Below are positions 1 through 64,000 of a DNA stretch of 64,000 nt, piece by piece (position 1 is the stretch's first letter; each line of letters starts with the position of its first letter). The notes below the pieces were generated by a model. It was not told the origin of the DNA. It searched no databases and saw nothing but the letters and a program-made list of their open reading frames with translations. The DNA comes from Fistulifera solaris (taxonomy: Eukaryota). The stretch is taken from positions 620,001 to 684,000 of the forward strand of contig AP026126.1 in assembly GCA_030295235.1 (NCBI GenBank). Reading direction: 5' to 3'. A program made the position numbers and the translations under genes.

Positions 1-119
1 ACTCCACGATAGTTTCGAGAAAAGTGGATGATGATTCTTTAACAACAATCTGCCCTACACCTCGCATCGTTTGTTCCAAGGACCGTGGCTTTTGATGCAA
101 GGGCCGACCTTTTCGAAAC

Positions 120-132
120 AGAGAGAGAGAGG

Positions 133-168
<36 letters not shown>
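120..168. repeat. (GA)n microsatellite
   Basis: About 24 GA units with two interruptions, downstream of the DUF6824 gene stop. Confidence 0.95.
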
Positions 169-171
<3 letters not shown>

Positions 172-269
172 GCCACAAAATGGACATATGCCAAGAACGA
201 AGCATGCTATGGTGCGTCAAACTTCCGTGCAGACAAACGATTCTCGCTTTACTTTCTATAATAAAAGTA

Positions 270-1595
270 CTATGATGAACTTTGTTTGCCACCTCCGAGT
301 GGCACGGGCTCGTAAGGATCGTCGGAAAGTTTGTATTCAGTGAGTTTGTCCAGGCACTGAAGAAGCTCCTGATCGTCAGGGGACGTCTTTTTCAATTTGC
401 GAGAACTTACTCGCTTGATGAGCTGGCTTGCTACTTCTGATGGTTGAGCATTCAGCAAAGCCGTCCCTGAGTTTACCTGTGGTGGCTGACTGCCAAACTC
501 GGGTTCGAATTCCAATGCAAAAGCTTGATTTAATTGCTGCTGACCAGGATGTCGCTCAAGAGGAGCCTGATTCAAAGTCGAATTTCGAATCACTCGGAGT
601 TGCATGTCATACTGCGTCGGAGCCCCAAAGATGTTTTGGTTAGCTTCCGGATTGTAATTGAAATGCATATTTGGAAGAGAGTGATGCATTTGATCGCGAA
701 AAGGTGTCGTTGATGCGTTCATATCGTAGCGCATATCAGGAAGGGAGTTGAAATTCGACGAGCTGTCACCTTCAAACATTAGCTGGAATGGACGTTGGTT
801 ACCCACAAAAGAAGAGGCGTCAGCTAAAAGTTGGTCAGAAACACTGAAGCTTCGGTTGCCAAAAGCATTCAATGTGTGTAATTCAGCAGGTGAAGGACCC
901 AAAGGCGGTAATGCGGAGTTCGAATGAAAGCTTCCGGGAACAGTGAATGCTGGTGTTATGCTTGAATTCGACTGATTCGTCAACTGCAGTGATCGTGGAA
1001 AGGGAAGCAAACTCTGTTGTGAATCCATTGCATAGTTCTGCGAGAAAATTCCCGTGGAGAGCTCTATTCGTGGACGCCTGTCGTTTTCAGAAAAAGCGTA
1101 CATCATTTGGGATCTGTCGGAGAATTTCATTACTTCTTTTCTGCGTTTTTTCTTGGAAACATTACTCGATTTATATCTCTCATGTAGCGCATCACGAAAC
1201 GCTTGCGATGTCTTTTCTCTCGCTAAAAAGTCGCCTACTTCGTACCATCTTCCAGAATCATCTTGCTTCACAAAGCCTCCACCGGGGCTTGCGCGGCGTA
1301 CGTCGGCAACAACTCGATTAAGAACGGCGGACTTGTCGAGCTTAGTCTTGGCCCTCGAATATTCGTCGAGGACCTTTTCAACCCTGGTTTTAAATAGCTC
1401 ATTCCCTGCATGACTGTAACATTTCTTGCCCCGACCACAAACAACATCTTGAATGCTTGGTTGAAATTCCTCCGCTAGAAAGTTCAAAGTTGATCCTGAT
1501 CGCTGTTTCATTGATACGAGAGAGTTCCGGCTTTGCCCATCGTGACTTCCTGCCTCACTCGCAACTGACGAATCTCCTGGCTCCGATCGCTGCAT
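270..1595 (-). CDS. DUF6824-domain protein (diatom-expanded putative transcription regulator)
   Basis: Intact 441-aa ORF with DVVCGRGKKCYSHAGNELF...PGGGFVKQDDSGRWYEVGDFLAREKTSQAFRD, followed by a basic NLS-like KKKRRK. Confidence 0.85.
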   Translation of the reverse strand: MQRSEPGDSSVASEAGSHDGQSRNSLVSMKQRSGSTLNFLAEEFQPSIQDVVCGRGKKCYSHAGNELFKTRVEKVLDEYSRAKTKLDKSAVLNRVVADVRRASPGGGFVKQDDSGRWYEVGDFLAREKTSQAFRDALHERYKSSNVSKKKRRKEVMKFSDRSQMMYAFSENDRRPRIELSTGIFSQNYAMDSQQSLLPFPRSLQLTNQSNSSITPAFTVPGSFHSNSALPPLGPSPAELHTLNAFGNRSFSVSDQLLADASSFVGNQRPFQLMFEGDSSSNFNSLPDMRYDMNASTTPFRDQMHHSLPNMHFNYNPEANQNIFGAPTQYDMQLRVIRNSTLNQAPLERHPGQQQLNQAFALEFEPEFGSQPPQVNSGTALLNAQPSEVASQLIKRVSSRKLKKTSPDDQELLQCLDKLTEYKLSDDPYEPVPLGGGKQSSS

Positions 1596-3304
1596 GTTTT
1601 CAAAACTATTTGTGGGTGTTTGGTATGAAATTATTATTTGTGAGATTACTTGTTGGTAAGTTAATGAATTGATGTGTGATGAGAGAAATATCAGTGCGAA
1701 GATGTAATCGAATGCAGTTTGTCGTTCACCACAAGGCGTCCGCCACCTTTTTCTAGAGTTTCTGAAAGTCGGCTGTCGGGTCCCAAATTTACTGGGATAG
1801 GCAGTCCCGGTCCCATCCCAGTAAGTACAGTCTATAACTTTCTCTTACGACTTTCCCAATAATTTCTGGCCTAAATCTGTGAATGACGACGGTACGGAGT
1901 ATCGAATCAACATAGAGAAAAATAACCAGTCAACCGTCGGTACTCGACTAGATCAAGGGGCATATGTATAGGTTGCCTTACGCCTCCCTACTTTTTTGGG
2001 CTGATCTTCTCCGAGACCTTAGATAAATTGGGAGCTTTGAGTTTTCGATGTTTAAGTTCCGAGTTCGTTGAAGTTTCGCATGGTGTGGCTTGATGTATGA
2101 GCTAATTTGTAGGGCTTAGGTGTGATTGTTCGTGATTCACAAATCATAACTCAATGCTCGGCCATTTTTCTAGGGACCTAAAAATTGATGAAGTTGTCTT
2201 TGGTCTTTCTTCCTGTAACCGTAAAAGCTCGTCGGGCAAGTTGGAACACTTAGAACAATCTGGGTTTTTAGCTGGAACGTCCGAGCCACAGAAAGGAGTA
2301 GAGTAACTCCGAAACGACTGAAGAATGACACCTTTTCTGCTTCAGGAAATGACTGATGACTAAAATGATTCATGATTCAGGACTCAGGACTCACGACAGA
2401 ATATTTCAGAGAACGCAAAACGCAATGGTACTAGTCCCACTAGATTCTAGAGAGAACTAGTAGCTACTAACGAAAATACGATAATAGTATCTCTAATTCA
2501 TCATTTGGAATTGTCGCTAACCACAGAGATTAGAGATTTATGATCCATGACTCACTTGTTCCTAATGAATGTACTCGAGACTTGCGGCTCCCGGATTTCC
2601 TTTGTGATTTTGATTTTAAACTCTACTTTTGGATCTTCCTCGAATCTGTCGGCACTTTAGATGCGTTCTCCCAAAGTATTAGCGTGACTATATTAACTCC
2701 TCGGAGTATGAGAGTCAAAGTTTCGGATAGTGATTGCGGGTTGTGGTTGTTGGCCCTTGGGCTAGGGTCAGGAGTGACTTGTAAGTTTGGCCTGGATATG
2801 ACGAATGACGAGTGATTAGTGACCATTGTGCTTGATGCCGACCTTGTAGTAGGTAATTTTTTCATTTGGGCGTTGGGCGTGGAGTGTAGGGTTCCGTTTG
2901 ACGATGATTCAGTATTTGATTTAGCTTCTAATAATTCCTGATGAGATGATTCAAGATTCGAGATCGATATAAACACAGTCTCCCTAACCCTTAACGCCGA
3001 ATTCCGAAGTCGACATTCGATGCACCATATTGACGATTGAAGGGTGCCGCTAGCTAAAAATATCACGGCGTGGCCTCGCCGTTTCCTTATTTACTCCGCA
3101 ATTTTTTTTCTTGGTTGGTTGACGGTGACACGCAGCACGCAGCACGCTGGCACCAGAACCAGGAAGATGCGGGAAATGTCACACCACGTTACATGACATT
3201 GAAAAACAGTACAATTCCGTTTCATTATCGGTTTCGCTAAATTTATTTAGGCTTATATCTAATGCTTTAATTAAAAACGCTGGCGTGCGCGTCACAAAGA
3301 TATA

Positions 3305-3425
3305 TGATGAAAGTGTAGAACTTTCATCAAATAGTTATGAAAGTTTCCGTTACTTGATGAAAGTTGTACACTTTCATCAGAATATGATGAAAGTTGTAGA
3401 CTTTCATCAAAATTCTGATGAAAGT
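3305..3425. repeat. Left array of 25-bp palindromes (TGATGAAAGT-N5-ACTTTCATCA)
   Basis: Full hairpins at 3305-3329, 3355-3379 and 3385-3409, plus half-sites. Confidence 0.95.
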
Positions 3426-3574
3426 TGTTCTTCACTTTGACGTTGTCCAGTCACCGAGTGCATTAAGGATTGGCGAGTTGCCAAAAACCAAAAACACTCG
3501 CACCTTTTCGATTTTACAAAACATGCTTTCTCCATCAACAACAAACATTCTCACATCACTCAGTAAACGTTATT

Positions 3575-3745
3575 ATGTTGGTTCTTAACCCCGAAGAAAT
3601 CTCGAGGGCTGGCCTTTTTGCGCCGGTTTGAAACACGAAACTCCCAACCAAAAATTCGACGATTCAAGGCTTATTACGGATCGTCGCCGATTGAATACGC
3701 CCACCTTATTCGAGACTTGCAGCTGACAGATGACCCTGATGGCTT
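3575..3745 (+). pseudogene. Fragment resembling the N-terminus of diatom DDE_Tnp_4 (Harbinger-type) transposases
   Basis: With frameshift correction it reads MLVLNPEEISRAGLF.AGFETRNSQPKIRRFKAYYGSSPIEYAHLIRDLQLTDDPD. The RF.xxYGSxP.xYAxxxxDLQ pattern is recalled from diatom DDE endonucleases. No catalytic domain is present. Confidence 0.55.
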
Positions 3746-3961
3746 TTTTCAAAAGAAGCGTTCGGAAGCACATTCATCAAGAAGACGACAAAATCAATTA
3801 GGATAGATGGGATACATCAAAAAGAGCTAACAAGAAAGGTTGACGCCGCGTAGAGTCAAAACGCAGCATCCGTCCGATGTGCGATGAGTACCGACGAACG
3901 ATTTTAACTCTAATGATTTTTGTGATGAATTTTTCTTTCGTGACTGATCAATAGTCATTCG

Positions 3962-4051
3962 TGATGAAAGTTGTACACTTTCATCAAATTTTGATGAAAG
4001 TTTCCGTTGCATGATGAAAGTTGTACACTTTCATCAGATTTTGATGAAAGT
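3962..4051. repeat. Right array of the same palindrome; about 90-bp direct copy of 3305-3394
   Basis: Hairpins at 3962-3986 and 4012-4036, with the same ATGAAAGTTTCCGTT spacer unit as the left array. Confidence 0.95.
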
Positions 4052-5202
4052 TAGTGCCTATGTAATTTTCGGCTTGCACGCTATATAGGATAGGGCTTAA
4101 AGCTCTATGTAACATTATAGTATATAGTGGATCGACAATTTCTATTAGTGTAGAAAAGGGTGTACACATCAGTACAATGCAACAGTCAGGGCTTAATTCC
4201 CGCATCTTCCAGGCACGCAGGCACGCGGCACAAACCTGTACGGAACACGGACGCTCAAAGTGTGTCTCGCGAGTCGCGAGTTGCAAGTAGGCTGTCTACT
4301 GTCTACATGGCAAGTCTGACAGTTGAGCTAGGGTCACGATTGACGATTCACGATCACAGTGACATCTACAAAGCGAAATCAATCACCAAAGATTCGAAGG
4401 TTATTGTGGTCTGAGTATGAGGGTATGTTTTTCCTATTTTGATGAGGATCTCTTCAAACTATACGTGGAAATTATTCTCTTATGTTATCCTTGGCTAAAA
4501 ACTAGAAGGGCAATAATTGCATAGCATTAAGCTCCCGAGATCGCTATCATAACACATCCAGAACGATTGTTCACGTTTGCGATAAGTCTTTTATAGCAAT
4601 AATATTTGGTGCGGGGTTTCTAAAATGAGAAATACGAAAACAATCGACACCATAGCTTCGATAAAGCTTTTGCTCCTTTGTGCCAGAGGAACCGTCCAGC
4701 TAAAGGACTTGGCCGTCAAATAATGTAAACATCATAGTGTGAATAGAGAATAGAGGCGTTTTTTGGCTTTTTAGAGATGAGAGAGCCCATTGTGCCATCG
4801 TGTCTTACGTCATGGAACTACCGCATACGTAACTCGGATTACTACTACAAGCCGCCGAGGTTCCCATACATTATCAGAAAGCGCATTGCACTGACTTTAT
4901 CACCTACTACATTTAAGTGTATAGTAGTGAGTGTTGTTATCTTCTACAGAATGTAACACAATGACGGCTTCCTCCTTGCGGACCTTCAGACTTCGGATCA
5001 TCGGAAAGCGGAAAGTGCAACTTTTGCTTGCAACGTTAGCGAGAAAAGTGACGTGAAAACGAAGATCATCAATCGATCGGCGTCCATCACCATCACCACA
5101 TCCACATTTAACACCGATCCCATTGTTTTGTTGTATATACACAAAACGAGATATCGCTGCCAACTATTTAATTTTTCCGAGTTCGTTGCACATGGTGACA
5201 GA

Positions 5203-5975
5203 ATGGTCAGAGTAAAGCAGAGTGGCAGCAACATAGTAAAAATGTCGTTGGAACTATCAAACAAGTCTCTTCAATCTTTTCGATCGGATTCTTCCTTGTC
5301 CTTCTCTTCCGCTCAACCAGATACTACCTTTGAGAAAGGAGGGCGAATGCGCGTGTCGAAATCTCCGTCGCTCAGGAAACTTTCTACAACTAGTTTTTCT
5401 GTGGACACTCAGTCCATGCAACGAGATGAAACCCCTTGCGACCCACAACTCCTGAACCTTACGGTCTTACCGGATTCATGAGTCAAAAGGAAGTCGAATT
5501 GAATACACTTGCTCAGTATTTTCTGTTGCTAGCCGTCGCCAGTCAACTGGGTGACATTCTGGATGAGATCATTGAAATCATCGAGCTTCATCTTCATACA
5601 TTTCCGGTGCTTGTCGTCCTTGGTGTTTTGCCAAAGATCCTTTTGAAAAAACCAAAAGCACAAGCGACCAAGAGCATCTGTTCCAACCAAAAAAGCACGT
5701 CTCTGATTTCATTATCCTCCACCGATATTTTGCGTGACATCGAAAAGTACTACGCGACGAAGGGCGAAGACGAGGAGGTCCCTCAGCTAGAAATGAAGTC
5801 ACCACCCCAACTTCGCCGTGTTGCTACACCCACAAACCAAGGCGACGAATGGGGTCATTTTGCAGATTTTGATGACGGTGTGGATCTCGTTGGAGAAAGT
5901 TTCTGTTTCCAGCGTCAGGATTCAGGACCACGGGCTGTCCTGTCTCCTCTTCACGAAACAGAGGTCGATGAGTGA
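5203..5975 (+). CDS. Hypothetical protein with a hydrophobic segment and a DEWGHFADFDD motif (probably one gene, frameshifted near 5440-5480)
   Basis: Overlapping ORFs 5053-5481 and 5436-5975; Ser-rich N-terminus. Confidence 0.5.
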
Positions 5976-6173
5976 GTTCGCACATCACATATGAATATAT
6001 GCTACGCTACGCTACGCTATTGATTCGTTAACAGGTAAACCTGGAACGAACTATTGAACAAACTGGTCACAACGACTGAACTGATAATAATATATAAAGC
6101 TTTTATCCTTACTATTTCAAGACGTTGTGTACATAGTAGATAGGAATCATTTGCGCCCATTTATCAATATTAA

Positions 6174-6585
6174 TCAGGGTTCGGCTATGCACTTGCAATC
6201 GGTGCAAGAGTAGTGATACCATGATAATCCCATCTGATACATGCACCCGCTTCCTACACAAGCGTCTCGATGTTCCCAACGGCAAATACATTCTATCGAC
6301 AATGAACCTAGTTAGATGTTCTCATGAATTATGACTTTTATCGAAAAACATTACAGTCGTACCTCCCGTTGTTGCTGTGACTGTACCCGTGGCTTTAGGA
6401 CAAAACTTTGTGTGCGGTGAGTAAATGGTACGTGCATGTGAAAGAGGGCGCCTTGGTTCACACGTCGAGATACTTACTCCGGCTGGTAGTTGAGGCGCAT
6501 CTTTGGGTGCCGTTCCACCGTTCACAAACGGAACGGTAAAGAAAAGAGAAATGGATACTAGTAGAATCGTTTGAGATCGTGTCAT
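6174..6585 (-). CDS. Small secreted cysteine-rich protein (118 aa, 2 exons)
   Basis: Signal peptide MTRSQTILLVSISLFFTVPFVNG. Intron 6308-6362 (GTACG...CTAACTAG) joins in frame to GSLSIECICRWEHRDACVGSGCMYQMGLSWYHYSCTDCKCIAEP*. Confidence 0.75.
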
Positions 6586-7210
6586 CTTCTTTTAGGATAA
6601 CAAGTTGCTTCTCTTTCAAACAGATGAGCAAAGAAATCAAAAATGGCCGTCTCGTGACTGAAATCCAATCGTAAGATTGCAAGTAGGTGAAGATGAATTG
6701 ACTAGCTAGAGAGATAATCCGCTTCAAGTGAAAAATCCATCTCGTTCTGAGTCTAATTATCTAAGAAAAAATGACTTGAATTAATGAAGCTTCGGTATAC
6801 CCTACAACAAACAATCAAATGTGCCTAAAGTCGATGATCAGTAGTTTTCATGCGTTTCAGCTAATACTGAGCATTGAGCTTTCAAAATAATAAGAGACAG
6901 CTTTTCCGGTTATTTTTACAATGCGCACCTCAACAAAATAAATAATGATGATTTTCGTTGCTTCAAACTTCCTTTACGCGCTGGGGCGCCTCTTTCCAAT
7001 AATTTTTCCACGACTGCATTTCAGACACGTTATAAAGAAACATTAAACTTTGTCGATCGACCTTATGATTTTCTTTTTTCAACTAATGGATTGTTATTAA
7101 CAACTATTCTTTGAGCGAAGTGCGATCTGCATTCTTTCCTGTACTCATGCTGCTGTGTTTCCAAGAGTCAAGTGTGCATACGGAAGGGTTTGACGATTGC
7201 GCCGTACATC

Positions 7211-8642
7211 ATGATGATGGCGTCTGCCTTGTTCATTCGAAACCATCGGCATCGCATTCACGTCCGAAGATCGCTGCTAACCATCCATTCCAATCTGGAT
7301 GACATTATGAACGAAGTATTGAATCTCGGAAACTTTTCGCAATTTCAATTCTCTACCATCGACAACAATAAGCGCTCTGGTCCAGAAGATTGGTTGGCAG
7401 TCGACTGGAATAGAGAAGAGCAACATGTCGTGGCGAGTCCTCCCTCGCCAGTAGATCAAGTCTGGATTCGCGATCGACCCGTTTACATCAAGCGAGACGA
7501 CCAGTTGCGCTTACCGGGCTCACAACTTTCGGGAAACAAAGCGAGAAAGATGCTCACGCTCACCTGCATGCAAGACTTTCCCGACTGTATTGTCAGTTAC
7601 GGTGGGCCACAATCCAACGCAATGTTGGCACTTGCCGCCGTAGTTCATTTTCAGAATCAAAAGATTAATTATGCAGACAACAAAAGAGATTTGTGTATTA
7701 CACAAAGAAATTACCCGCTTTCTGCGGAGTCAGCCGAATGGCAACTTGTTCCGGGCATTATTACTTGGGATGGAACTGGTAGAAGTGTCCGTCCAAGATT
7801 ACAATGATTTGTTCGGTGGAGACTTTGGTGGAAGTCCAGAACCACCAAAGAATTTACCACCGCCGATTCCTGGTAAATCCATTTGGATTCCGCAAGGTGG
7901 CGCATGTGGAGTGGCCGTCGCTGGTGCGAAACTGTTGGCAGAAGAAATCATCTCGTATTGGCGTGACAACGGTAGAGGCCGACCTTTGACCGTGGCTGTC
8001 CCCGGTGGTACCTGTTCGACAGCTGTATTATTATACAATGCAATCCGTTCTCTTCAAAATGAGCAAACGGATGAAGGCAAACTCGACGTTAAAGTATTGG
8101 TGATTCCGTGCGTGGGTGACGATGGATATGCACGCCGGCAAATGGCATCTCTCCTTTCACAAACTCGACAGACTGGAACGAACGATGGCGTTCTCTGTGA
8201 ATTGCCCGAAATTTTGCCCCCTTACCCGGAGAATATGTCTGGTCTTGGGCGAAGTAACACAGAGCAGTACGTGACGTTTGGGACGCCTGATGCAAGCGTC
8301 CTTGATGTATATCGCGAGATCAACGATGAGTGTGGCGTCCAATTGGATTTGCTGTACGGCGCATCCGCGTGGACGGTGTTGCTTCGCCATTGGCGATCCG
8401 AGTTGTTGTGGGAGTCATCAGAACATCCTACCTCGGCCAATTTTCAGGGAAGACAGCTGATGTATGTGCACTCGGGAGGACTGGAAGGGATTAATAGCCA
8501 GGTGAGTTATCTCGTTTCCCAAAAATTATAGATCGATGAAGTCATTGTACCTCACATATATCTCTTGTAGCTTCTTCGGTACCACTACAAGGGATTGGTT
8601 AGCATCGAGGATGTTCAAATATTGAGTCAGAGAAGGATATAG
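7211..8642 (+). CDS. PLP-dependent ACC deaminase / D-cysteine desulfhydrase family protein
   Basis: YIKRDD, SGNKARK (PLP lysine), SYGGPQSNAM, IPQGG, PGGTCSTA, LDLLYG and YVHSGG motifs. Frameshift(s) at about 7680-7720; intron 8502-8570; start uncertain. Confidence 0.85.
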
Positions 8643-8712
8643 CAATGCAGAAGCTAATTCATAAAATTTTAGTATATAGTGTGCTTAATGAATAATGACG
8701 ACATCGTGAAAC

Positions 8713-10252
8713 CTAAGGCATTTGATTACTTGCCGGCTGTTCTTGATTGGGCTGAGCAGCAGCAAACGAGTCCAATAGAGTCTTGAACTGGTGCTGTGAA
8801 AGTGCTGCAGCAGCAGCAAAGCCAGCCGCAAACTGCGAAGCCGCTTGCGAGGCCTGGAAAGCAGCAGCCAACTCACTCGCGGCAGCAAGTGGGGACGGCT
8901 TCTCGGTGCCAAACGCCGCAAAGTTGAGAGGAAAGCCTACAGGCATCGCAGCCGGAGGTGCAAACGATGAGGCCGGAATACCCAGGGCAGTTGGTAGGAC
9001 GGGGGCCGCGCTGCGACTACTTTCGGCAGCACCAAGAGACTGTTCGAACGCAGAAAGCGCGTGCTGATCACGAGGCGTTAAAGTCGATGCATTGCGATCA
9101 AACGTCGAGGTGCTCCCAGAAAGAACACTTCCCGAATATATGGGCATGCGAGCCTTGGGACCTCCCTGAAGAGTGCAATCGTGCATAAGGACATCCTCCT
9201 TGGCTTTTTTCGGGCAGAGGGTGAAGCTCGCTGATTCTGTAGAGATCAGGTTCATGGTCCGGATCAGATGCGGGCTTCTTCGATACACCAGGGCGTTTCA
9301 TGGTTTTGCAAAGGTGAGGAAGGCCTCGCAAGAACGATTCGTGATAATAGGCATTGCGATCACGTCCTTGGGTAATTCGTCGGAAGCCCCAACCGTTTGC
9401 CTGAGAGGAAGAAAAATAAAAAGACAGAAAGATAAGATTTGGGAAATCAACAATTCTGGCGCAGATCCCACGCAATCTCAACACTAGCTGTCCACGCGAT
9501 CAGTCTAGACGCGCCAAATCGAGCAAACCATAGCTATCCCTAGCTCTTCTGGACCAAATTTTCGTACCTGACGAATAAAGCTCGAAAACTTTGCATGCTC
9601 AAAATAGCTTGGAAGAACTCTAACCTCGAACTCTCTCGGTTTCAGGACACGCCAAGCCCTACCGTGAGGCATCCAGCAAATGATATCAGCGAGATCGTCT
9701 CTGCTTAAGATTGCGTGCATCTTAGCCGGAAAGTTAGGGACTCTTCCTGGGAGAGTGAGCGGGAGAAGCGGATCAGGATCTTTCTCAGTCGAACGATCGA
9801 TGTAGTGGAAGAAAGGAGCAGGGTTCAACACTGCACCTTCCTCTGGTTCTGCCTCCATTGCAACATCCTCAATGTTTTGCGGAGCAACTTCATTCTCCAC
9901 AACGCGCGCGCGCTTCACGCTGAAACCAGCGGCCATGTCCGGCCAATCCTCTTGTCCGCGTTTACCATCTGCCTGAAGCAACGCAACGGCAGATGCAGCG
10001 TCTGCTCATCCATGTTGAAGTCCATCTTTGTCAATCAAAGAGGCTTGCAGATCAACAAATGTTGCCAGAAGTGAAAATTGCGTTGTCCTCATGTACGGCG
10101 TACGCCTTTCTTCGTTCTCTCCGCGTAGGAGTTGGTACATCTTCTACATCCGAGGAAAGTTCACCACTACCAGCGAAGCTCGATGCCAGCACCACGTTCA
10201 ACAATTCTAGGGCCAACCGAATAAAACCTTGTACATTCAATTTCATAGTCAT
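8713..10252 (-). CDS. Heat shock transcription factor (canonical diatom HSF)
   Basis: [10 protein letters not shown]...WMPHGRAW...[21 protein letters not shown]...YYHESFLRG. Intron 9401-9567; frameshifts near 9205 and about 10000-10200; Ala-rich C-terminus. Confidence 0.9.
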
Positions 10253-10698
10253 TTGCAACCGGTATCAAAGTGGTGCGACAAAGGTTGGTCACTATTGTCT
10301 TCACAGTCGCAAAGATGCAAGATTAAATTAGGGATCGGGGATCGGGGACCTATTCTCTATCTCCTTTTAGGAAATACTGGGGTAGAAATAGGGGGAAACC
10401 TGGTACGTAGTACTTGTACAAAAGTACGTTGGGCCCAAAACCCAAGATAGGGAGCATGGAGCATTTTCATGATAGTCCAAAGTCCAGAGAGAGAAACCGT
10501 AGAACAGGGGAGAAAGAATACAGCAGTCGGCAGTCGCATAATCAAAATGTAGTCGGTTCTCCGTTCGTGATTTTTTCCGTTACACTTGCAATGGCTAGTG
10601 AAAAGTAAACTTATTGCTACATACGCACAGAATGTAGTTCGAGCTTGAAGTTCCGGTGGATTTTCGTCCGTCGTCCAGCGAACTGTGTCTACGTAGAG

Positions 10699-10738
10699 GT
10701 AAGGACGTATAAAAATGTACATTTTTATACGTCCTTAC
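10699..10738. repeat. Perfect 40-bp palindrome
   Basis: GTAAGGACGTATAAAAATGT|ACATTTTTATACGTCCTTAC. Confidence 0.95.
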
Positions 10739-11083
10739 GTAGAGGTAGAGACCTGTAGGTGTAGGGCTGTAGGGCGATATGTTGTGACGTGGAACACCCT
10801 GTGCTGGGTTATTGACTGACGCACATTTTGCTGGCACCACCATTGAAGCTGAAAGATGTGAGAAATGAGTGTGCGGTGTGCGAGGTGCAAGTTACTGTGC
10901 GACGTCTCGAGAGCTCGTCTTTTCTGGCTAACGTCATTTTTTGCGTCCCTAGGGCCGAGCAATTGAAAGTCTTGATTTCTTATGAATCATCAGTCTACAG
11001 TCTACAGTCCACAGTCTACAGCAATCAACAATATCACTAATAATGAAGTTGATTCCATTCTGAACGACTGTGACAAGAATTGT

Positions 11084-12183
11084 TCAAACACTAAGCTCGT
11101 CTTTGCTATCCGAGCTGCCAAATGAATCGGCGAGACCAAGTGGAGGAGGAACCCGTTGCGCACGACCAAACATCTGTACAATCCATTTTTCTTCGTCGAT
11201 TGGTGGCTTGGATTCATGTGTGGTTCGATCATCGGCAATCCAGGTGACTCCGTCGGCGGGGAAGAAGAAAAGAGCCTTGCCCGCTTCTGGTTTCACCGCA
11301 ATATTCAAACAATCAAAAACGTCTCACCTCCCTCGCGTAGTGTATTCAAGTAACATATACAAGTAATGACTCGTTGACCGCCCTTGTCTTTCCATTCTTC
11401 ACCCCGAATCGGAGATGCGTCTCCGTGACGTGAGAAAATAGCCCCCGGATCGTAACGCGTTACCACAGGTGCTTCCCAATTCGTCCACGGGTGCTTCGTG
11501 AGCGCTCCAACCTTCTCGACTAGTGTTTGAATGAAGGAATGATCAGCTTGCGTATTTAAAGCGACAGCGACGCTTGTCCGCGACGAGCGTTTCGCTATTT
11601 GTCGTAACAGTGGCAATACAACAGCGTATGCCAATGTGCCACTCGCTGCGAGTGCTAACGCTACATTCGGGACGGCCACTTGTATGACGTCAACGAGTGG
11701 AAGGGTTTGTTGCTCTTCCATTAAGTGCAGTACGGGCGGAATGCCGGCAAATAAAGATAACAAAGGCAATGGCCATAATCGTGCTGCATCCAATGATACT
11801 GCCGGGGGATTTGATCTAGTCATGTTTCTGTCGTCGAGATTTTTTACGTATTCTTGATACGCTTCGCATTCTTCTTCCGTAAGAAAGTTGGAGATAGTAT
11901 ACACAAGGGGATTTTCCGAAAGAATTCTTGCACCTTTCGAAGCGAGTGCATCGCCTTGCCTCGCAACCAAATCTATTCTACCTACCCTCGTACAATCTCC
12001 CCTCTTTGCTTCGATCAAGGAAATCATGTAATGCGGTCGATACTGACCATTCGCGATTGGATTTCTGCAGTTTGTCGTCCATGATGTCAAAGAAAAACCG
12101 AACGTAAAGCATCGGACGAAAGCGAGAAAGCAGCAAGCACTTCCTAAAGCTAACGATTTTTTGCAAAATAATTTGGGTCTCAT
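11084..12183 (-). CDS. Prolyl 4-hydroxylase-like 2OG-Fe(II) oxygenase with an internal hydrophobic insert
   Basis: LSENPLVYTISNFLTEEEC, RYDPGAIFSRHGD (HxD), GQRVITCICYLN, GGET, VKPEAGKALFFFP, THES and KWIVQ motifs. Frameshift near 11315. Confidence 0.85.
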
Positions 12184-12466
12184 GAGAATGTATTCTTGTA
12201 GCGTAAGTGTTTCACCTCGTTAAAGAATGTCGTTCTTTAGAAAATAATGACAAAGCAACGTTTTGTTTTTTGTTTTCGTCTTGTCATTTGTCTGTCCGTC
12301 AACGGCAAAACGTACATTTGGTTGACCGTGTGTCGCGTTGCGTGCGTTTGAAGTTTGAAGAGGGTTGTGTCTGCACGTCACCCAGTTCGGAGCCTTTTCT
12401 CGGGAAGCAATGAAAAAAAAAAACCTACAAGCAAAATTATTTTCGGAGTGAACGAAACCACAATCT

Positions 12467-15034
12467 ATGTCTGATCCATGGAAAGAACAAAATCAAAGAG
12501 AATACGCTTTTACGAACAGCTTGGTGCTCCGTCGTTGCTTTTTCGAAATGGAAACCACAGTAACGCCCATGTCGACTTTGTGAGCGATGACTTTGGTCCG
12601 TCCGTGATCGAGGATTTTTGGGAAGAACGAGAGCGACGTTCACGAGCTCAAGCTTGTCTTTATTACAAAATTGAGCCGCCTAAGCTGAAATTGGACAAAA
12701 AGCTAAATCGAAAGTGATTGAGAAACAACGAAAACGAAAGAAAGCACACCGACACATGAGTTTCTGGATGAAAGAGGGCTCGGAACATCTAACATTCGAC
12801 AAGCCGTACACTTTGAAAGAAGTCAATCGTTTCAAAACTAAACTATCCGCAGCGCAACGATTTGAGTCTGCTTACTTGCGTTCGCACTTGATCGCCTACA
12901 AGCCGTCTACAAGTCGGGGCATTCGTCGACCCATGGTAGAGTTTGCAACATTTATGGCGACACTACGTCGCGATCATGGCGATCCAAACTACATGGCTCC
13001 GTTTCCCAAAGAGGAAGATTACCAGTTGATGAATATTAAAGAATTGAAAAGAGGAAAACATCGACGTCTGTACTCACATCCTTTTGGAGACAATCATCGC
13101 AATCGACCGTCACTCTATGGAAACTGCTTGGTTTGTTTCCATTGTGTTTGTTCGCGCTGCGATGGACAACAAGATCCGACAATTTGCCTTCTTCATCCAG
13201 TAGGAGAAGAATGCGATCAGGTGCGTTTGTCGTTTATTTCCTTACCCCATGGACCACAGAGAGAAAACGTAGCGGAAACAACGGAAAAAGGACCTGACAT
13301 GCAGCTAGAGCTCGGTGAATCGATCCGTCAAGTTCGACAATGTGGCAGTGAAACGTTCATGGCGCGTACAGAGTTATTCTGTGTCTTCTTTCGTGTGAGC
13401 TTGGACGAACAGGAAACACAAGGTAACTCGGTATGCGGTAGTTGCTACAAGCTTTCCTTACTGCACAAAGTCGACCTTCGCTCCCTCTCGACGTTCGCTC
13501 CCTCCTATATCCCTGCCAGCATATCATCCCATCCCAAATATGGTTTAAATTTCTCAAAGCCGAGGGGTGCTATTCTGTCTACGTGTCAGAAAACGGGTGA
13601 TCGTGTAACGGTGCACCTAGTTCAATGCGATGATCAAGAAATCCCCGTTACAAAGCATCGATTCAACAATCTGCAGGATATTTCTTATATTGAATTCACA
13701 ATGAACCACCCAATGGTTCTCTGGTCTGCTGCTCGGTCCCACGTTCATCCGATTACGAAAGTCAGTATTGATTCTCAAGATCATCAGCTGGGTTTCGGCA
13801 CCGGCCTTTTTGTCTAGATGGACGATCGCAACAAGCTATCTTTCAGTGGAGTCCCAGTCGGGAAGAATTTGTTGCGGAAGGCGTGCATGGCTTATCTGGT
13901 ATCCATGTCGATGAGAAAACGCCCCATTCTCTTTGGGCCTCATCATTTTCTGCGGGAAAAGTCTGGGAGATTGATTCGAGAATGCCTTCTACGCCTGTAA
14001 CAATATGGTCACTGGCAAATGCCTGTAATGGTTTGGGCCCTGTTTTACCACCAACAGGTCTATATGGAGCCGGTCATTTGTTCTCGCGACCAATCGTCAG
14101 CAGCTTTCATGAGAATCAGAAACAACCGCAATTCCAGCCTTTTTTAAGCGTAAGCCAAGACCCTGGCGCGTTTTCTCTAAATGTTTATCAGCGACCTTTC
14201 ACGAGACCACGCTTCGCAACACGTCCTGTTGAATGTACACCCGACCCTAATCTCGCTCGAATGAAAGGATTGAGTGTCGCTTCTAGTTCGATTTTCTCAC
14301 TACCCGATAGATCTGACAAGGTGTTTGTGACTGGTTTAGTTTCATTTGACGTGTCGCCGACAAGTTTACTTACCGTTGCAGATCTTGTGCGTATCGGCTA
14401 TGCAGATGAGAACGAGGTTGATGCTTTTTGTGCCGTAGTTATGAACAATCAAGGAGATTTGCACTTGTATACGGTAATGGACGGTCGAGAGAGGGAATGT
14501 TCATCGGGAATGAAGCCTGACTCTCCCGTCGGAGGGGGTTTCATTGTGTTGCCACAGCAACTAGATGCCGTGAATCAGAGTGATAGCGCGGCCTCGCATA
14601 CTCTTGATGCTCGGCTCGGTAACGTTTCTCCAAATCCAGTTAGTGCTTTCGCATTACCGACAATAAATCATGATATTCGTTCACTAGCCAAATCATGCGA
14701 GAAATTAGGACCGCATTCTGTTCCGTCACAAGAATTCATTGGAGCGGAAGAGCAAGAGCCGCACGGCCAACTAGTTTGCGAGACTGAGAACATGCTTTCC
14801 TCATTTGTCGTTGTCGATCAATCGAAACAATCTTCGGCTCTGAAATTACCACCCCAATCAATTGGTGACGCAAACTCGCAGATGAAAAGCATGGAGGAAG
14901 ATGTTTTTCTTCCGTTTCGATTGAAAGACTTCGATGAAAGGGATGCACGATTAAGATCGGACATGAGCTTTGAGGCGCTTGAAAAAGTCTCCGACGTGCT
15001 ACGAAATTGGGGTGATTACGAAGGTAATGACTGA
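12467..15034 (+). CDS. Large hypothetical protein, possibly TAF1C/Rrn6-like beta-propeller
   Basis: Contiguous ORFs 12478-12717, 12714-13817 and 13883-15034 linked by apparent frameshifts. WEIDSRMPSTPVTIWS weakly recalls the TAF1C DxRxPxxPxxxW motif. Confidence 0.55.
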
Positions 15035-15061
15035 TGATATATACATACATATATATATTAT

Positions 15062-17440
15062 TTAATGTGAGGATATATCTAAGCAAGTTGCAGCCAATTC
15101 GATACTCCGAGCGACATGCGCAATAGAATAGCGATTATCAAGTCCAAGGGCATACTGCAATAGCTCCAAACGGAGACAGGGAGAATGCATCCTCTGCACC
15201 ATCATATGAATTGCTTGCAAGAATCTGATATCGGTAAAGTCCGTCGCTGAGACAGCGTCACGAAGCTGTTGAGCAAAGGCTCTTCTATTTGCTATTGCTT
15301 TATTGCTTACAAAAGCCATAAAGCTGCTGTTTTGTGCAGTATTAATCTTGAGATCTCCCTGAGCTGCTACAAGGTCATACCAGGACGCCAAGCGAAAAGC
15401 GACACTCTGTTCTCCATAATTCACCCATTCTTCGACTGCAGTAACGCTCTCTTCAACACGCTTCTTTGCACTCCCATCCTGCATTGCCCGAAGGACTTGA
15501 GCAGCGCCCAAGACTGCCAATAGCCCGTCTGAGTTTGTAGCACTTCTGAGACGGTCTGTATCAAGAGGAGGTGGGGGAGGTGGCGCTGGAAGTCCGGTAG
15601 AGGCAATGTCTTGTTTGGAAGCATTTGCAGCGATGTTTGCATCCTTCTCAATGATCTCGCCATCTTTGATCAGCGACTGTTTCTGTTTCAATACACTTTC
15701 CAGCTTCATGCCCTGTTTTGTGTCCCTATAAAATGTTTCACTGTGCTCCTCTTTCTCTTCATCCTGGAATCGTTGTGATGCCACTAGACTGTAAAGAATC
15801 AACAGTTGACGCGATGTGTGGTAATCACCAGCTCGCAGCGCTGACGCCAGTCCTTCATTAACGAAATCTTGCAACATATGGCTGCTTCCACTGTCCACAC
15901 TGGATTCATCATTGTTGATTTTACGGTCGATTGACATAACGTGCTTGAGAATATTCGCGACAGATTCATCGGTAGCGCCGAAGCCACCTGCAATGTGCGA
16001 CAGTTCCTCAGGAGTCAAAATACTTTGCATGTCTTCGTCCAGATCTAACAGCTCATCCACTTTCTGCTGGAACGCGTTATTGTCTGTGCAATCAATCGTA
16101 GTTTTATGCGCTATTGTCGTGTTTTGAAATGGATTCAAGTTTCGTGCTGCCACTTTCCAAAGCTCTTGTTGCAGGCTGGATGTCAGCACTTTAACACCCT
16201 CCTCAGGAGTAATGAGCAAAAGAGGGATGTTTTTAAAATACTGCTCGCCTAAGACATGAATTAATCGAGCCCTAGTGCGGAGCAAGGTAATCAAGTCCCC
16301 ATACGTGGCTGTACGTACAAACAATGCAGCAGGTAATCCCACACCTCGGTCGAAAGAGCGAATGGCATCTGGAAAGCGTCCCGTGCAGTCCCTTCCATTG
16401 ACTAGCCTTCCAACTCCTCCTACGCGTAAATAGACCTCGTTATAAGGAATTTGATTTAGTCCTGAAACCTTTCGGAATCCGACAGTGTATTCATCTTTTG
16501 TCAGATACTCTTCGTTGTATTCGCGAAGCCTAGACAAGGAAACCAAAGCTTCTCTTCTCCCATTAATAAGTTTGCCACGACCATCGATATTGAACTCGGT
16601 CTTTGCCGAGTACCCAGACGGCCAAGTCCACGTTTCGGTTTTCGTGGCGACGGAATCTTCCGTCTCCCCTTCGGGGAACGAGTCCGGTAAAGCAAATACG
16701 ACGCCTACCGGATACGAGACCGGTGATCCGTAACAGCGCATCTTTTTCGCGCCTCTTGGTAATAAGGACGTGCTTGTAACGAAACTATTAAAAGGATGAG
16801 TCTCGTCTGGTGGTTGGTCCTCGTGTTCATTGGGAGCCCTGGCCCTACTCTTTTGCGCATGACAGAATCGATGCAGAAAATCCGTCCAGTCGGTACCCTT
16901 GAGCGTTTTGACGACGCATTGTTGCTTCTCAAATAAATCAACAACTTCATGTTCCGCTGCAGTCCAATCGGCGGTCTCTCTTGACTCCATTAATGGCGTA
17001 AACTCATCGTTCGGTCCGAAATCCAGACTGGGCAGCGGCTCAATGTGAGGCCTGTAACCGCCGATTTGATTTTTTGGAATACCCGCTTCTGAGGGAAGAA
17101 CCGTATCGTTGGGATCCAATATTTCTGTAGCAATGATTCCAATTGTTTCGGCTTGGTCAATTTGTTTTTCGTCTTTCAGGGCCACCAGTGGCTTGTGGGG
17201 CAAGGGTGATGTGAAATGATCGTTCGAAGTCACGGATGTATCCGAGTTCATTCGTTTGTTCTTGTCGCCGACGGCACGTCTCAAATGGTCACGGAAAACA
17301 ATAGAACGGGCTGATTCATGATACACAAGGACAGGTTGCTCGAGCCGACGCCCTGCATTGGAATATCCCGAGTGACTTCCTTCGTCGGAAGAGAACGAGT
17401 AACTCCGCGAAGCGCGCTGTGTTGGGATCGATAGCGACAT
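15062..17440 (-). CDS. Hypothetical protein (792 aa, no recognised domain)
   Basis: Long intact ORF with a globular central region (WTWPSGYSAKTEFNID, PYNEVYLRVGG) and a helical C-terminus. Confidence 0.8.
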   Translation of the reverse strand: MSLSIPTQRASRSYSFSSDEGSHSGYSNAGRRLEQPVLVYHESARSIVFRDHLRRAVGDKNKRMNSDTSVTSNDHFTSPLPHKPLVALKDEKQIDQAETIGIIATEILDPNDTVLPSEAGIPKNQIGGYRPHIEPLPSLDFGPNDEFTPLMESRETADWTAAEHEVVDLFEKQQCVVKTLKGTDWTDFLHRFCHAQKSRARAPNEHEDQPPDETHPFNSFVTSTSLLPRGAKKMRCYGSPVSYPVGVVFALPDSFPEGETEDSVATKTETWTWPSGYSAKTEFNIDGRGKLINGRREALVSLSRLREYNEEYLTKDEYTVGFRKVSGLNQIPYNEVYLRVGGVGRLVNGRDCTGRFPDAIRSFDRGVGLPAALFVRTATYGDLITLLRTRARLIHVLGEQYFKNIPLLLITPEEGVKVLTSSLQQELWKVAARNLNPFQNTTIAHKTTIDCTDNNAFQQKVDELLDLDEDMQSILTPEELSHIAGGFGATDESVANILKHVMSIDRKINNDESSVDSGSSHMLQDFVNEGLASALRAGDYHTSRQLLILYSLVASQRFQDEEKEEHSETFYRDTKQGMKLESVLKQKQSLIKDGEIIEKDANIAANASKQDIASTGLPAPPPPPPLDTDRLRSATNSDGLLAVLGAAQVLRAMQDGSAKKRVEESVTAVEEWVNYGEQSVAFRLASWYDLVAAQGDLKINTAQNSSFMAFVSNKAIANRRAFAQQLRDAVSATDFTDIRFLQAIHMMVQRMHSPCLRLELLQYALGLDNRYSIAHVARSIELAATCLDISSH

Positions 17441-17861
17441 AGTTTCAACTACGGAAAGACGTCAATATTTGTTTGATGGAAGCCCTTGTCGTTCAATGTT
17501 TTGGTTCTCTTTGATACTTTGTTTATTGTTACTTTTGGAAAAGGTTTTTATGGATCAGGGATCAGCGACATCAAAGCGAACAGTTGGAAGGATACCTGAT
17601 ACCTTGGTACCGGTATCAGTACAAGTACTTGTACCGATGTAAAGACAATGGACCGAGGAACGCTTCTGCGTTGCTTCGCGGTCCGTCCTACTTACACCAG
17701 GCTCTATAAGAGACAACAGACAACACACAGAATTCGGAAAGTGTAATAGATATACGGTACCAGTGAGACGACAATGTCTGTCGTGCGATCCCCTAAGTGA
17801 CGTCACGCTAGATGATGATGATGATTCGACTTCACCGCGGTTTTTACACCATTCAAAATAA

Positions 17862-19810
17862 ATGATGCCAAGAGGGCAAGTGTTGATTGTTGTTGACGCA
17901 CCCAACGGAATAAAGACTATATTTCTTTTCAAGATATCGATGAGGAGGCAACACAATAGCGATGATGGAAGAGACTGCTGGAAGACTGCGCGAGAGCGCA
18001 ATCGAATCAAAGCTCGTTTTGAAATTAGAAAAAGAGTCGGAGAGCGTCAACTCACTGTTTCCAACGATTACAATCAAGAGCTGATGCACCAGATATTGTT
18101 CCGTATTGTCAGAGGAGATCGCTCATTTTTCTCCCTGAAATCGCTTTTCGATAATGTAACTATTTTGTCTTCGCCAATTCCTGTCGATCATTGTCTGCGG
18201 AACGCACAGGGCGGAATTCTTATGGAGACTATGATTCACAGCCGAATTGGATTCGACCGGTTACAGGCACTAAAGCAGAAGCTCGAAAAACGAGAAACGT
18301 GCACATTTATGGAGTACGCTGCTTGGATAGGGCGCTCCAGCATCATAGGGAGCATGATGGAAGGAGGAATCAACCCTTGTCTACGAGGTTCGCTGCGAGG
18401 AATCACTTCCACAAACGGAACATGCAACAAAGAACTACTGCAAATAGGAACAGAGGCCCTGAAAAAATTTTTGCTAGCCGTTCCTTTGTCTTTATCGACC
18501 CACGTTGTGCAACGAGTGGTTGAAATGCGGGTGCTTGAGCTGGTGCAAGGGTCTGTATGTGCTATTTGCGACGAGGAAAGCCAACCAGATGATCTACTGT
18601 GCTATGGATCTCCTTGTTTTCACTTATATTGCGAGATTTGTTTCTGGAAGGATCTATTGGCTAGAATATTCTTACCTTCGACCACAAAAGTCGTGATTTG
18701 TCCTCTATGTTACACACCCGAATCATCGTCTTGCTGTGCGACAACAAGAAGCGACCCACAAACGTGTTACAAGGAGACTCTTGATCTCTATATGTCGCTT
18801 CCTTCTGGAAGTAAGGACATTCAAACCGCAAAGAAAGGAAAAGGAAAAAACAGAGATGAAGCATATGCCAACGAATCATGGTATGAAGCTGTCGCGCCCT
18901 CTTTAGGTTACACGCAAGCCATTCGGAGAGACAAGTTCTTCACTCATATTGAGAGAGGATCATTTCATTTTGTAAAGGTTGCATCGACCGTGGCATCGAT
19001 CTAAATCTCCGCAACGAATACGGACAGACTGCTCTTTTCATTTCCGCATGGTTTGGTTATTTTGATATTATTCAGCTGCTATTACAAAGTGGCGCTGATC
19101 CGTCAATCGCTTGCAATGCAGGAATCACGCCTTTGCAAGTTGCGATAAGGTGCAATCATCAGCAAATAAGTAATCTACTTGCAGAATGTAGCTGCGGGTC
19201 GTTTACTTTTCACGAAGAGGTCTTTTCTAAGCCTATGAGCATCGAGATGTCGATGCTGATTGACACTACAGTCAACCACCCCGGAGCCGGATCCTTCATT
19301 ATTGACAGAGCAATTGACGACGCAGTGGCAGATAAATTAGTAGCACTTTGGCAAATGCTTCCTGTCGTCGACTCCTTGATAAAGAAAGAAATGGGCATAC
19401 CATGCTCTGTTCGAAGTTATTATTGTGATTCGCTCGGTTGGATATCGAGCCTACTTGCCGACACCTTAAGACGAACGCTCAAAGACAAGGAAATTTGTGT
19501 CTTTCCGCGCATGCGGTTTCTCTGCTATAGAGATAAAGGGATTTGCTTGGCAAGGCATGTTGATCTGAATCGACAACATCCTTGTCAAAACATTCGTAGC
19601 ACGCATTCCTTCCTTCTATATTTGTTTGATTGCGACGAAGGAGGCGAAACGACGCTACTTCAAGATCTCTCCCGTGACGAGATCGCTCTTACCAGTGTGA
19701 AGCCACGAAAATCGCGTCTACTTTGTTTCCCCCACGCATGTCCGCACAAGGGCGAAGAAACTGTCGATCTACCCAAGCTTCTTGTTCGTGGCGAAGTTAC
19801 TATCGTGTAA
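17862..19810 (+). CDS. RING finger + ankyrin repeat + 2OG-Fe(II) oxygenase fusion
   Basis: RING CAIC..CFHLYCEIC..CPLC. Ankyrin NEYGQTALFISAWFGYFDIIQLLLQSGADP after a frameshift near 18975. Oxygenase RHVD...HSFLLYL..GGET..PH(K)GE..KLLVRGE. Confidence 0.8.
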
Positions 19811-19990
19811 CAACTCATCTAGACATTCATACAAGCGCTTAATCTCGTCCACGCTGTCTTGCATGGTTTCAGCCACCTTAAATGTGCTCCTAAAAGTTTA
19901 TTTAGAAACAGTGAACGAATAGGATTATCAACTTCCCTATGATCATTCGCAAAATCTCATCTCTTATCCGGTTGAAAGCGCATTACTGTA

Positions 19991-21841
19991 CTAGTTGGCA
20001 ATCAAAGGCACAATTGTCGCACCAATAACAATACCGACCACAAGACCGACAGCTAACCCTGTTGCAAGCACTGCAACAGTGCTCAGTCGGACTTCGCTGG
20101 CGTGGCGCCAAGGAATCCCCCGACGCATGACAACTTCTGGGGGGACTTTTGGAGAGCAGGGGAACAGCTTCTTGATGAGACAAATAGCTTTCAGATTTCT
20201 TTGAGAGCATTTCACCAGCCTCCAAAGAGCCGTAATTTACAAGTGGATCCCTTGGTAAAGGTAAAGATACTTGGCGTCGAACCTGCAAGGGCGAGACGTT
20301 CATCCCACCTTTGGTGACCAGGTACCCTTTATAAAATCTGCATCAATGTGTATCGGTGACCCCGGGGCAGCAATACGGATCTCGTCAATTTCATGGGGCC
20401 CTTCCATCGTGACAGATCGGATGTCGAGTGCTAACGCATCGGCGTTAATGGCCCCTCGTTTTTCATAATCTTTTTGTTCGGAATGCGGCGGTAAGGTATC
20501 AAAGTGGTATGATGAGTTTAATTGATTGTCCATGGCATCAGCGCCTCTCGCGGAAAAACTTGAATATGCATTTGCTTTTCGTGTGTCACTTGAACTCGGT
20601 GACAGCTGTGCGAGTGGAGAGGGAACCCTAATCGCTCTTGAGCCTTCAAAACTTCGTTGATCCGAATGGCGATCAAGCTCAGAAAAGGTATTTATATTCT
20701 GGATCCCACTTAAAAGGGATGTTGTCACCGACTCGTCCTGTGCAGTTGTAGGCGTGTCAACACTCTCTGCACCAAATCGCGCATGCTGTAGGCCACCAAA
20801 GTCGGCGAGTTCTCCTATCTCAGAAAGCGTCTCCTCTCGTTCGGAAGGAGGCGCATTTCCAATACTAGCTTCATCAATCGCTGCTAGCTCTTCCATATCG
20901 GCTTCTGTAAGACGTAGCAAGCGGGGTTCGTGGTGCGTGTGACTGTTTGTTGATGAAGCTACGTCACTTATAAGATCATGATCGTCCACAGAAAGTTCCC
21001 TAGAAATAGTATTTTCTTGATGAGCTTCCGCCATTGTCGACAATGTGGGCTTCTCCGAGGCGTTGGTATAATCGTCGAATGACGGCGGCATCATTAGCGT
21101 AGCTGAAGATTGCCGAGTTGCTGCCTCGGTAAGTATTCCATCGACATCCAAAGATACGCTTTGATTAGCTTCCCCATTTATTGCTGCATTAGTAACCTCC
21201 GGCATCAAGGGCTCGTTTAAAAAGCGTTCCATGAGAACACCTTGATCGGGTGTTTCCTTACTATCGGCTGGTTTTACCTCTGGGTCAAACGAAGTGCTAT
21301 TTCTAAGAAAGCGTTCCATGTTGAAACCGAGACGAGATTCATCTAAATTCTCTTCGTCGGGATGAGCCACGATGCTCTCTTCACCCAGTGTATCCGCAAC
21401 ACTGCCATTTTCTCGAGAACTTTCCACTGTCGACTGGTGCAGCATGTCCGAGTTGAAACGATGAAGATCACTGTTTTTCATTTCCGTATCCACATCTTGC
21501 TCGACATTGTTTAAAGCAAATTGTCGCTTTAGACGGGCCCGTTCGGTTTCAATTCGTCTTTCTCGTTCTCTCATAACTAACTTCTCCTTCAAAGTGAGGG
21601 GCCTCTGGCTAGGGGGCTGTGGTGGTCCACCGTCATGTTCCTCGACAACCGATTCCATCATTCGCAGCGAATCGTCGTGTCCGAAATGCACCAAAGTCTC
21701 GTCCGTTTCTACTTGACGGCTCCAATCGTCCTCGTCCTCGTGACTAACGCTATTGATTGAACTCCCAACGCGTTCATTATTTCCGACGTTCAAATAGTTC
21801 TCGTTCGCGTTATCCTTGTTAGCATCGTCGAACTTATCCAT
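19991..21841 (-). CDS. Acidic, largely disordered protein with a C-terminal transmembrane anchor
   Basis: 513-aa ORF continuing through frameshifts to VAVLATGLAVGLVVGIVIGATIVPLIAN*; coiled-coil ERERRIETERARLKRQF. Confidence 0.6.
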
Positions 21842-22755
21842 CCTTATGCTCCACCAAAAATGAAACCCTGCGATTGCAATAAATGAACAGCGATTCTATA
21901 GTCGCTTCTCAATAGTACTGTTGTAACAGAATCTTTACTTCTTAGGTTTGCTTTGATCGTCGCTTTTTCTCCACTTTATGTACTGATGAAATGCTGCGCA
22001 GCAGCCTCATGGAAACACGGAAAATTTTTAATGAGACAATTATTCTCGACGTAAAGCTTGAGTGAATTTCAATACAGTTTTCCATAAATGTACAAAAATA
22101 CCAATAGTTGATGAATTTCGTATTTATAAAGAGCGTTTCGTATCATTTTTTCACTAAAGTGTCATTTTTTCAAGGATCCCATTATTTCATGAAAGAATGA
22201 GGCTTGAGGAACATCAACAATGGTCAACGAGCGTCTTAAAAGCGTTGCTTATCTATAGGGAGATCCATAATAAACTGTTTGATGCAATTACCGCTTGGCA
22301 GCATTTGCAATAGACTAAACGCCTGGTTCATCCCCTTCAAAATCCTCTCGAATGAATCCTTCACCACGATACGTCGAAGCGTAGTATCAACTCAACCACG
22401 ACTGAATTCAGTCATGAAAAACATTGGAAAATGCGTGCATACTTGTACCCGCAACCTTCCGTTGTTGCTGATGATGCAGCACTTTTATTACACTTTAATT
22501 ACCGAATACATGATGCAATTACCTTTGACATAATTTGTAATGCACGCTTGGATTCTTTAGGGCGAAATTCCTCGCGGATCGTCCTATTTTATATTTACTA
22601 GTCATCAAATTGTAGGCGGAAGCTAACCACGACTGCATTTTAGTCACTTTTCCCACCATGACGATGATGGACATAGCAAGAGACGACAGACTACCGGTAC
22701 CGTACCTGGTAGCTCTTTCAGTTCTGTATTTTCTTGGCAGAATGAAACGATTAAG

Positions 22756-24257
22756 ATGTATCTTATAAAGAGAAGAGCAAGGTTGCTGATTCTGCTACTC
22801 ATCCGTGTTATGTTTCCGACGGAAGGTCTGGCTTCACATCCCTGTTTCGTGGGCTTTGATTTGGGCACATCCGGCGCTCGGATTTCTATCATTCGACTCA
22901 GCGATGATTCGTCTGGTTATCAAGAATTGCATTCTCAATCAGTTTCGTGGTGTGATGAGAAACGATATGATGATCCTGCAGCGTGGATGAGTGCCGTCGC
23001 CATTTTGTTGGAGGGTTCTGCCGAGCATCTGTCATCGGTGGCATCCATTTGCTTCTCGGGGACGTCGGCCAGCTGCTTACTGATCGACAGAGCCAACGCT
23101 GGAGCAGTGACTCGACTTCCTCGTATGTATGATTATGATGTGCGTCACTCGGTGGATCCCATTTACGGCGTTCGGGCCTTGACTCGATTGGAGTCGTTCG
23201 CGCCGCCGCAACACACCACCCGCAGTCCGACGAGTTCCTTGGCCAAATTACTGGCGTGGCACGAACAAACCCCACTTTCGAAACATGAAGCACTGGCGCA
23301 TCAAGCGGATTATTTGGCACTGCAGTTCCTCTCGGAAAACAAGGCATGTGGGTCCGGGCCGAGTAATTTTCGGTCTGTCTCATCGGATTGGCACAATTGT
23401 CTGAAATTAGGCTATGACGTGCGAAATATGTGCTGGCCTTTGTGGTTACTGGCATGCTTAAGTGAAGCAAACATCGATCCACGCAATGTTTTACCGGAAA
23501 AGGTGGTTTCCCCCGGTCAACCGTTCGGAACGATTAGTCGTCGAATGGTCGAACAATTTGGTTTGCCAGCATCAACCGTTATCGTTGGGGGGACGACCGA
23601 TTCCAATGCAGCTTTCGTTGCTTCCTGTCCCTCGGTGGCAAAATTGGGTACAGCCGTGACATCGCTCGGAAGCACGCTGGCGATCAAACAGACCAGTAAA
23701 AATTACATCGAGGACGCTACCGTTGGTGTTTACAGCCATCGCTTTCCTTCTGTCCTCATGCCTGCGTCTACGTCCGAAGCTTATTGGTTGGTAGGAGGTG
23801 CTAGTAACGTTGGCTGTGCGGTTCTAAGACAACAGAATTTTACAAATGAAGAACTACGGAAATTGAGTTTGCTCATTGATCCAAATGTGGATACGCACTA
23901 TCGATATTACCCGCTTACGAAAACAGGCGAGCGTTTTCCAGTCGCCGACAGCAACAAAAAACCTATTTTACACCCTGTTCCCAGTGAACGAGCTGCATAT
24001 TTACATGGAATATTGCAAGGAATTAGTGATGTGGAATGCGGTGGTTATTTAGCTCTTACCACGCTTGGAGCCGATCCACCGATTCCACACACAATTTTCA
24101 CCAGTGGGGAGGTGGCCAGAATGAGATATGGAGAATCATGCGACAAAGGAGACTGAAAAGTACCTTCAAGGAAAACGTTCAAGTGCTTCGTGCACAAAAC
24201 TCGGAACCGTCTTTCGGAGCTGCTGTTCTTGCTGCCGCCCATTTGCATGTCTCGTGA
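22756..24257 (+). CDS. FGGY-family carbohydrate kinase (D-ribulose kinase-like)
   Basis: GFDLGTSGAR, SGTSAS, HQADY, GTTDSNAAF, TSLGSTLA, GGASNVG and GERFP motifs. One missing G at 24106-24109 restores SGGGGQN. Confidence 0.9.
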
Positions 24258-24605
24258 CAAACTATTTTATGAATGAGATTAATTTGCGTCTGACTTGATG
24301 ACAAACCAAGTAAGAATCTTCGTCATAGCGTCATAGCCATTGGCAACCAAGGCAGAAATTGACTTGACTTTGTTCTGCTATCGATAGAATGCAAAGGATT
24401 GAAAGGCGCCAATTAAAGGCGCGACAGAGTCCTTCGCAGCATATCGGAATTCGAGGATTTCAACGTAGATTAATCGAGAACTGTCTAAGGGCTACTCAGA
24501 CAATCAGTTCTATTTCTGAAGATAAAACTACAAATTGATCTCAAACAAACGGTAAGAGGGGGACTTATTTTTAAACACTTTGAAGAGAGGACCTTTTTCA
24601 CGCAC

Positions 24606-26344
24606 TTAGTGTTTGACCGCAATTTGCGGCTTTTTATCCACTCGATGCTCTGCGCGTGCTTTTTGTTTTCTCATTGCCATTATCAACGTCGATGTCGTCG
24701 TCCGATTTTTCAGCCTTCTCCGTTTTTTCAAACGCCATCTTGCGAACTCGGATATAGCTTTTGTTGCGCAAGAACACTTTCTTTGCAGTCTTCCGGAAGG
24801 ATCTGGTTCTGGCTTGCCTCCTTCCAAATACTGAAAGGCCAACGTGGCATGTTCCGGCGAACGGAAAACAACATGAGTTTTTCCCATGTTGCCCTGAAAT
24901 TCAATCGTTTCAACAGATAAGGGCTTAATGTCAGCATGCGCGAGGAACAGGTTGGTCAAGTGTTCCTCGTTTACGGTATTGGGGATGCGGTGCACAAAGA
25001 GCTGAGAAGCATAGAAGGTAAACGACTTGGCAGAAGAGGGTGTATTCGAAGACCGATCAATGGTCTTCATGTCGCTGCCTTTCTGCAAGTAGTACTCCAA
25101 ACACTCCAGAGCTGTGAGAGCATCATTCACCGAATCGTGAGTATCCGGCATATCCTTTCCAAGAATCGATTTTGCCGAGTCCTTCAGCGACACGGTTGCT
25201 GTTTCCGAGTCGGTCGCTTTGAATAGGAGAGCCGAATCAACCACGCAATAATGTTCCATCCGAACAGCGGCGAGATCATTGTGAACAGCGTGACCTACGA
25301 TGACAGTCTCTTCACTGCAGAGTGCCATCAAGAACGCTTGTGCGTGTCGTACAGTGAATTGGACATTTTCGAGATGCTCCTCAGTGATTCCGTTCACCCA
25401 TGAACGATGGTTGGAAACAGGCCAGGCCGGTTTACAAAGTGAATCCAACAACACTTCCTTCGTCACAGCATCTACAATCGAGATACGGCACAGCGCGTTA
25501 AAATTCTTGTCTCCCGAAACAGGATCTTGTGTCTCACACATCTCGCAATCAATCGCGATAACTTGCGGGAGCTTCTCACACCACGCACCGTATGGCTTGG
25601 CTTTGACCCATCCATTCGCACTACAGATACCTGACTCTTCATCTTTCTGCTTGTACTTCGCAAAGTTGTAGTTGATGGCAAACGCTTTCGAGGATTGAGT
25701 CGTCTGGATGGCGTTGATCCATTTTTTCGCCGCGGGGTTCGACTTGGGAAGAATGAAGCCGTCTGTTTCATTCTTTTTCTTCTGGGTTCCAGTTGCGACT
25801 TTCTCCTCGTTGGAGGAAACTTTTGGTTCATCTTTCTTCGACGAAGGATTCTTTGCGGTCGGCACGGAGAATGAGGCTATGGGGAGATTCAAACTAAGGA
25901 ATGGGGGTGTGGTCGATTCCACAGGGGTTTTGGGTACCTTCTTTTGTTTGTTATTTGAAGGTGTGGTAGAGCTGGGGTTGACAGTCGTTTCGACTTTGGC
26001 TTTCTTTTTGGGGTTGGCAAGGGGAGGTCGTCCTCGGAGCGTTTGCCCCGGCGATTCTTCTGTTTTGCGGCGCTATCTTCACCTCCCTTGTTTCCAGGAG
26101 GAGCGAAAGGATCATCCTTGTCATCACTCTGTTTCGACTTACTCGTTGTAACCTCTAGTTCGCTTTCCGAGCTCACTACAGAACCGTGTTCGGTCACCTT
26201 GTGGATTTCGTCGGACGCGTTCAACTCGTGAGAAAACTTACATGATTCACCGTGTCGACAACCAGCCGCCGTTACGAAAAATGCACACGGTGCCTTTCTC
26301 CCGTCAGCTGGTGCAGCAAAAAGTTTGTATTTCTTGTTGCTCAT
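24606..26344 (-). CDS. DEDDh RNA exonuclease (REX1/SDN-like) with N-terminal CCCH zinc finger and C-terminal RRM
   Basis: CAFFVTAAGCRHGESCKFSH; IAIDCEM, IVGHAVHNDL, HDSVNDA; LFVHRIP...KTHVVF. Frameshifts near 26020 and 24770. Confidence 0.85.
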
Positions 26345-27031
26345 TGTTGGAATTGTATGGGTCTTTAAAAGATCTTTGAAGTGGGAGTCAGAGCCCGAGT
26401 AATAATTGTTGTTGTTCTTGTTTTTGGTTGGCTCACCCTGTACCGTACCAAGGGCGGACGACAAATGAAAATCGTCAGCTTCTACATACAGCATGTGCCG
26501 CATTCATTGGCTGCAAAGTATTACGTACTGGTATTGGCATTGGCACGCGTTCATTCACGGGGGTGACATTTTTGAATGTCACTCGTCCGTCTCCGCGCTC
26601 TGCGCTTCAATTCTGTGATAGTACATTTCTTTCTATACAGGGAAACAGGAGGCCGCGAAATTGTTAGGCACGATTGGTTGCGTCGTTCCTTTGTCCATCA
26701 AACTTGTACAGTAGCTTCCGTGTAAATTTCCGTTGAAGTATGTTTTACGTTCCGTTTGCACAATTTGATAGGACTGATTTTCGTTAACAGTAATAAATAA
26801 TTTGAGTCCTCCGAGGAAAACTGTAGTCTGTGGTAGTATTATGGCGCGACTGTTCGCTTTTCTCGTCCGTAACGAAAACCAAAGCTGAACAAACAAGTCC
26901 ACTTTTCGGCAGCTTCCACCGCCAAATCGCACAACTCCTTTTTGGCTTTTGGACGAAAGGTTGATCATCGGAGAGCCACCAAGCCACAAAAAAAAGCTTG
27001 TCATTTCCCCTCTCATCCTCCCCATTTGAAG

Positions 27032-28443
27032 ATGAAGTTTGCGTCAAGTACTACCGCCTGCTTGCTGGCTCTCGGCATCGCCTCGTTGGCCTCCGCTCAG
27101 TCGACGGGTGCCTGCGTCGAAACGATTAACGATATTGCGCTCCGCGAAAGCTTGGTGACGGACACGTCGCTTCTTCGCACGTACACGTTATGCTCCCAAA
27201 TCACGCACCAAATTGGGACACTCGACGTGAACTACGATCTGGTTGACGGACAAGGCATGTTACCCCTACGACCGAACATGAAAATCCAATGCGGCGTCGA
27301 CGGAAAGAAGGAAAACAATTGCTTGATTACCGGAGGAGATGTTCAAGTCGACGGCACGTCGCGCTTTGGTATTGGTTCTGACGTGCCTTTGGATAACATT
27401 GAGTTTCAGGGTATCACCTTTCAAAGCAGCTCTCAGTACAGTGTATGGCTGACGCGTCCTGGATCGGTTACCTTTACGGACTGTGTGTTCCGCGTAAGTT
27501 CCTTTGGTAGTTGACTGACGGTCCCTGAGTTCTCGATCTGACCATGTCGTCTTTCTCCCTTTTTTCGTGATTTCACAGGACAACTCCCAGGCAATTACAC
27601 CCGTCTTTCTAGATTACTTCAATCCCTCGAATCCTGCCAGTGAGCTTTCAGTTACCTTTAATCGCTGCCTCTTCGACGCCAACCGATACTTTGGTGAACC
27701 CGCCCAGCCTGCCCTCGTGGTTGGAAATGGAAGGCAAAACCGTCTCATCTTTGAAAGGACCAAATTTACCAACAACAACATGAAGACTGAATTGGTACGA
27801 CTGTGATGTTTGACTTTTTGCGTTTTGTGTTATTTCTGAGTAAAGTAACTCATCTCATGCTTTTACAGAATGCAACCGTATCTAGAACCTACAGAAGCTA
27901 TTTGGTGGAAACCAACGGTCCCTTGACTATGACGAATAACTGTTTCGAAAACAATCAGATTGGCATTGCGCCCGTCGGAGTCTACGGCGGCGAGAATCTC
28001 TTGCCGGAAACTTTGAATCCATGTCGACCGGTGATATCTGTCCTTTTGTAAGCAACTTTGAGACGGACGAACAATTCGAAGCGAACATGCCCCGATGCAG
28101 TGCCTTTGAATTGAGCGGAACCGGAGCCACTTGTCAAGCCGACGTCCCACCCGGTCCCACGGCCACACCGACTTCTATGCCCAGTTCCTTTCCTTCGTCG
28201 GTGCCCACGGATACGTTTGCGCCTTCGAGTACGACAGACGCTCCCACGCTGGCTCCTACAGGAAGCCCGGTGGTGGCGCCAGTGGCGGCACCCAATGCCG
28301 CGCCTGCTCCGGATGGCGCTGGACCTGAAGCAGTGCTGACGTCCACTCCCACGACAACCTTTGCCGGTTTCCCAGACTCTTCGGATGCTCGTTATTTGCA
28401 GTCTTTGTGGTTGTTGGGAGTCGCCCTTTTCATCTGGTTGTAA
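27032..28443 (+). CDS. Secreted or cell-surface protein with a beta-helix-like domain, Pro/Thr-rich stalk and hydrophobic (GPI-like) C-terminus
   Basis: Signal peptide; repeated xFxxCxF.xN motifs; PT/PS repeats; LWLLGVALFIWL* tail. Introns 27494-27578 and 27795-27868; frameshift near 28000. Confidence 0.75.
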
Positions 28444-29071
28444 AAAGGAGCTTTTTCGAAGACGAGGCAAAGTGAGAGAAATAAATGTTTTCTTTTAGTC
28501 GCTTGAAGCACTCTATGATAGGACATAAACTATAATACACCAATTGGCGCCTTATCTTAGCGTATGATTCAATTGCAAAGGAAAGGTCAAGTAATGAAAT
28601 ACTTAGTCTGGCATCAAGCTGCCAAACAACATGATGTCTTATGGTGTATTATCTACAAAAAGCTGATAGTCACGATCCGTGATTGCAAGTCATACTCCCA
28701 ATAAGCCCATACAAGTACAGTATACTATCTACGTAGCTTGTAGCTGGTAGATAGCGGACCCGTAAGTCCTTTGTGACCAAGGGGCATTGCGCTTTGCGCA
28801 CCGCGGATGGTGTGCTAATGCATGCATGTACGAAGAGGATTGGTGCTATTGTGTTGCATTTAAGCTTACTATCTATCACCTATCTGATACTCTTGTGAGG
28901 CATCGTTTGAAACATAAAGAGGAGTCGCATTCCCAGTGCCCGGGAAGATTCTTGTTCTATTAGCTCGGTGACAGTCATTGATTTAATTGCATTCATTCGT
29001 AACAATCGTCGCGTCGATTCCGACTTTCTGAATTGAACATGGATTTATTTTCTAAATTAAAAACCATACGA

Positions 29072-32000
29072 ATGAGAAAGGAGAAGATCTGAAAGACTCG
29101 GAAGATACGCAGAAAATACCCGCATCAACCAAAGATGACGATTTTTGCAACTCAATTGATGCTCTCGTGGATTCGGATGCGGAGGGCGCTGATATTTTCG
29201 ACGACGAAGACGAGGATGAAGTCGCGTCGGCAACTCATACCGGAAGCATTCATAGTAAGACGAGTAGGACGAATGACTCGGTTACGGCCGAAACCAATTA
29301 CACAGAGGTCATTCAGAATTTGGCAACATCCCCATTTTTATCGCCTTTAGCGGCTAGGGGAGACCTCAGTACGGGTTCTTTCGATCTCGATATCAATTTA
29401 TCTTCGCGGCACTCAAAGCAGTCCATATCGTCAAAACTTTCATCAAAGGATTCGGTAGTACATGGACTATCAGAACGTTTCGACGAGCTATCAGTAAAAA
29501 GCGACAGACACAACAAAGACGATGACATTGAGTCGAAAACATCCCAAAATGATGATAGAGGTAGCGACAGTGCCGAAGATTATTCCGACGATGAAGACGA
29601 AGGACAGGACGGATACAAACCTGGCGGATACCATCCTGTTAAAGTTGGCGAAGTGTATAATCAAAGGTGCGTGCGTTTGTAAGTTGTTAAGCACATAATA
29701 TACATGATCTTTCTCAAACACAGTCTTCCAGATATGTCATTATAAAGAAGCTGGGCTGGGGGCACTTTTCCACTGTATGGATGGTGAAAGATCGAAAGGC
29801 TTTGAAATCGGGTAATAGTGCTCCTTTCTACGCCTTAAAAGTACAGAAATCAGCAGAGCATTACACTGAAGCAGCAGTTGATGAAGTAGAATTATTAAAC
29901 TGCATAGCAACAGAGCGAAAGAAAGCCGAATTGAAATTTGCGAATGGGGCATCGAAAGAAGCGGCGATCGCTGTAGATCGATCTCGTTTTGTGGCCACGT
30001 TGCACGATTCTTTCTTTCATTCTGGGCCAAACGGTCGGCACATGTGTATGGTCTTCTCCATGCTCGGTTGCAATTTATTGACTGTGATCAAAGCTTACAA
30101 TTATCGTGGTATCCCTGTCGATGCCGTTAAAGTAATGATCCGTGGGGTGTGTAAAGGACTTGATTTTCTGCATCGTAAATGTCAGGTCATCCACACCGAT
30201 TTGAAGCCGGAGAACGTCCTGCTGCAATTTCCACATCAGATTGGTAAAGATGAAGATTTCGCTTTTGGAGTCACGGCGCTTGCTATGGAATATTCGCACG
30301 ATTCGGAAAGGAACGCCATTAGCACGTCTGTTGAGGACTTAGAGGCAGCTTTAAACGTTACGACCCTTACACCAGAAGAGCGCAAAAAGTTGAAAAAACG
30401 ATTGAAAAGGAAGCGACAAAAAGAGAGAAAACAGGCATTTAACAGCAACGACAATTCAGATGACGAGGATGAGGAGAGTGTCTCGTCTACTATTCAAGAC
30501 TTGGCAGATGAAATGTCCGGCAATGCTACCTACGCATTATCGGACAAAGAATTCAGCAAAGCAAACGGAAAGTGCACCGAAAAGGAAGCCGATCTTAACC
30601 AGTCACACAGTCATGTTAAACGAAGAATCGAACGCAATCGTTTTCTCGCGACTAACTTCGGGCCGCAACGGTTAGTTGCTGAATCTGACTTGACGAAGAT
30701 CGCAAAGAACGTATATTTGCCAGCAAAGCAAATAGCCATGAGCTACAAACGTTTTTCGAAGAAGCTGGTGAATCTGGAATTGCCAGAATAAGCATTGTTT
30801 TAAGACAATTTTCGAGCGACGGAGATCTTTGCAACGCACTGAACTACAGCCTAGGTGGTATTAGTTTTGATCGCGTGGGACAGGAGAGAGAGTGGCCAAT
30901 TAAGCTTTCACTTAGTGCTTCGGAATCGATGGACTTGACCTCGCATTCATACATCAAACTTTCACAATCATCACCCCTGGATAGTGCCGATAGTCAATAT
31001 TTCGCAGAGCTGGTAAATCTTATCGGAGAGAATTTTGATATCAATGAAGAATCGATTGCATCTGAGCTACCGGATAGTACTACTGGAGAACTGCCCGGTG
31101 CTGTCGAACCATCTCCATTCGTGATTCTGTCGTTGCAGTGTCCAGCTTCGTCGACAATGGTCGGGTTAAGCTTTCTGGAATCCAGGCTTCCCGGAGTGGC
31201 GTTTCTAACATATATGCGAGATGACGGAGTTCCAAATCTTGACAAGCTCGTTTTTGGGCATCACAACATGAAAGTATGCGACCATCCTTTGGCCATGCGA
31301 ATCAATGACACTCTGTCTCAACCCTTATGTAACAAAGGAAGTACCATCTTCGGTTTTGACATGCGTTTGATCCCCAGTCTCAAAGCTTCTCCAGTTTTTG
31401 ATGATTCCGGGCTTTCATTTGCTCTGACTGCAGAAAATGAAGAACTACTTGGAATGTGGGGGTCAGGAATCCGTTGGAGCAGCGCGTCCAATCTTTCTGT
31501 GGTATTGATCTGTCAAGTCAACTTATTAATTTAGTGGGTCCAGAAGGTGTACGAGAGTCCCGTAAATTATCCCAGGACACTGATGCTGGATTCCAGGAAG
31601 GCGAAAAGAAATCGCCTGCTGCCGAGATTCAGACCGCTCCTTCATCGCTTGATAATTCAACGAATTCTCCGACACCGTCCATAACCCACGTTCCAGACTT
31701 GAAGGATGTTGAAATGCTTACGTCTTGTCGGGCAGTAATCGTTGATCTTGGGAACGCATGTTGGACCTACCGTCATTTTAGTGAAGACATTCAAACTAGG
31801 CAGTACCGTGCACCTGAGGTGCTGATTGGAAGCAAGTATGATACTTCCGCCGATATTTGGTCACTTGGCTGTATGGTGTTTGAGTTATTGACTGGCGATC
31901 TCCTCTTCGATCCTCGGGCTGGTGAAGACTATGACCGTGACGAGGATCATTTGGCCATGTTCCAGGAGCTTCTTGGTCAAATGCCAAGAAGACTTGCTTT

Positions 32001-32229
32001 AGATGGTAAATATTCCAAGAACTTCTTCGATAAGAAAGGCAATCTGCGGCACATCAAGCAACTGAAATTCTGGCCGATGGAAGACGTATTGTCTGAAAAA
32101 TATCACTTTTCACGAGATGAAGCAGTAGCAATTGCTGATTTTGTAAGGCCTCTGCTTGATTTCGATCCCAAGACAAGAATGACGGCAGAGCAAGCTCTTC
32201 AATCCGATTGGCTACAATCAATTCCGTAG
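29072..32229 (+). CDS. SRPK: SR protein-specific kinase with a very long spacer
   Basis: YKPGGYHPV, KLGWGHFSTVW, ALKVQKSAEHY, HTDLKPENVLL, DLGNACW, IQTRQYRAPEV and DEDHLA motifs. Intron 29667-29731; several frameshifts. Confidence 0.93.
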
Positions 32230-32327
32230 ATCGGTAGGACATGAGTGCATAATTAGTATAGTCTTTCGTACTTGTCTAAAATTAATGAGAAAGTGCAACG
32301 ATGATTGTTTTTCTTAAAAGAGACTTA

Positions 32328-33697
32328 TTAGAAATCATTCCGATGCAAGATCCTCGCACCATGCTCTTCATAATCCGCTCTCGAAACCCACATGTCCTTA
32401 AACGTCGCAAGACTAGCCAAGATCGATCCACCGACGTAACATGAGTACAGACGCTCCGGGGGTGCTGAAATCCGTATGCGAGTATGGGAAGGGGACTTTG
32501 CCTTCACTTCATACAGTAGGCGCTCGCCGAAACCTGGTGTCAGAGTACACCCACCAGCAAGAACAATCTGGGAGAAGAGCTTCGGACGCAAGTCGATGTC
32601 ACTCTTCTTGATAGAGTCGACCAATAGTTCGGCTGCACCAGGTTCTTCGGAACCAAGAAGTGATGGGTCGAAGAGAACGCTTGGAGCAGTGTAGCGCTCC
32701 GAAGCCAGGGAAATAGCCTGTCCATCAGGAAGTTGATACTGCGTCTTTGCCTCTTTCTCGGTTGCGTCGTCGTAATGACCAGATGGTGCCAAATAGCACA
32801 CCTCTTCTTTCATAAGCTTAACCAGATCAGCCTCTGCTGTGGTTGTAAAGCTAAGCCCTGCTTTTCGAAGTAAAAGCTGTAGGTGACGAGTGACTTCTCT
32901 TCCGGCAATATCGCTGCGAGAAACCGAATGTTGCAGTGCAAACCCTTCATATACGGGTACTGCGTGTGCCACACCTTCTCCAATATCCAAAACGACACCA
33001 GTAGTACGACCCGATGCGTACAAACTCAACACAGATGGGGGCGAGAAAAACAAAGCGGGTGCACGGATTGACTCGAAGAAAACTTCCGCGATTTTGTCAC
33101 GATTTCCTCTATGGTTCAATGGGGCCTCTGTCATCAAGACAGGGTGCTCTTCACGCTTTGCGTTCAGTGACTGTTTCGAATAAACGTGCTACAACAGAAA
33201 TTTTGGCAATGTTAGACTAGACATTCTCCAGCATGTCGCAGCAACCACTGCAGTCAATCTTCCACCTACCTCCCACAAACGCTCCATAGAATCCCAACCA
33301 CTCTCAGTGACAACCCCCTTGTCCATAGGATATTCCAACACAAAAGCACCACGGTGCTCGTCGAGTTTCCGTCCGACAAAAACAGAAGACGGTCCTAAAT
33401 CCTGTTCTCCTTCCAAAGCACCGCCCGGCATGATACGCATGTGTTTCGGCCGTCCCACTTTGGTACCTAGAACAAGCTAAAGATACAGCAGAACGCATGT
33501 GTTAGCTAATGACGAAGATATCTTACACGAACGATGCTATTCCGATGAACAGAGGTATTTCTGGCATTGCATACCTTGGGTTTCGAGGACCCGGCGAAGC
33601 CAGCTTTGATAGACGAAGTGCCATTATCAATAACGATCGGCTGATTCAAAAGAAGAGAGCCTCCGTCTCCGCCGGTTCCAGGATCTTTGTTACTCAT
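32328..33697 (-). CDS. ARP1: Actin-related protein 1 (centractin, dynactin filament subunit)
   Basis: QPIVIDNGT, VGRPKHMRIMPGGALEG, EEHPVLMTEAPLN, LYASGRTTG and IRISAPPERLYS motifs. Introns 33477-33574 and 33189-33269. Confidence 0.88.
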
Positions 33698-34392
33698 TGT
33701 TATGTTTGACGTCGATGTTTCGAAGATGGTACTTGTACCTGGCAAATGAAGTAATCTTCCTTTTCCGCAATTCAACTCAAAACATGACATCCTCCGCCGC
33801 CATGGGGATGCACCATGGCGACCGAAACGAGCGTTCTTATGCGGTACTTCAGGTTTAACAAATAAGTGGCGGAGCGATTTAGGCACTCCCACTGTATGAA
33901 TAGTAGTAATCTTGCAATGAGCTTGTCGACTTACCAACCAACTAGAGAGGCTAGTTTTAAAAAAGATATCATCGTTATAGTGGCTTGTTGTTATAAATGA
34001 TCTTAGGTGTTAGGTTGAATACATAAGCTGGTTTTTATCCCCTCTAATGTGCGCTATCTGGTCGATCAAAGTGTTGTCTTGACTGATGACTCAACTTGAC
34101 TGCAGTCCCGGAATCTTTCAGCCACATTCAATTACAGTGACAAACAAAACTCCCTCAGTGCTATTGTTGCAGCTGCTGCTATTGATGTTGTTGTTGTATT
34201 GTTAAAAGCCGCCCTTAGCGACTTCTTCAAACTTAGCACTTCGACAAAAGTGTAAGGGTTACTGCTGAGTGACTCAACTCAAATGCTTCAGTCCCGGAAC
34301 ACGTCGACCAACGACCAACATGCATTCACTTTCTTCACAAACACCTAAGAGATAAGGAGTAACAATTATTCGACCTAAAAAGACGCCGCATA

Positions 34393-35052
34393 ATGAAAGT
34401 GCTCCCTTCAATATCTCTACTTATAGCTGCTGGATACAGCTGCGCTTTCTCGGTTCACCCAGCAAGTGTTTTCATCAGGTCAACTCATTTGACGAACGCC
34501 ATTTCAGGGCTTGGCGCACCGCGCCCTGGTGACTTTCACAATCCAAGTTGTAGCAATCCAAGTTGTAGCAATCCAAGTTGTAGCAATCCAAGTTGTAGAC
34601 AACTTGCACGTCAAGCGAATGAGTCCGGTGAAACTTTGGAGCTGAGCACCCCGCTGGACCGCCCAGTTCTCGCCGTGGTCGATGTTGTTTCTCTGCTCAC
34701 ATTTGCGGCGGTCGGTAAAGCAAGTCACACACCAGATGGAGCTATTGATCCTATCGCCACAGCTGCAGTGGCATTTCCTTTTCTACTGTCTTGGTTTGTA
34801 ACCTCTCCTCTGACCGGAGTTTATGCGGAAGACGAGCGAGAGGGCAACCTCGTTCTTGAGACGTTTCGGAAATCGGGAAAAGGTTGGATTGTCGCGATTC
34901 CCCTCGGCTGCGTGATAAGAGGCGTCATTAAAGGATATGTGCCGCCAGCACCATTTGTCGTTGTGACGATGATTGCTACGTTTGTGATTCTTGGCCTGGG
35001 TAGACTTCTCTTTGCTGTTTTGGAAGATTTCTTTGTTGAACTTGCTAACTGA
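34393..35052 (+). CDS. DUF3054-family membrane protein, probably plastid-targeted
   Basis: Signal peptide followed by SCAFSV (ASAFAP-like); DVVSLLTFAAVGKASH, PFLLSW and four hydrophobic helices. Confidence 0.75.
   Translation: MKVLPSISLLIAAGYSCAFSVHPASVFIRSTHLTNAISGLGAPRPGDFHNPSCSNPSCSNPSCSNPSCRQLARQANESGETLELSTPLDRPVLAVVDVVSLLTFAAVGKASHTPDGAIDPIATAAVAFPFLLSWFVTSPLTGVYAEDEREGNLVLETFRKSGKGWIVAIPLGCVIRGVIKGYVPPAPFVVVTMIATFVILGLGRLLFAVLEDFFVELAN
34539..34598 (+). repeat. In-frame 15-bp tandem repeat x4 encoding (NPSCS)n
   Basis: CAATCCAAGTTGTAG x4, perfect copies. Confidence 0.95.
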
Positions 35053-35855
35053 AGCAAAATATAATACTCCTTATCATGAGTACATTAGCCCGAAGCGGCG
35101 CTGCTATGGTATTCTGTAAAAAAATACCGAACACCATAAACTAAAACAATAGTATCCCTCGTTTTTGTCAAAGAAAGATATTTGACATAAACCCTCACCA
35201 CCCTGATTCTTGCCTACAAGCCTGAAGAGGCCATCTCCAATCATTTTTCATAGTGTAGAACGGGTGTAAATGCGCCGCTGTTAGTTTTTATATAAATTAG
35301 CAATGATCAGTGGGTCTTAGACGACTTGACCATAGTTTAACGTCAACCATTCCATGGCTGGAATATTTTTGTCACGAGTCATTCGCTAGAGGTCGTAACG
35401 GTTTCACGTTTTGAGGATCAGCCCGCACAACAATCCACAATGAGGCAATGAGCAAAACCGCATCATCATCATCATTATCATCTCGTCCTGTGCTGTGTTG
35501 TAGCGTTGTTGCTTTTAATGGCAATATTTAAAAATCATAAAGTACTTGCTAACAAAGCACGACAATTACAGAGGCGATTTTCTTTCTCCGGAAAAGGATT
35601 ATCGCGAATGATCGGTTTGGGCCTTTTAGTGGACCACGACACGTTCAGTGTGGTACCCTTTGTACCTGCCGAAACTTGCTACCGAAATCCCGAGACGAAG
35701 TCAAAAATTATGTCACCACAAATCATGTTGCCTCTAAACCGTGACGCTTCACCGTCAGCAAATGATTGCTTGTAACTAATTCAAGCCGCGAAATAGGTTT
35801 ATCATTTTCATTTGGTCGTCCTGTCAACTGCGAATCGCGCAGAAATCCTTTGAAC

Positions 35856-37387
35856 ATGTCATCACTGCGAAAGAAGACAATCCATATCCCCACCGAGAAG
35901 CGAAAGAAGACGCTGGAAGTCTTCTTGAACGATGAAGAAGGAAAAGCTCTCGGTGGCGATGATATCAGTTCGGGTGGTGTTCCGTCTCATTCTACAAATG
36001 AGCTTACTGGAGATGGACAAAATAATGTACTGTCGCTCATCAGCCCTGAGGTGCGCTCGATCTTGTCCACGCCAGCAAAAAGTGCTCATTCGAAGTCGAG
36101 TTCTTTTGTTGAAACTACTATGGAGATGATTAACTTCTTTTCGAAGGATGAGCCAAGTCTCATGGGATGGGGAGACGATGGTCAGCATTTCTATGTCAAC
36201 ACACATGCAAATTTGGGAAGAGTTTGCTCGGCCATGAAGCCTTTCTTTGATCGTAAGTACCAATGACAAACTGTTGAAAGTCTAATAATGGACGGACGTC
36301 TAATCACTTCTTTGTTGTGAAGATGGCAATTTCTCCTCGTTTCGTCGTCAGCTTTGTGCGTACAACTTCATTCGCGTACAACAAGGAAGGTGAGTGACGC
36401 ATTTTAATGCTGCTGCTGCAAAAACTACATTCTCACGCATCGAACCCTTTTAGATACCGCGGCCACTGGTATCATCCATTATTTCATCGCTTTTCAACCG
36501 AGCAAAACATCCGCGAGATACAATCTAGCCGACGTCGTCGCGGCCAAGGTGTTCGCACGTCTAACACTCTATCCCAGCGTTCACGTCGAATCAAAATTCG
36601 TCAACCAGGCGACATAGTACAATCTACCCCATCTTCTGTTGGAACGGATGGACAAAGCGGCTTCTGTGATTTTCCAGGATCTGAGTATGCGCACATGCTC
36701 GTTCTTGATTCGGTGGCATCGCTTTTCCCTCTGGAGAGTTTGGCGAAAGACGAAGTCCTCAATGGAGGTCTCGACAAAAACAACGATATCGCCTCATCCA
36801 ATGTCATTCAACAATCTCAGAAAGGGTCGAAAGTTTTTGAAAGTGACGGAAGCCGCACATCCTATGTCATTCCAGAATCTCAGCTGAAAACGGAATCGGA
36901 CGAAGACCGCCCTGTTTCAAGCTACCTGTCATGTTCGCCGATAAAGCAAAGCATTTTCAACCTTCCAATGTTGCGCAGTGCGTTCAGTCCACCTGTAAGC
37001 CAAGGTGGTGTCTCTGAATTGGTTGATTGCTACGGAGACGCTGACGGCAACAAAGAGAACTTGACTCAGGAGTCGAATCTTTATCAGAGCGCATTTGGCC
37101 AGTTTTCACCCGCAACTCCAGGCAACCTGCTGTCTATGTTCCAACGTTCCTCTCCATTCGGGTATGAATTTGAACTGACTCGGTTGTTTTGCAGTCCTTA
37201 TAGGCAGTGCCCTGGAGCTATTCCGACCGAGACCCACGAGCCTATCTTGTTTTCTTTCCACGGCAATCCTCCCGCTACCGGACTCACTTCTACAAACATC
37301 CTAAAGGAATTTCCAGGTAATCAGTTGGATCCAAAACATGATCATGAATTGGACTCGAAGCCAGCTGCTGTGAAATCCATGGATTGA
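35856..37387 (+). CDS. Divergent HSF-type DNA-binding protein
   Basis: LMGWGDDGQHFYV...PFFD|HGNFSSFRRQLCAYNFIRVQQG|RYRGHWYHPLFHR. Introns 36253-36322 and 36390-36453. Confidence 0.85.
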
Positions 37388-38095
37388 TGGAAATCTACCT
37401 TTTCAATGATTACAACGCGTGCTCCCGTGAATATGCAAGTGCCTTTCATCGTCTTTTTTCATAAAGCAGTACGACTTTCTTACAAAGCGATCGTGTAGCG
37501 CACTGAAATAGTTTAGAATTGAACCTTGAAGCCTTTTGGAGTAGCTCTCAGTTCCTCTGTCCTTTTCTCCGTAGACGCTAGACTTGCCCAGACCTAGTAC
37601 CTGGTACCGTACCTAGAGACGCAAGATCATGCGTTCGTCCCTCTAGACTCTAGACGTACAAGGGACTACTTAAATAACCATAGAGATATTCAAATAACAC
37701 AACCGCTATCTTTCCCATTACTTGTACTTCAGTACAAAGTACGTTTCGATGACGTTATCGCTTGTACATCCTATAATACTACGTATGAACGGAAAGGGGC
37801 CGATTCATGTCTTAATACCGCTTTGGGAGTGGTACGCGCGCGTTGTCTCTCCCCACTCCCGAGCCATGGCGAAGACAACACGCAACACGAGTAGGTCGTC
37901 AATAGCTTCCTAAAAGCGATCCAAAGAATCCATTCCTTCAAAACCTCTCTTCTATTTCCATCCTACAACTTGATTAAGACAGCTTTCTTGAACGACAAGA
38001 GCTGACAACAACGGGGTTTTGTTCATTGCTGATGTACCTTACTCTTCTTAGACTCAGTTTGGAATTCTTCACAAAGAACGGATACAGATTTAAAC

Positions 38096-39381
38096 ATGTC
38101 GCACGATGAGACTGAGCAAACATCTGATGATGGACGCAACTCCTTCCCTGTAGTTTTTCATCGTTTGCTAACAACTGTTTCGAAGAAATCCCCTCATCTT
38201 ATGGGATGGGGGGATCGCGGAACAACATTCTACATGGTGTGCTCCGGCAATGAAGAAGAAATGCAAAAGGCCATCACTCCTTTCTTTGCGCGTGAGTGTG
38301 TTCGTTTTTCACTTATTTCAAAAATCTTCTCCTCACCCATGTTTCGTATTGCTTCTCAGATGGGAACTTCGCATCCATGCGGAGGCAGCTTAGTTCATAC
38401 AGATTTTCGAGAGGAAAGAATGGTCATTGGTATCATCCACGATTCCACAAAAAATCAACACCTGAGGACCTTTTCTTTATTCAAGGAAACCGACGAAAAC
38501 GCGGTGAATTTAGGGAACAGTTACAACAAAGTAAGAAACAATTACCCAAGCTGCCGAACGCACGCACAGGGAAAACATCCATGCTACGAAACATGATGAA
38601 GGGGACCGGTCCGCTTGCGAATGTGGATATCAACGCAAATAATGCTCACGAAACGCATAAACAAGAGAGAGCCTTTCCAGAGAAACTTGGTGAAATGTTG
38701 GATAATCTTTCCCCGAAATACCCTCGCCTTCTTGGGTGGTCTCGTGACGGAAAAGCCTTTTTCGTCGACCGGAGATTATTCGAGGATCACTCTTGGGAAG
38801 TGAAAGAATTTTTTCCTCGTAAGTAACAGTGCCCACATTGTTCGTCATTTCTTCGTAATCTAACAATCATTTTTCCACCAGGTGGTAATCTGAGGAACTT
38901 TCAACGTCAATTGAATGCTTGCGGTTTTCGCCGGCATCCCAGTGGAACGTAAGTCACAACAGATTATCTCATTCCAAGCTGTCGTTAATCCTCTCACAAG
39001 CTTGGCTTTCCTTTATTTTCTAGTTTGGAGGGTTATTGGTACCATCAGTATTTCTCGTCAAAACAAGCGAGCTTGCCTTCGTCAGGGTCAGATGCACCAT
39101 CATTTGAGTCAGCCGATATTGAATCTGACTCGGATGTTGGCATTGACGCACAACCTGTGTTCCTCGGTAGTACCTGTCCCCTTACGACGGTTGTCGATGA
39201 AATGCATGCAGCAGATATCACGAAAAGAAACATTCTAGGTGCTTTTTACTGTGAAAGTTGTTTCTATATGGAAGGCAAGGTGTGCTGCGACAAATGCCCC
39301 GGCCTCCATCATAGAAATTGCCACACTAGTAGATGTGTTAGTCATGTTCAACATGCCGATTTTATGTATCTCACGACATAA
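38096..39381 (+). CDS. Protein with two HSF-type DNA-binding domains and a C-terminal Cys/His cluster
   Basis: DBD1 FPVVF..MGWGDRG..HGNFASMRRQLSSYRF..WYHPRF. DBD2 FPEKL..LGWSRDG..RGNLRNFQRQLNACGFRR..WYHQYF. Introns 38292-38359, 38819-38881 and 38949-39023. Tail CESC..CCDKC..HHRNCH..C..H. Confidence 0.85.
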
Positions 39382-39432
39382 TATAAATTAAGAGAACCTT
39401 TATAATGATAATTTTCATCCTTGATCTTTATT

Positions 39433-40649
39433 TTATATGTCTGACTGGGGCTCCGTCTTCTTCTCGATAACCAGCCCCCGTCGCTTCAGCTCTTTTTCCC
39501 ATTCACGGTCTTCGCCGAGGTCCTTTTCGTGGATCCATCCATGCGTTTCGACTTTATGCTGACCAACGTAGGGGAGAAGTCCCAAGCTACGAGCACGTTT
39601 TACCAGTTTTGCAACGCGGCGCTGGTCACGAGCTCCGAGTCTCGTTTGAATGCGATGTTTGATCTGACCCGTTGGATTCAAAAAGCGCTGAAGAAGAGGA
39701 ATGTTATTGTGGTGCAAAACGTTTACAGGAATTTGCTTGGCTCTCTTGCGATTCACAAGCCGAGATGGACTCAAATCTCCAGGCATGAGATCCGAATATG
39801 GGTTGTCATCGAGAAAGTCGTCCATCTGCCGCTGCGCCCTGGCGGTGAGCCATTTTAAAGCCAACTCTTGTTCATCGGGATCCAACTCGTCGTCTTTTTT
39901 TCTTTTGAGGCGCAGAAGAAGCAGTAGGAATGTGGTCTTCATCAATTTCTAGTTTAAACTCCTTTTTCATGAACTTGGAAAAGGCTTTGAATTCCGATGC
40001 TGAGAGAGGCTTTGAAAAGCTCTCACCAGAAGACTGCTCGATATCAGCACTTTGCGGCGTACTACTGGTCGAACGAGGGCTGCGTCCTAGAACATTCAGC
40101 CCTAAGTTTATTTTACGAATTCTTCCACCAAGCTTGTTGAGCTCGACGGGAATCCCAATCTCATCAGTTCCTGACTCTTGCCAGTGCTTCTCGAGGCTTT
40201 TGAGAAGCCATTTCTCTTGATCGATAGGATCCGCTTTCAAAATGCGCTTTTCCTCCTCTGTGAGTTCCTTTTTGATAACACCCGTTAATCTGCCGGTTGT
40301 GGTATCTCGTTCGTAAATGGGGGGAAGTTCCTTTTCGGGGCCGATCCTCCCCTCACCGTCTTCGTAATTCAGTCCGAATGGATCGTCCCACGTGTCTTCG
40401 GCTGAGACAACATCTGCAGCGACGTCCGGTGGTAAAACTTCTTCTTCATGAAAATCCTCATCAAAAGCTACTTTCACTCCTTTTCGTCCCTTTGGCTTTT
40501 TTATCGTCAGTAGAAAAGAACCGCTTGCTGGCAGTAAATGATTGCAACGCGAACGATCGATTGGTATCAGCAATTCGACGAATTCCGAACGACGAGGACG
40601 ACGAAATTGAAACACGAGCGACTTTGGTTAACAACGATCGAGTCGCCAT
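39433..40649 (-). CDS. RSM18: Mitochondrial ribosomal protein bS18m
   Basis: Arg/Ser-rich mitochondrial presequence; NIPLLQRFLNPTGQIKHRIQTRLGARDQRRVAKLVKRARSLGLLPY. Frameshifts near 40495 and 39895. Confidence 0.85.
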
Positions 40650-40962
40650 TTTGCTTTCAAAAATAGTTGGCTTTTAATCAAATGAAGAAGTCAGTTCTTA
40701 CGTTGACAGCGATACTTTCCATCAAGGTGTTTGGTGGCAAATGGCCAGCCGCACATTCGTTGTGAGTGTGGGTTCGATGAACAGGCCGAACCAGTACTAC
40801 ATTGCCTATATCGGCAAAGCCAAAATATGTCTCACCGTGACACTAATCGTAGAAGTAATGTGATATTTCTTTTGTGGTCTTGCCCAAGACAAGTAAACGA
40901 AAAGAAAGTTGAATTAAGTACACTACAATGCATTATTTAATACTTGATAGAGCGGAAAGTAA

Positions 40963-43294
40963 CTAGTTTGAATCCTTGTAATCGGTTCGGAAGTGATCAG
41001 CAGCGTTCGGAGGTAGGTGCGCTAAGTGATCCAAGTCCACGGCACTGCACTGATCAGAATGGGACCAATGGTAGGTCGTAGCAAAGACAAGAAAATGTAA
41101 CACAAGAACATAAAAGAACAGAGCGGTTCGCATCTCGCGGGTAGCTTGTGTTGTAATAAGGACGTTCTTTGAGTACATTTTGCTGTGCAATAGATCAACG
41201 TCTGTCCCCCAACAAATGACGTACCTAGGACCGATTTAGCGACAACAAACACTGCTCGCTCCATTGGAGGCATTTCGTTTAGCTTGCGTTGACGCTCCGC
41301 TCTACTAAATTGGCGGAAAGGATCAACAGAAGCCTCATAGCGTTGCTCTAATGCTTCCAGATCCATATCGTGATCAGCCTTAAAGCCACGGTTGTTTTTG
41401 CTGGAAAAATTTTGCAGATAGCGAACTTTTTCGTAAAGCTTGGTGTTATCCGCCTTGAGAGAATCAGAGGCGGAAACTTGTGCTTGCAGTTCACGCTTGA
41501 ATGAGTCTCGTTCAGCTTCGAGAGCTTCGCAACGCGCTCTTAGTCGATCTCGCTGCGCCATGACGATCGTCGCAACCGAATGGTCATCGTCCGACTGTTC
41601 CGTCGACTTCTTCGAGACAGAAGGCTCTTTTGCAACAACTTTAGAACTGGGTCGTTCGGCTGATGGCTCCAAAACACTTTTTAGAATTTCAAAGTTCTCA
41701 GTTGGAGGGACCAGGAGTGCGGGACTAGCCTGTGGTGGCGCACACGCTGCAATAGCTCTGGCAAGATCAGCTTCCAGAGAAGCCAACAACCTCTCTTGGT
41801 CCTTGTTCGTATTCTCCATCTCTGTCAGTTGGGCTTGTAAATTCGTACATTCCTTTTCCAGCTCCTCTCGGTTCACACGCTCCGTCACAAGCTCTGACTC
41901 TGCTTTCTTCAGCTTCGACACTAACACCGATTCTAGGTCTGTAACATCATCCTGGTTACCAACTATTTCAGGGTTCTGATCTGTGTCGGCGTTGTACTCT
42001 AAGCGCTTCAAAATACGAAGCTCTCGTCTCATCGTTTCGACAAGTTGTGGACTCGGCGCCGAAGCCAGATCCTGTTGCAGAGAGTCCACTTTCAGTTGCA
42101 TTTGTCTTTTCTCTCGTTCGTAGGAATCCATTTTTGTCCTGGAAGTTCGTCTTTCTTCCGTAATTTCATCATCCTTTTGCGTAGTTCCTCTCGAAGTAAA
42201 TTAGCTGTTTGGGCTAGTTCGGCGACCTGTGACAATAGTTTAGAGCCATCCAACAATGTTTCGATGTTAGGAGATGGAGATGATAACTTACCTCGGCTTC
42301 GTATGCGTCACGCTCCAAGATGAGTTCCTCAACTTGATTTCCGCCAGAAAAGTGCGCATCGCTACTTTTCCCTTGCAGCGCAGCCACTTTTAGCTGCAAT
42401 TCATCTTTTTCCCGCGTTGTGATTTGAACGACTTCTCTGAGACGTTCCAGATCGTCAGTGAAGATTTGCTTCTGTGCCTCCCATGCAGCCTCCCTTTGCG
42501 AAACACCTTCGTCTGCATCAAGCAGATGAGCCTGGGTTGCTTCACGTCCAGCGCGTTCTGCTTTCAACTCAAGTTCCAACTTTTGCACTTTTCGTGCCAT
42601 TGAAGCCTCGCGCTCTAAGGCTTCTGCGGCTCTGCGTCCTTCCGTATCAATCAACTCCTCTCGTGCTTTGGCTAGTTGCTCTTGTAATTGTTCCTCAGCT
42701 GCCGCTTGTAATTCAACAATCTTCGCTTCAAGTTTACGGATGGTAATATCTTGGTTCTTCAGCGACCGGAATTCTACTTCGTATTCCGCTACTTCTCGGC
42801 GTAGCTCCATCAGTTCATCCCGTTCTTGCGTCGATATGCCGCTACTTGGCTGTGGAGCCTTACGAGTCTGCACTTCTTCTGCGCAAGAGATAAGTATGCT
42901 GGCCGGATCGGGAAGCTCTTGAAGAGTCTGAGCAAGCGAGGTGTAAGCGCTTTCTATCGATTTGCACCGACGCGTAAGATTGTCAATTTCTTCTTTGTAC
43001 GAATTGACGATACGTTTCGCATCACTTGTGACGTTGTCGACAGCTTGAATAGCTGTCGCCACATTTTCTGGCGTGGCCTCTTCGGTCAAGGGAAGACCCT
43101 GTCTGCGACAAAGTTTTGATGGATTTTTTGAATTGTTTTGTAACATCGGCCAAGTTCTTGCGAGCTGCTAGCGACTGTTCACGGGCCTCAATGCTCGCCT
43201 GAAGCGTCGGCTCGATTTGTGACTTCTGTGATAGGTTCCAATCTTTCCATTTCTCCGCGGCTTCGGAGATTTCTTGCAAAGGCGTTGTTTGCAT
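40963..43294 (-). CDS. CASP: Golgin CASP (COY1/CUX1-CASP homolog)
   Basis: RKNLA..TKQFKK, YKEEIDNLTRRCK, LKNQDITIRKLE, QRDRLRAR..LE, DNTKLYEKVRYLQ, YEASVDPF and TM FFYVLVLHFLVF. Introns 42227-42291 and 41145-41224. Confidence 0.9.
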
Positions 43295-43674
43295 TTTAAT
43301 CTAATTCAGTTTTCGGTGCAATCAACGGCAGTTCAAAAAGATAATGTCGATGATGCAATTGAACATGTGCAATGACCGTTTCAACTTCCAGCTCTCATTC
43401 GGTGGAGTTTTTCACTGAAATACAAACAACAAACAACCGAACTGAGTACTTTCTGCCTAGCTAAATAAATTGTGAACTCGTCTCTTAGCGGTACCAGAAA
43501 AGCTATGGATTATTCACCAGGCAACTTAAACCTTATGAAGGAACAAATCGTTGTTAAGCTGTCAACACATAGACTTTTCATGGTCATTAACACACTAAAG
43601 TCACTTATAAAAATCTATCTTTGGTAGTTTGAAAAAGTAAATGGTATCGAGAACGCTGCAAATACGATAGACAC

Positions 43675-46600
43675 TTATGCAGACGGAACCATATCACGAA
43701 GCATCGCATTTACCACAGCTTTCCTTGTCTGTTGGGAGCTTACGAGCGCAAACAGCGCCGCACGACTCTCACTTCGGAAATAAAGGGCTTGTCTTCCAGG
43801 ATTGTTTCCTTGGTCATCTGATACCGCGAATATACACAATATATGATGACCGGAGAGAGTCGAAAAGGCCCATGCGTTGGCAGCAAATCCGCCGGGGATG
43901 GCCTCCCCGGGCCAATCCAGCTTGGACATGGTAGCTATCTTTTTCGAAATAGGGTCATTCATTTCTTCTTGTGGGCGACTTTTTTCTTGGTCCTTTCGTT
44001 CAAGTTTCACAGGAGGTAACTGATGTGGCATCCGAAACCAGAGAAACCGAAAAGCTTCATAGTCACCACATCGATCCACAAAAAAAACTAACCGGCAAGG
44101 TTGCAAACCAGCCATTGGCGGCAGTTGAAAAGCATCTCCTACAACCACAACTTTTGTAAATTTTAGGGAGTCTGCTTGCGAGCCACTTTCACTGGCAATA
44201 AGAAAATCATCTTCGCCGCTTTTACTTCCCGTTTCGATGACGCTTTCAGAGGAAACAATAGCACCCGTCTTTAAATCCAAGCTCACTCTTACGAGGCCGC
44301 TCTCTTCGGCTTCGATATTCATCTTTGGGTAACTTACTGATGGTCGCAATTCCAATGGGCTAGAAGATGAATATTCTTGATCCAATACAATGGCCCACGT
44401 AAGCGAATCCCCAGCTTTTACCTCCTGGCGGTAGACAGTTGATGTTGAAAATGGAAGCGGTGCCTCGGTCATGAGTTCGCGGAAAGACATGTTCAACGAT
44501 TCAGCAAAGTGCTTCCCAATTGTATCATCGGCTGGTTCGCACAACGTCGCACCAACTTCCAAGCAAATCCCTTCCGTGAAATCAATCGGCGTAATGTTGA
44601 AAATGCGGATAAAAACGCCGATCCGAAATTCGTCTTCGCCGTCAAGTCGTAAATGTCGTTGGGGCGTAGCAGCCATTGTTATTTGAGTAGCATCCGATGC
44701 AGCAGAGCAAGATTTGACCCAAACATCAGACGCTGCCAGCGGATTCCCAAATGTTCCTAATTGACGGCCGTCGCGCGAGGCATTTACAGGTGGTATTGTC
44801 AGGCGCATCGGAGAGATCGCACGAGCGTACACATTCGAATCGACGGTAGTAGAGGAATATATTGCGTGCCGGGTTCGAGAAATAACAATCTGGCGGCAAA
44901 GCTGCATCCAAAAGCCTCGTTGAAAAGTATCGATAGAAGCAGGCGCTGGTTTGGTGGAAGAAATAAGAGGCTTTATTTTTGTTTTGACTGGCTGGATGAC
45001 AAATTCAGACAAAGGAAACTCGGTACCTCCTTCTGGACCGTTTTCATAGTGACTTTGGATCCGTCTGATTGCCGCTTCGCTGACAGGAAGAATGATTGTG
45101 GTGATTATCTCTTCGGAAAGCACGTCATCTGCCTTTGCTTGTAAACTCGCGACAGCAGCTGATATTAGTTGCTTGGCATCTGACCCACCGAAACGTCGTC
45201 TCCACCCCACAGCGGTTAAGGCGATGTTTTCAATGCATGCAACACACATTTTGACTGTCTCTCCTGCTAATTTTTTCACCGAATCTCTCTTTGGCCGTCC
45301 GTCGGCGTTGAGAGTGGGAACGTGTGATGCATAAATAATTTTGATAATGCGTTGTGGACTGAGGGCAGTAATGATATCCTTGCCACTTTTTACATTGAGA
45401 TTTGTTGTACCAGTACCAGCGACGGCCTCAAAATCACTCTGAGCAGCTGAAACCTCACACTGTACCCAGTGATCGGCCGCCAAAGACAACAAGAAGAGTC
45501 GCATGTGGTGCGAAGGAACTCCATGGTGCAGCTCTTGTGCCACAAGGTCGTCCATCAGTTTTGTTGTTGCGATAGGGGGCCTTTATCACTTGTCTCAAAT
45601 TTTGACAGTAGAGCAGCTGAATCCATCATACGGTCCCAGAGTATATGCGGGGGACAAGCGTTCGTAGTCAGCTTCAATGAAACAGATGCAGAAGGTTCTA
45701 ACAATCCTACGCCGTGTAAGAAATCTTGAAGGAGCTGCACGTAAGCTGTCGATCCTGCAGCAGTCAGCGTAACGTCCTCATCGAGATAAGCTAATCTGGG
45801 ACCCGACAAAACAGAAGGCACAAATGCTCTGAGTATACTCCAACTTAGATGAAGCCATTTTTCTACCGCTCCACTGTTCGTCGGCGCAAGAGTTCCATCT
45901 GGAGCAAGCCTGAAGCTACGGCCGATATCGAGAGCAACCGTAGCCAAAACTAGGAGCATCTCATCTTTAATGGGTGACAAAACCCCCTCGTCATAGTCTA
46001 TATTTTGTAGAGCAGCGGATAGGAAAGTCTCGAAATGATCCGACGTCGCTGAAGCATCGTGATCATCCACAAAAAAGCTGAGGGCCATTTCAGTAAATAG
46101 GCCAACGCGAGTTGGAAGGCGGTATTCTTTCCAGCCTTTCCAAGAAATCAGAAGTCCTGCCGTAGAAGCAGATGATGATATCGACATAGACGCCGGTAGG
46201 TTGACCAATTTCTGCACCAAAAACACCAATCGCGGGGTTCGTTCCGCTAGTGGCAGGGCGCGACAAGCGATGACAGCAGCTGCCAGTCCAGCTAGTTTCT
46301 GCTCGAGCGGCAATTCTGTCTCCATCAGATCTTCGCACAGAACGGCAGCGCTATATTGAATAATGATAGCTGCCCATGGCGTATGAGGGCAGGCATTCGC
46401 TAGTCGCAAACCAGAGAGTGCCGCCGCCCGCGTAGCCGCACCGTTTGCACTCGTTTGCAATAGAGGCAGAACCAGCGCGTTGACCGCCGTGTCTACCAAA
46501 CTCCTCGCATCCACTTCCGACCATCGTTTCGAAAAGACTGCACGGTCCATGAGACTCAATGTGGCCGGTGTGGTACGCACTATATGAATGAGACAAGCGG

Positions 46601-47441
46601 TTACGCAAGGCAAGGCGGCAGCAACGAAGGCGGTATCAGAGTATTGCGCGATTCGATCCAGAATCTGAAATAACCTCGGGGACAAAACATTTTCTTGAAC
46701 TCTGATTTGTAGTTCAGCCATGGGTATTGACGGGTCTTCGTCAACTACTGCCCGGAGTGTCGGCGCGTAGGGTGAGGAGCGTCCAAAAGCAATGCTGTGT
46801 ATCTGATGAAGCAGTTCGTCGTGAACAACTGTCCCAGGAATTGTAGATGATGACAATATGAGTGTTCCGATGGCTTCTATTGCCGAAGCAGAGACGCCGT
46901 CATCCTCATCGTCCAACACTATAGTAGCGAGGGCGACTGTCACATCCGTGCCAATTTCATCTTCCAGCCGATTGACTGCTGGATCACGTACGGAATACAA
47001 GAGCGGCGAATGCCTTATTCTGGCGTACGCAGAACGAGCAACGATTGCTAAGGTCTCACATGCTAATATGCGACATCGACGGTCTTTATGACTTTGCATG
47101 CATTCCTGAAGCGCGGCCATGCATGTGGAAGTTGATTTAACGTACGATGGGTCATGGAAGAGATCCGAAGAGGCATTGTTTGTCGTATCCTGAAATAGTG
47201 TATTCGACCCGTGGCCAGCAAATTGACAAAGCTGCAGGCAAGCCTTTGCGACGGAAGCGTATGCGGATTGATCATCTCTGAGGGGAGTTAGGCATGACGA
47301 TGGATCTGTTGTTCGCGCAGGAAATTCCAGCTCTGGCTGTATAAATTCACTCTCGTCTTGGTTCCCTGTACCGGTTCCAGTATTTCGATTCTCATCCTTC
47401 AGTTGATTGGAAGCAAGGGGAGTTGCAACTTGAGCACTCAT
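43675..47441 (-). CDS. Large HEAT-repeat protein with a coat-adaptor appendage-like C-terminus (TPLATE/beta-COP-like)
   Basis: ORFs 45555-47441 and 43675-45555 abut at a frameshift. Helical HEAT-like N-terminus (DDEDDGVSASAIEAIG); C-terminal SAASD, IRIFNIT, AFQLPPMAGLQP and FRFLWFRMP. Confidence 0.6.
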
Positions 47442-48039
47442 CGTTTATTCAGCATTTATTTCTTTGGCAGCTTGTTGTTGCTTTTGTTGCAAATAAGAAA
47501 GGTCCGCGTCGCGTGTCGCGTGTGTGCGATATGATTATTTTTCGATCATCGATCATCGGCCAACTTGCGGACTCTGAGTACCGCGTAAGGGGGCAAAAAA
47601 TGAGGATACTATAGTCCAACATGTAGTCTATCTTCCATCAAGACTGGATTTCAGTCATGAAACTATTGTTATTTTACTCTTTTGTTGCTCGCATCCGCCA
47701 TGACCATTATAAGCACATGTCTTAATTGTTTGTGCTACTTCTGCAAAGCGTTTACCGTTCTGAAATAAACTGAAGTAGACAAATAAAACACGCCTGATAG
47801 GGGTGTCGAACTTTCAAAAATTAATGTTAAATTTTACATTTATGTCGGAGTGGTAGTTTCGGGCTCCATGCTGTTTTGTACTGTGTTCGGGTTCTGATCG
47901 AGTGTCACTTTTTCGTAAAACAAATGCGAACACGGAACAAAGAAAAGGTTGGCACACTTGTTCTACGAATTCAAACTATTTACGAGAATGACACCATCAT
48001 TTATTTCGTAACAATCAGACAATAGCAAATATTAACAAA

Positions 48040-50173
48040 ATGGCCGAACAGCCAATGACAGAGGCCGAACCCATAGTGGAAGAGGACGCCACCCACGATG
48101 AAACCATTCTTTTGGACGACGCGATTCATTTAGATGACACGAGGCATACAAGAGGGGGCGGTCCACCCGATCACTCGACAAGAATTGGCCGCATTTACCA
48201 TGTCACCTCCCAAAAGTGATTACACCGGCTCACTCGTTTACGTCGGAAGCTCAGCGGCAACTGAAAGCGAATAACAAAGAGGACGATGAGAATGTAACGT
48301 GGAGAGATGTGGCTGCTGCCTGCTTTTGCCACTCTGCTGCACAATGGAGAGATATTTTCCTGGGTGCTTTTCTTCTCTGCGGTTTTCTTTACTTTTTTCT
48401 GATCGGATTGGATTTGCTCGGCACGTCCTTTCAAGTCGTCGGAGGATGCACAGCAGGCTCATTGCTCGGCAGCGATACGAATCCGTTGGCAAGTTTAATG
48501 ATCGGAATCGTCGCCACCGCTTTGTTGCATTCGTCTGCGACTGCGACAGCAATCATTGTATCGCTTGTCAACGGAGGACTGGATGTGGATCAGGGAATCT
48601 ACATGGTAATGGGAGCGAACATCGGGACGAGTGTGACCAGCATGATCGTATCGCTCGCACACATGGGTGATGGCGAGGAATTGGAGCGCGCTTTCGGTGG
48701 ATGTTCCACCCTGTTCGTTTTCAACTTTTATACTGTACTGGTGCTATTTCCTCTCGAAATAGCAACGAAGTATCTGTATCATCTCACCAAGGCGATGCTA
48801 CCTTCCTCCAGCAGTCGGCAGGAAGGTGAAAGCTGGGAAAGCCCTATCAAGAAGATCATTTCGCCACTGACCAAAAAAAGTTCTTATCGCGAACAAAGGA
48901 CTAATAGATGATATATCAATGGGAGAACTGGAAGGATGTGGGTCCGTCTATCCCACTTTTTTGTGAAGGAGGCGATGTATCCTACGCTTCGTGCAAACAA
49001 GGCCTTATTGCTTGCGACAAGAAGACGAATAAATGTCCGACTTTGTTTCAAAATGGGGCAGACAAACGAGACGACATGGTTTCGGGATGGGTTTGTCTTT
49101 TCATCTCGTTATGTCTGCTCATTACTTGTCTCCTTGGCCTGGTTGCACTACTCCACAGAATGCTAGAGGGCGCTTCGAAACGAATCATATACAAAGCGAC
49201 AAACATCAACGGGTACTTCTCTATCGCCATTGGGTGCGGAGTCACAACTGTGGTCCAGAGTTCTTCGGTCACTGTCTCAGCGCTGGTCCCTCTGGTACGT
49301 ACAACATAGGGATACCATTGAAATGTCGGTCGACGCCACTCTCTGATGATCATTCCTCCTTCAGGCCGGTGTGGGGATTCTCTCCTTGGAACAAATGTTT
49401 CCTCTTGTTGTCGGGGCGGATATTGGCACAACGGTTACCGCATTAATGGCTTCCATGGTGAGCAGCAAAGTGGAGGCGCTGCAAATAGCGTTGGTGCATG
49501 TATTTTTCAACGTAACAGGAGCTGTGCTCTGGTATCCTGTACCTTTTTGCGACAAATACCACTTAAAACAGCCCGTAAATTGGGACGGATCACGAGAGAA
49601 TGGCGAAACTTTCCGGTGCTTTTCATCTTGGTTGTCTATCATCTCCTTCCGATTCTGATTTTGGGTATCAGCAGTTGCTTTGAAACAGATAGCAAAGGAT
49701 TCCGAGCTCTGGGAACTTTCCTGACCATCATCATTGCTTCAAGCATTCTGTATTTAATTTACTGGTGGAATTTTAATCGGGGCCGAGAAAAGACTCGTGC
49801 ATGGCAAACCCGTCGACAACGACGCCGCGCTGCTTTAGAACAACTAGCCGACGACATGGATTATTGCAAGTGCGATATTGAGTACGTAAAAAACGAAGTT
49901 GGGCGCCTGAAGGACCTGGCTGGTATCAATGTTGAAGAAGGTGTTGTTTTGCAAGAAAAGCAATCGTCTCACCGACGAGTCGGTAGCCACGGGCAGGATA
50001 TGTTGACCGGAGAAGATCACGTCTCGCTCTATCATTCATGTCAATCGCAGTCTTGGGCTAATGTCATTGCTTCTGCGGGCGGGTCCCTGAGAGGTTCTTT
50101 GCATTCCATATTCGAGCCTACTCATTCGTCAGCGGGGCAAGAAAATGAAGATACCTATGATGATGCCAATTAG
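48040..50173 (+). CDS. SLC34-family Na+/phosphate cotransporter
   Basis: LYFFLIGLDLLG, NPLASLMIG, VMGANIGTSVT, VVQSSS, GADIGTT and ALQIALVHVFFN motifs. Intron 49295-49364; homopolymer frameshifts. Confidence 0.9.
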
Positions 50174-50483
50174 ATAATCATTGTACCGAATGCTTGAAGT
50201 GGCGGCGTCCCCTGTAGCAAATAAATGTAGTTTGAGCGGAAATTACTGTATAAAACGTCAAGTGCTTTTCCCCGTTTTCCCTGTCATACAGTGTCCTTGG
50301 TTGAGTGTACTTTGTAGTAGTAGTTGTTAATTGTGCTGCGTTAGTATCGGTAAGACATGGATCCTTGTAGTCGGCCTCGCATTTTTAATTATTTGCATTC
50401 CAAACTCCCGATCGAATCCGCCGCGAAGCTCCCCCTCTTGTGTTGTCATTTTCGCTGTCGGCTTCTCGTGCAAAACATAAACC

Positions 50484-52877
50484 ATGGACGACGGGGAAAC
50501 GCAAGAAAGCTTGACAATGTCACTATCAAACGCCGAAGACGCTCCGCCATCTCTACCGAAAATGCATTCTTTGGTACAATGCCGAACCGAGAATTATTGG
50601 GAAATTGAATCGTCGGGCGAGAATTGGCTGCGATTCATTAAGGCGAGTTCAGAACCTCCTTTCGAAAGTCAGGCATCCGATGAAAGTGAACAAGAAAGCA
50701 ATAAATCAAAAGTCTTTGCGACTATTGCATCAACGGAACCTCGAACTCAAGCATCAACTGACAGTGCAGCAAAGGAGATGATAATCCAGCTAGAAGTCTG
50801 CTTTGTGACAGATATCGGTTACTTACTAGCTGTCAAAGCCATGGAAGATTCCCACGGAAAATTATACACCATGCGAAAGGAAGATTACGCGGCAAGATCT
50901 CGGAAGTTGTTGACGCATCGAAAGCTCCATCTCATGAGACCTGGGGACAAGATATGTTACATCCAGGGCAACGACCAACTTTTGATGGAGTACAAGTGCG
51001 AGACGGTCATCGAAACATCGCACTCGCAGAATCTGGGACGGGAAAGCTTGTCGTATTTGGATAACACCCAAGAAACGGATGTCCCGATAACACAGCGCGA
51101 CGTTCGAAAAAGCCACGATGGCATCTTCTTCACACAAGATCATGATCCGGACGACCCGTATTCACAAACGACAAAGGAGTCTGTCGTGCCTCCGAAAACT
51201 GATGTTTCATTGCAACAAGCAAATAAAACAGAAAATGTAAAAGTCATTGACGATGCAATCATGAGTCAAGCAAGCTCCGGCGATACCACAATAGATCCTG
51301 ATGAGGTTCAGGAAGACACAATTTCGCCAAAGGGTGCCCAATCTTCAAAGCGCGCGCGAGAGAGTCCCACGAGTGTCGACACCGAAGATGATAACGGTGA
51401 ATTTGGTCCAAGCTTAACGCATAAAGAGCCACCGCAAAGCGCAAAATCATTGATACTTTCAGCTCAATTGTTGAATGATCAAAAGCCTGCCACTAGAGAT
51501 GAAATGAAAGAAAGTTCAGGTTCCCTAACTGTACAAAAAGAGAAAAAAGACTCCAATCGGTGATGAGGTCGAAGATAGTAGTGATTTACTTGTTTCTGAG
51601 TCGCTTCACAATCACAACGGAACATTGAAACCCGCACCGACGCTGGAGCAATTGCCTGAATTGATGAATGATTGTAAGACCCCCGGTAAAGATGACTTTG
51701 CACAACCTCCTGATGCCCAACCCCAACGTGAGAAAGCAAAAGAACCTTCCCTAGGCGATGGAATCAAAGAAAGTAGTGATTTATTTGTTTCGGACTTGGT
51801 AAACAATGCAGCTTCAAAAGCCAAAGAAGTGGTGAAGCATTCACCTGCAGTGATGAAAGATCGAGAGACAGAAACGTCTGGTTCCCAAGCTGTAAAAAGT
51901 GACAAAGCGAAAGAGACTCCCATAAACGATCGCTCACCTGACGCCATGAACGACAGAGAGATTCCCGGTGGTGAAGTCGAGGAAAGTCCTAGTTTGTTTG
52001 CCCCAACACAACCTGCCGACTTGTTTAGCGCTGCAACAAATGGTGAAGTCAGTCATCCTTTGTCGCCTGATGATACGCAAATCAAGAAACAATCAAACCA
52101 ATCATCCACGCGGAAACGGGCGTTTGTGGTTTCTGATAGAGTGACACCGCTCAAAACCAGATCTGAACCTGTGCGGATGACGAGATCGAGGACGGGATCT
52201 GCAGTTAAGCATCCTCGGAGTGGTGGAAAGAGTGGCAAAGGTCCGCAGATATTAGTGACTGGGTACGAGGTGGACAGCATTATGGAAGAGGTAGGTCCAA
52301 TGATTATAATTGTCCATTATCCATTTCTTCTTCTCATCTTTTTGGAACCTAGCTTGTGAGCAAAATAGGAGGTACAATAATACATGACCTGTCAGAAGCG
52401 AAGACAGCAACGCACGTCGTGGCGAAAGACCTGAAACGGACGATAAAGCTGATGATTGGATTATGCTGTACTGATAAAATAGTCTCTCTTGAGTGGCTCC
52501 GTGCATCTGCCGAAAGTGAAACGCCACTTCCCTGCAACAGCTATCTTGTTATCGACAGGAAACTCTCGAATAAGATAATTAACAACCTTCAGAGAGGCAA
52601 GGTCCTGGAACAGTGCAGGTTCTACTTTTGCGACTCCATTACGAAGCCTCCACCTAATGAATGTCGTTTACTGGTTGAAGCAGCTGGAGGCACTATGCTC
52701 ACTGATCGGTTGTTGTCGAAAAATACACCAATTGAAAATCTTTTCCTGATTAGGAAGGGTAGCAGTTTTTCGAGGAAAGAAAAAGCCCTGTGCATGTCAT
52801 ATATCGATGCTGGTGCGGCTGTATGGACGCTTGAGGAGCTTCTAGCCACGTTGATGACTCAGTCACGCGCCCAATGA
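50484..52877 (+). CDS. SQ/TQ-rich tandem-BRCT protein (MDC1/PTIP-like DNA damage mediator)
   Basis: C-terminal ILVTG..KIGG..ATHVV..KRTIKLMIGL..IVSLEWL plus a second BRCT; many S/TQ sites. Frameshift at A-run 51543-51549; intron 52291-52352. Confidence 0.75.
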
Positions 52878-52948
52878 AAGCTTTTCAACATCGTAAACTC
52901 CTAAACATCTTTACTACACTGAGTAGAAGTAGTTTCGTCCATTTGAAC

Positions 52949-55900
52949 TTACAGGTCGGCTCGGTCCACTGTCCCACTTCGAACGTGTCGAGTGTTCTGA
53001 ATTTCCTCACTATCGTCAAAGTCTTTATCTATGCTTTCGACCATCGCCATGCCCGTCAGTGGACATTCGGCTGCAATCAGGCCATCCAGCTCCCCTTGAA
53101 ACTCGGATCTCGCTTTTTCTTTTTCATTCAGACGTCCAATCTGATCTTCCAGTTCTGTAACACGAGATCGTTGCTTGTCGTTGAGATGGGGTATAACGAG
53201 AGACCTTAGTGAGCTCGAAAGGAAAACATAACCAGAAGGGAAAACATAGAAGGGTTCTCCTGAACCAAGCACTGGCTTGTTTGTCATTGCACAGCGGGCA
53301 TCGCTGCTAAGCTTCATATGGTGGTTTTGAAGTCTTTGGATTTCCGATCGATACAAATCGCACGTCCGATCGCATTCGCCCATCTCCTTCAGTAAACGGT
53401 CGATTTTGGTGGAATATGAAGTAAGCGCTTCGCATATTTCGTCTTTGATTTCATCAATCCTTGTAAAATCAGGCCTGTCGATTACAAATGTTAGCCATGC
53501 TTTCAATTGAAATAAAAGCACTTGTCATACGTACAGAAATGGAAGCACGTCTTCAATCGAAAGTACATCGGGTCCGCAATCCTTCAACACGCTGACGACT
53601 CTGGCAACGACATCTCTTCCATGTAAACTACCATCAGACGCAGCATTCTTCGCAATCATGAGCCACAAACGCTTCCGTTCTTCGAGTTCTACACTTTCTT
53701 GAGCCAGCTCACGCGCTAGTTCGGGGTCGACTTTTAAACAAAGTTCCACAGCTTGGTATCTCATCCCAAAACCCATGTACAGCTTGACAGCAGAGCGGAA
53801 ATGACGCCCCGAGCTTAACACAGTACGCAGCGCGTATGACATATCAAGTGGTCCCATCTCATCGGTTGAGATGGAAAGACTGTCTTCATTTAGCATGGCT
53901 TGCTTTGTAGCTAAAGACGTTTCAGAGACAACATACTTTGTGAGAAAACGTAGCAAAGGTTCTTCGTCGTCAAGCTTGATGTAGAGCGACAAAAGGTATC
54001 TGAAGATAGCACTACTTCGGCATCCTTGCTGAATAACTCCTTCGAAGTATTTGATTAAAATGCTCGAATTTTCAACGAATGAAGAGGCGTGGGGAAACTC
54101 GATTCAATGTTTACTTCGTAACCTCCGGAGGAAAACGGTCGATCCGTCTACATGAATATCTAATGCTTCTTTGCTCTCTTCTTTTCCAGAGGAACTATTC
54201 ACTCGCTCCTCTATAGCTCGTACCCGAAGACGCTCGCACCTTGTCCTTTCATAGTTCATCATTGAAGGAAGCAACTTTAGGGGACTCAAACCCTTTGAAT
54301 ATTGTGCTAGGAAGCTTTCAACTGCCTCTACAGGTATCCTTGTTAGCCATGTAAAGGCGTGTTTGTAGTAGAGTGGTTCAGCGAGATCAAATGGAGCGTC
54401 GTTGAGGATTTTTAGAGCCGAAGATGCTCCAGTCTTTTAATTTAAACAATCGTTAGAAGCGGTGCATCCAAAACCAAATTTCTTAGGTGAACTTACTGAT
54501 TGAGAACCGATACTGAGAGAAGCATTCACCGCGGTGCTTAAATCACCACTCTTTGCTGCAAAAGCAGCGCACTCACTAGCTCCAATGTCGTGGGAAGCAA
54601 GAATTTTCAGTACAGTCTTAGCGTCCATATTCTCAATGTTAGCGTCCAGAAACTGAGCCAGCATTACAGTGCCTCCGGTCGACATCGGTCCGTTGTTGCA
54701 ATCCAGCATCCCTTCTCTTTCATGGAGAATGAGTTCAGTAAGCCACGCACCAATCATCGTACAAGTCATTTTATCATCCTTCACACGGCCCGCTCGCATT
54801 TTGTCGTTCAAGTATGTTATAAGCGGTATATTTGAAGTGGTTAGGCAATCAAGAGCTTCCGGTGAAAGGTCCAAAGAGCTGCTGTCGTCAATACCAAGTC
54901 TTGGTAGAGCAAGTCGAATGGATGAATCTGCGAAAGGTTTCAAAACAGCAGGACATTGAGCCATGTACTTTGCTGCTAATTCTGCACGGCCATGACTAAG
55001 ATGATACTCTGCTCTGACTGCAGTGACGACGGCTTTCTGAGCATTGTTGGTGCACAAAGTTTTAGCCTGTTCAAAAGTGCTTCTTGAGCCTTTTCTTCAG
55101 CGGTTAATACCGTTGGAATATTAGTCCGAGTGCGCGCCTCCTTTGAAACCGCACAACGGGACGGAGTAGAAGGCATACTTTTATTTTTCAATTGCAAGTC
55201 AAGACATTTTTTCAGGGTAAATTTCCAAACGTCACGATCTTCTTGAGTTGATGATATGTGCACCAGAGATCGTCCCTTCCGGAGCCAAACTTGATCCGGC
55301 CGTCGAACGTCCATCAAAAGCTCACCGACGCCAATCAGCGTCTCGTCGGCGTTACCTTGAGCACCCACATCAACATGTTCTTTTGAATCATCCTTTGAGC
55401 TACGCGACTCAGGAAACGAATCTCGTTCAACTCATTCAAGGTAATCAAATGGTGCGGAGTAAGTGCGAGCGAAACAGGCGTGTCCGAAATCGACTTGCTC
55501 CCCCCTTCGTACGGCAATATGCCGGATTCAATTATCATGCCGCTACTGCTGCTTGAAAGCACTGCCGAACTTGACAATGATCGATCAATAGTGCCGTAAA
55601 AATTCCTGTTGCAGTGCGCAACCCGAAATGGTCGTTACAAATGCGCAAATCTGCAAAATCGACGGAACCCGGAAGATCCATCAGAGAAGAATGCTGCTGA
55701 TCCGCCACGACCATCCCAAAAGATGAATTGTGCGCAGAGTAAAATGTATAAAACCGTGTGCGTTTGCTTCTTCCAGATGTCGCTGCCATAACCAATAATC
55801 CCGTCCTCAAGCGTTCGAAATGAAGTCCTGTAACGGCTGCACCAACTTCTGTCGGATCCGCACTATCGCTTGCGTAAAGCTTGTGCAAGAGAAGTGGTTG

Positions 55901-56876
55901 AGGTAAGATCTCCTCCTGGTCTTCGCTGTTTGAGGAAACAAGAGAATACTCGTAAATTTCGCCATGGCTCGTTCCAAGTAGTATCCGCTTGCTAGACCCT
56001 TCAGTTCCCCGTTCATTATCCCAAGCGACTGCCGTCACCCAGGAGCCTGTTGTTAGACCCTTTTGAATTTTTGGACTGAGGGGTTTCATCTCGACGTCCT
56101 GCCACAGAACTGGCAGAAATACCGGTAAGAACGTCTTTTGTCAAAAGACTACCATCTGCGTTTCGGCCAAAGCCCGGCAATTTGCTGACCTGTCGTTGAC
56201 TACTGTGAAGATAATAAGCTTCTCCGTTGATTGCCGAAAGAAAGGTGTGACTCGCCGTGGGATCCACAAACACGTGCGCAATGCGGCTATTTCCTTCCAC
56301 GGGTGGCGGTAACGCGACCCACTGATCCGCCATACCTCCCCGACGAACGTTCCAACGGCTCACAAGGCGCAATGTCGGTTGACCCGGGCACTCCAAAGCG
56401 GCAACAATCCATCCATTGGCGGCAGTCACACAGCCGGGTCGCGGCGGGCGTATCGGGCGCGAAGACCCAGCATCCACCATCTCATCATCTGACTTTTCGG
56501 AAGCAGCTGATGTATTGAGCACGCGACTCATGAATCCAGATAAACCGTAGCCGCCGTCGCTACTGCGTCCATCTCCCGTCGCAGTAGCGGCTTGTGCGGT
56601 ATCGCTCTGCGCCGAAGCATTTGCTTTTCCCGTGCTGAAAGGAGTATTTTTGGTTATCCCAAGCTGCTGGCCGGCTTGTTTGCTCGCCTTGAGGAGTCGA
56701 TTGTAATTCTGCAACGACAAAGTACTTGGAATAGGCCATTCTACGTGGCGGGCGGCCCAAATGGGTGGCTCGCCCGGCGGAGCAGCTCGACGAGGACGCC
56801 CTGACATGACGCGGTGCTGTCGTAAAGAGGCCGACGACGTGCGAGTAGTTTCGTCGAAGGGATTTGTACTACTCAT
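52949..56876 (-). CDS. VPS18: Vacuolar protein sorting 18 (Pep3), HOPS/CORVET subunit
   Basis: HVFVDPTASH, VTAVAW, ILLGT..GEIYE, LALTPHH, EDRDVW, RKRLWLMIAK, LSIEDVLPFLPDF..IDEIK..IC.AL..Y and IAAECP motifs. Introns 54434-54496 and 53475-53534; several frameshifts. Confidence 0.92.
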
Positions 56877-57764
56877 GGTTCCTCTTCTGGTATACGCAAT
56901 ATAATTAGCTTTTTTGCTGGGCTGCAGTGTAGAAAATAAACTAGTTGGTTACTTTTGAAATGCACAGATCACTTTATATCACTTCGGTTATTGCGATGTG
57001 ATTGTTTGTGTTGTTGTTGCGTTTCAATCTTTGCTTTACTTTGTATTGTGCAGTAAGGTTACCAAAGCAAGAACCGGTAACTGGTACAGTACGGTACTGT
57101 GGGAGCTTCGTCTTACCGTTAATCGAATCGTGACAGAAATGCAGTCAGTCGTGGTAAAAGGGAGTCTACATTTTACTCTATTGTTATTTGAGAAGTCAAG
57201 TTTCCAAGGCTTCTAGACCTGCTTACATTTATTTTTAGATACTAAACGTAACTACCGTTCATAGAAATTAGAAATAAGCACATCTCCATCGACAGCAATG
57301 ATAAGGAGTACAGCTTTTGTCTACGGACAACTCCACGACGGCAATTGCTCACTCTGTTTTTCGGAAAGCGTGGTTACTGTCGTACAACTCATTTGCTGTC
57401 ATCTGGAAATAGTTGAACATAGTTATAGACAGCCGCTTCATCAATCCTTCTTGCATTTTCAGTCTTTTACTAGGTGACACTAATTGAAGGGAGATGCATT
57501 GTAGTCATGAAGGAACTTTGACGCCATTCAGTCGGCCGTGTCCTCTACGAAAGCATTTCAAATGATCAAATAATGTACAAGCATAAAAATCTGCAATTGC
57601 GTTAATGTAGTCTGATTATAGAAAGACTCAAAATTCATCAACGAATCAAGTCACTTTTAGCCAGGTATTAACAACGGAAGGTGGTGGGACCGATCTGAAA
57701 CTGGAACGAAGGAAAAGCTGGAACCGTTCTATATTATCCACAATTAATTGGCGTAAGAAATATA

Positions 57765-58119
57765 TTACATATCTCCCTGTCTCTTTTGAAGCGCTTCTTG
57801 TACGTGTGCTCTCGTTTCTAGGTAGCGGTCTTGACAAGCACCCATACAAGCCTGTTCTCGACTGTCCAATCGGTCACCCTTTTGTTTGAATGAATCACAC
57901 GAAAAGACAAAATAAGATCCAGTTTACTAGACAGAGAAAGGTTGTCGCCTCTTGAGTATCACGTACCGACTGTCCCACGCAAAGGTTAAAGCAGTTCGAA
58001 ACCATTTGCTTCATCATCTCTTGCATCACTTGCTGATTCGCTTCTTGCTGCGCCTTGACCATGATTGCTTGACGCTGTTCGGGAGACAGCTGACTAATTT
58101 GAGCTCCGAGGTCTGCCAT
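57765..58119 (-). CDS. TIM13: Mitochondrial small Tim chaperone (Tim13/Tim8-like)
   Basis: Twin CX3C (CFNLC and CMGAC) followed by DRY; intron 57879-57966. Confidence 0.8.
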
Positions 58120-58350
58120 CTTTAAGTAAATGAATTCAAAGAAATAAAAGGTACGATAGGAGTTGACGACAAGTTTGTGCGGTTTGCGCTTGCTTGCTTG
58201 CTTATTGCGATTGCAGGGTTTCTTCCCGTCTGTCCGTCCGTTCAAGTACGGTTGGAAAATCGAACCAACGCCGTATCGGACACATCTGAGACAGGAACAC
58301 CGATAAAGAAATAGACAATGATTTTCTTATAATTTATCTCTGGCGTTGCC

Positions 58351-58388
58351 ATTGATTGATTGATTGATTGATTGATTGCTTGCTTGCT
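58351..58388. repeat. (ATTG)n/(TTGC)n microsatellite
   Basis: Seven ATTG units followed by CTTG units. Confidence 0.9.
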
Positions 58389-58632
58389 GAAATCGAAGAA
58401 CGATACTGGTACGAGAACTTACACAAACTATTATTATTTCCATTCATGACTGAAATCCAATCGGGAATACCTCGGCCACTTCAAGCGCTATCCTGTAACC
58501 TTACGGTGTAAATCGATTGCGACGAAGGAACGCGAAGAGGCGAAATGCGAGGACGATGACGATGATGGGTTATTTCAGTCATTCATCCTTACCAGGTATT
58601 CGTAATCATCACTTGATCCTCGAGACACGATC

Positions 58633-59393
58633 ATGAGATCGGTACGCTGCTCTTCTTTACTAATGGCGGCTCTTACTGTGGTCATTCATGCTTTCTCCGC
58701 ACCCAAATCAACACCAGCATCCTTCCGCATCGTCGGCGATTCTCGAACAGGTACCCAATTCCTGCCGACATCATACGCTTTACGTTTCGCTCGATGGGAA
58801 CTGGACCGAGAAAGCCACCTGATTCGAACGGATGACCATCCTTTGCTTCAATATCATCCGATGGCGTATATATCCGACCGACGATGGACTTTGTGCTGAA
58901 AGGGGGCGTACCCGCATATTGTATGGTGGGGCTTCAAACTATCTCTTCCAGAAGTGATGCCGGTTCTCTGCATTCATCCACCATCGCCCAACAGTGGTTA
59001 CCGTTTGACATGATTGTAGAACCTAATATGCGGTTACTGGTCTTCCGCGGAGAAGCTGATGGAACAGACGAAAGACTAGCACTCTTTGGTCCGGATGATG
59101 TCGGTATGGCCTTACAGCGATTGGGCGTTGCCCTTTCCATGGAATCGGAACACAGTGAGCAGCTAAATCAGGGCTTTCATATCGTTTCCATACCGGTAAA
59201 TGACGAATGGATCAGTGTTACGAAAGAAGAAGAGCATAGATTAGAAGGCCTCCTCCCAACAATAACCTGCATGGTTACGGCGGAACCGGAGCCTAGAGAA
59301 TTGCTCACCCTTGACGATTCTCTTCTCGAACTCACGGCGACGTCTCTACTTCAATTTAACCTGGAGAATACCATTCAAGAACCCATAATGTAA
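58633..59393 (+). CDS. Hypothetical protein, probably plastid-targeted
   Basis: Signal peptide followed by HAFSAP; two overlapping ORFs joined by a frameshift at about 58830-58890. Confidence 0.6.
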
Positions 59394-59521
59394 CCCCACA
59401 AATAATCATCCTAAATCTATCGAAGCTATCCACAAATCTTATGTCACCATTTTTCGGAGACTTAAAGTGGAAGTGAAAATTGAACACATATGAGTTGTAA
59501 ATTGATTAACAGTACATCTTA

Positions 59522-62500
59522 CTACCTGAAATACACAATGGCTCTCTTCTCTTCGAATTCCAGCTTCTTCTCGAGCAATTCTTTCCGTCTTTGGTCTAAT
59601 TTCTCTCGCATGGTGCGTTTCATCTCATCGCCGTTTGTGTCAAGGATTGCTCCTTTCGCTGGTGGTGCAGATTCACGTTTGGCGTTCGATAAGTTGTTGC
59701 TGGCAAGCTCAGTCTTATTGGATGCCAGAGATGCAGTGTCTGCCAGATGCTGCGAAGATATCTGATCCGTGTTTTCTGCCTCTGGATTATCATTCACGGA
59801 AGGTTGAAAAGCAACATCCTTCTCGTTGGCAGCGGCGTCACTTGCACTATCAAGTTGTTGATGGTAAGCTCGAGACATTTCTCTGATTTCTGCATGCCGT
59901 TCTCCCCCCAATCCATCCAAAACGATCTCAACGTTTTTGGTAGGTCCATCTTTCATCGAAGTGTCCGATGTTCCCGCGAGACTCTCGTCTATTGAAAAAA
60001 GAGACGACCCAGAATAGGCGGAAGTTTTTCGTGGCTGAAGATCAGCATTGGGATTGGTATCGTTATATGGCAAACTTTCTAAATCGTCAGAGAGTCGACT
60101 CAAAACTGGTCCCTCCAGACCCGATATTCGTGTCGTGCCGATGTGCTTTACGTTGAATCTGCCGCCACTGGCGCTTGCCGCAGTTGCGTCTGTCCCTTGC
60201 CTTCCACCATTCTTTTTGACCTTGTATGCTTGAATCATGATTGGCACGAAAATAAGAAGCTGCATCGACATACTGATGGCAAAAACAAGAAATACCTGAA
60301 GAAAATATCGAGCCGTGGGGTTATCACTGTCAATCAGAAAAAGCATAGGAAACCCGACGGCAATTAGCTGAAACCAACTGAACAGTCCAACGCCCATGTT
60401 TTTAGCTTCGCTGAATTCGTCGCTAATATTTCGAGCTTGATAGGCCTGCTTGCAAGCAACGAACAATGCCACAACATTCACAGCGCCCACTAGCATACTC
60501 ATCGTGAAGGAAATGGGTGTGCGACTGCCATCGTCGCTACTCTGACAGCTTCCGTATGTATTCCACGGTTCCCCTGCGATCTCGAGCCGTACAAATCGCA
60601 AGGGATCAGCGAGAGTCCAGACAAGCATGAATGTAAAATTCAGTGTGAATAACAAAGCAAATGGAGCCATGACGTCTACCTCCCTGACTCTCATTCGGCG
60701 CGAAGATGCCCCAAAAAGCTTATTGATGCGCCAAAGCTTGGAGAATAAAGCTGACATAGCGACCGTGAAACCCATACTTAAGAGCCATGGCGATGACATA
60801 CAAGCGATGTCGCAACCACGCTGCGAGCTTGTCCCATCATCAATACTCAGGGGGATGATCGCAAGCGCCATAACCAGCATCCCGGTCGAAATCGTCATGA
60901 GAAAGAAAGGCTGAAGAGTCTTCACAATCCGCAGGTTGCGGTAGTACCATACCCATCCGGATAGGAAAAGGGATGCGATGACAGCAACAGCTGCGAGAGT
61001 AAAACCAAGATACTTGATTGGCCCCAGATGATTGAAATTTTCCACCGGAGAAACACGCATTAAAACCTCAAATGTTGCATCCTGGCCGGCACAGCCGGGG
61101 AAACTGCCACCATTGAGCACAGCGAATGCTACAGTACCTTGGGCAGTTCCAGGCTCGAGTTCTGAAGTAGCAGCCTGAAAGGAATACTGAATTCGTCCGC
61201 CTGAGGGAACGGAGATCGGTTCGCCTTCCACAACTTGAATAGTGTCGCCTGATTCGAACTTAGCAGTAGAATAATTGAGCCAAGCTGGTTTTGACTTGGG
61301 AACAACCATCACCTGATCAAGCTCGCTATTGACCATTGAAATTTGGCCATCAATCTCATCTTGTGAACCTTGAAGCCCATTGAACTCCAATGCTTCGCTA
61401 AGAAATGAAACAGCAATTCTCTCGGGGCACTTTTCACATATTGATAGCGTTGGTTGCCAGAAAGTACCTGGAAGACAGTCGTCTGCAGTCTGGATGAAAT
61501 TAAGGGACATCATCGCGGAAGTATCGTTCACAATTCGATCACCAATCACAGCTTCGTATGGGGCATCTAGTTCCTGTAGATAGGCTGTAACAATATCCTG
61601 TACCAATATAGCATCAGAGGTCTTACCAGGTTCCTCTCCTGGGGTAACAAGGTCATCCACCAGAAATTCAGGGAAGGGATCGAAACCACCGCACAAATAG
61701 CTATCGGTAGAAAATTTGTAGAGTTTCAGTTGCTCGAGCGGTGCGTATTCTTCTGCCTCAGGGTCCCACACTTCGATAGCCACAAGTCTCTCGCCTTCTC
61801 TTTCCTTGTTGAAAACAACTTTCATGCCGGATACCTGTAAAAGTCTATCGCCATCATTTGTGTTTTCTCCTTCAAAAGTGGCCACATTGATGGAGTAATT
61901 AAACATCTTAAATACCGAAATCCCATTCATAACGCCAGTGCATGGGTTATTTGGAAACGGCAAGGCAGCCCAGATATCGGAGACACGTACATCGCCAGCT
62001 TCCCACCCCGATCCACGATATCCTCCGCTACTTGAAATAGAAAAGTCGGCTTTTGACCACCACCGAAGCGCATCGGTAAACAAGTTTCCCAATTCACATT
62101 CACCGGCTTTACAGCGTCGATAGTCTCCATCGCGACTGGCAGGCATAAAGGTAGCCTGGCCAACTACTGGATCATTCGCGGCTGCCTGGTTCGCTTGCTC
62201 CCTTAAAGCGGCAATATTTGACGCGTACTCTTCATCTTTCAGAGTACCATTTAAGGTGTCCAAGCCATGTCCAATAAACTCGACACCGGTCACGCTTTTC
62301 CCATCTGGGCTGAGCGTAAGTGTGTGATGATAGTATTCATCCGAATTGAGATCGACGCTCGTAACCCATACGCTATCAACTTTTTGAGGAATCTCGAAAG
62401 CTGGGTCGTTTCCATCGACATCAATAAAAAAGCGCAGGGGGGTTTGTGTGGTTGGTGACGGCTGTCTTAAATACTTCGTATTTTTCAAAACTATCAGCGA

Positions 62501-63161
62501 AAACAACAACAGGAATCCAACATCGGGTGTCACTATGGTCAGTTCGGTTCAAGAACGTATCGTAAATGCCGTAAATTTCACCAGAGCAACCGTTCTGAAC
62601 ATTGATACGCGCAATATAATCAAGTACACCCAGAGTTGACTCGATTTGATTGAAAGTCATTGGCTGGCCATCATTGATATTGACGAGAACGGCCAAGCGA
62701 GTTTCGTCGTCAAAAAAGACCGGTACTGTGTATCGCGACCAACTTATGCTGGGAGGTATTGCTACATTTGTGAGCAAGTAAGGAAAGTCTTCACTTTGCA
62801 ACCCCGACAAGTCTCGCTGAGAAATGTCAAAGTCCCCATTGTGTTGTGTCAAAAGACTCGGAGGGGCCGTGAAGACACGAAAACCGAAAATGTCTTGAAA
62901 GACTAATCGATTGACATTCCATACCAGTGGATGCATCTGCACAAAGGGACTGTCTCTATCCGCAAAAGGTAGAACGAGCGAGGGCTCCCCTTTTCCGTAG
63001 TATCGCAAGAAAGCCGTAACAGCAGCCACTCCGCCTAAGCAAGATTCGTCCTGTGCATCCGCACAATCCGTCAGCTCTCCGCTTAACAAAGGCGCCCCCG
63101 AAAGAACGAAATGTATCGTTTTGTTCACTATCGTTGCATTCATGTTGTCTTGTTCGCTCAT
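59522..63161 (-). CDS. Class C (GABA-B-like, 7tm_3) GPCR with a 5'-nucleotidase-like ectodomain
   Basis: 7TM: VKTLQPFFL, CMSSPWLLSMGF, LFSKLWRINKLF, WTLADPL, AYQARNISDEFSE, LIFVP. Nucleotidase C-domain: ECELGNLFTDA, GGYRG, LPFPN, LQVSGM. One extra base in A-run 62426-62431 joins ORF 62421-63296; start uncertain. Confidence 0.88.
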
Positions 63162-64000
63162 GGTGATGAGTATAAAAAGTTCGTTTTTGATGAGAATGTC
63201 TACATAAAGTAGAAAGCGAAACGAAAGCGTAAAGCGTAACACACCCTCGAATCTCCGATGCAGATACCACCGGGGGCCCGGGGGCAAAGAAAGCACGATA
63301 GGGGCGAGGATGGCCTTTTCAAGAATTCTTGGTCCTTTTTACTTTCTGCCTCGGACCTCGGCCGTCGGAGTTCGGAGTTACCAGGTATTTACAGACAGTT
63401 CGAGATGGCGCATGTCGCTCGTGCGATTGGGCATTGGGATTGGGATTGGGGTTCCTTTTGAAAACAAATAGATCGATACTAAATTATTTTGTTAAGGTTG
63501 AGTTCTCACCTTGAATATCCTTGAATATGAACGTTTAACCGCTCATTAACTGTGTCGACGCAAATGGATAATATACTAGGAATCAAGTTACGTTTCGCTT
63601 TTATTGTACTTGAAGACTGTTGAATTGTTGAATTTCAAGAGGACCACAATTATGACCCTTTATCTTAAATCCTTTATCGCTCGTAAACTTAGAGTATGAC
63701 TGCGCTGTAGTTACGGTTACCAAAGGAGTGGTTACGGAGTATGATTTTTAGATTGTAATCACATGTTACATGTGACAGGCTAAACTAGCTATGGAGGTTA
63801 GCAGTTAGAGAGGGATTAAAATCTCTGGTCAATTGGGATTATCAGATGCCTTTTACAAAGCTAGCAATGCAGCCTTCAACTGACAAAACTAGCTTGAAAG
63901 TCGCCTTATCCATGTGTTAAACACGGACTAGACCCGAAGGCAATTACGCGGATGAAGTTGACTTTGTTAAGGAAGGAAATGGCTGGATTTTTTAGTCGAC

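Follow-up and report, generated by a model that had tools for sequence, protein, structure and literature searches.

Class C G-protein-coupled receptors (GPCRs) are usually thought of as Venus flytrap receptors, and the Venus flytrap domain is typical of the class while being absent in GPR156 and GPR158. The 5'-nucleotidases UshA and CD73 are the other described proteins of concern here; in UshA, D41, H43, D84, N116, H217 and H252 are the dimetal ligands, with H117 and D120 forming the catalytic pair. The combination of a nucleotidase domain with a class C receptor has already been in print. The legend of Figure 4 in Port et al. 2013 (PMC3727952) shows a '5-nucleotide-C' box beside 7tm_3 in putative diatom GPCRs, which are very probably the same family as the one presented here, although that paper, in its account of these receptors, recognises a ligand-binding domain only where PBP1 is present and finds no Cys-rich domain. 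A more recent preprint (bioRxiv 10.1101/2025.04.15.649019) describes 'Glutamate' receptors of choanoflagellates and other holozoans in which a class C 7TM is combined with 5_nucleotid_C and Ephrin_rec-like domains, the same Pfam combination but in other eukaryotic supergroups; its description of them mentions neither an N-lobe nor a ligand. Neither the 2013 legend nor the 2025 preprint, as far as its description of these receptors goes, contains a functional test or reads the ectodomain as a dead enzyme. In the literature search no functional study was found of receptors with 5_nucleotid_C and 7tm_3 or of receptor ectodomains made from nucleotidase pseudoenzymes. On the whole, the architecture pointed out in the original prediction made from the sequence is known for diatoms since 2013 and for choanoflagellates since 2025; what these sources, in the parts concerned, do not hold is the dead-enzyme reading.

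The gene studied here lies in a window of 64,000 nucleotides, the whole stretch of DNA that was analysed, from the diatom Fistulifera solaris (contig AP026126.1, positions 620,001 to 684,000). Its layout is given below, where P0346 is a public Fistulifera solaris protein (GAX09961.1, 1206 aa), P0001 a homoeolog and P0002 a relative with 73% identity.

59522..63161, minus strand: complete coding sequence, readable without an intron; ATG codons at 63161 (first) and 63143 (second), stop codon at 59522-59524
62234..63122, minus strand: predicted N-lobe of metallophosphatase-like fold, about aa 8-303 of P0346, from the model of P0002 and alignments
62426..62431, minus strand: T6 run with one surplus base, from the sequence, three contigs, P0346 and P0001
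62180..62233, minus strand: predicted long helix joining the lobes, about aa 304-321 (helix 315-332 of the P0002 model, offset about 11)
61523..62179, minus strand: C-lobe, 5'-nucleotidase C-terminal domain (Pfam match 61670-62167)
61418..61522, minus strand: Cys-rich module, with C556, C569 and C572 invariant in 56/56
61028..61417, minus strand: predicted beta-sandwich, Ig-like and of the ASH/PapD-like/MSP type, as a stalk leading to TM1, from structure model and fold match
60242..61021, minus strand: class C seven-helix domain (7tm_3 in Pfam), nearest to GABA-B subunits
59525..60241, minus strand: cytoplasmic tail, mostly low-confidence or disordered in the P0002 model

As given, the window has at this locus two minus-strand ORFs that overlap in different frames, 62421..63338 (with its ATG at 63161) and 59522..62548 (1008 aa), and the frame breaks at the T6 run (A6 on the plus strand), where one T is surplus. 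When the run is read with five T, the frame is continuous as ..NPPALF-IDVDGND.. and the product is 1212 aa long with the first ATG as start and 1206 aa long with the second. All three Logan contigs that cross the site (two from X1, one from X2) have one base fewer there, and one of the X1 contigs equals the window sequence except for the surplus base; the contigs of the four runs compared are of uncertain kind, with a 24-kb contig in X1 suggesting DNA. P0346, which starts at the second ATG, agrees with every window codon once base 62426 is skipped, and the frame of P0001 is continuous across the same site. Furthermore, 36 of the 40 listed differences between the window and the ~90% homoeolog fall at third codon positions, which shows that the gene is under purifying selection and functional. 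The locus is thereby confirmed as one intact membrane receptor gene of about 1206-1212 aa after dropping the surplus T, as the original prediction had it when removing one homopolymer base near 62430, and its coordinates were right to within about 50 bases. In fact, the fusion of 5_nucleotid_C and 7tm_3 is independent of the frame repair, because the 1008-aa ORF alone has both Pfam domains, the former at aa 128-293 (61670-62167, E 3.9e-24) and the latter at aa 510-769 (60242-61021, E 3.1e-32).

The ectodomain is predicted to be a complete two-lobed 5'-nucleotidase fold of the UshA/CD73 kind that replaces the Venus flytrap, and this prediction is well supported. It is based on an AF2 model of the relative P0002, not of the window's own protein, with pLDDT above 90 over the ectodomain. 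Foldseek matches this model with whole 5'-nucleotidases (E about 1e-21, about 590 columns), and VIA superposes its residues 18-551 on CD73 27-549 with Z 27.1 and rmsd 3.3 over 460 residues, in line with the full two-lobed ectodomain that had been proposed. The model is nearer to closed 5'-nucleotidases (TMt 0.63-0.69) than to open ones (0.42-0.47). At the profile level, hhalign aligns the family with 64 diverse real enzymes, taken from an exhaustive representative search, at a probability of 99.5% and E 1.8e-22 over 417 columns, while against UshA alone only the C-lobe is aligned. Pfam detects 5_nucleotid_C with 86 bits against a cut-off of 23.6. Metallophos (PF00149), which is present in real enzymes of the 5'-nucleotidase family, has no match in the N-part of the window protein at E up to 1, nor in any of the 16 relatives scanned at E up to 0.1; the metallophosphatase-like N domain of the original prediction is thus supported as a fold and not as a Pfam match. 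Compared with UshA and CD73 (also NadN, CpdB and the Thermus 5'-NT), the diatom receptor shares the whole fold, a Cys pair of the C353/C358 type, the GG-x-R arginine, the P-F phenylalanine and the second clamp aromatic, and differs in missing the Metallophos match, seven catalytic or metal residues and a visible signal peptide, and in being fused to the Cys-rich module, the Ig-like domain and the 7TM. The Protein Atlas annotation is '5'-nucleotidase-like'.

The membrane part is a class C, GABA-B-like seven-helix domain. The 7tm_3 match reaches 112.7 bits against a cut-off of 33.5 and covers profile positions 6-250 of 251, and rhodopsin-type 7tm_1 gives no match in Pfam. The best sequence match in the PDB is GABA-B2 (8e-42), with GPR156 and GPR158 also among the matches, and the 7TM of the P0002 model fits GABA-B with Z 28.4 and rmsd 2.5 over 266 residues (VIA). 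This model has an ECL2 hairpin, with strands at 860-878 between TM4 and TM5, and the TM3-top cysteine C781 (60800-60802) and the ECL2 cysteine C866 (60545-60547) are invariant in 56/56. No Venus flytrap (ANF_receptor/PBP1) is matched by Pfam in the window protein at E up to 1. The Cys-rich module between sensor and 7TM is a likeness to mGluR and CaSR, whereas the receptor departs from GABA-B and other class C GPCRs in having a nucleotidase fold as its putative sensor and an extra ASH/PapD-like sandwich before TM1. This sandwich is predicted with pLDDT 90 from the window's own segment and resembles the SPD-2 domain of CEP192 (7ptb_A; Z 13.8, rmsd 2.2, 113 residues), and the Cys-rich module of a Euglena relative, P0073, is matched by Ephrin_rec_like in Pfam. 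Overall, the Cys-rich linker, the beta-rich domain and the class C 7TM are present as claimed, according to Pfam, structure model and conservation. A complex prediction for two copies of C-lobe, Cys-rich module and sandwich (aa 322-705) scored 0.00, which says nothing either way on dimerisation. The tail ends in an amphipathic helix (59525-59620) common to the closest relatives only.

The catalytic site gives the clearest difference from the enzymes. UshA D41, H43, N116, H117, D120, H217 and H252 are each kept in 61-64 of the 64 enzymes; in 54 family members these seven of the eight catalytic and metal positions are replaced, and the equivalent of D84 alone is kept, with the registers of motifs I, III and IV set partly by eye or from hhalign. 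For D41 and H43 the receptors have A (42/54) and L (50/54), where the placement of strand 1 and motif I comes solely from the VIA range and from inspection by eye. At the equivalents of N116, H117 and D120 there is no N, H or D in any of the 54 in either alignment register, and at those of H217 and H252 there are A/S-D and E/D (39/54), respectively. The original prediction equated GNHEFD with APPSLL; this register is uncertain, since hhalign places GFRVFT there, and the absence of N, H and D stands in both. It had also declared the metal-binding motifs gone, which is right for seven of eight positions and slightly overstated for all, as the Asp of its PFAD corresponds to the Asp that bridges the metals in UshA (D84), namely D62 (62958-62960), kept in 51/54 receptors. 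In addition, new acidic residues, D217 (62493-62495) and D243 (62414-62416), stand where two His ligands were. The resulting acidic cluster of D62, D217 and D243 has D in 51/54, D or E in 50/54 and E or D in 39/54, respectively, and so the old metal site is remodelled rather than simply erased. With the loss of the His and Asn metal ligands and of the catalytic His-Asp pair, the ectodomain is predicted to be unable to hydrolyse nucleotides.

The binding half shows another picture. In CD73 a nucleoside clamp and a phosphate arginine are formed by residues such as F417, F500 and R395 (PMC8677862), the nucleobase lying between the two aromatic rings. Aligned with CD73, the window has R for R395, F for F417, Y for F500, D for D506, K for R354 and S for N390, at the following places.

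62108-62110, 62030-62032 and 62015-62017, minus strand: putative pocket residues K345, S371 and R376, by C-lobe alignment
61955-61957, 61697-61699 and 61679-61681, minus strand: putative pocket residues F396, Y482 and D488, by C-lobe alignment

The clamp arginine, phenylalanine and second aromatic are found in 53/54, 53/54 and 54/54 of the family, as compared with 60/64, 57/64 and 59/64 of the enzymes. The ribose and second-phosphate contacts vary among the family, with D in 26 and E in 6 of 54 for D506, K in 31 and M in 13 for R354, and S, T or N for N390. Going by these aligned residues, the nucleoside-gripping pocket of the C-lobe is retained in the putative sensor. The GGYR arginine and LPF phenylalanine singled out in the original prediction are indeed R376 and F396; in its SYLCGGFD motif the window has both aromatic and Asp, with the Asp variable in the family; and of the six ligand contacts of CD73, four remain in the window, the exceptions being the family-variable K and S. 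It should be noted that about 50 of the 215 C-lobe columns are at least 90% conserved in the family, so two or three conserved pocket residues do not by themselves stand out statistically; the case for a sensor rests on the contrast between a kept pocket and lost catalytic residues.

The receptor is far from a single case, as 63 of 73 family matches carry both 5_nucleotid_C and 7tm_3, and the architecture to be surveyed is thus shared by at least 63 relatives. A word-based search for longer proteins with the N-part gave 14 matches, all of them members of this family and none with a different architecture. Receptor-type cyclases of Euglena longa (the P0073 cluster) also have this ectodomain, with the degenerate N-lobe (kept Asp and FVQM motif), the C-lobe and the Cys-rich module, but in them it is followed by a single TM helix and a class III adenylate/guanylate cyclase domain instead of a 7TM.

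From these features a non-catalytic clamshell sensor is well supported. We consider it rather probable that the dead-nucleotidase clamshell on the GABA-B-like 7TM senses an extracellular ligand, most likely of the nucleotide, nucleoside or nucleotide-sugar type. The C-lobe pocket would take up a small molecule that has a flat ring and an anionic group, and the two lobes would close over it, as in the enzymes; this movement would reach the 7TM by way of the rigid Cys-rich module and the Ig-like stalk, as Venus flytrap closure does in mGluR or CaSR. Ligand binding, the identity of the ligand, lobe closure as the signal and G-protein coupling are what we infer, and the naming of AMP, ATP, NAD or a cyclic nucleotide in the original prediction is conjecture. 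Such a receptor would have the proposed ligand class alone in common with P2Y, P2X and plant P2K1/DORN1, to which there is no homology (the 7TM is 7tm_3, not class A), and no P2X is reported in any diatom genome of the survey in PMC11085791. For Phaeodactylum tricornutum, the experiments described in 10.1101/2020.05.13.090282 include 36 uM ATP under P-replete and ATP-gamma-S under P-limited conditions, neither giving a Ca2+ rise, with a bearing that presupposes the family in that species; these data argue against a direct ATP-to-Ca2+ response.

The same data fit a sensor for something other than a nucleotide, such as a flavin, a pterin, an aromatic acid or an algal or bacterial infochemical, or one in which D62, D217 and D243 bind Ca2+, Mg2+ or a cationic group. 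We regard this as the less probable reading, though one to be taken seriously: the clamp of CD73 also takes caffeine, riboflavin and 5-iodouracil (PMC8677862), the ribose and phosphate contacts differ between paralogs and the place of the lost metals has three conserved acidic positions, but the best-kept positions are the base and phosphate holders of the enzymes, at enzyme-like frequencies, and positive evidence for another ligand is none. It is unlikely that the nucleotidase-like domain is a scaffold for dimerisation, adhesion or protein contact, with the 7TM constitutive or otherwise gated. The pocket conservation not far above the C-lobe background would agree with a scaffold, as would the existence of class C orphans with non-flytrap ectodomains (GPR156, GPR158); against this, the clamp residues form the binding-site surface of the enzymes and are kept in 53-54/54 after the catalytic residues decayed, and the joining of one module to two outputs, 7TM and cyclase, is typical of ligand sensors.

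The topology also needs to be considered, since no recognisable signal peptide is present in the window protein. Among the N-termini of 56 relatives, a set which includes transcript-derived ORFs marked complete, none is seen in 55, while in one (P0074) a classical signal peptide immediately precedes strand 1. No candidate for an upstream signal-peptide exon exists in the 840 bases upstream of the gene; in 63162-64000 a single ATG ORF on the minus strand (63842-63913) reaches 20 aa or more, and it neither resembles a signal peptide nor matches an in-phase acceptor. The original prediction was silent on the missing signal peptide. This counts against the proposed extracellular sensor, whose 700-aa N-terminal domain would have to cross the membrane without a visible signal peptide. 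The scarcity of signal peptides, together with a strand 1 modelled as a core strand and not as a cleavable peptide, would suit an N-terminal domain that is exposed to the cytosol or to the lumen of an organelle, where the nucleotides sensed would be internal ones. We find this improbable, because the two conserved Cys pairs of the lobes, the Cys-rich module, the TM3 and ECL2 cysteines, the positive-inside distribution (17 Lys+Arg in inside loops vs 5 in outside loops, counted from the translation) and the P0074 signal peptide point to a domain facing outside. Finally, that the ectodomain has kept enzymatic activity, with a changed chemistry, while attached to a receptor, or that the frameshift is real and the gene broken, is hardly credible: the frameshift in the window as given and the metal-binding Asp with its two new carboxylates speak for it, and the replacement of seven of eight catalytic positions across the family, the absence of the surplus base from the crossing contigs and P0346 and the prevalence of third-position differences from the homoeolog speak against it.

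Diatoms account for a large share of ocean carbon fixation, and to our knowledge the ligand is known for almost none of their surface receptors. With the preferred reading, a clamshell sensor for a nucleotide-type ligand, the fold itself points to a ligand site, since it singles out three clamp residues and limits the candidate compounds to a defined panel. The receptor would moreover exemplify, in clean form, the conversion of an enzyme to a receptor domain, in which the catalytic half decayed and the binding half was preserved. More tentatively, it is possible that dead 5'-nucleotidase clamshells are an old portable extracellular sensor module of protists, which diatoms and choanoflagellates have joined to class C 7TM domains and euglenids to cyclases, and that this expanded family represents in diatoms the missing class of receptors for dissolved nucleotides or nucleosides. 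If so, they would be a third solution beside the Venus flytrap and Cache domains, nucleotides and nucleosides could signal danger when released by lysed cells or act as cues of organic phosphorus, and the variable ribose and phosphate contacts would give each paralog its own preference among nucleotides. That the family is large, and is coupled to two different output domains in eukaryotes distant from each other, suggests a sensing module of general use, not a curiosity.

The receptor gene is carried in the window by two long open reading frames, whose junction is a run of six T (62426-62431, minus strand):

62421..63338, minus strand: open reading frame of 305 codons, with its first ATG at 63161
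59522..62548, minus strand: open reading frame of 1008 codons, in another frame and overlapping the 305-codon one

We compared this locus with contigs assembled independently from public Fistulifera solaris runs. All three contigs crossing the T6 run (two from the coded run X1 and one from X2) have one base fewer in it; one of them otherwise equals the window, and the remaining two represent a copy of about 90% identity, which would be explained by the two subgenomes of this allodiploid organism. The kind of these runs is uncertain, a 24-kb contig suggesting DNA, and the contigs therefore inform the DNA sequence only and not transcription. The public protein GAX09961.1 (P0346, Fistulifera solaris, 1206 aa), obtained by cluster look-up, is shown to be the two frames fused at the T6 junction, and with base 62426 skipped the window contains 1206 of its 1206 codons. 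The homoeolog (P0001/P0345, FisN_11Hh051), with 95% identity in the N-part and 89% in the remainder, is also unbroken across the junction. Since the contigs, P0346 and the homoeolog are all without the extra base, the surplus T is an error or a variant of the window's assembly and the receptor gene is whole, as the original prediction had it in proposing one protein after removal of a homopolymer base. Third codon positions hold 36 among the 40 inter-copy differences listed (there are 114 further), so both gene copies are under purifying selection.

Elsewhere in the window, a change of frame separates the two members of three further pairs of long ORFs that adjoin or overlap on one strand:

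12684-15034, plus strand: ORF pair, with T5 near 13806 at the junction
41022-43167, minus strand: ORF pair with CASP_C and CUX1_N halves, a single golgin-type gene
43675-47444, minus strand: ORF pair, with C5 near 45575 at the junction

These pairs may be more homopolymer-length assembly errors, or short introns. Other ORFs carry DUF6824 (270-1844, minus strand), a protein kinase domain (29691-30791, plus strand) and a Vps18-type beta-propeller fragment (56016-56948, minus strand), while Pfam at E 1e-5 gives no family for 10 of the 17 long window ORFs scanned.

The 1008-codon ORF alone matches both 5_nucleotid_C (E 3.9e-24) and 7tm_3 (E 3.1e-32) in Pfam, so the fusion is independent of the frameshift repair. 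The Pfam scan gives no match in the N-terminal 246 residues of the receptor, and Metallophos is matched in none of the 16 relatives scanned. We then turn to an AlphaFold2 model of P0002, a relative 73% identical to the window protein, built with 55 aligned sequences and having pLDDT >90 across almost all of the ectodomain and 7TM. Its top Foldseek matches are complete 5'-nucleotidases (CD73, Thermus, NadN and UshA; E ~1e-21, ~590 columns). VIA-align places residues 18-551 on the whole mature enzyme CD73 (27-549; Z 27.1, rmsd 3.3, 460 residues) and residues 710-984 on GABA-B (Z 28.4, rmsd 2.5, 266 residues), and GABA-B2 is also the nearest to the receptor 7TM by sequence (8e-42). Closed-state CD73 entries are closer to the model (TMt 0.63-0.69) than open ones (0.42-0.47), which is a weak hint at best of a closed form. 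The window's own segment 61010-61537, modelled separately (56 sequences, pLDDT 90), folds into two units: a small Cys-rich one, whose three cysteines are invariant, and an Ig-like sandwich (ASH/PapD-like/MSP type), for which the CEP192 SPD-2 domain is the top match (Z 13.8, rmsd 2.2, 113 residues) and 2qsv scores Z 12.9. Together, the Pfam domains and modelled folds place the N-lobe first, then a helix, the C-lobe, the Cys-rich module, the Ig-like stalk, the 7TM and lastly a tail. In P0002 this tail is modelled at low confidence except for its terminal helix (1162-1191). This charged amphipathic helix, closing the receptor at window 59525-59620 (minus strand), is common to the closest relatives only, whose ends read ..IVYFR or ..YFK. 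C-terminal coiled coils pair the GABA-B subunits, and by likeness to them the helix might be a pairing element.

We next consider the catalytic site against 64 diverse real 5'-nucleotidases. In UshA numbering, D41, H43, D84, N116, H117, D120, H217 and H252, which are the metal ligands and catalytic His-Asp pair of UshA/CD73, are each conserved in 61-64 of the 64 enzymes. A profile-profile comparison of 54 receptors with these enzymes gives a probability of 99.5% (E 1.8e-22) over 417 columns, from the first N-lobe helix to the C-lobe end. The position of D84 is Asp in 51/54 receptors, while those of N116, H117 and D120 are without Asn, His and Asp in both registers (hhalign and model strand ends). 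The strand bearing H217 in the enzymes closes with Ala/Ser and then an acidic residue (Asp or Glu in 50/54), and Glu or Asp takes the place of H252 in 39/54. The hhalign alignment does not reach strand 1, but the VIA match begins at mature CD73 residue one; in the eight columns after this strand Asp occurs in at most 3/54 receptors with no His listed, and Ala (42/54) and Leu (50/54) stand where D41 and H43 are expected. Judged from these alignments, seven of the eight positions are lost family-wide, and the known type of catalysis is predicted to be excluded. The old dimetal site has not been blanked but turned into an acidic patch, with the bridging Asp kept and two carboxylates in place of histidines. 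In P0346 the conserved carboxylates are:

62414-62416, minus strand: D243
62493-62495, minus strand: D217
62958-62960, minus strand: D62

The conserved motif FVQMHP-x-x-W-x-VNR follows D62, and the three-carboxylate site with this motif may be a new cation- or ligand-binding feature.

For the binding pocket, in CD73 with AMP the base is stacked between Phe417 and Phe500, Asn390 and Asp506 hold the ribose, and Arg354 and Arg395 hold the phosphate (PMC8677862). With numbering anchored at Phe417-Gly418-Gly419 in the phmmer alignment of the window to CD73 chains, Phe417, Phe500, Asn390, Asp506, Arg354 and Arg395 correspond to Phe, Tyr, Ser, Asp, Lys and Arg of the window protein, respectively.

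Pocket positions (CD73 numbering) in 54 receptors and 64 enzymes
Arg395: Arg in 53/54 receptors; 60/64 enzymes
Phe417: Phe in 53/54 receptors; 57/64 enzymes
Phe500: aromatic in 54/54 receptors; 59/64 enzymes
Asp506: Asp in 26 and Glu in 6 of 54 receptors; Asp in 45/64 enzymes
Arg354: Lys in 31 and Met in 13 of 54 receptors, no Arg listed; Arg in 50/64 enzymes
Asn390: Ser/Thr/Asn, variable, in receptors; variable in enzymes

By these counts the receptors retain the predicted base clamp and one phosphate arginine about as often as the enzymes do, despite the decay of the catalytic half, and this is the chief argument for a putative binding function. Conservation of 90% or more is seen in about 23% of C-lobe columns in any case (count from the family alignment), so pocket conservation by itself is not compelling. 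Overall, Pfam, fold matches and lost catalytic residues give good support to the original prediction of a class C GPCR having a catalytically dead 5'-nucleotidase as sensor domain, and the nucleotidase fold is complete. Its claim that the metal motifs are gone holds for seven of eight positions but not for the bridging Asp (D84), and its claim of kept base and phosphate contacts holds for Arg395, Phe417, Phe500 and Asp506; at Arg354 and Asn390 the window has Lys and Ser.

In the 7TM loops, Lys+Arg number 17 on the side predicted to face inward versus 5 outside (counted on the translation), neither the TM3-top nor the ECL2 cysteine varies in the family, and a lobe Cys pair aligned with the CRFREC pair of CD73, a disulfide there, is present in 54/54 receptors. 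All this favours the orientation usual for class C, in which the N-terminal domain is outside. What most weakens the term 'ectodomain' is the missing signal peptide: the window protein has none, beginning a few residues before strand 1 (63087-63122, minus strand), and none is seen in 55 of the 56 relatives' N-termini read, including transcript-derived ORFs labelled complete. The one exception is P0074, whose signal peptide is of textbook form and sits immediately ahead of strand 1. No plausible 5' exon is found within 840 bases upstream of the gene.

Substrates of the 5'-nucleotidase family include AMP, other NMPs, UDP-sugars, NAD and cyclic nucleotides, and this wide range makes the list of candidate ligands broad. 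The CD73 clamp also accepts caffeine and riboflavin (PMC8677862). A nucleotide is a plausible candidate ligand, and such a receptor would fill a gap, since a P2X receptor was found in no diatom genome surveyed (PMC11085791). In Phaeodactylum, 36 uM ATP raised Ca2+ in P-limited cells only and ATP-gamma-S raised none, which the authors read as sensing of released phosphate (10.1101/2020.05.13.090282). This speaks against a direct route from ATP to Ca2+ in Phaeodactylum, a species that may lack the family, but not against other ligands or second messengers.

The receptor gene belongs to a large family in diatoms, and the combination of domains in this family was noticed previously. Port et al. 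2013 (PMC3727952) give diatom class C GPCRs a '5-nucleotide-C' box in the legend to their Figure 4 and credit a ligand domain to PBP1-bearing receptors only, and a 2025 preprint (10.1101/2025.04.15.649019) reports 5_nucleotid_C and Ephrin_rec-like on class C receptors of choanoflagellates and other holozoans. The parts of the two texts seen mention neither a dead enzyme, an N-lobe nor a ligand, and no functional study was found in the literature, taken without the 2013 figure image and the preprint's supplementary tables. New here are the recognition that the pseudo-enzyme is complete in both lobes, the account of which residues were lost and which kept, and the Ig-like stalk.

The ectodomain search gives 73 proteins, 63 of them with both Pfam domains, from Cylindrotheca, Seminavis, Cyclotella, Skeletonema, Nitzschia and many marine contigs and transcripts. 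The same degenerate ectodomain and Cys-rich module (Ephrin_rec_like match) are found in transcripts of Euglena longa (P0073 and three cluster mates), where they are followed by one TM helix and a class III adenylate/guanylate cyclase, unlike the 7TM output of diatoms. Such a fusion would be expected if the sensor is portable, the cyclase being a second output of the same sensor in a distant eukaryote.
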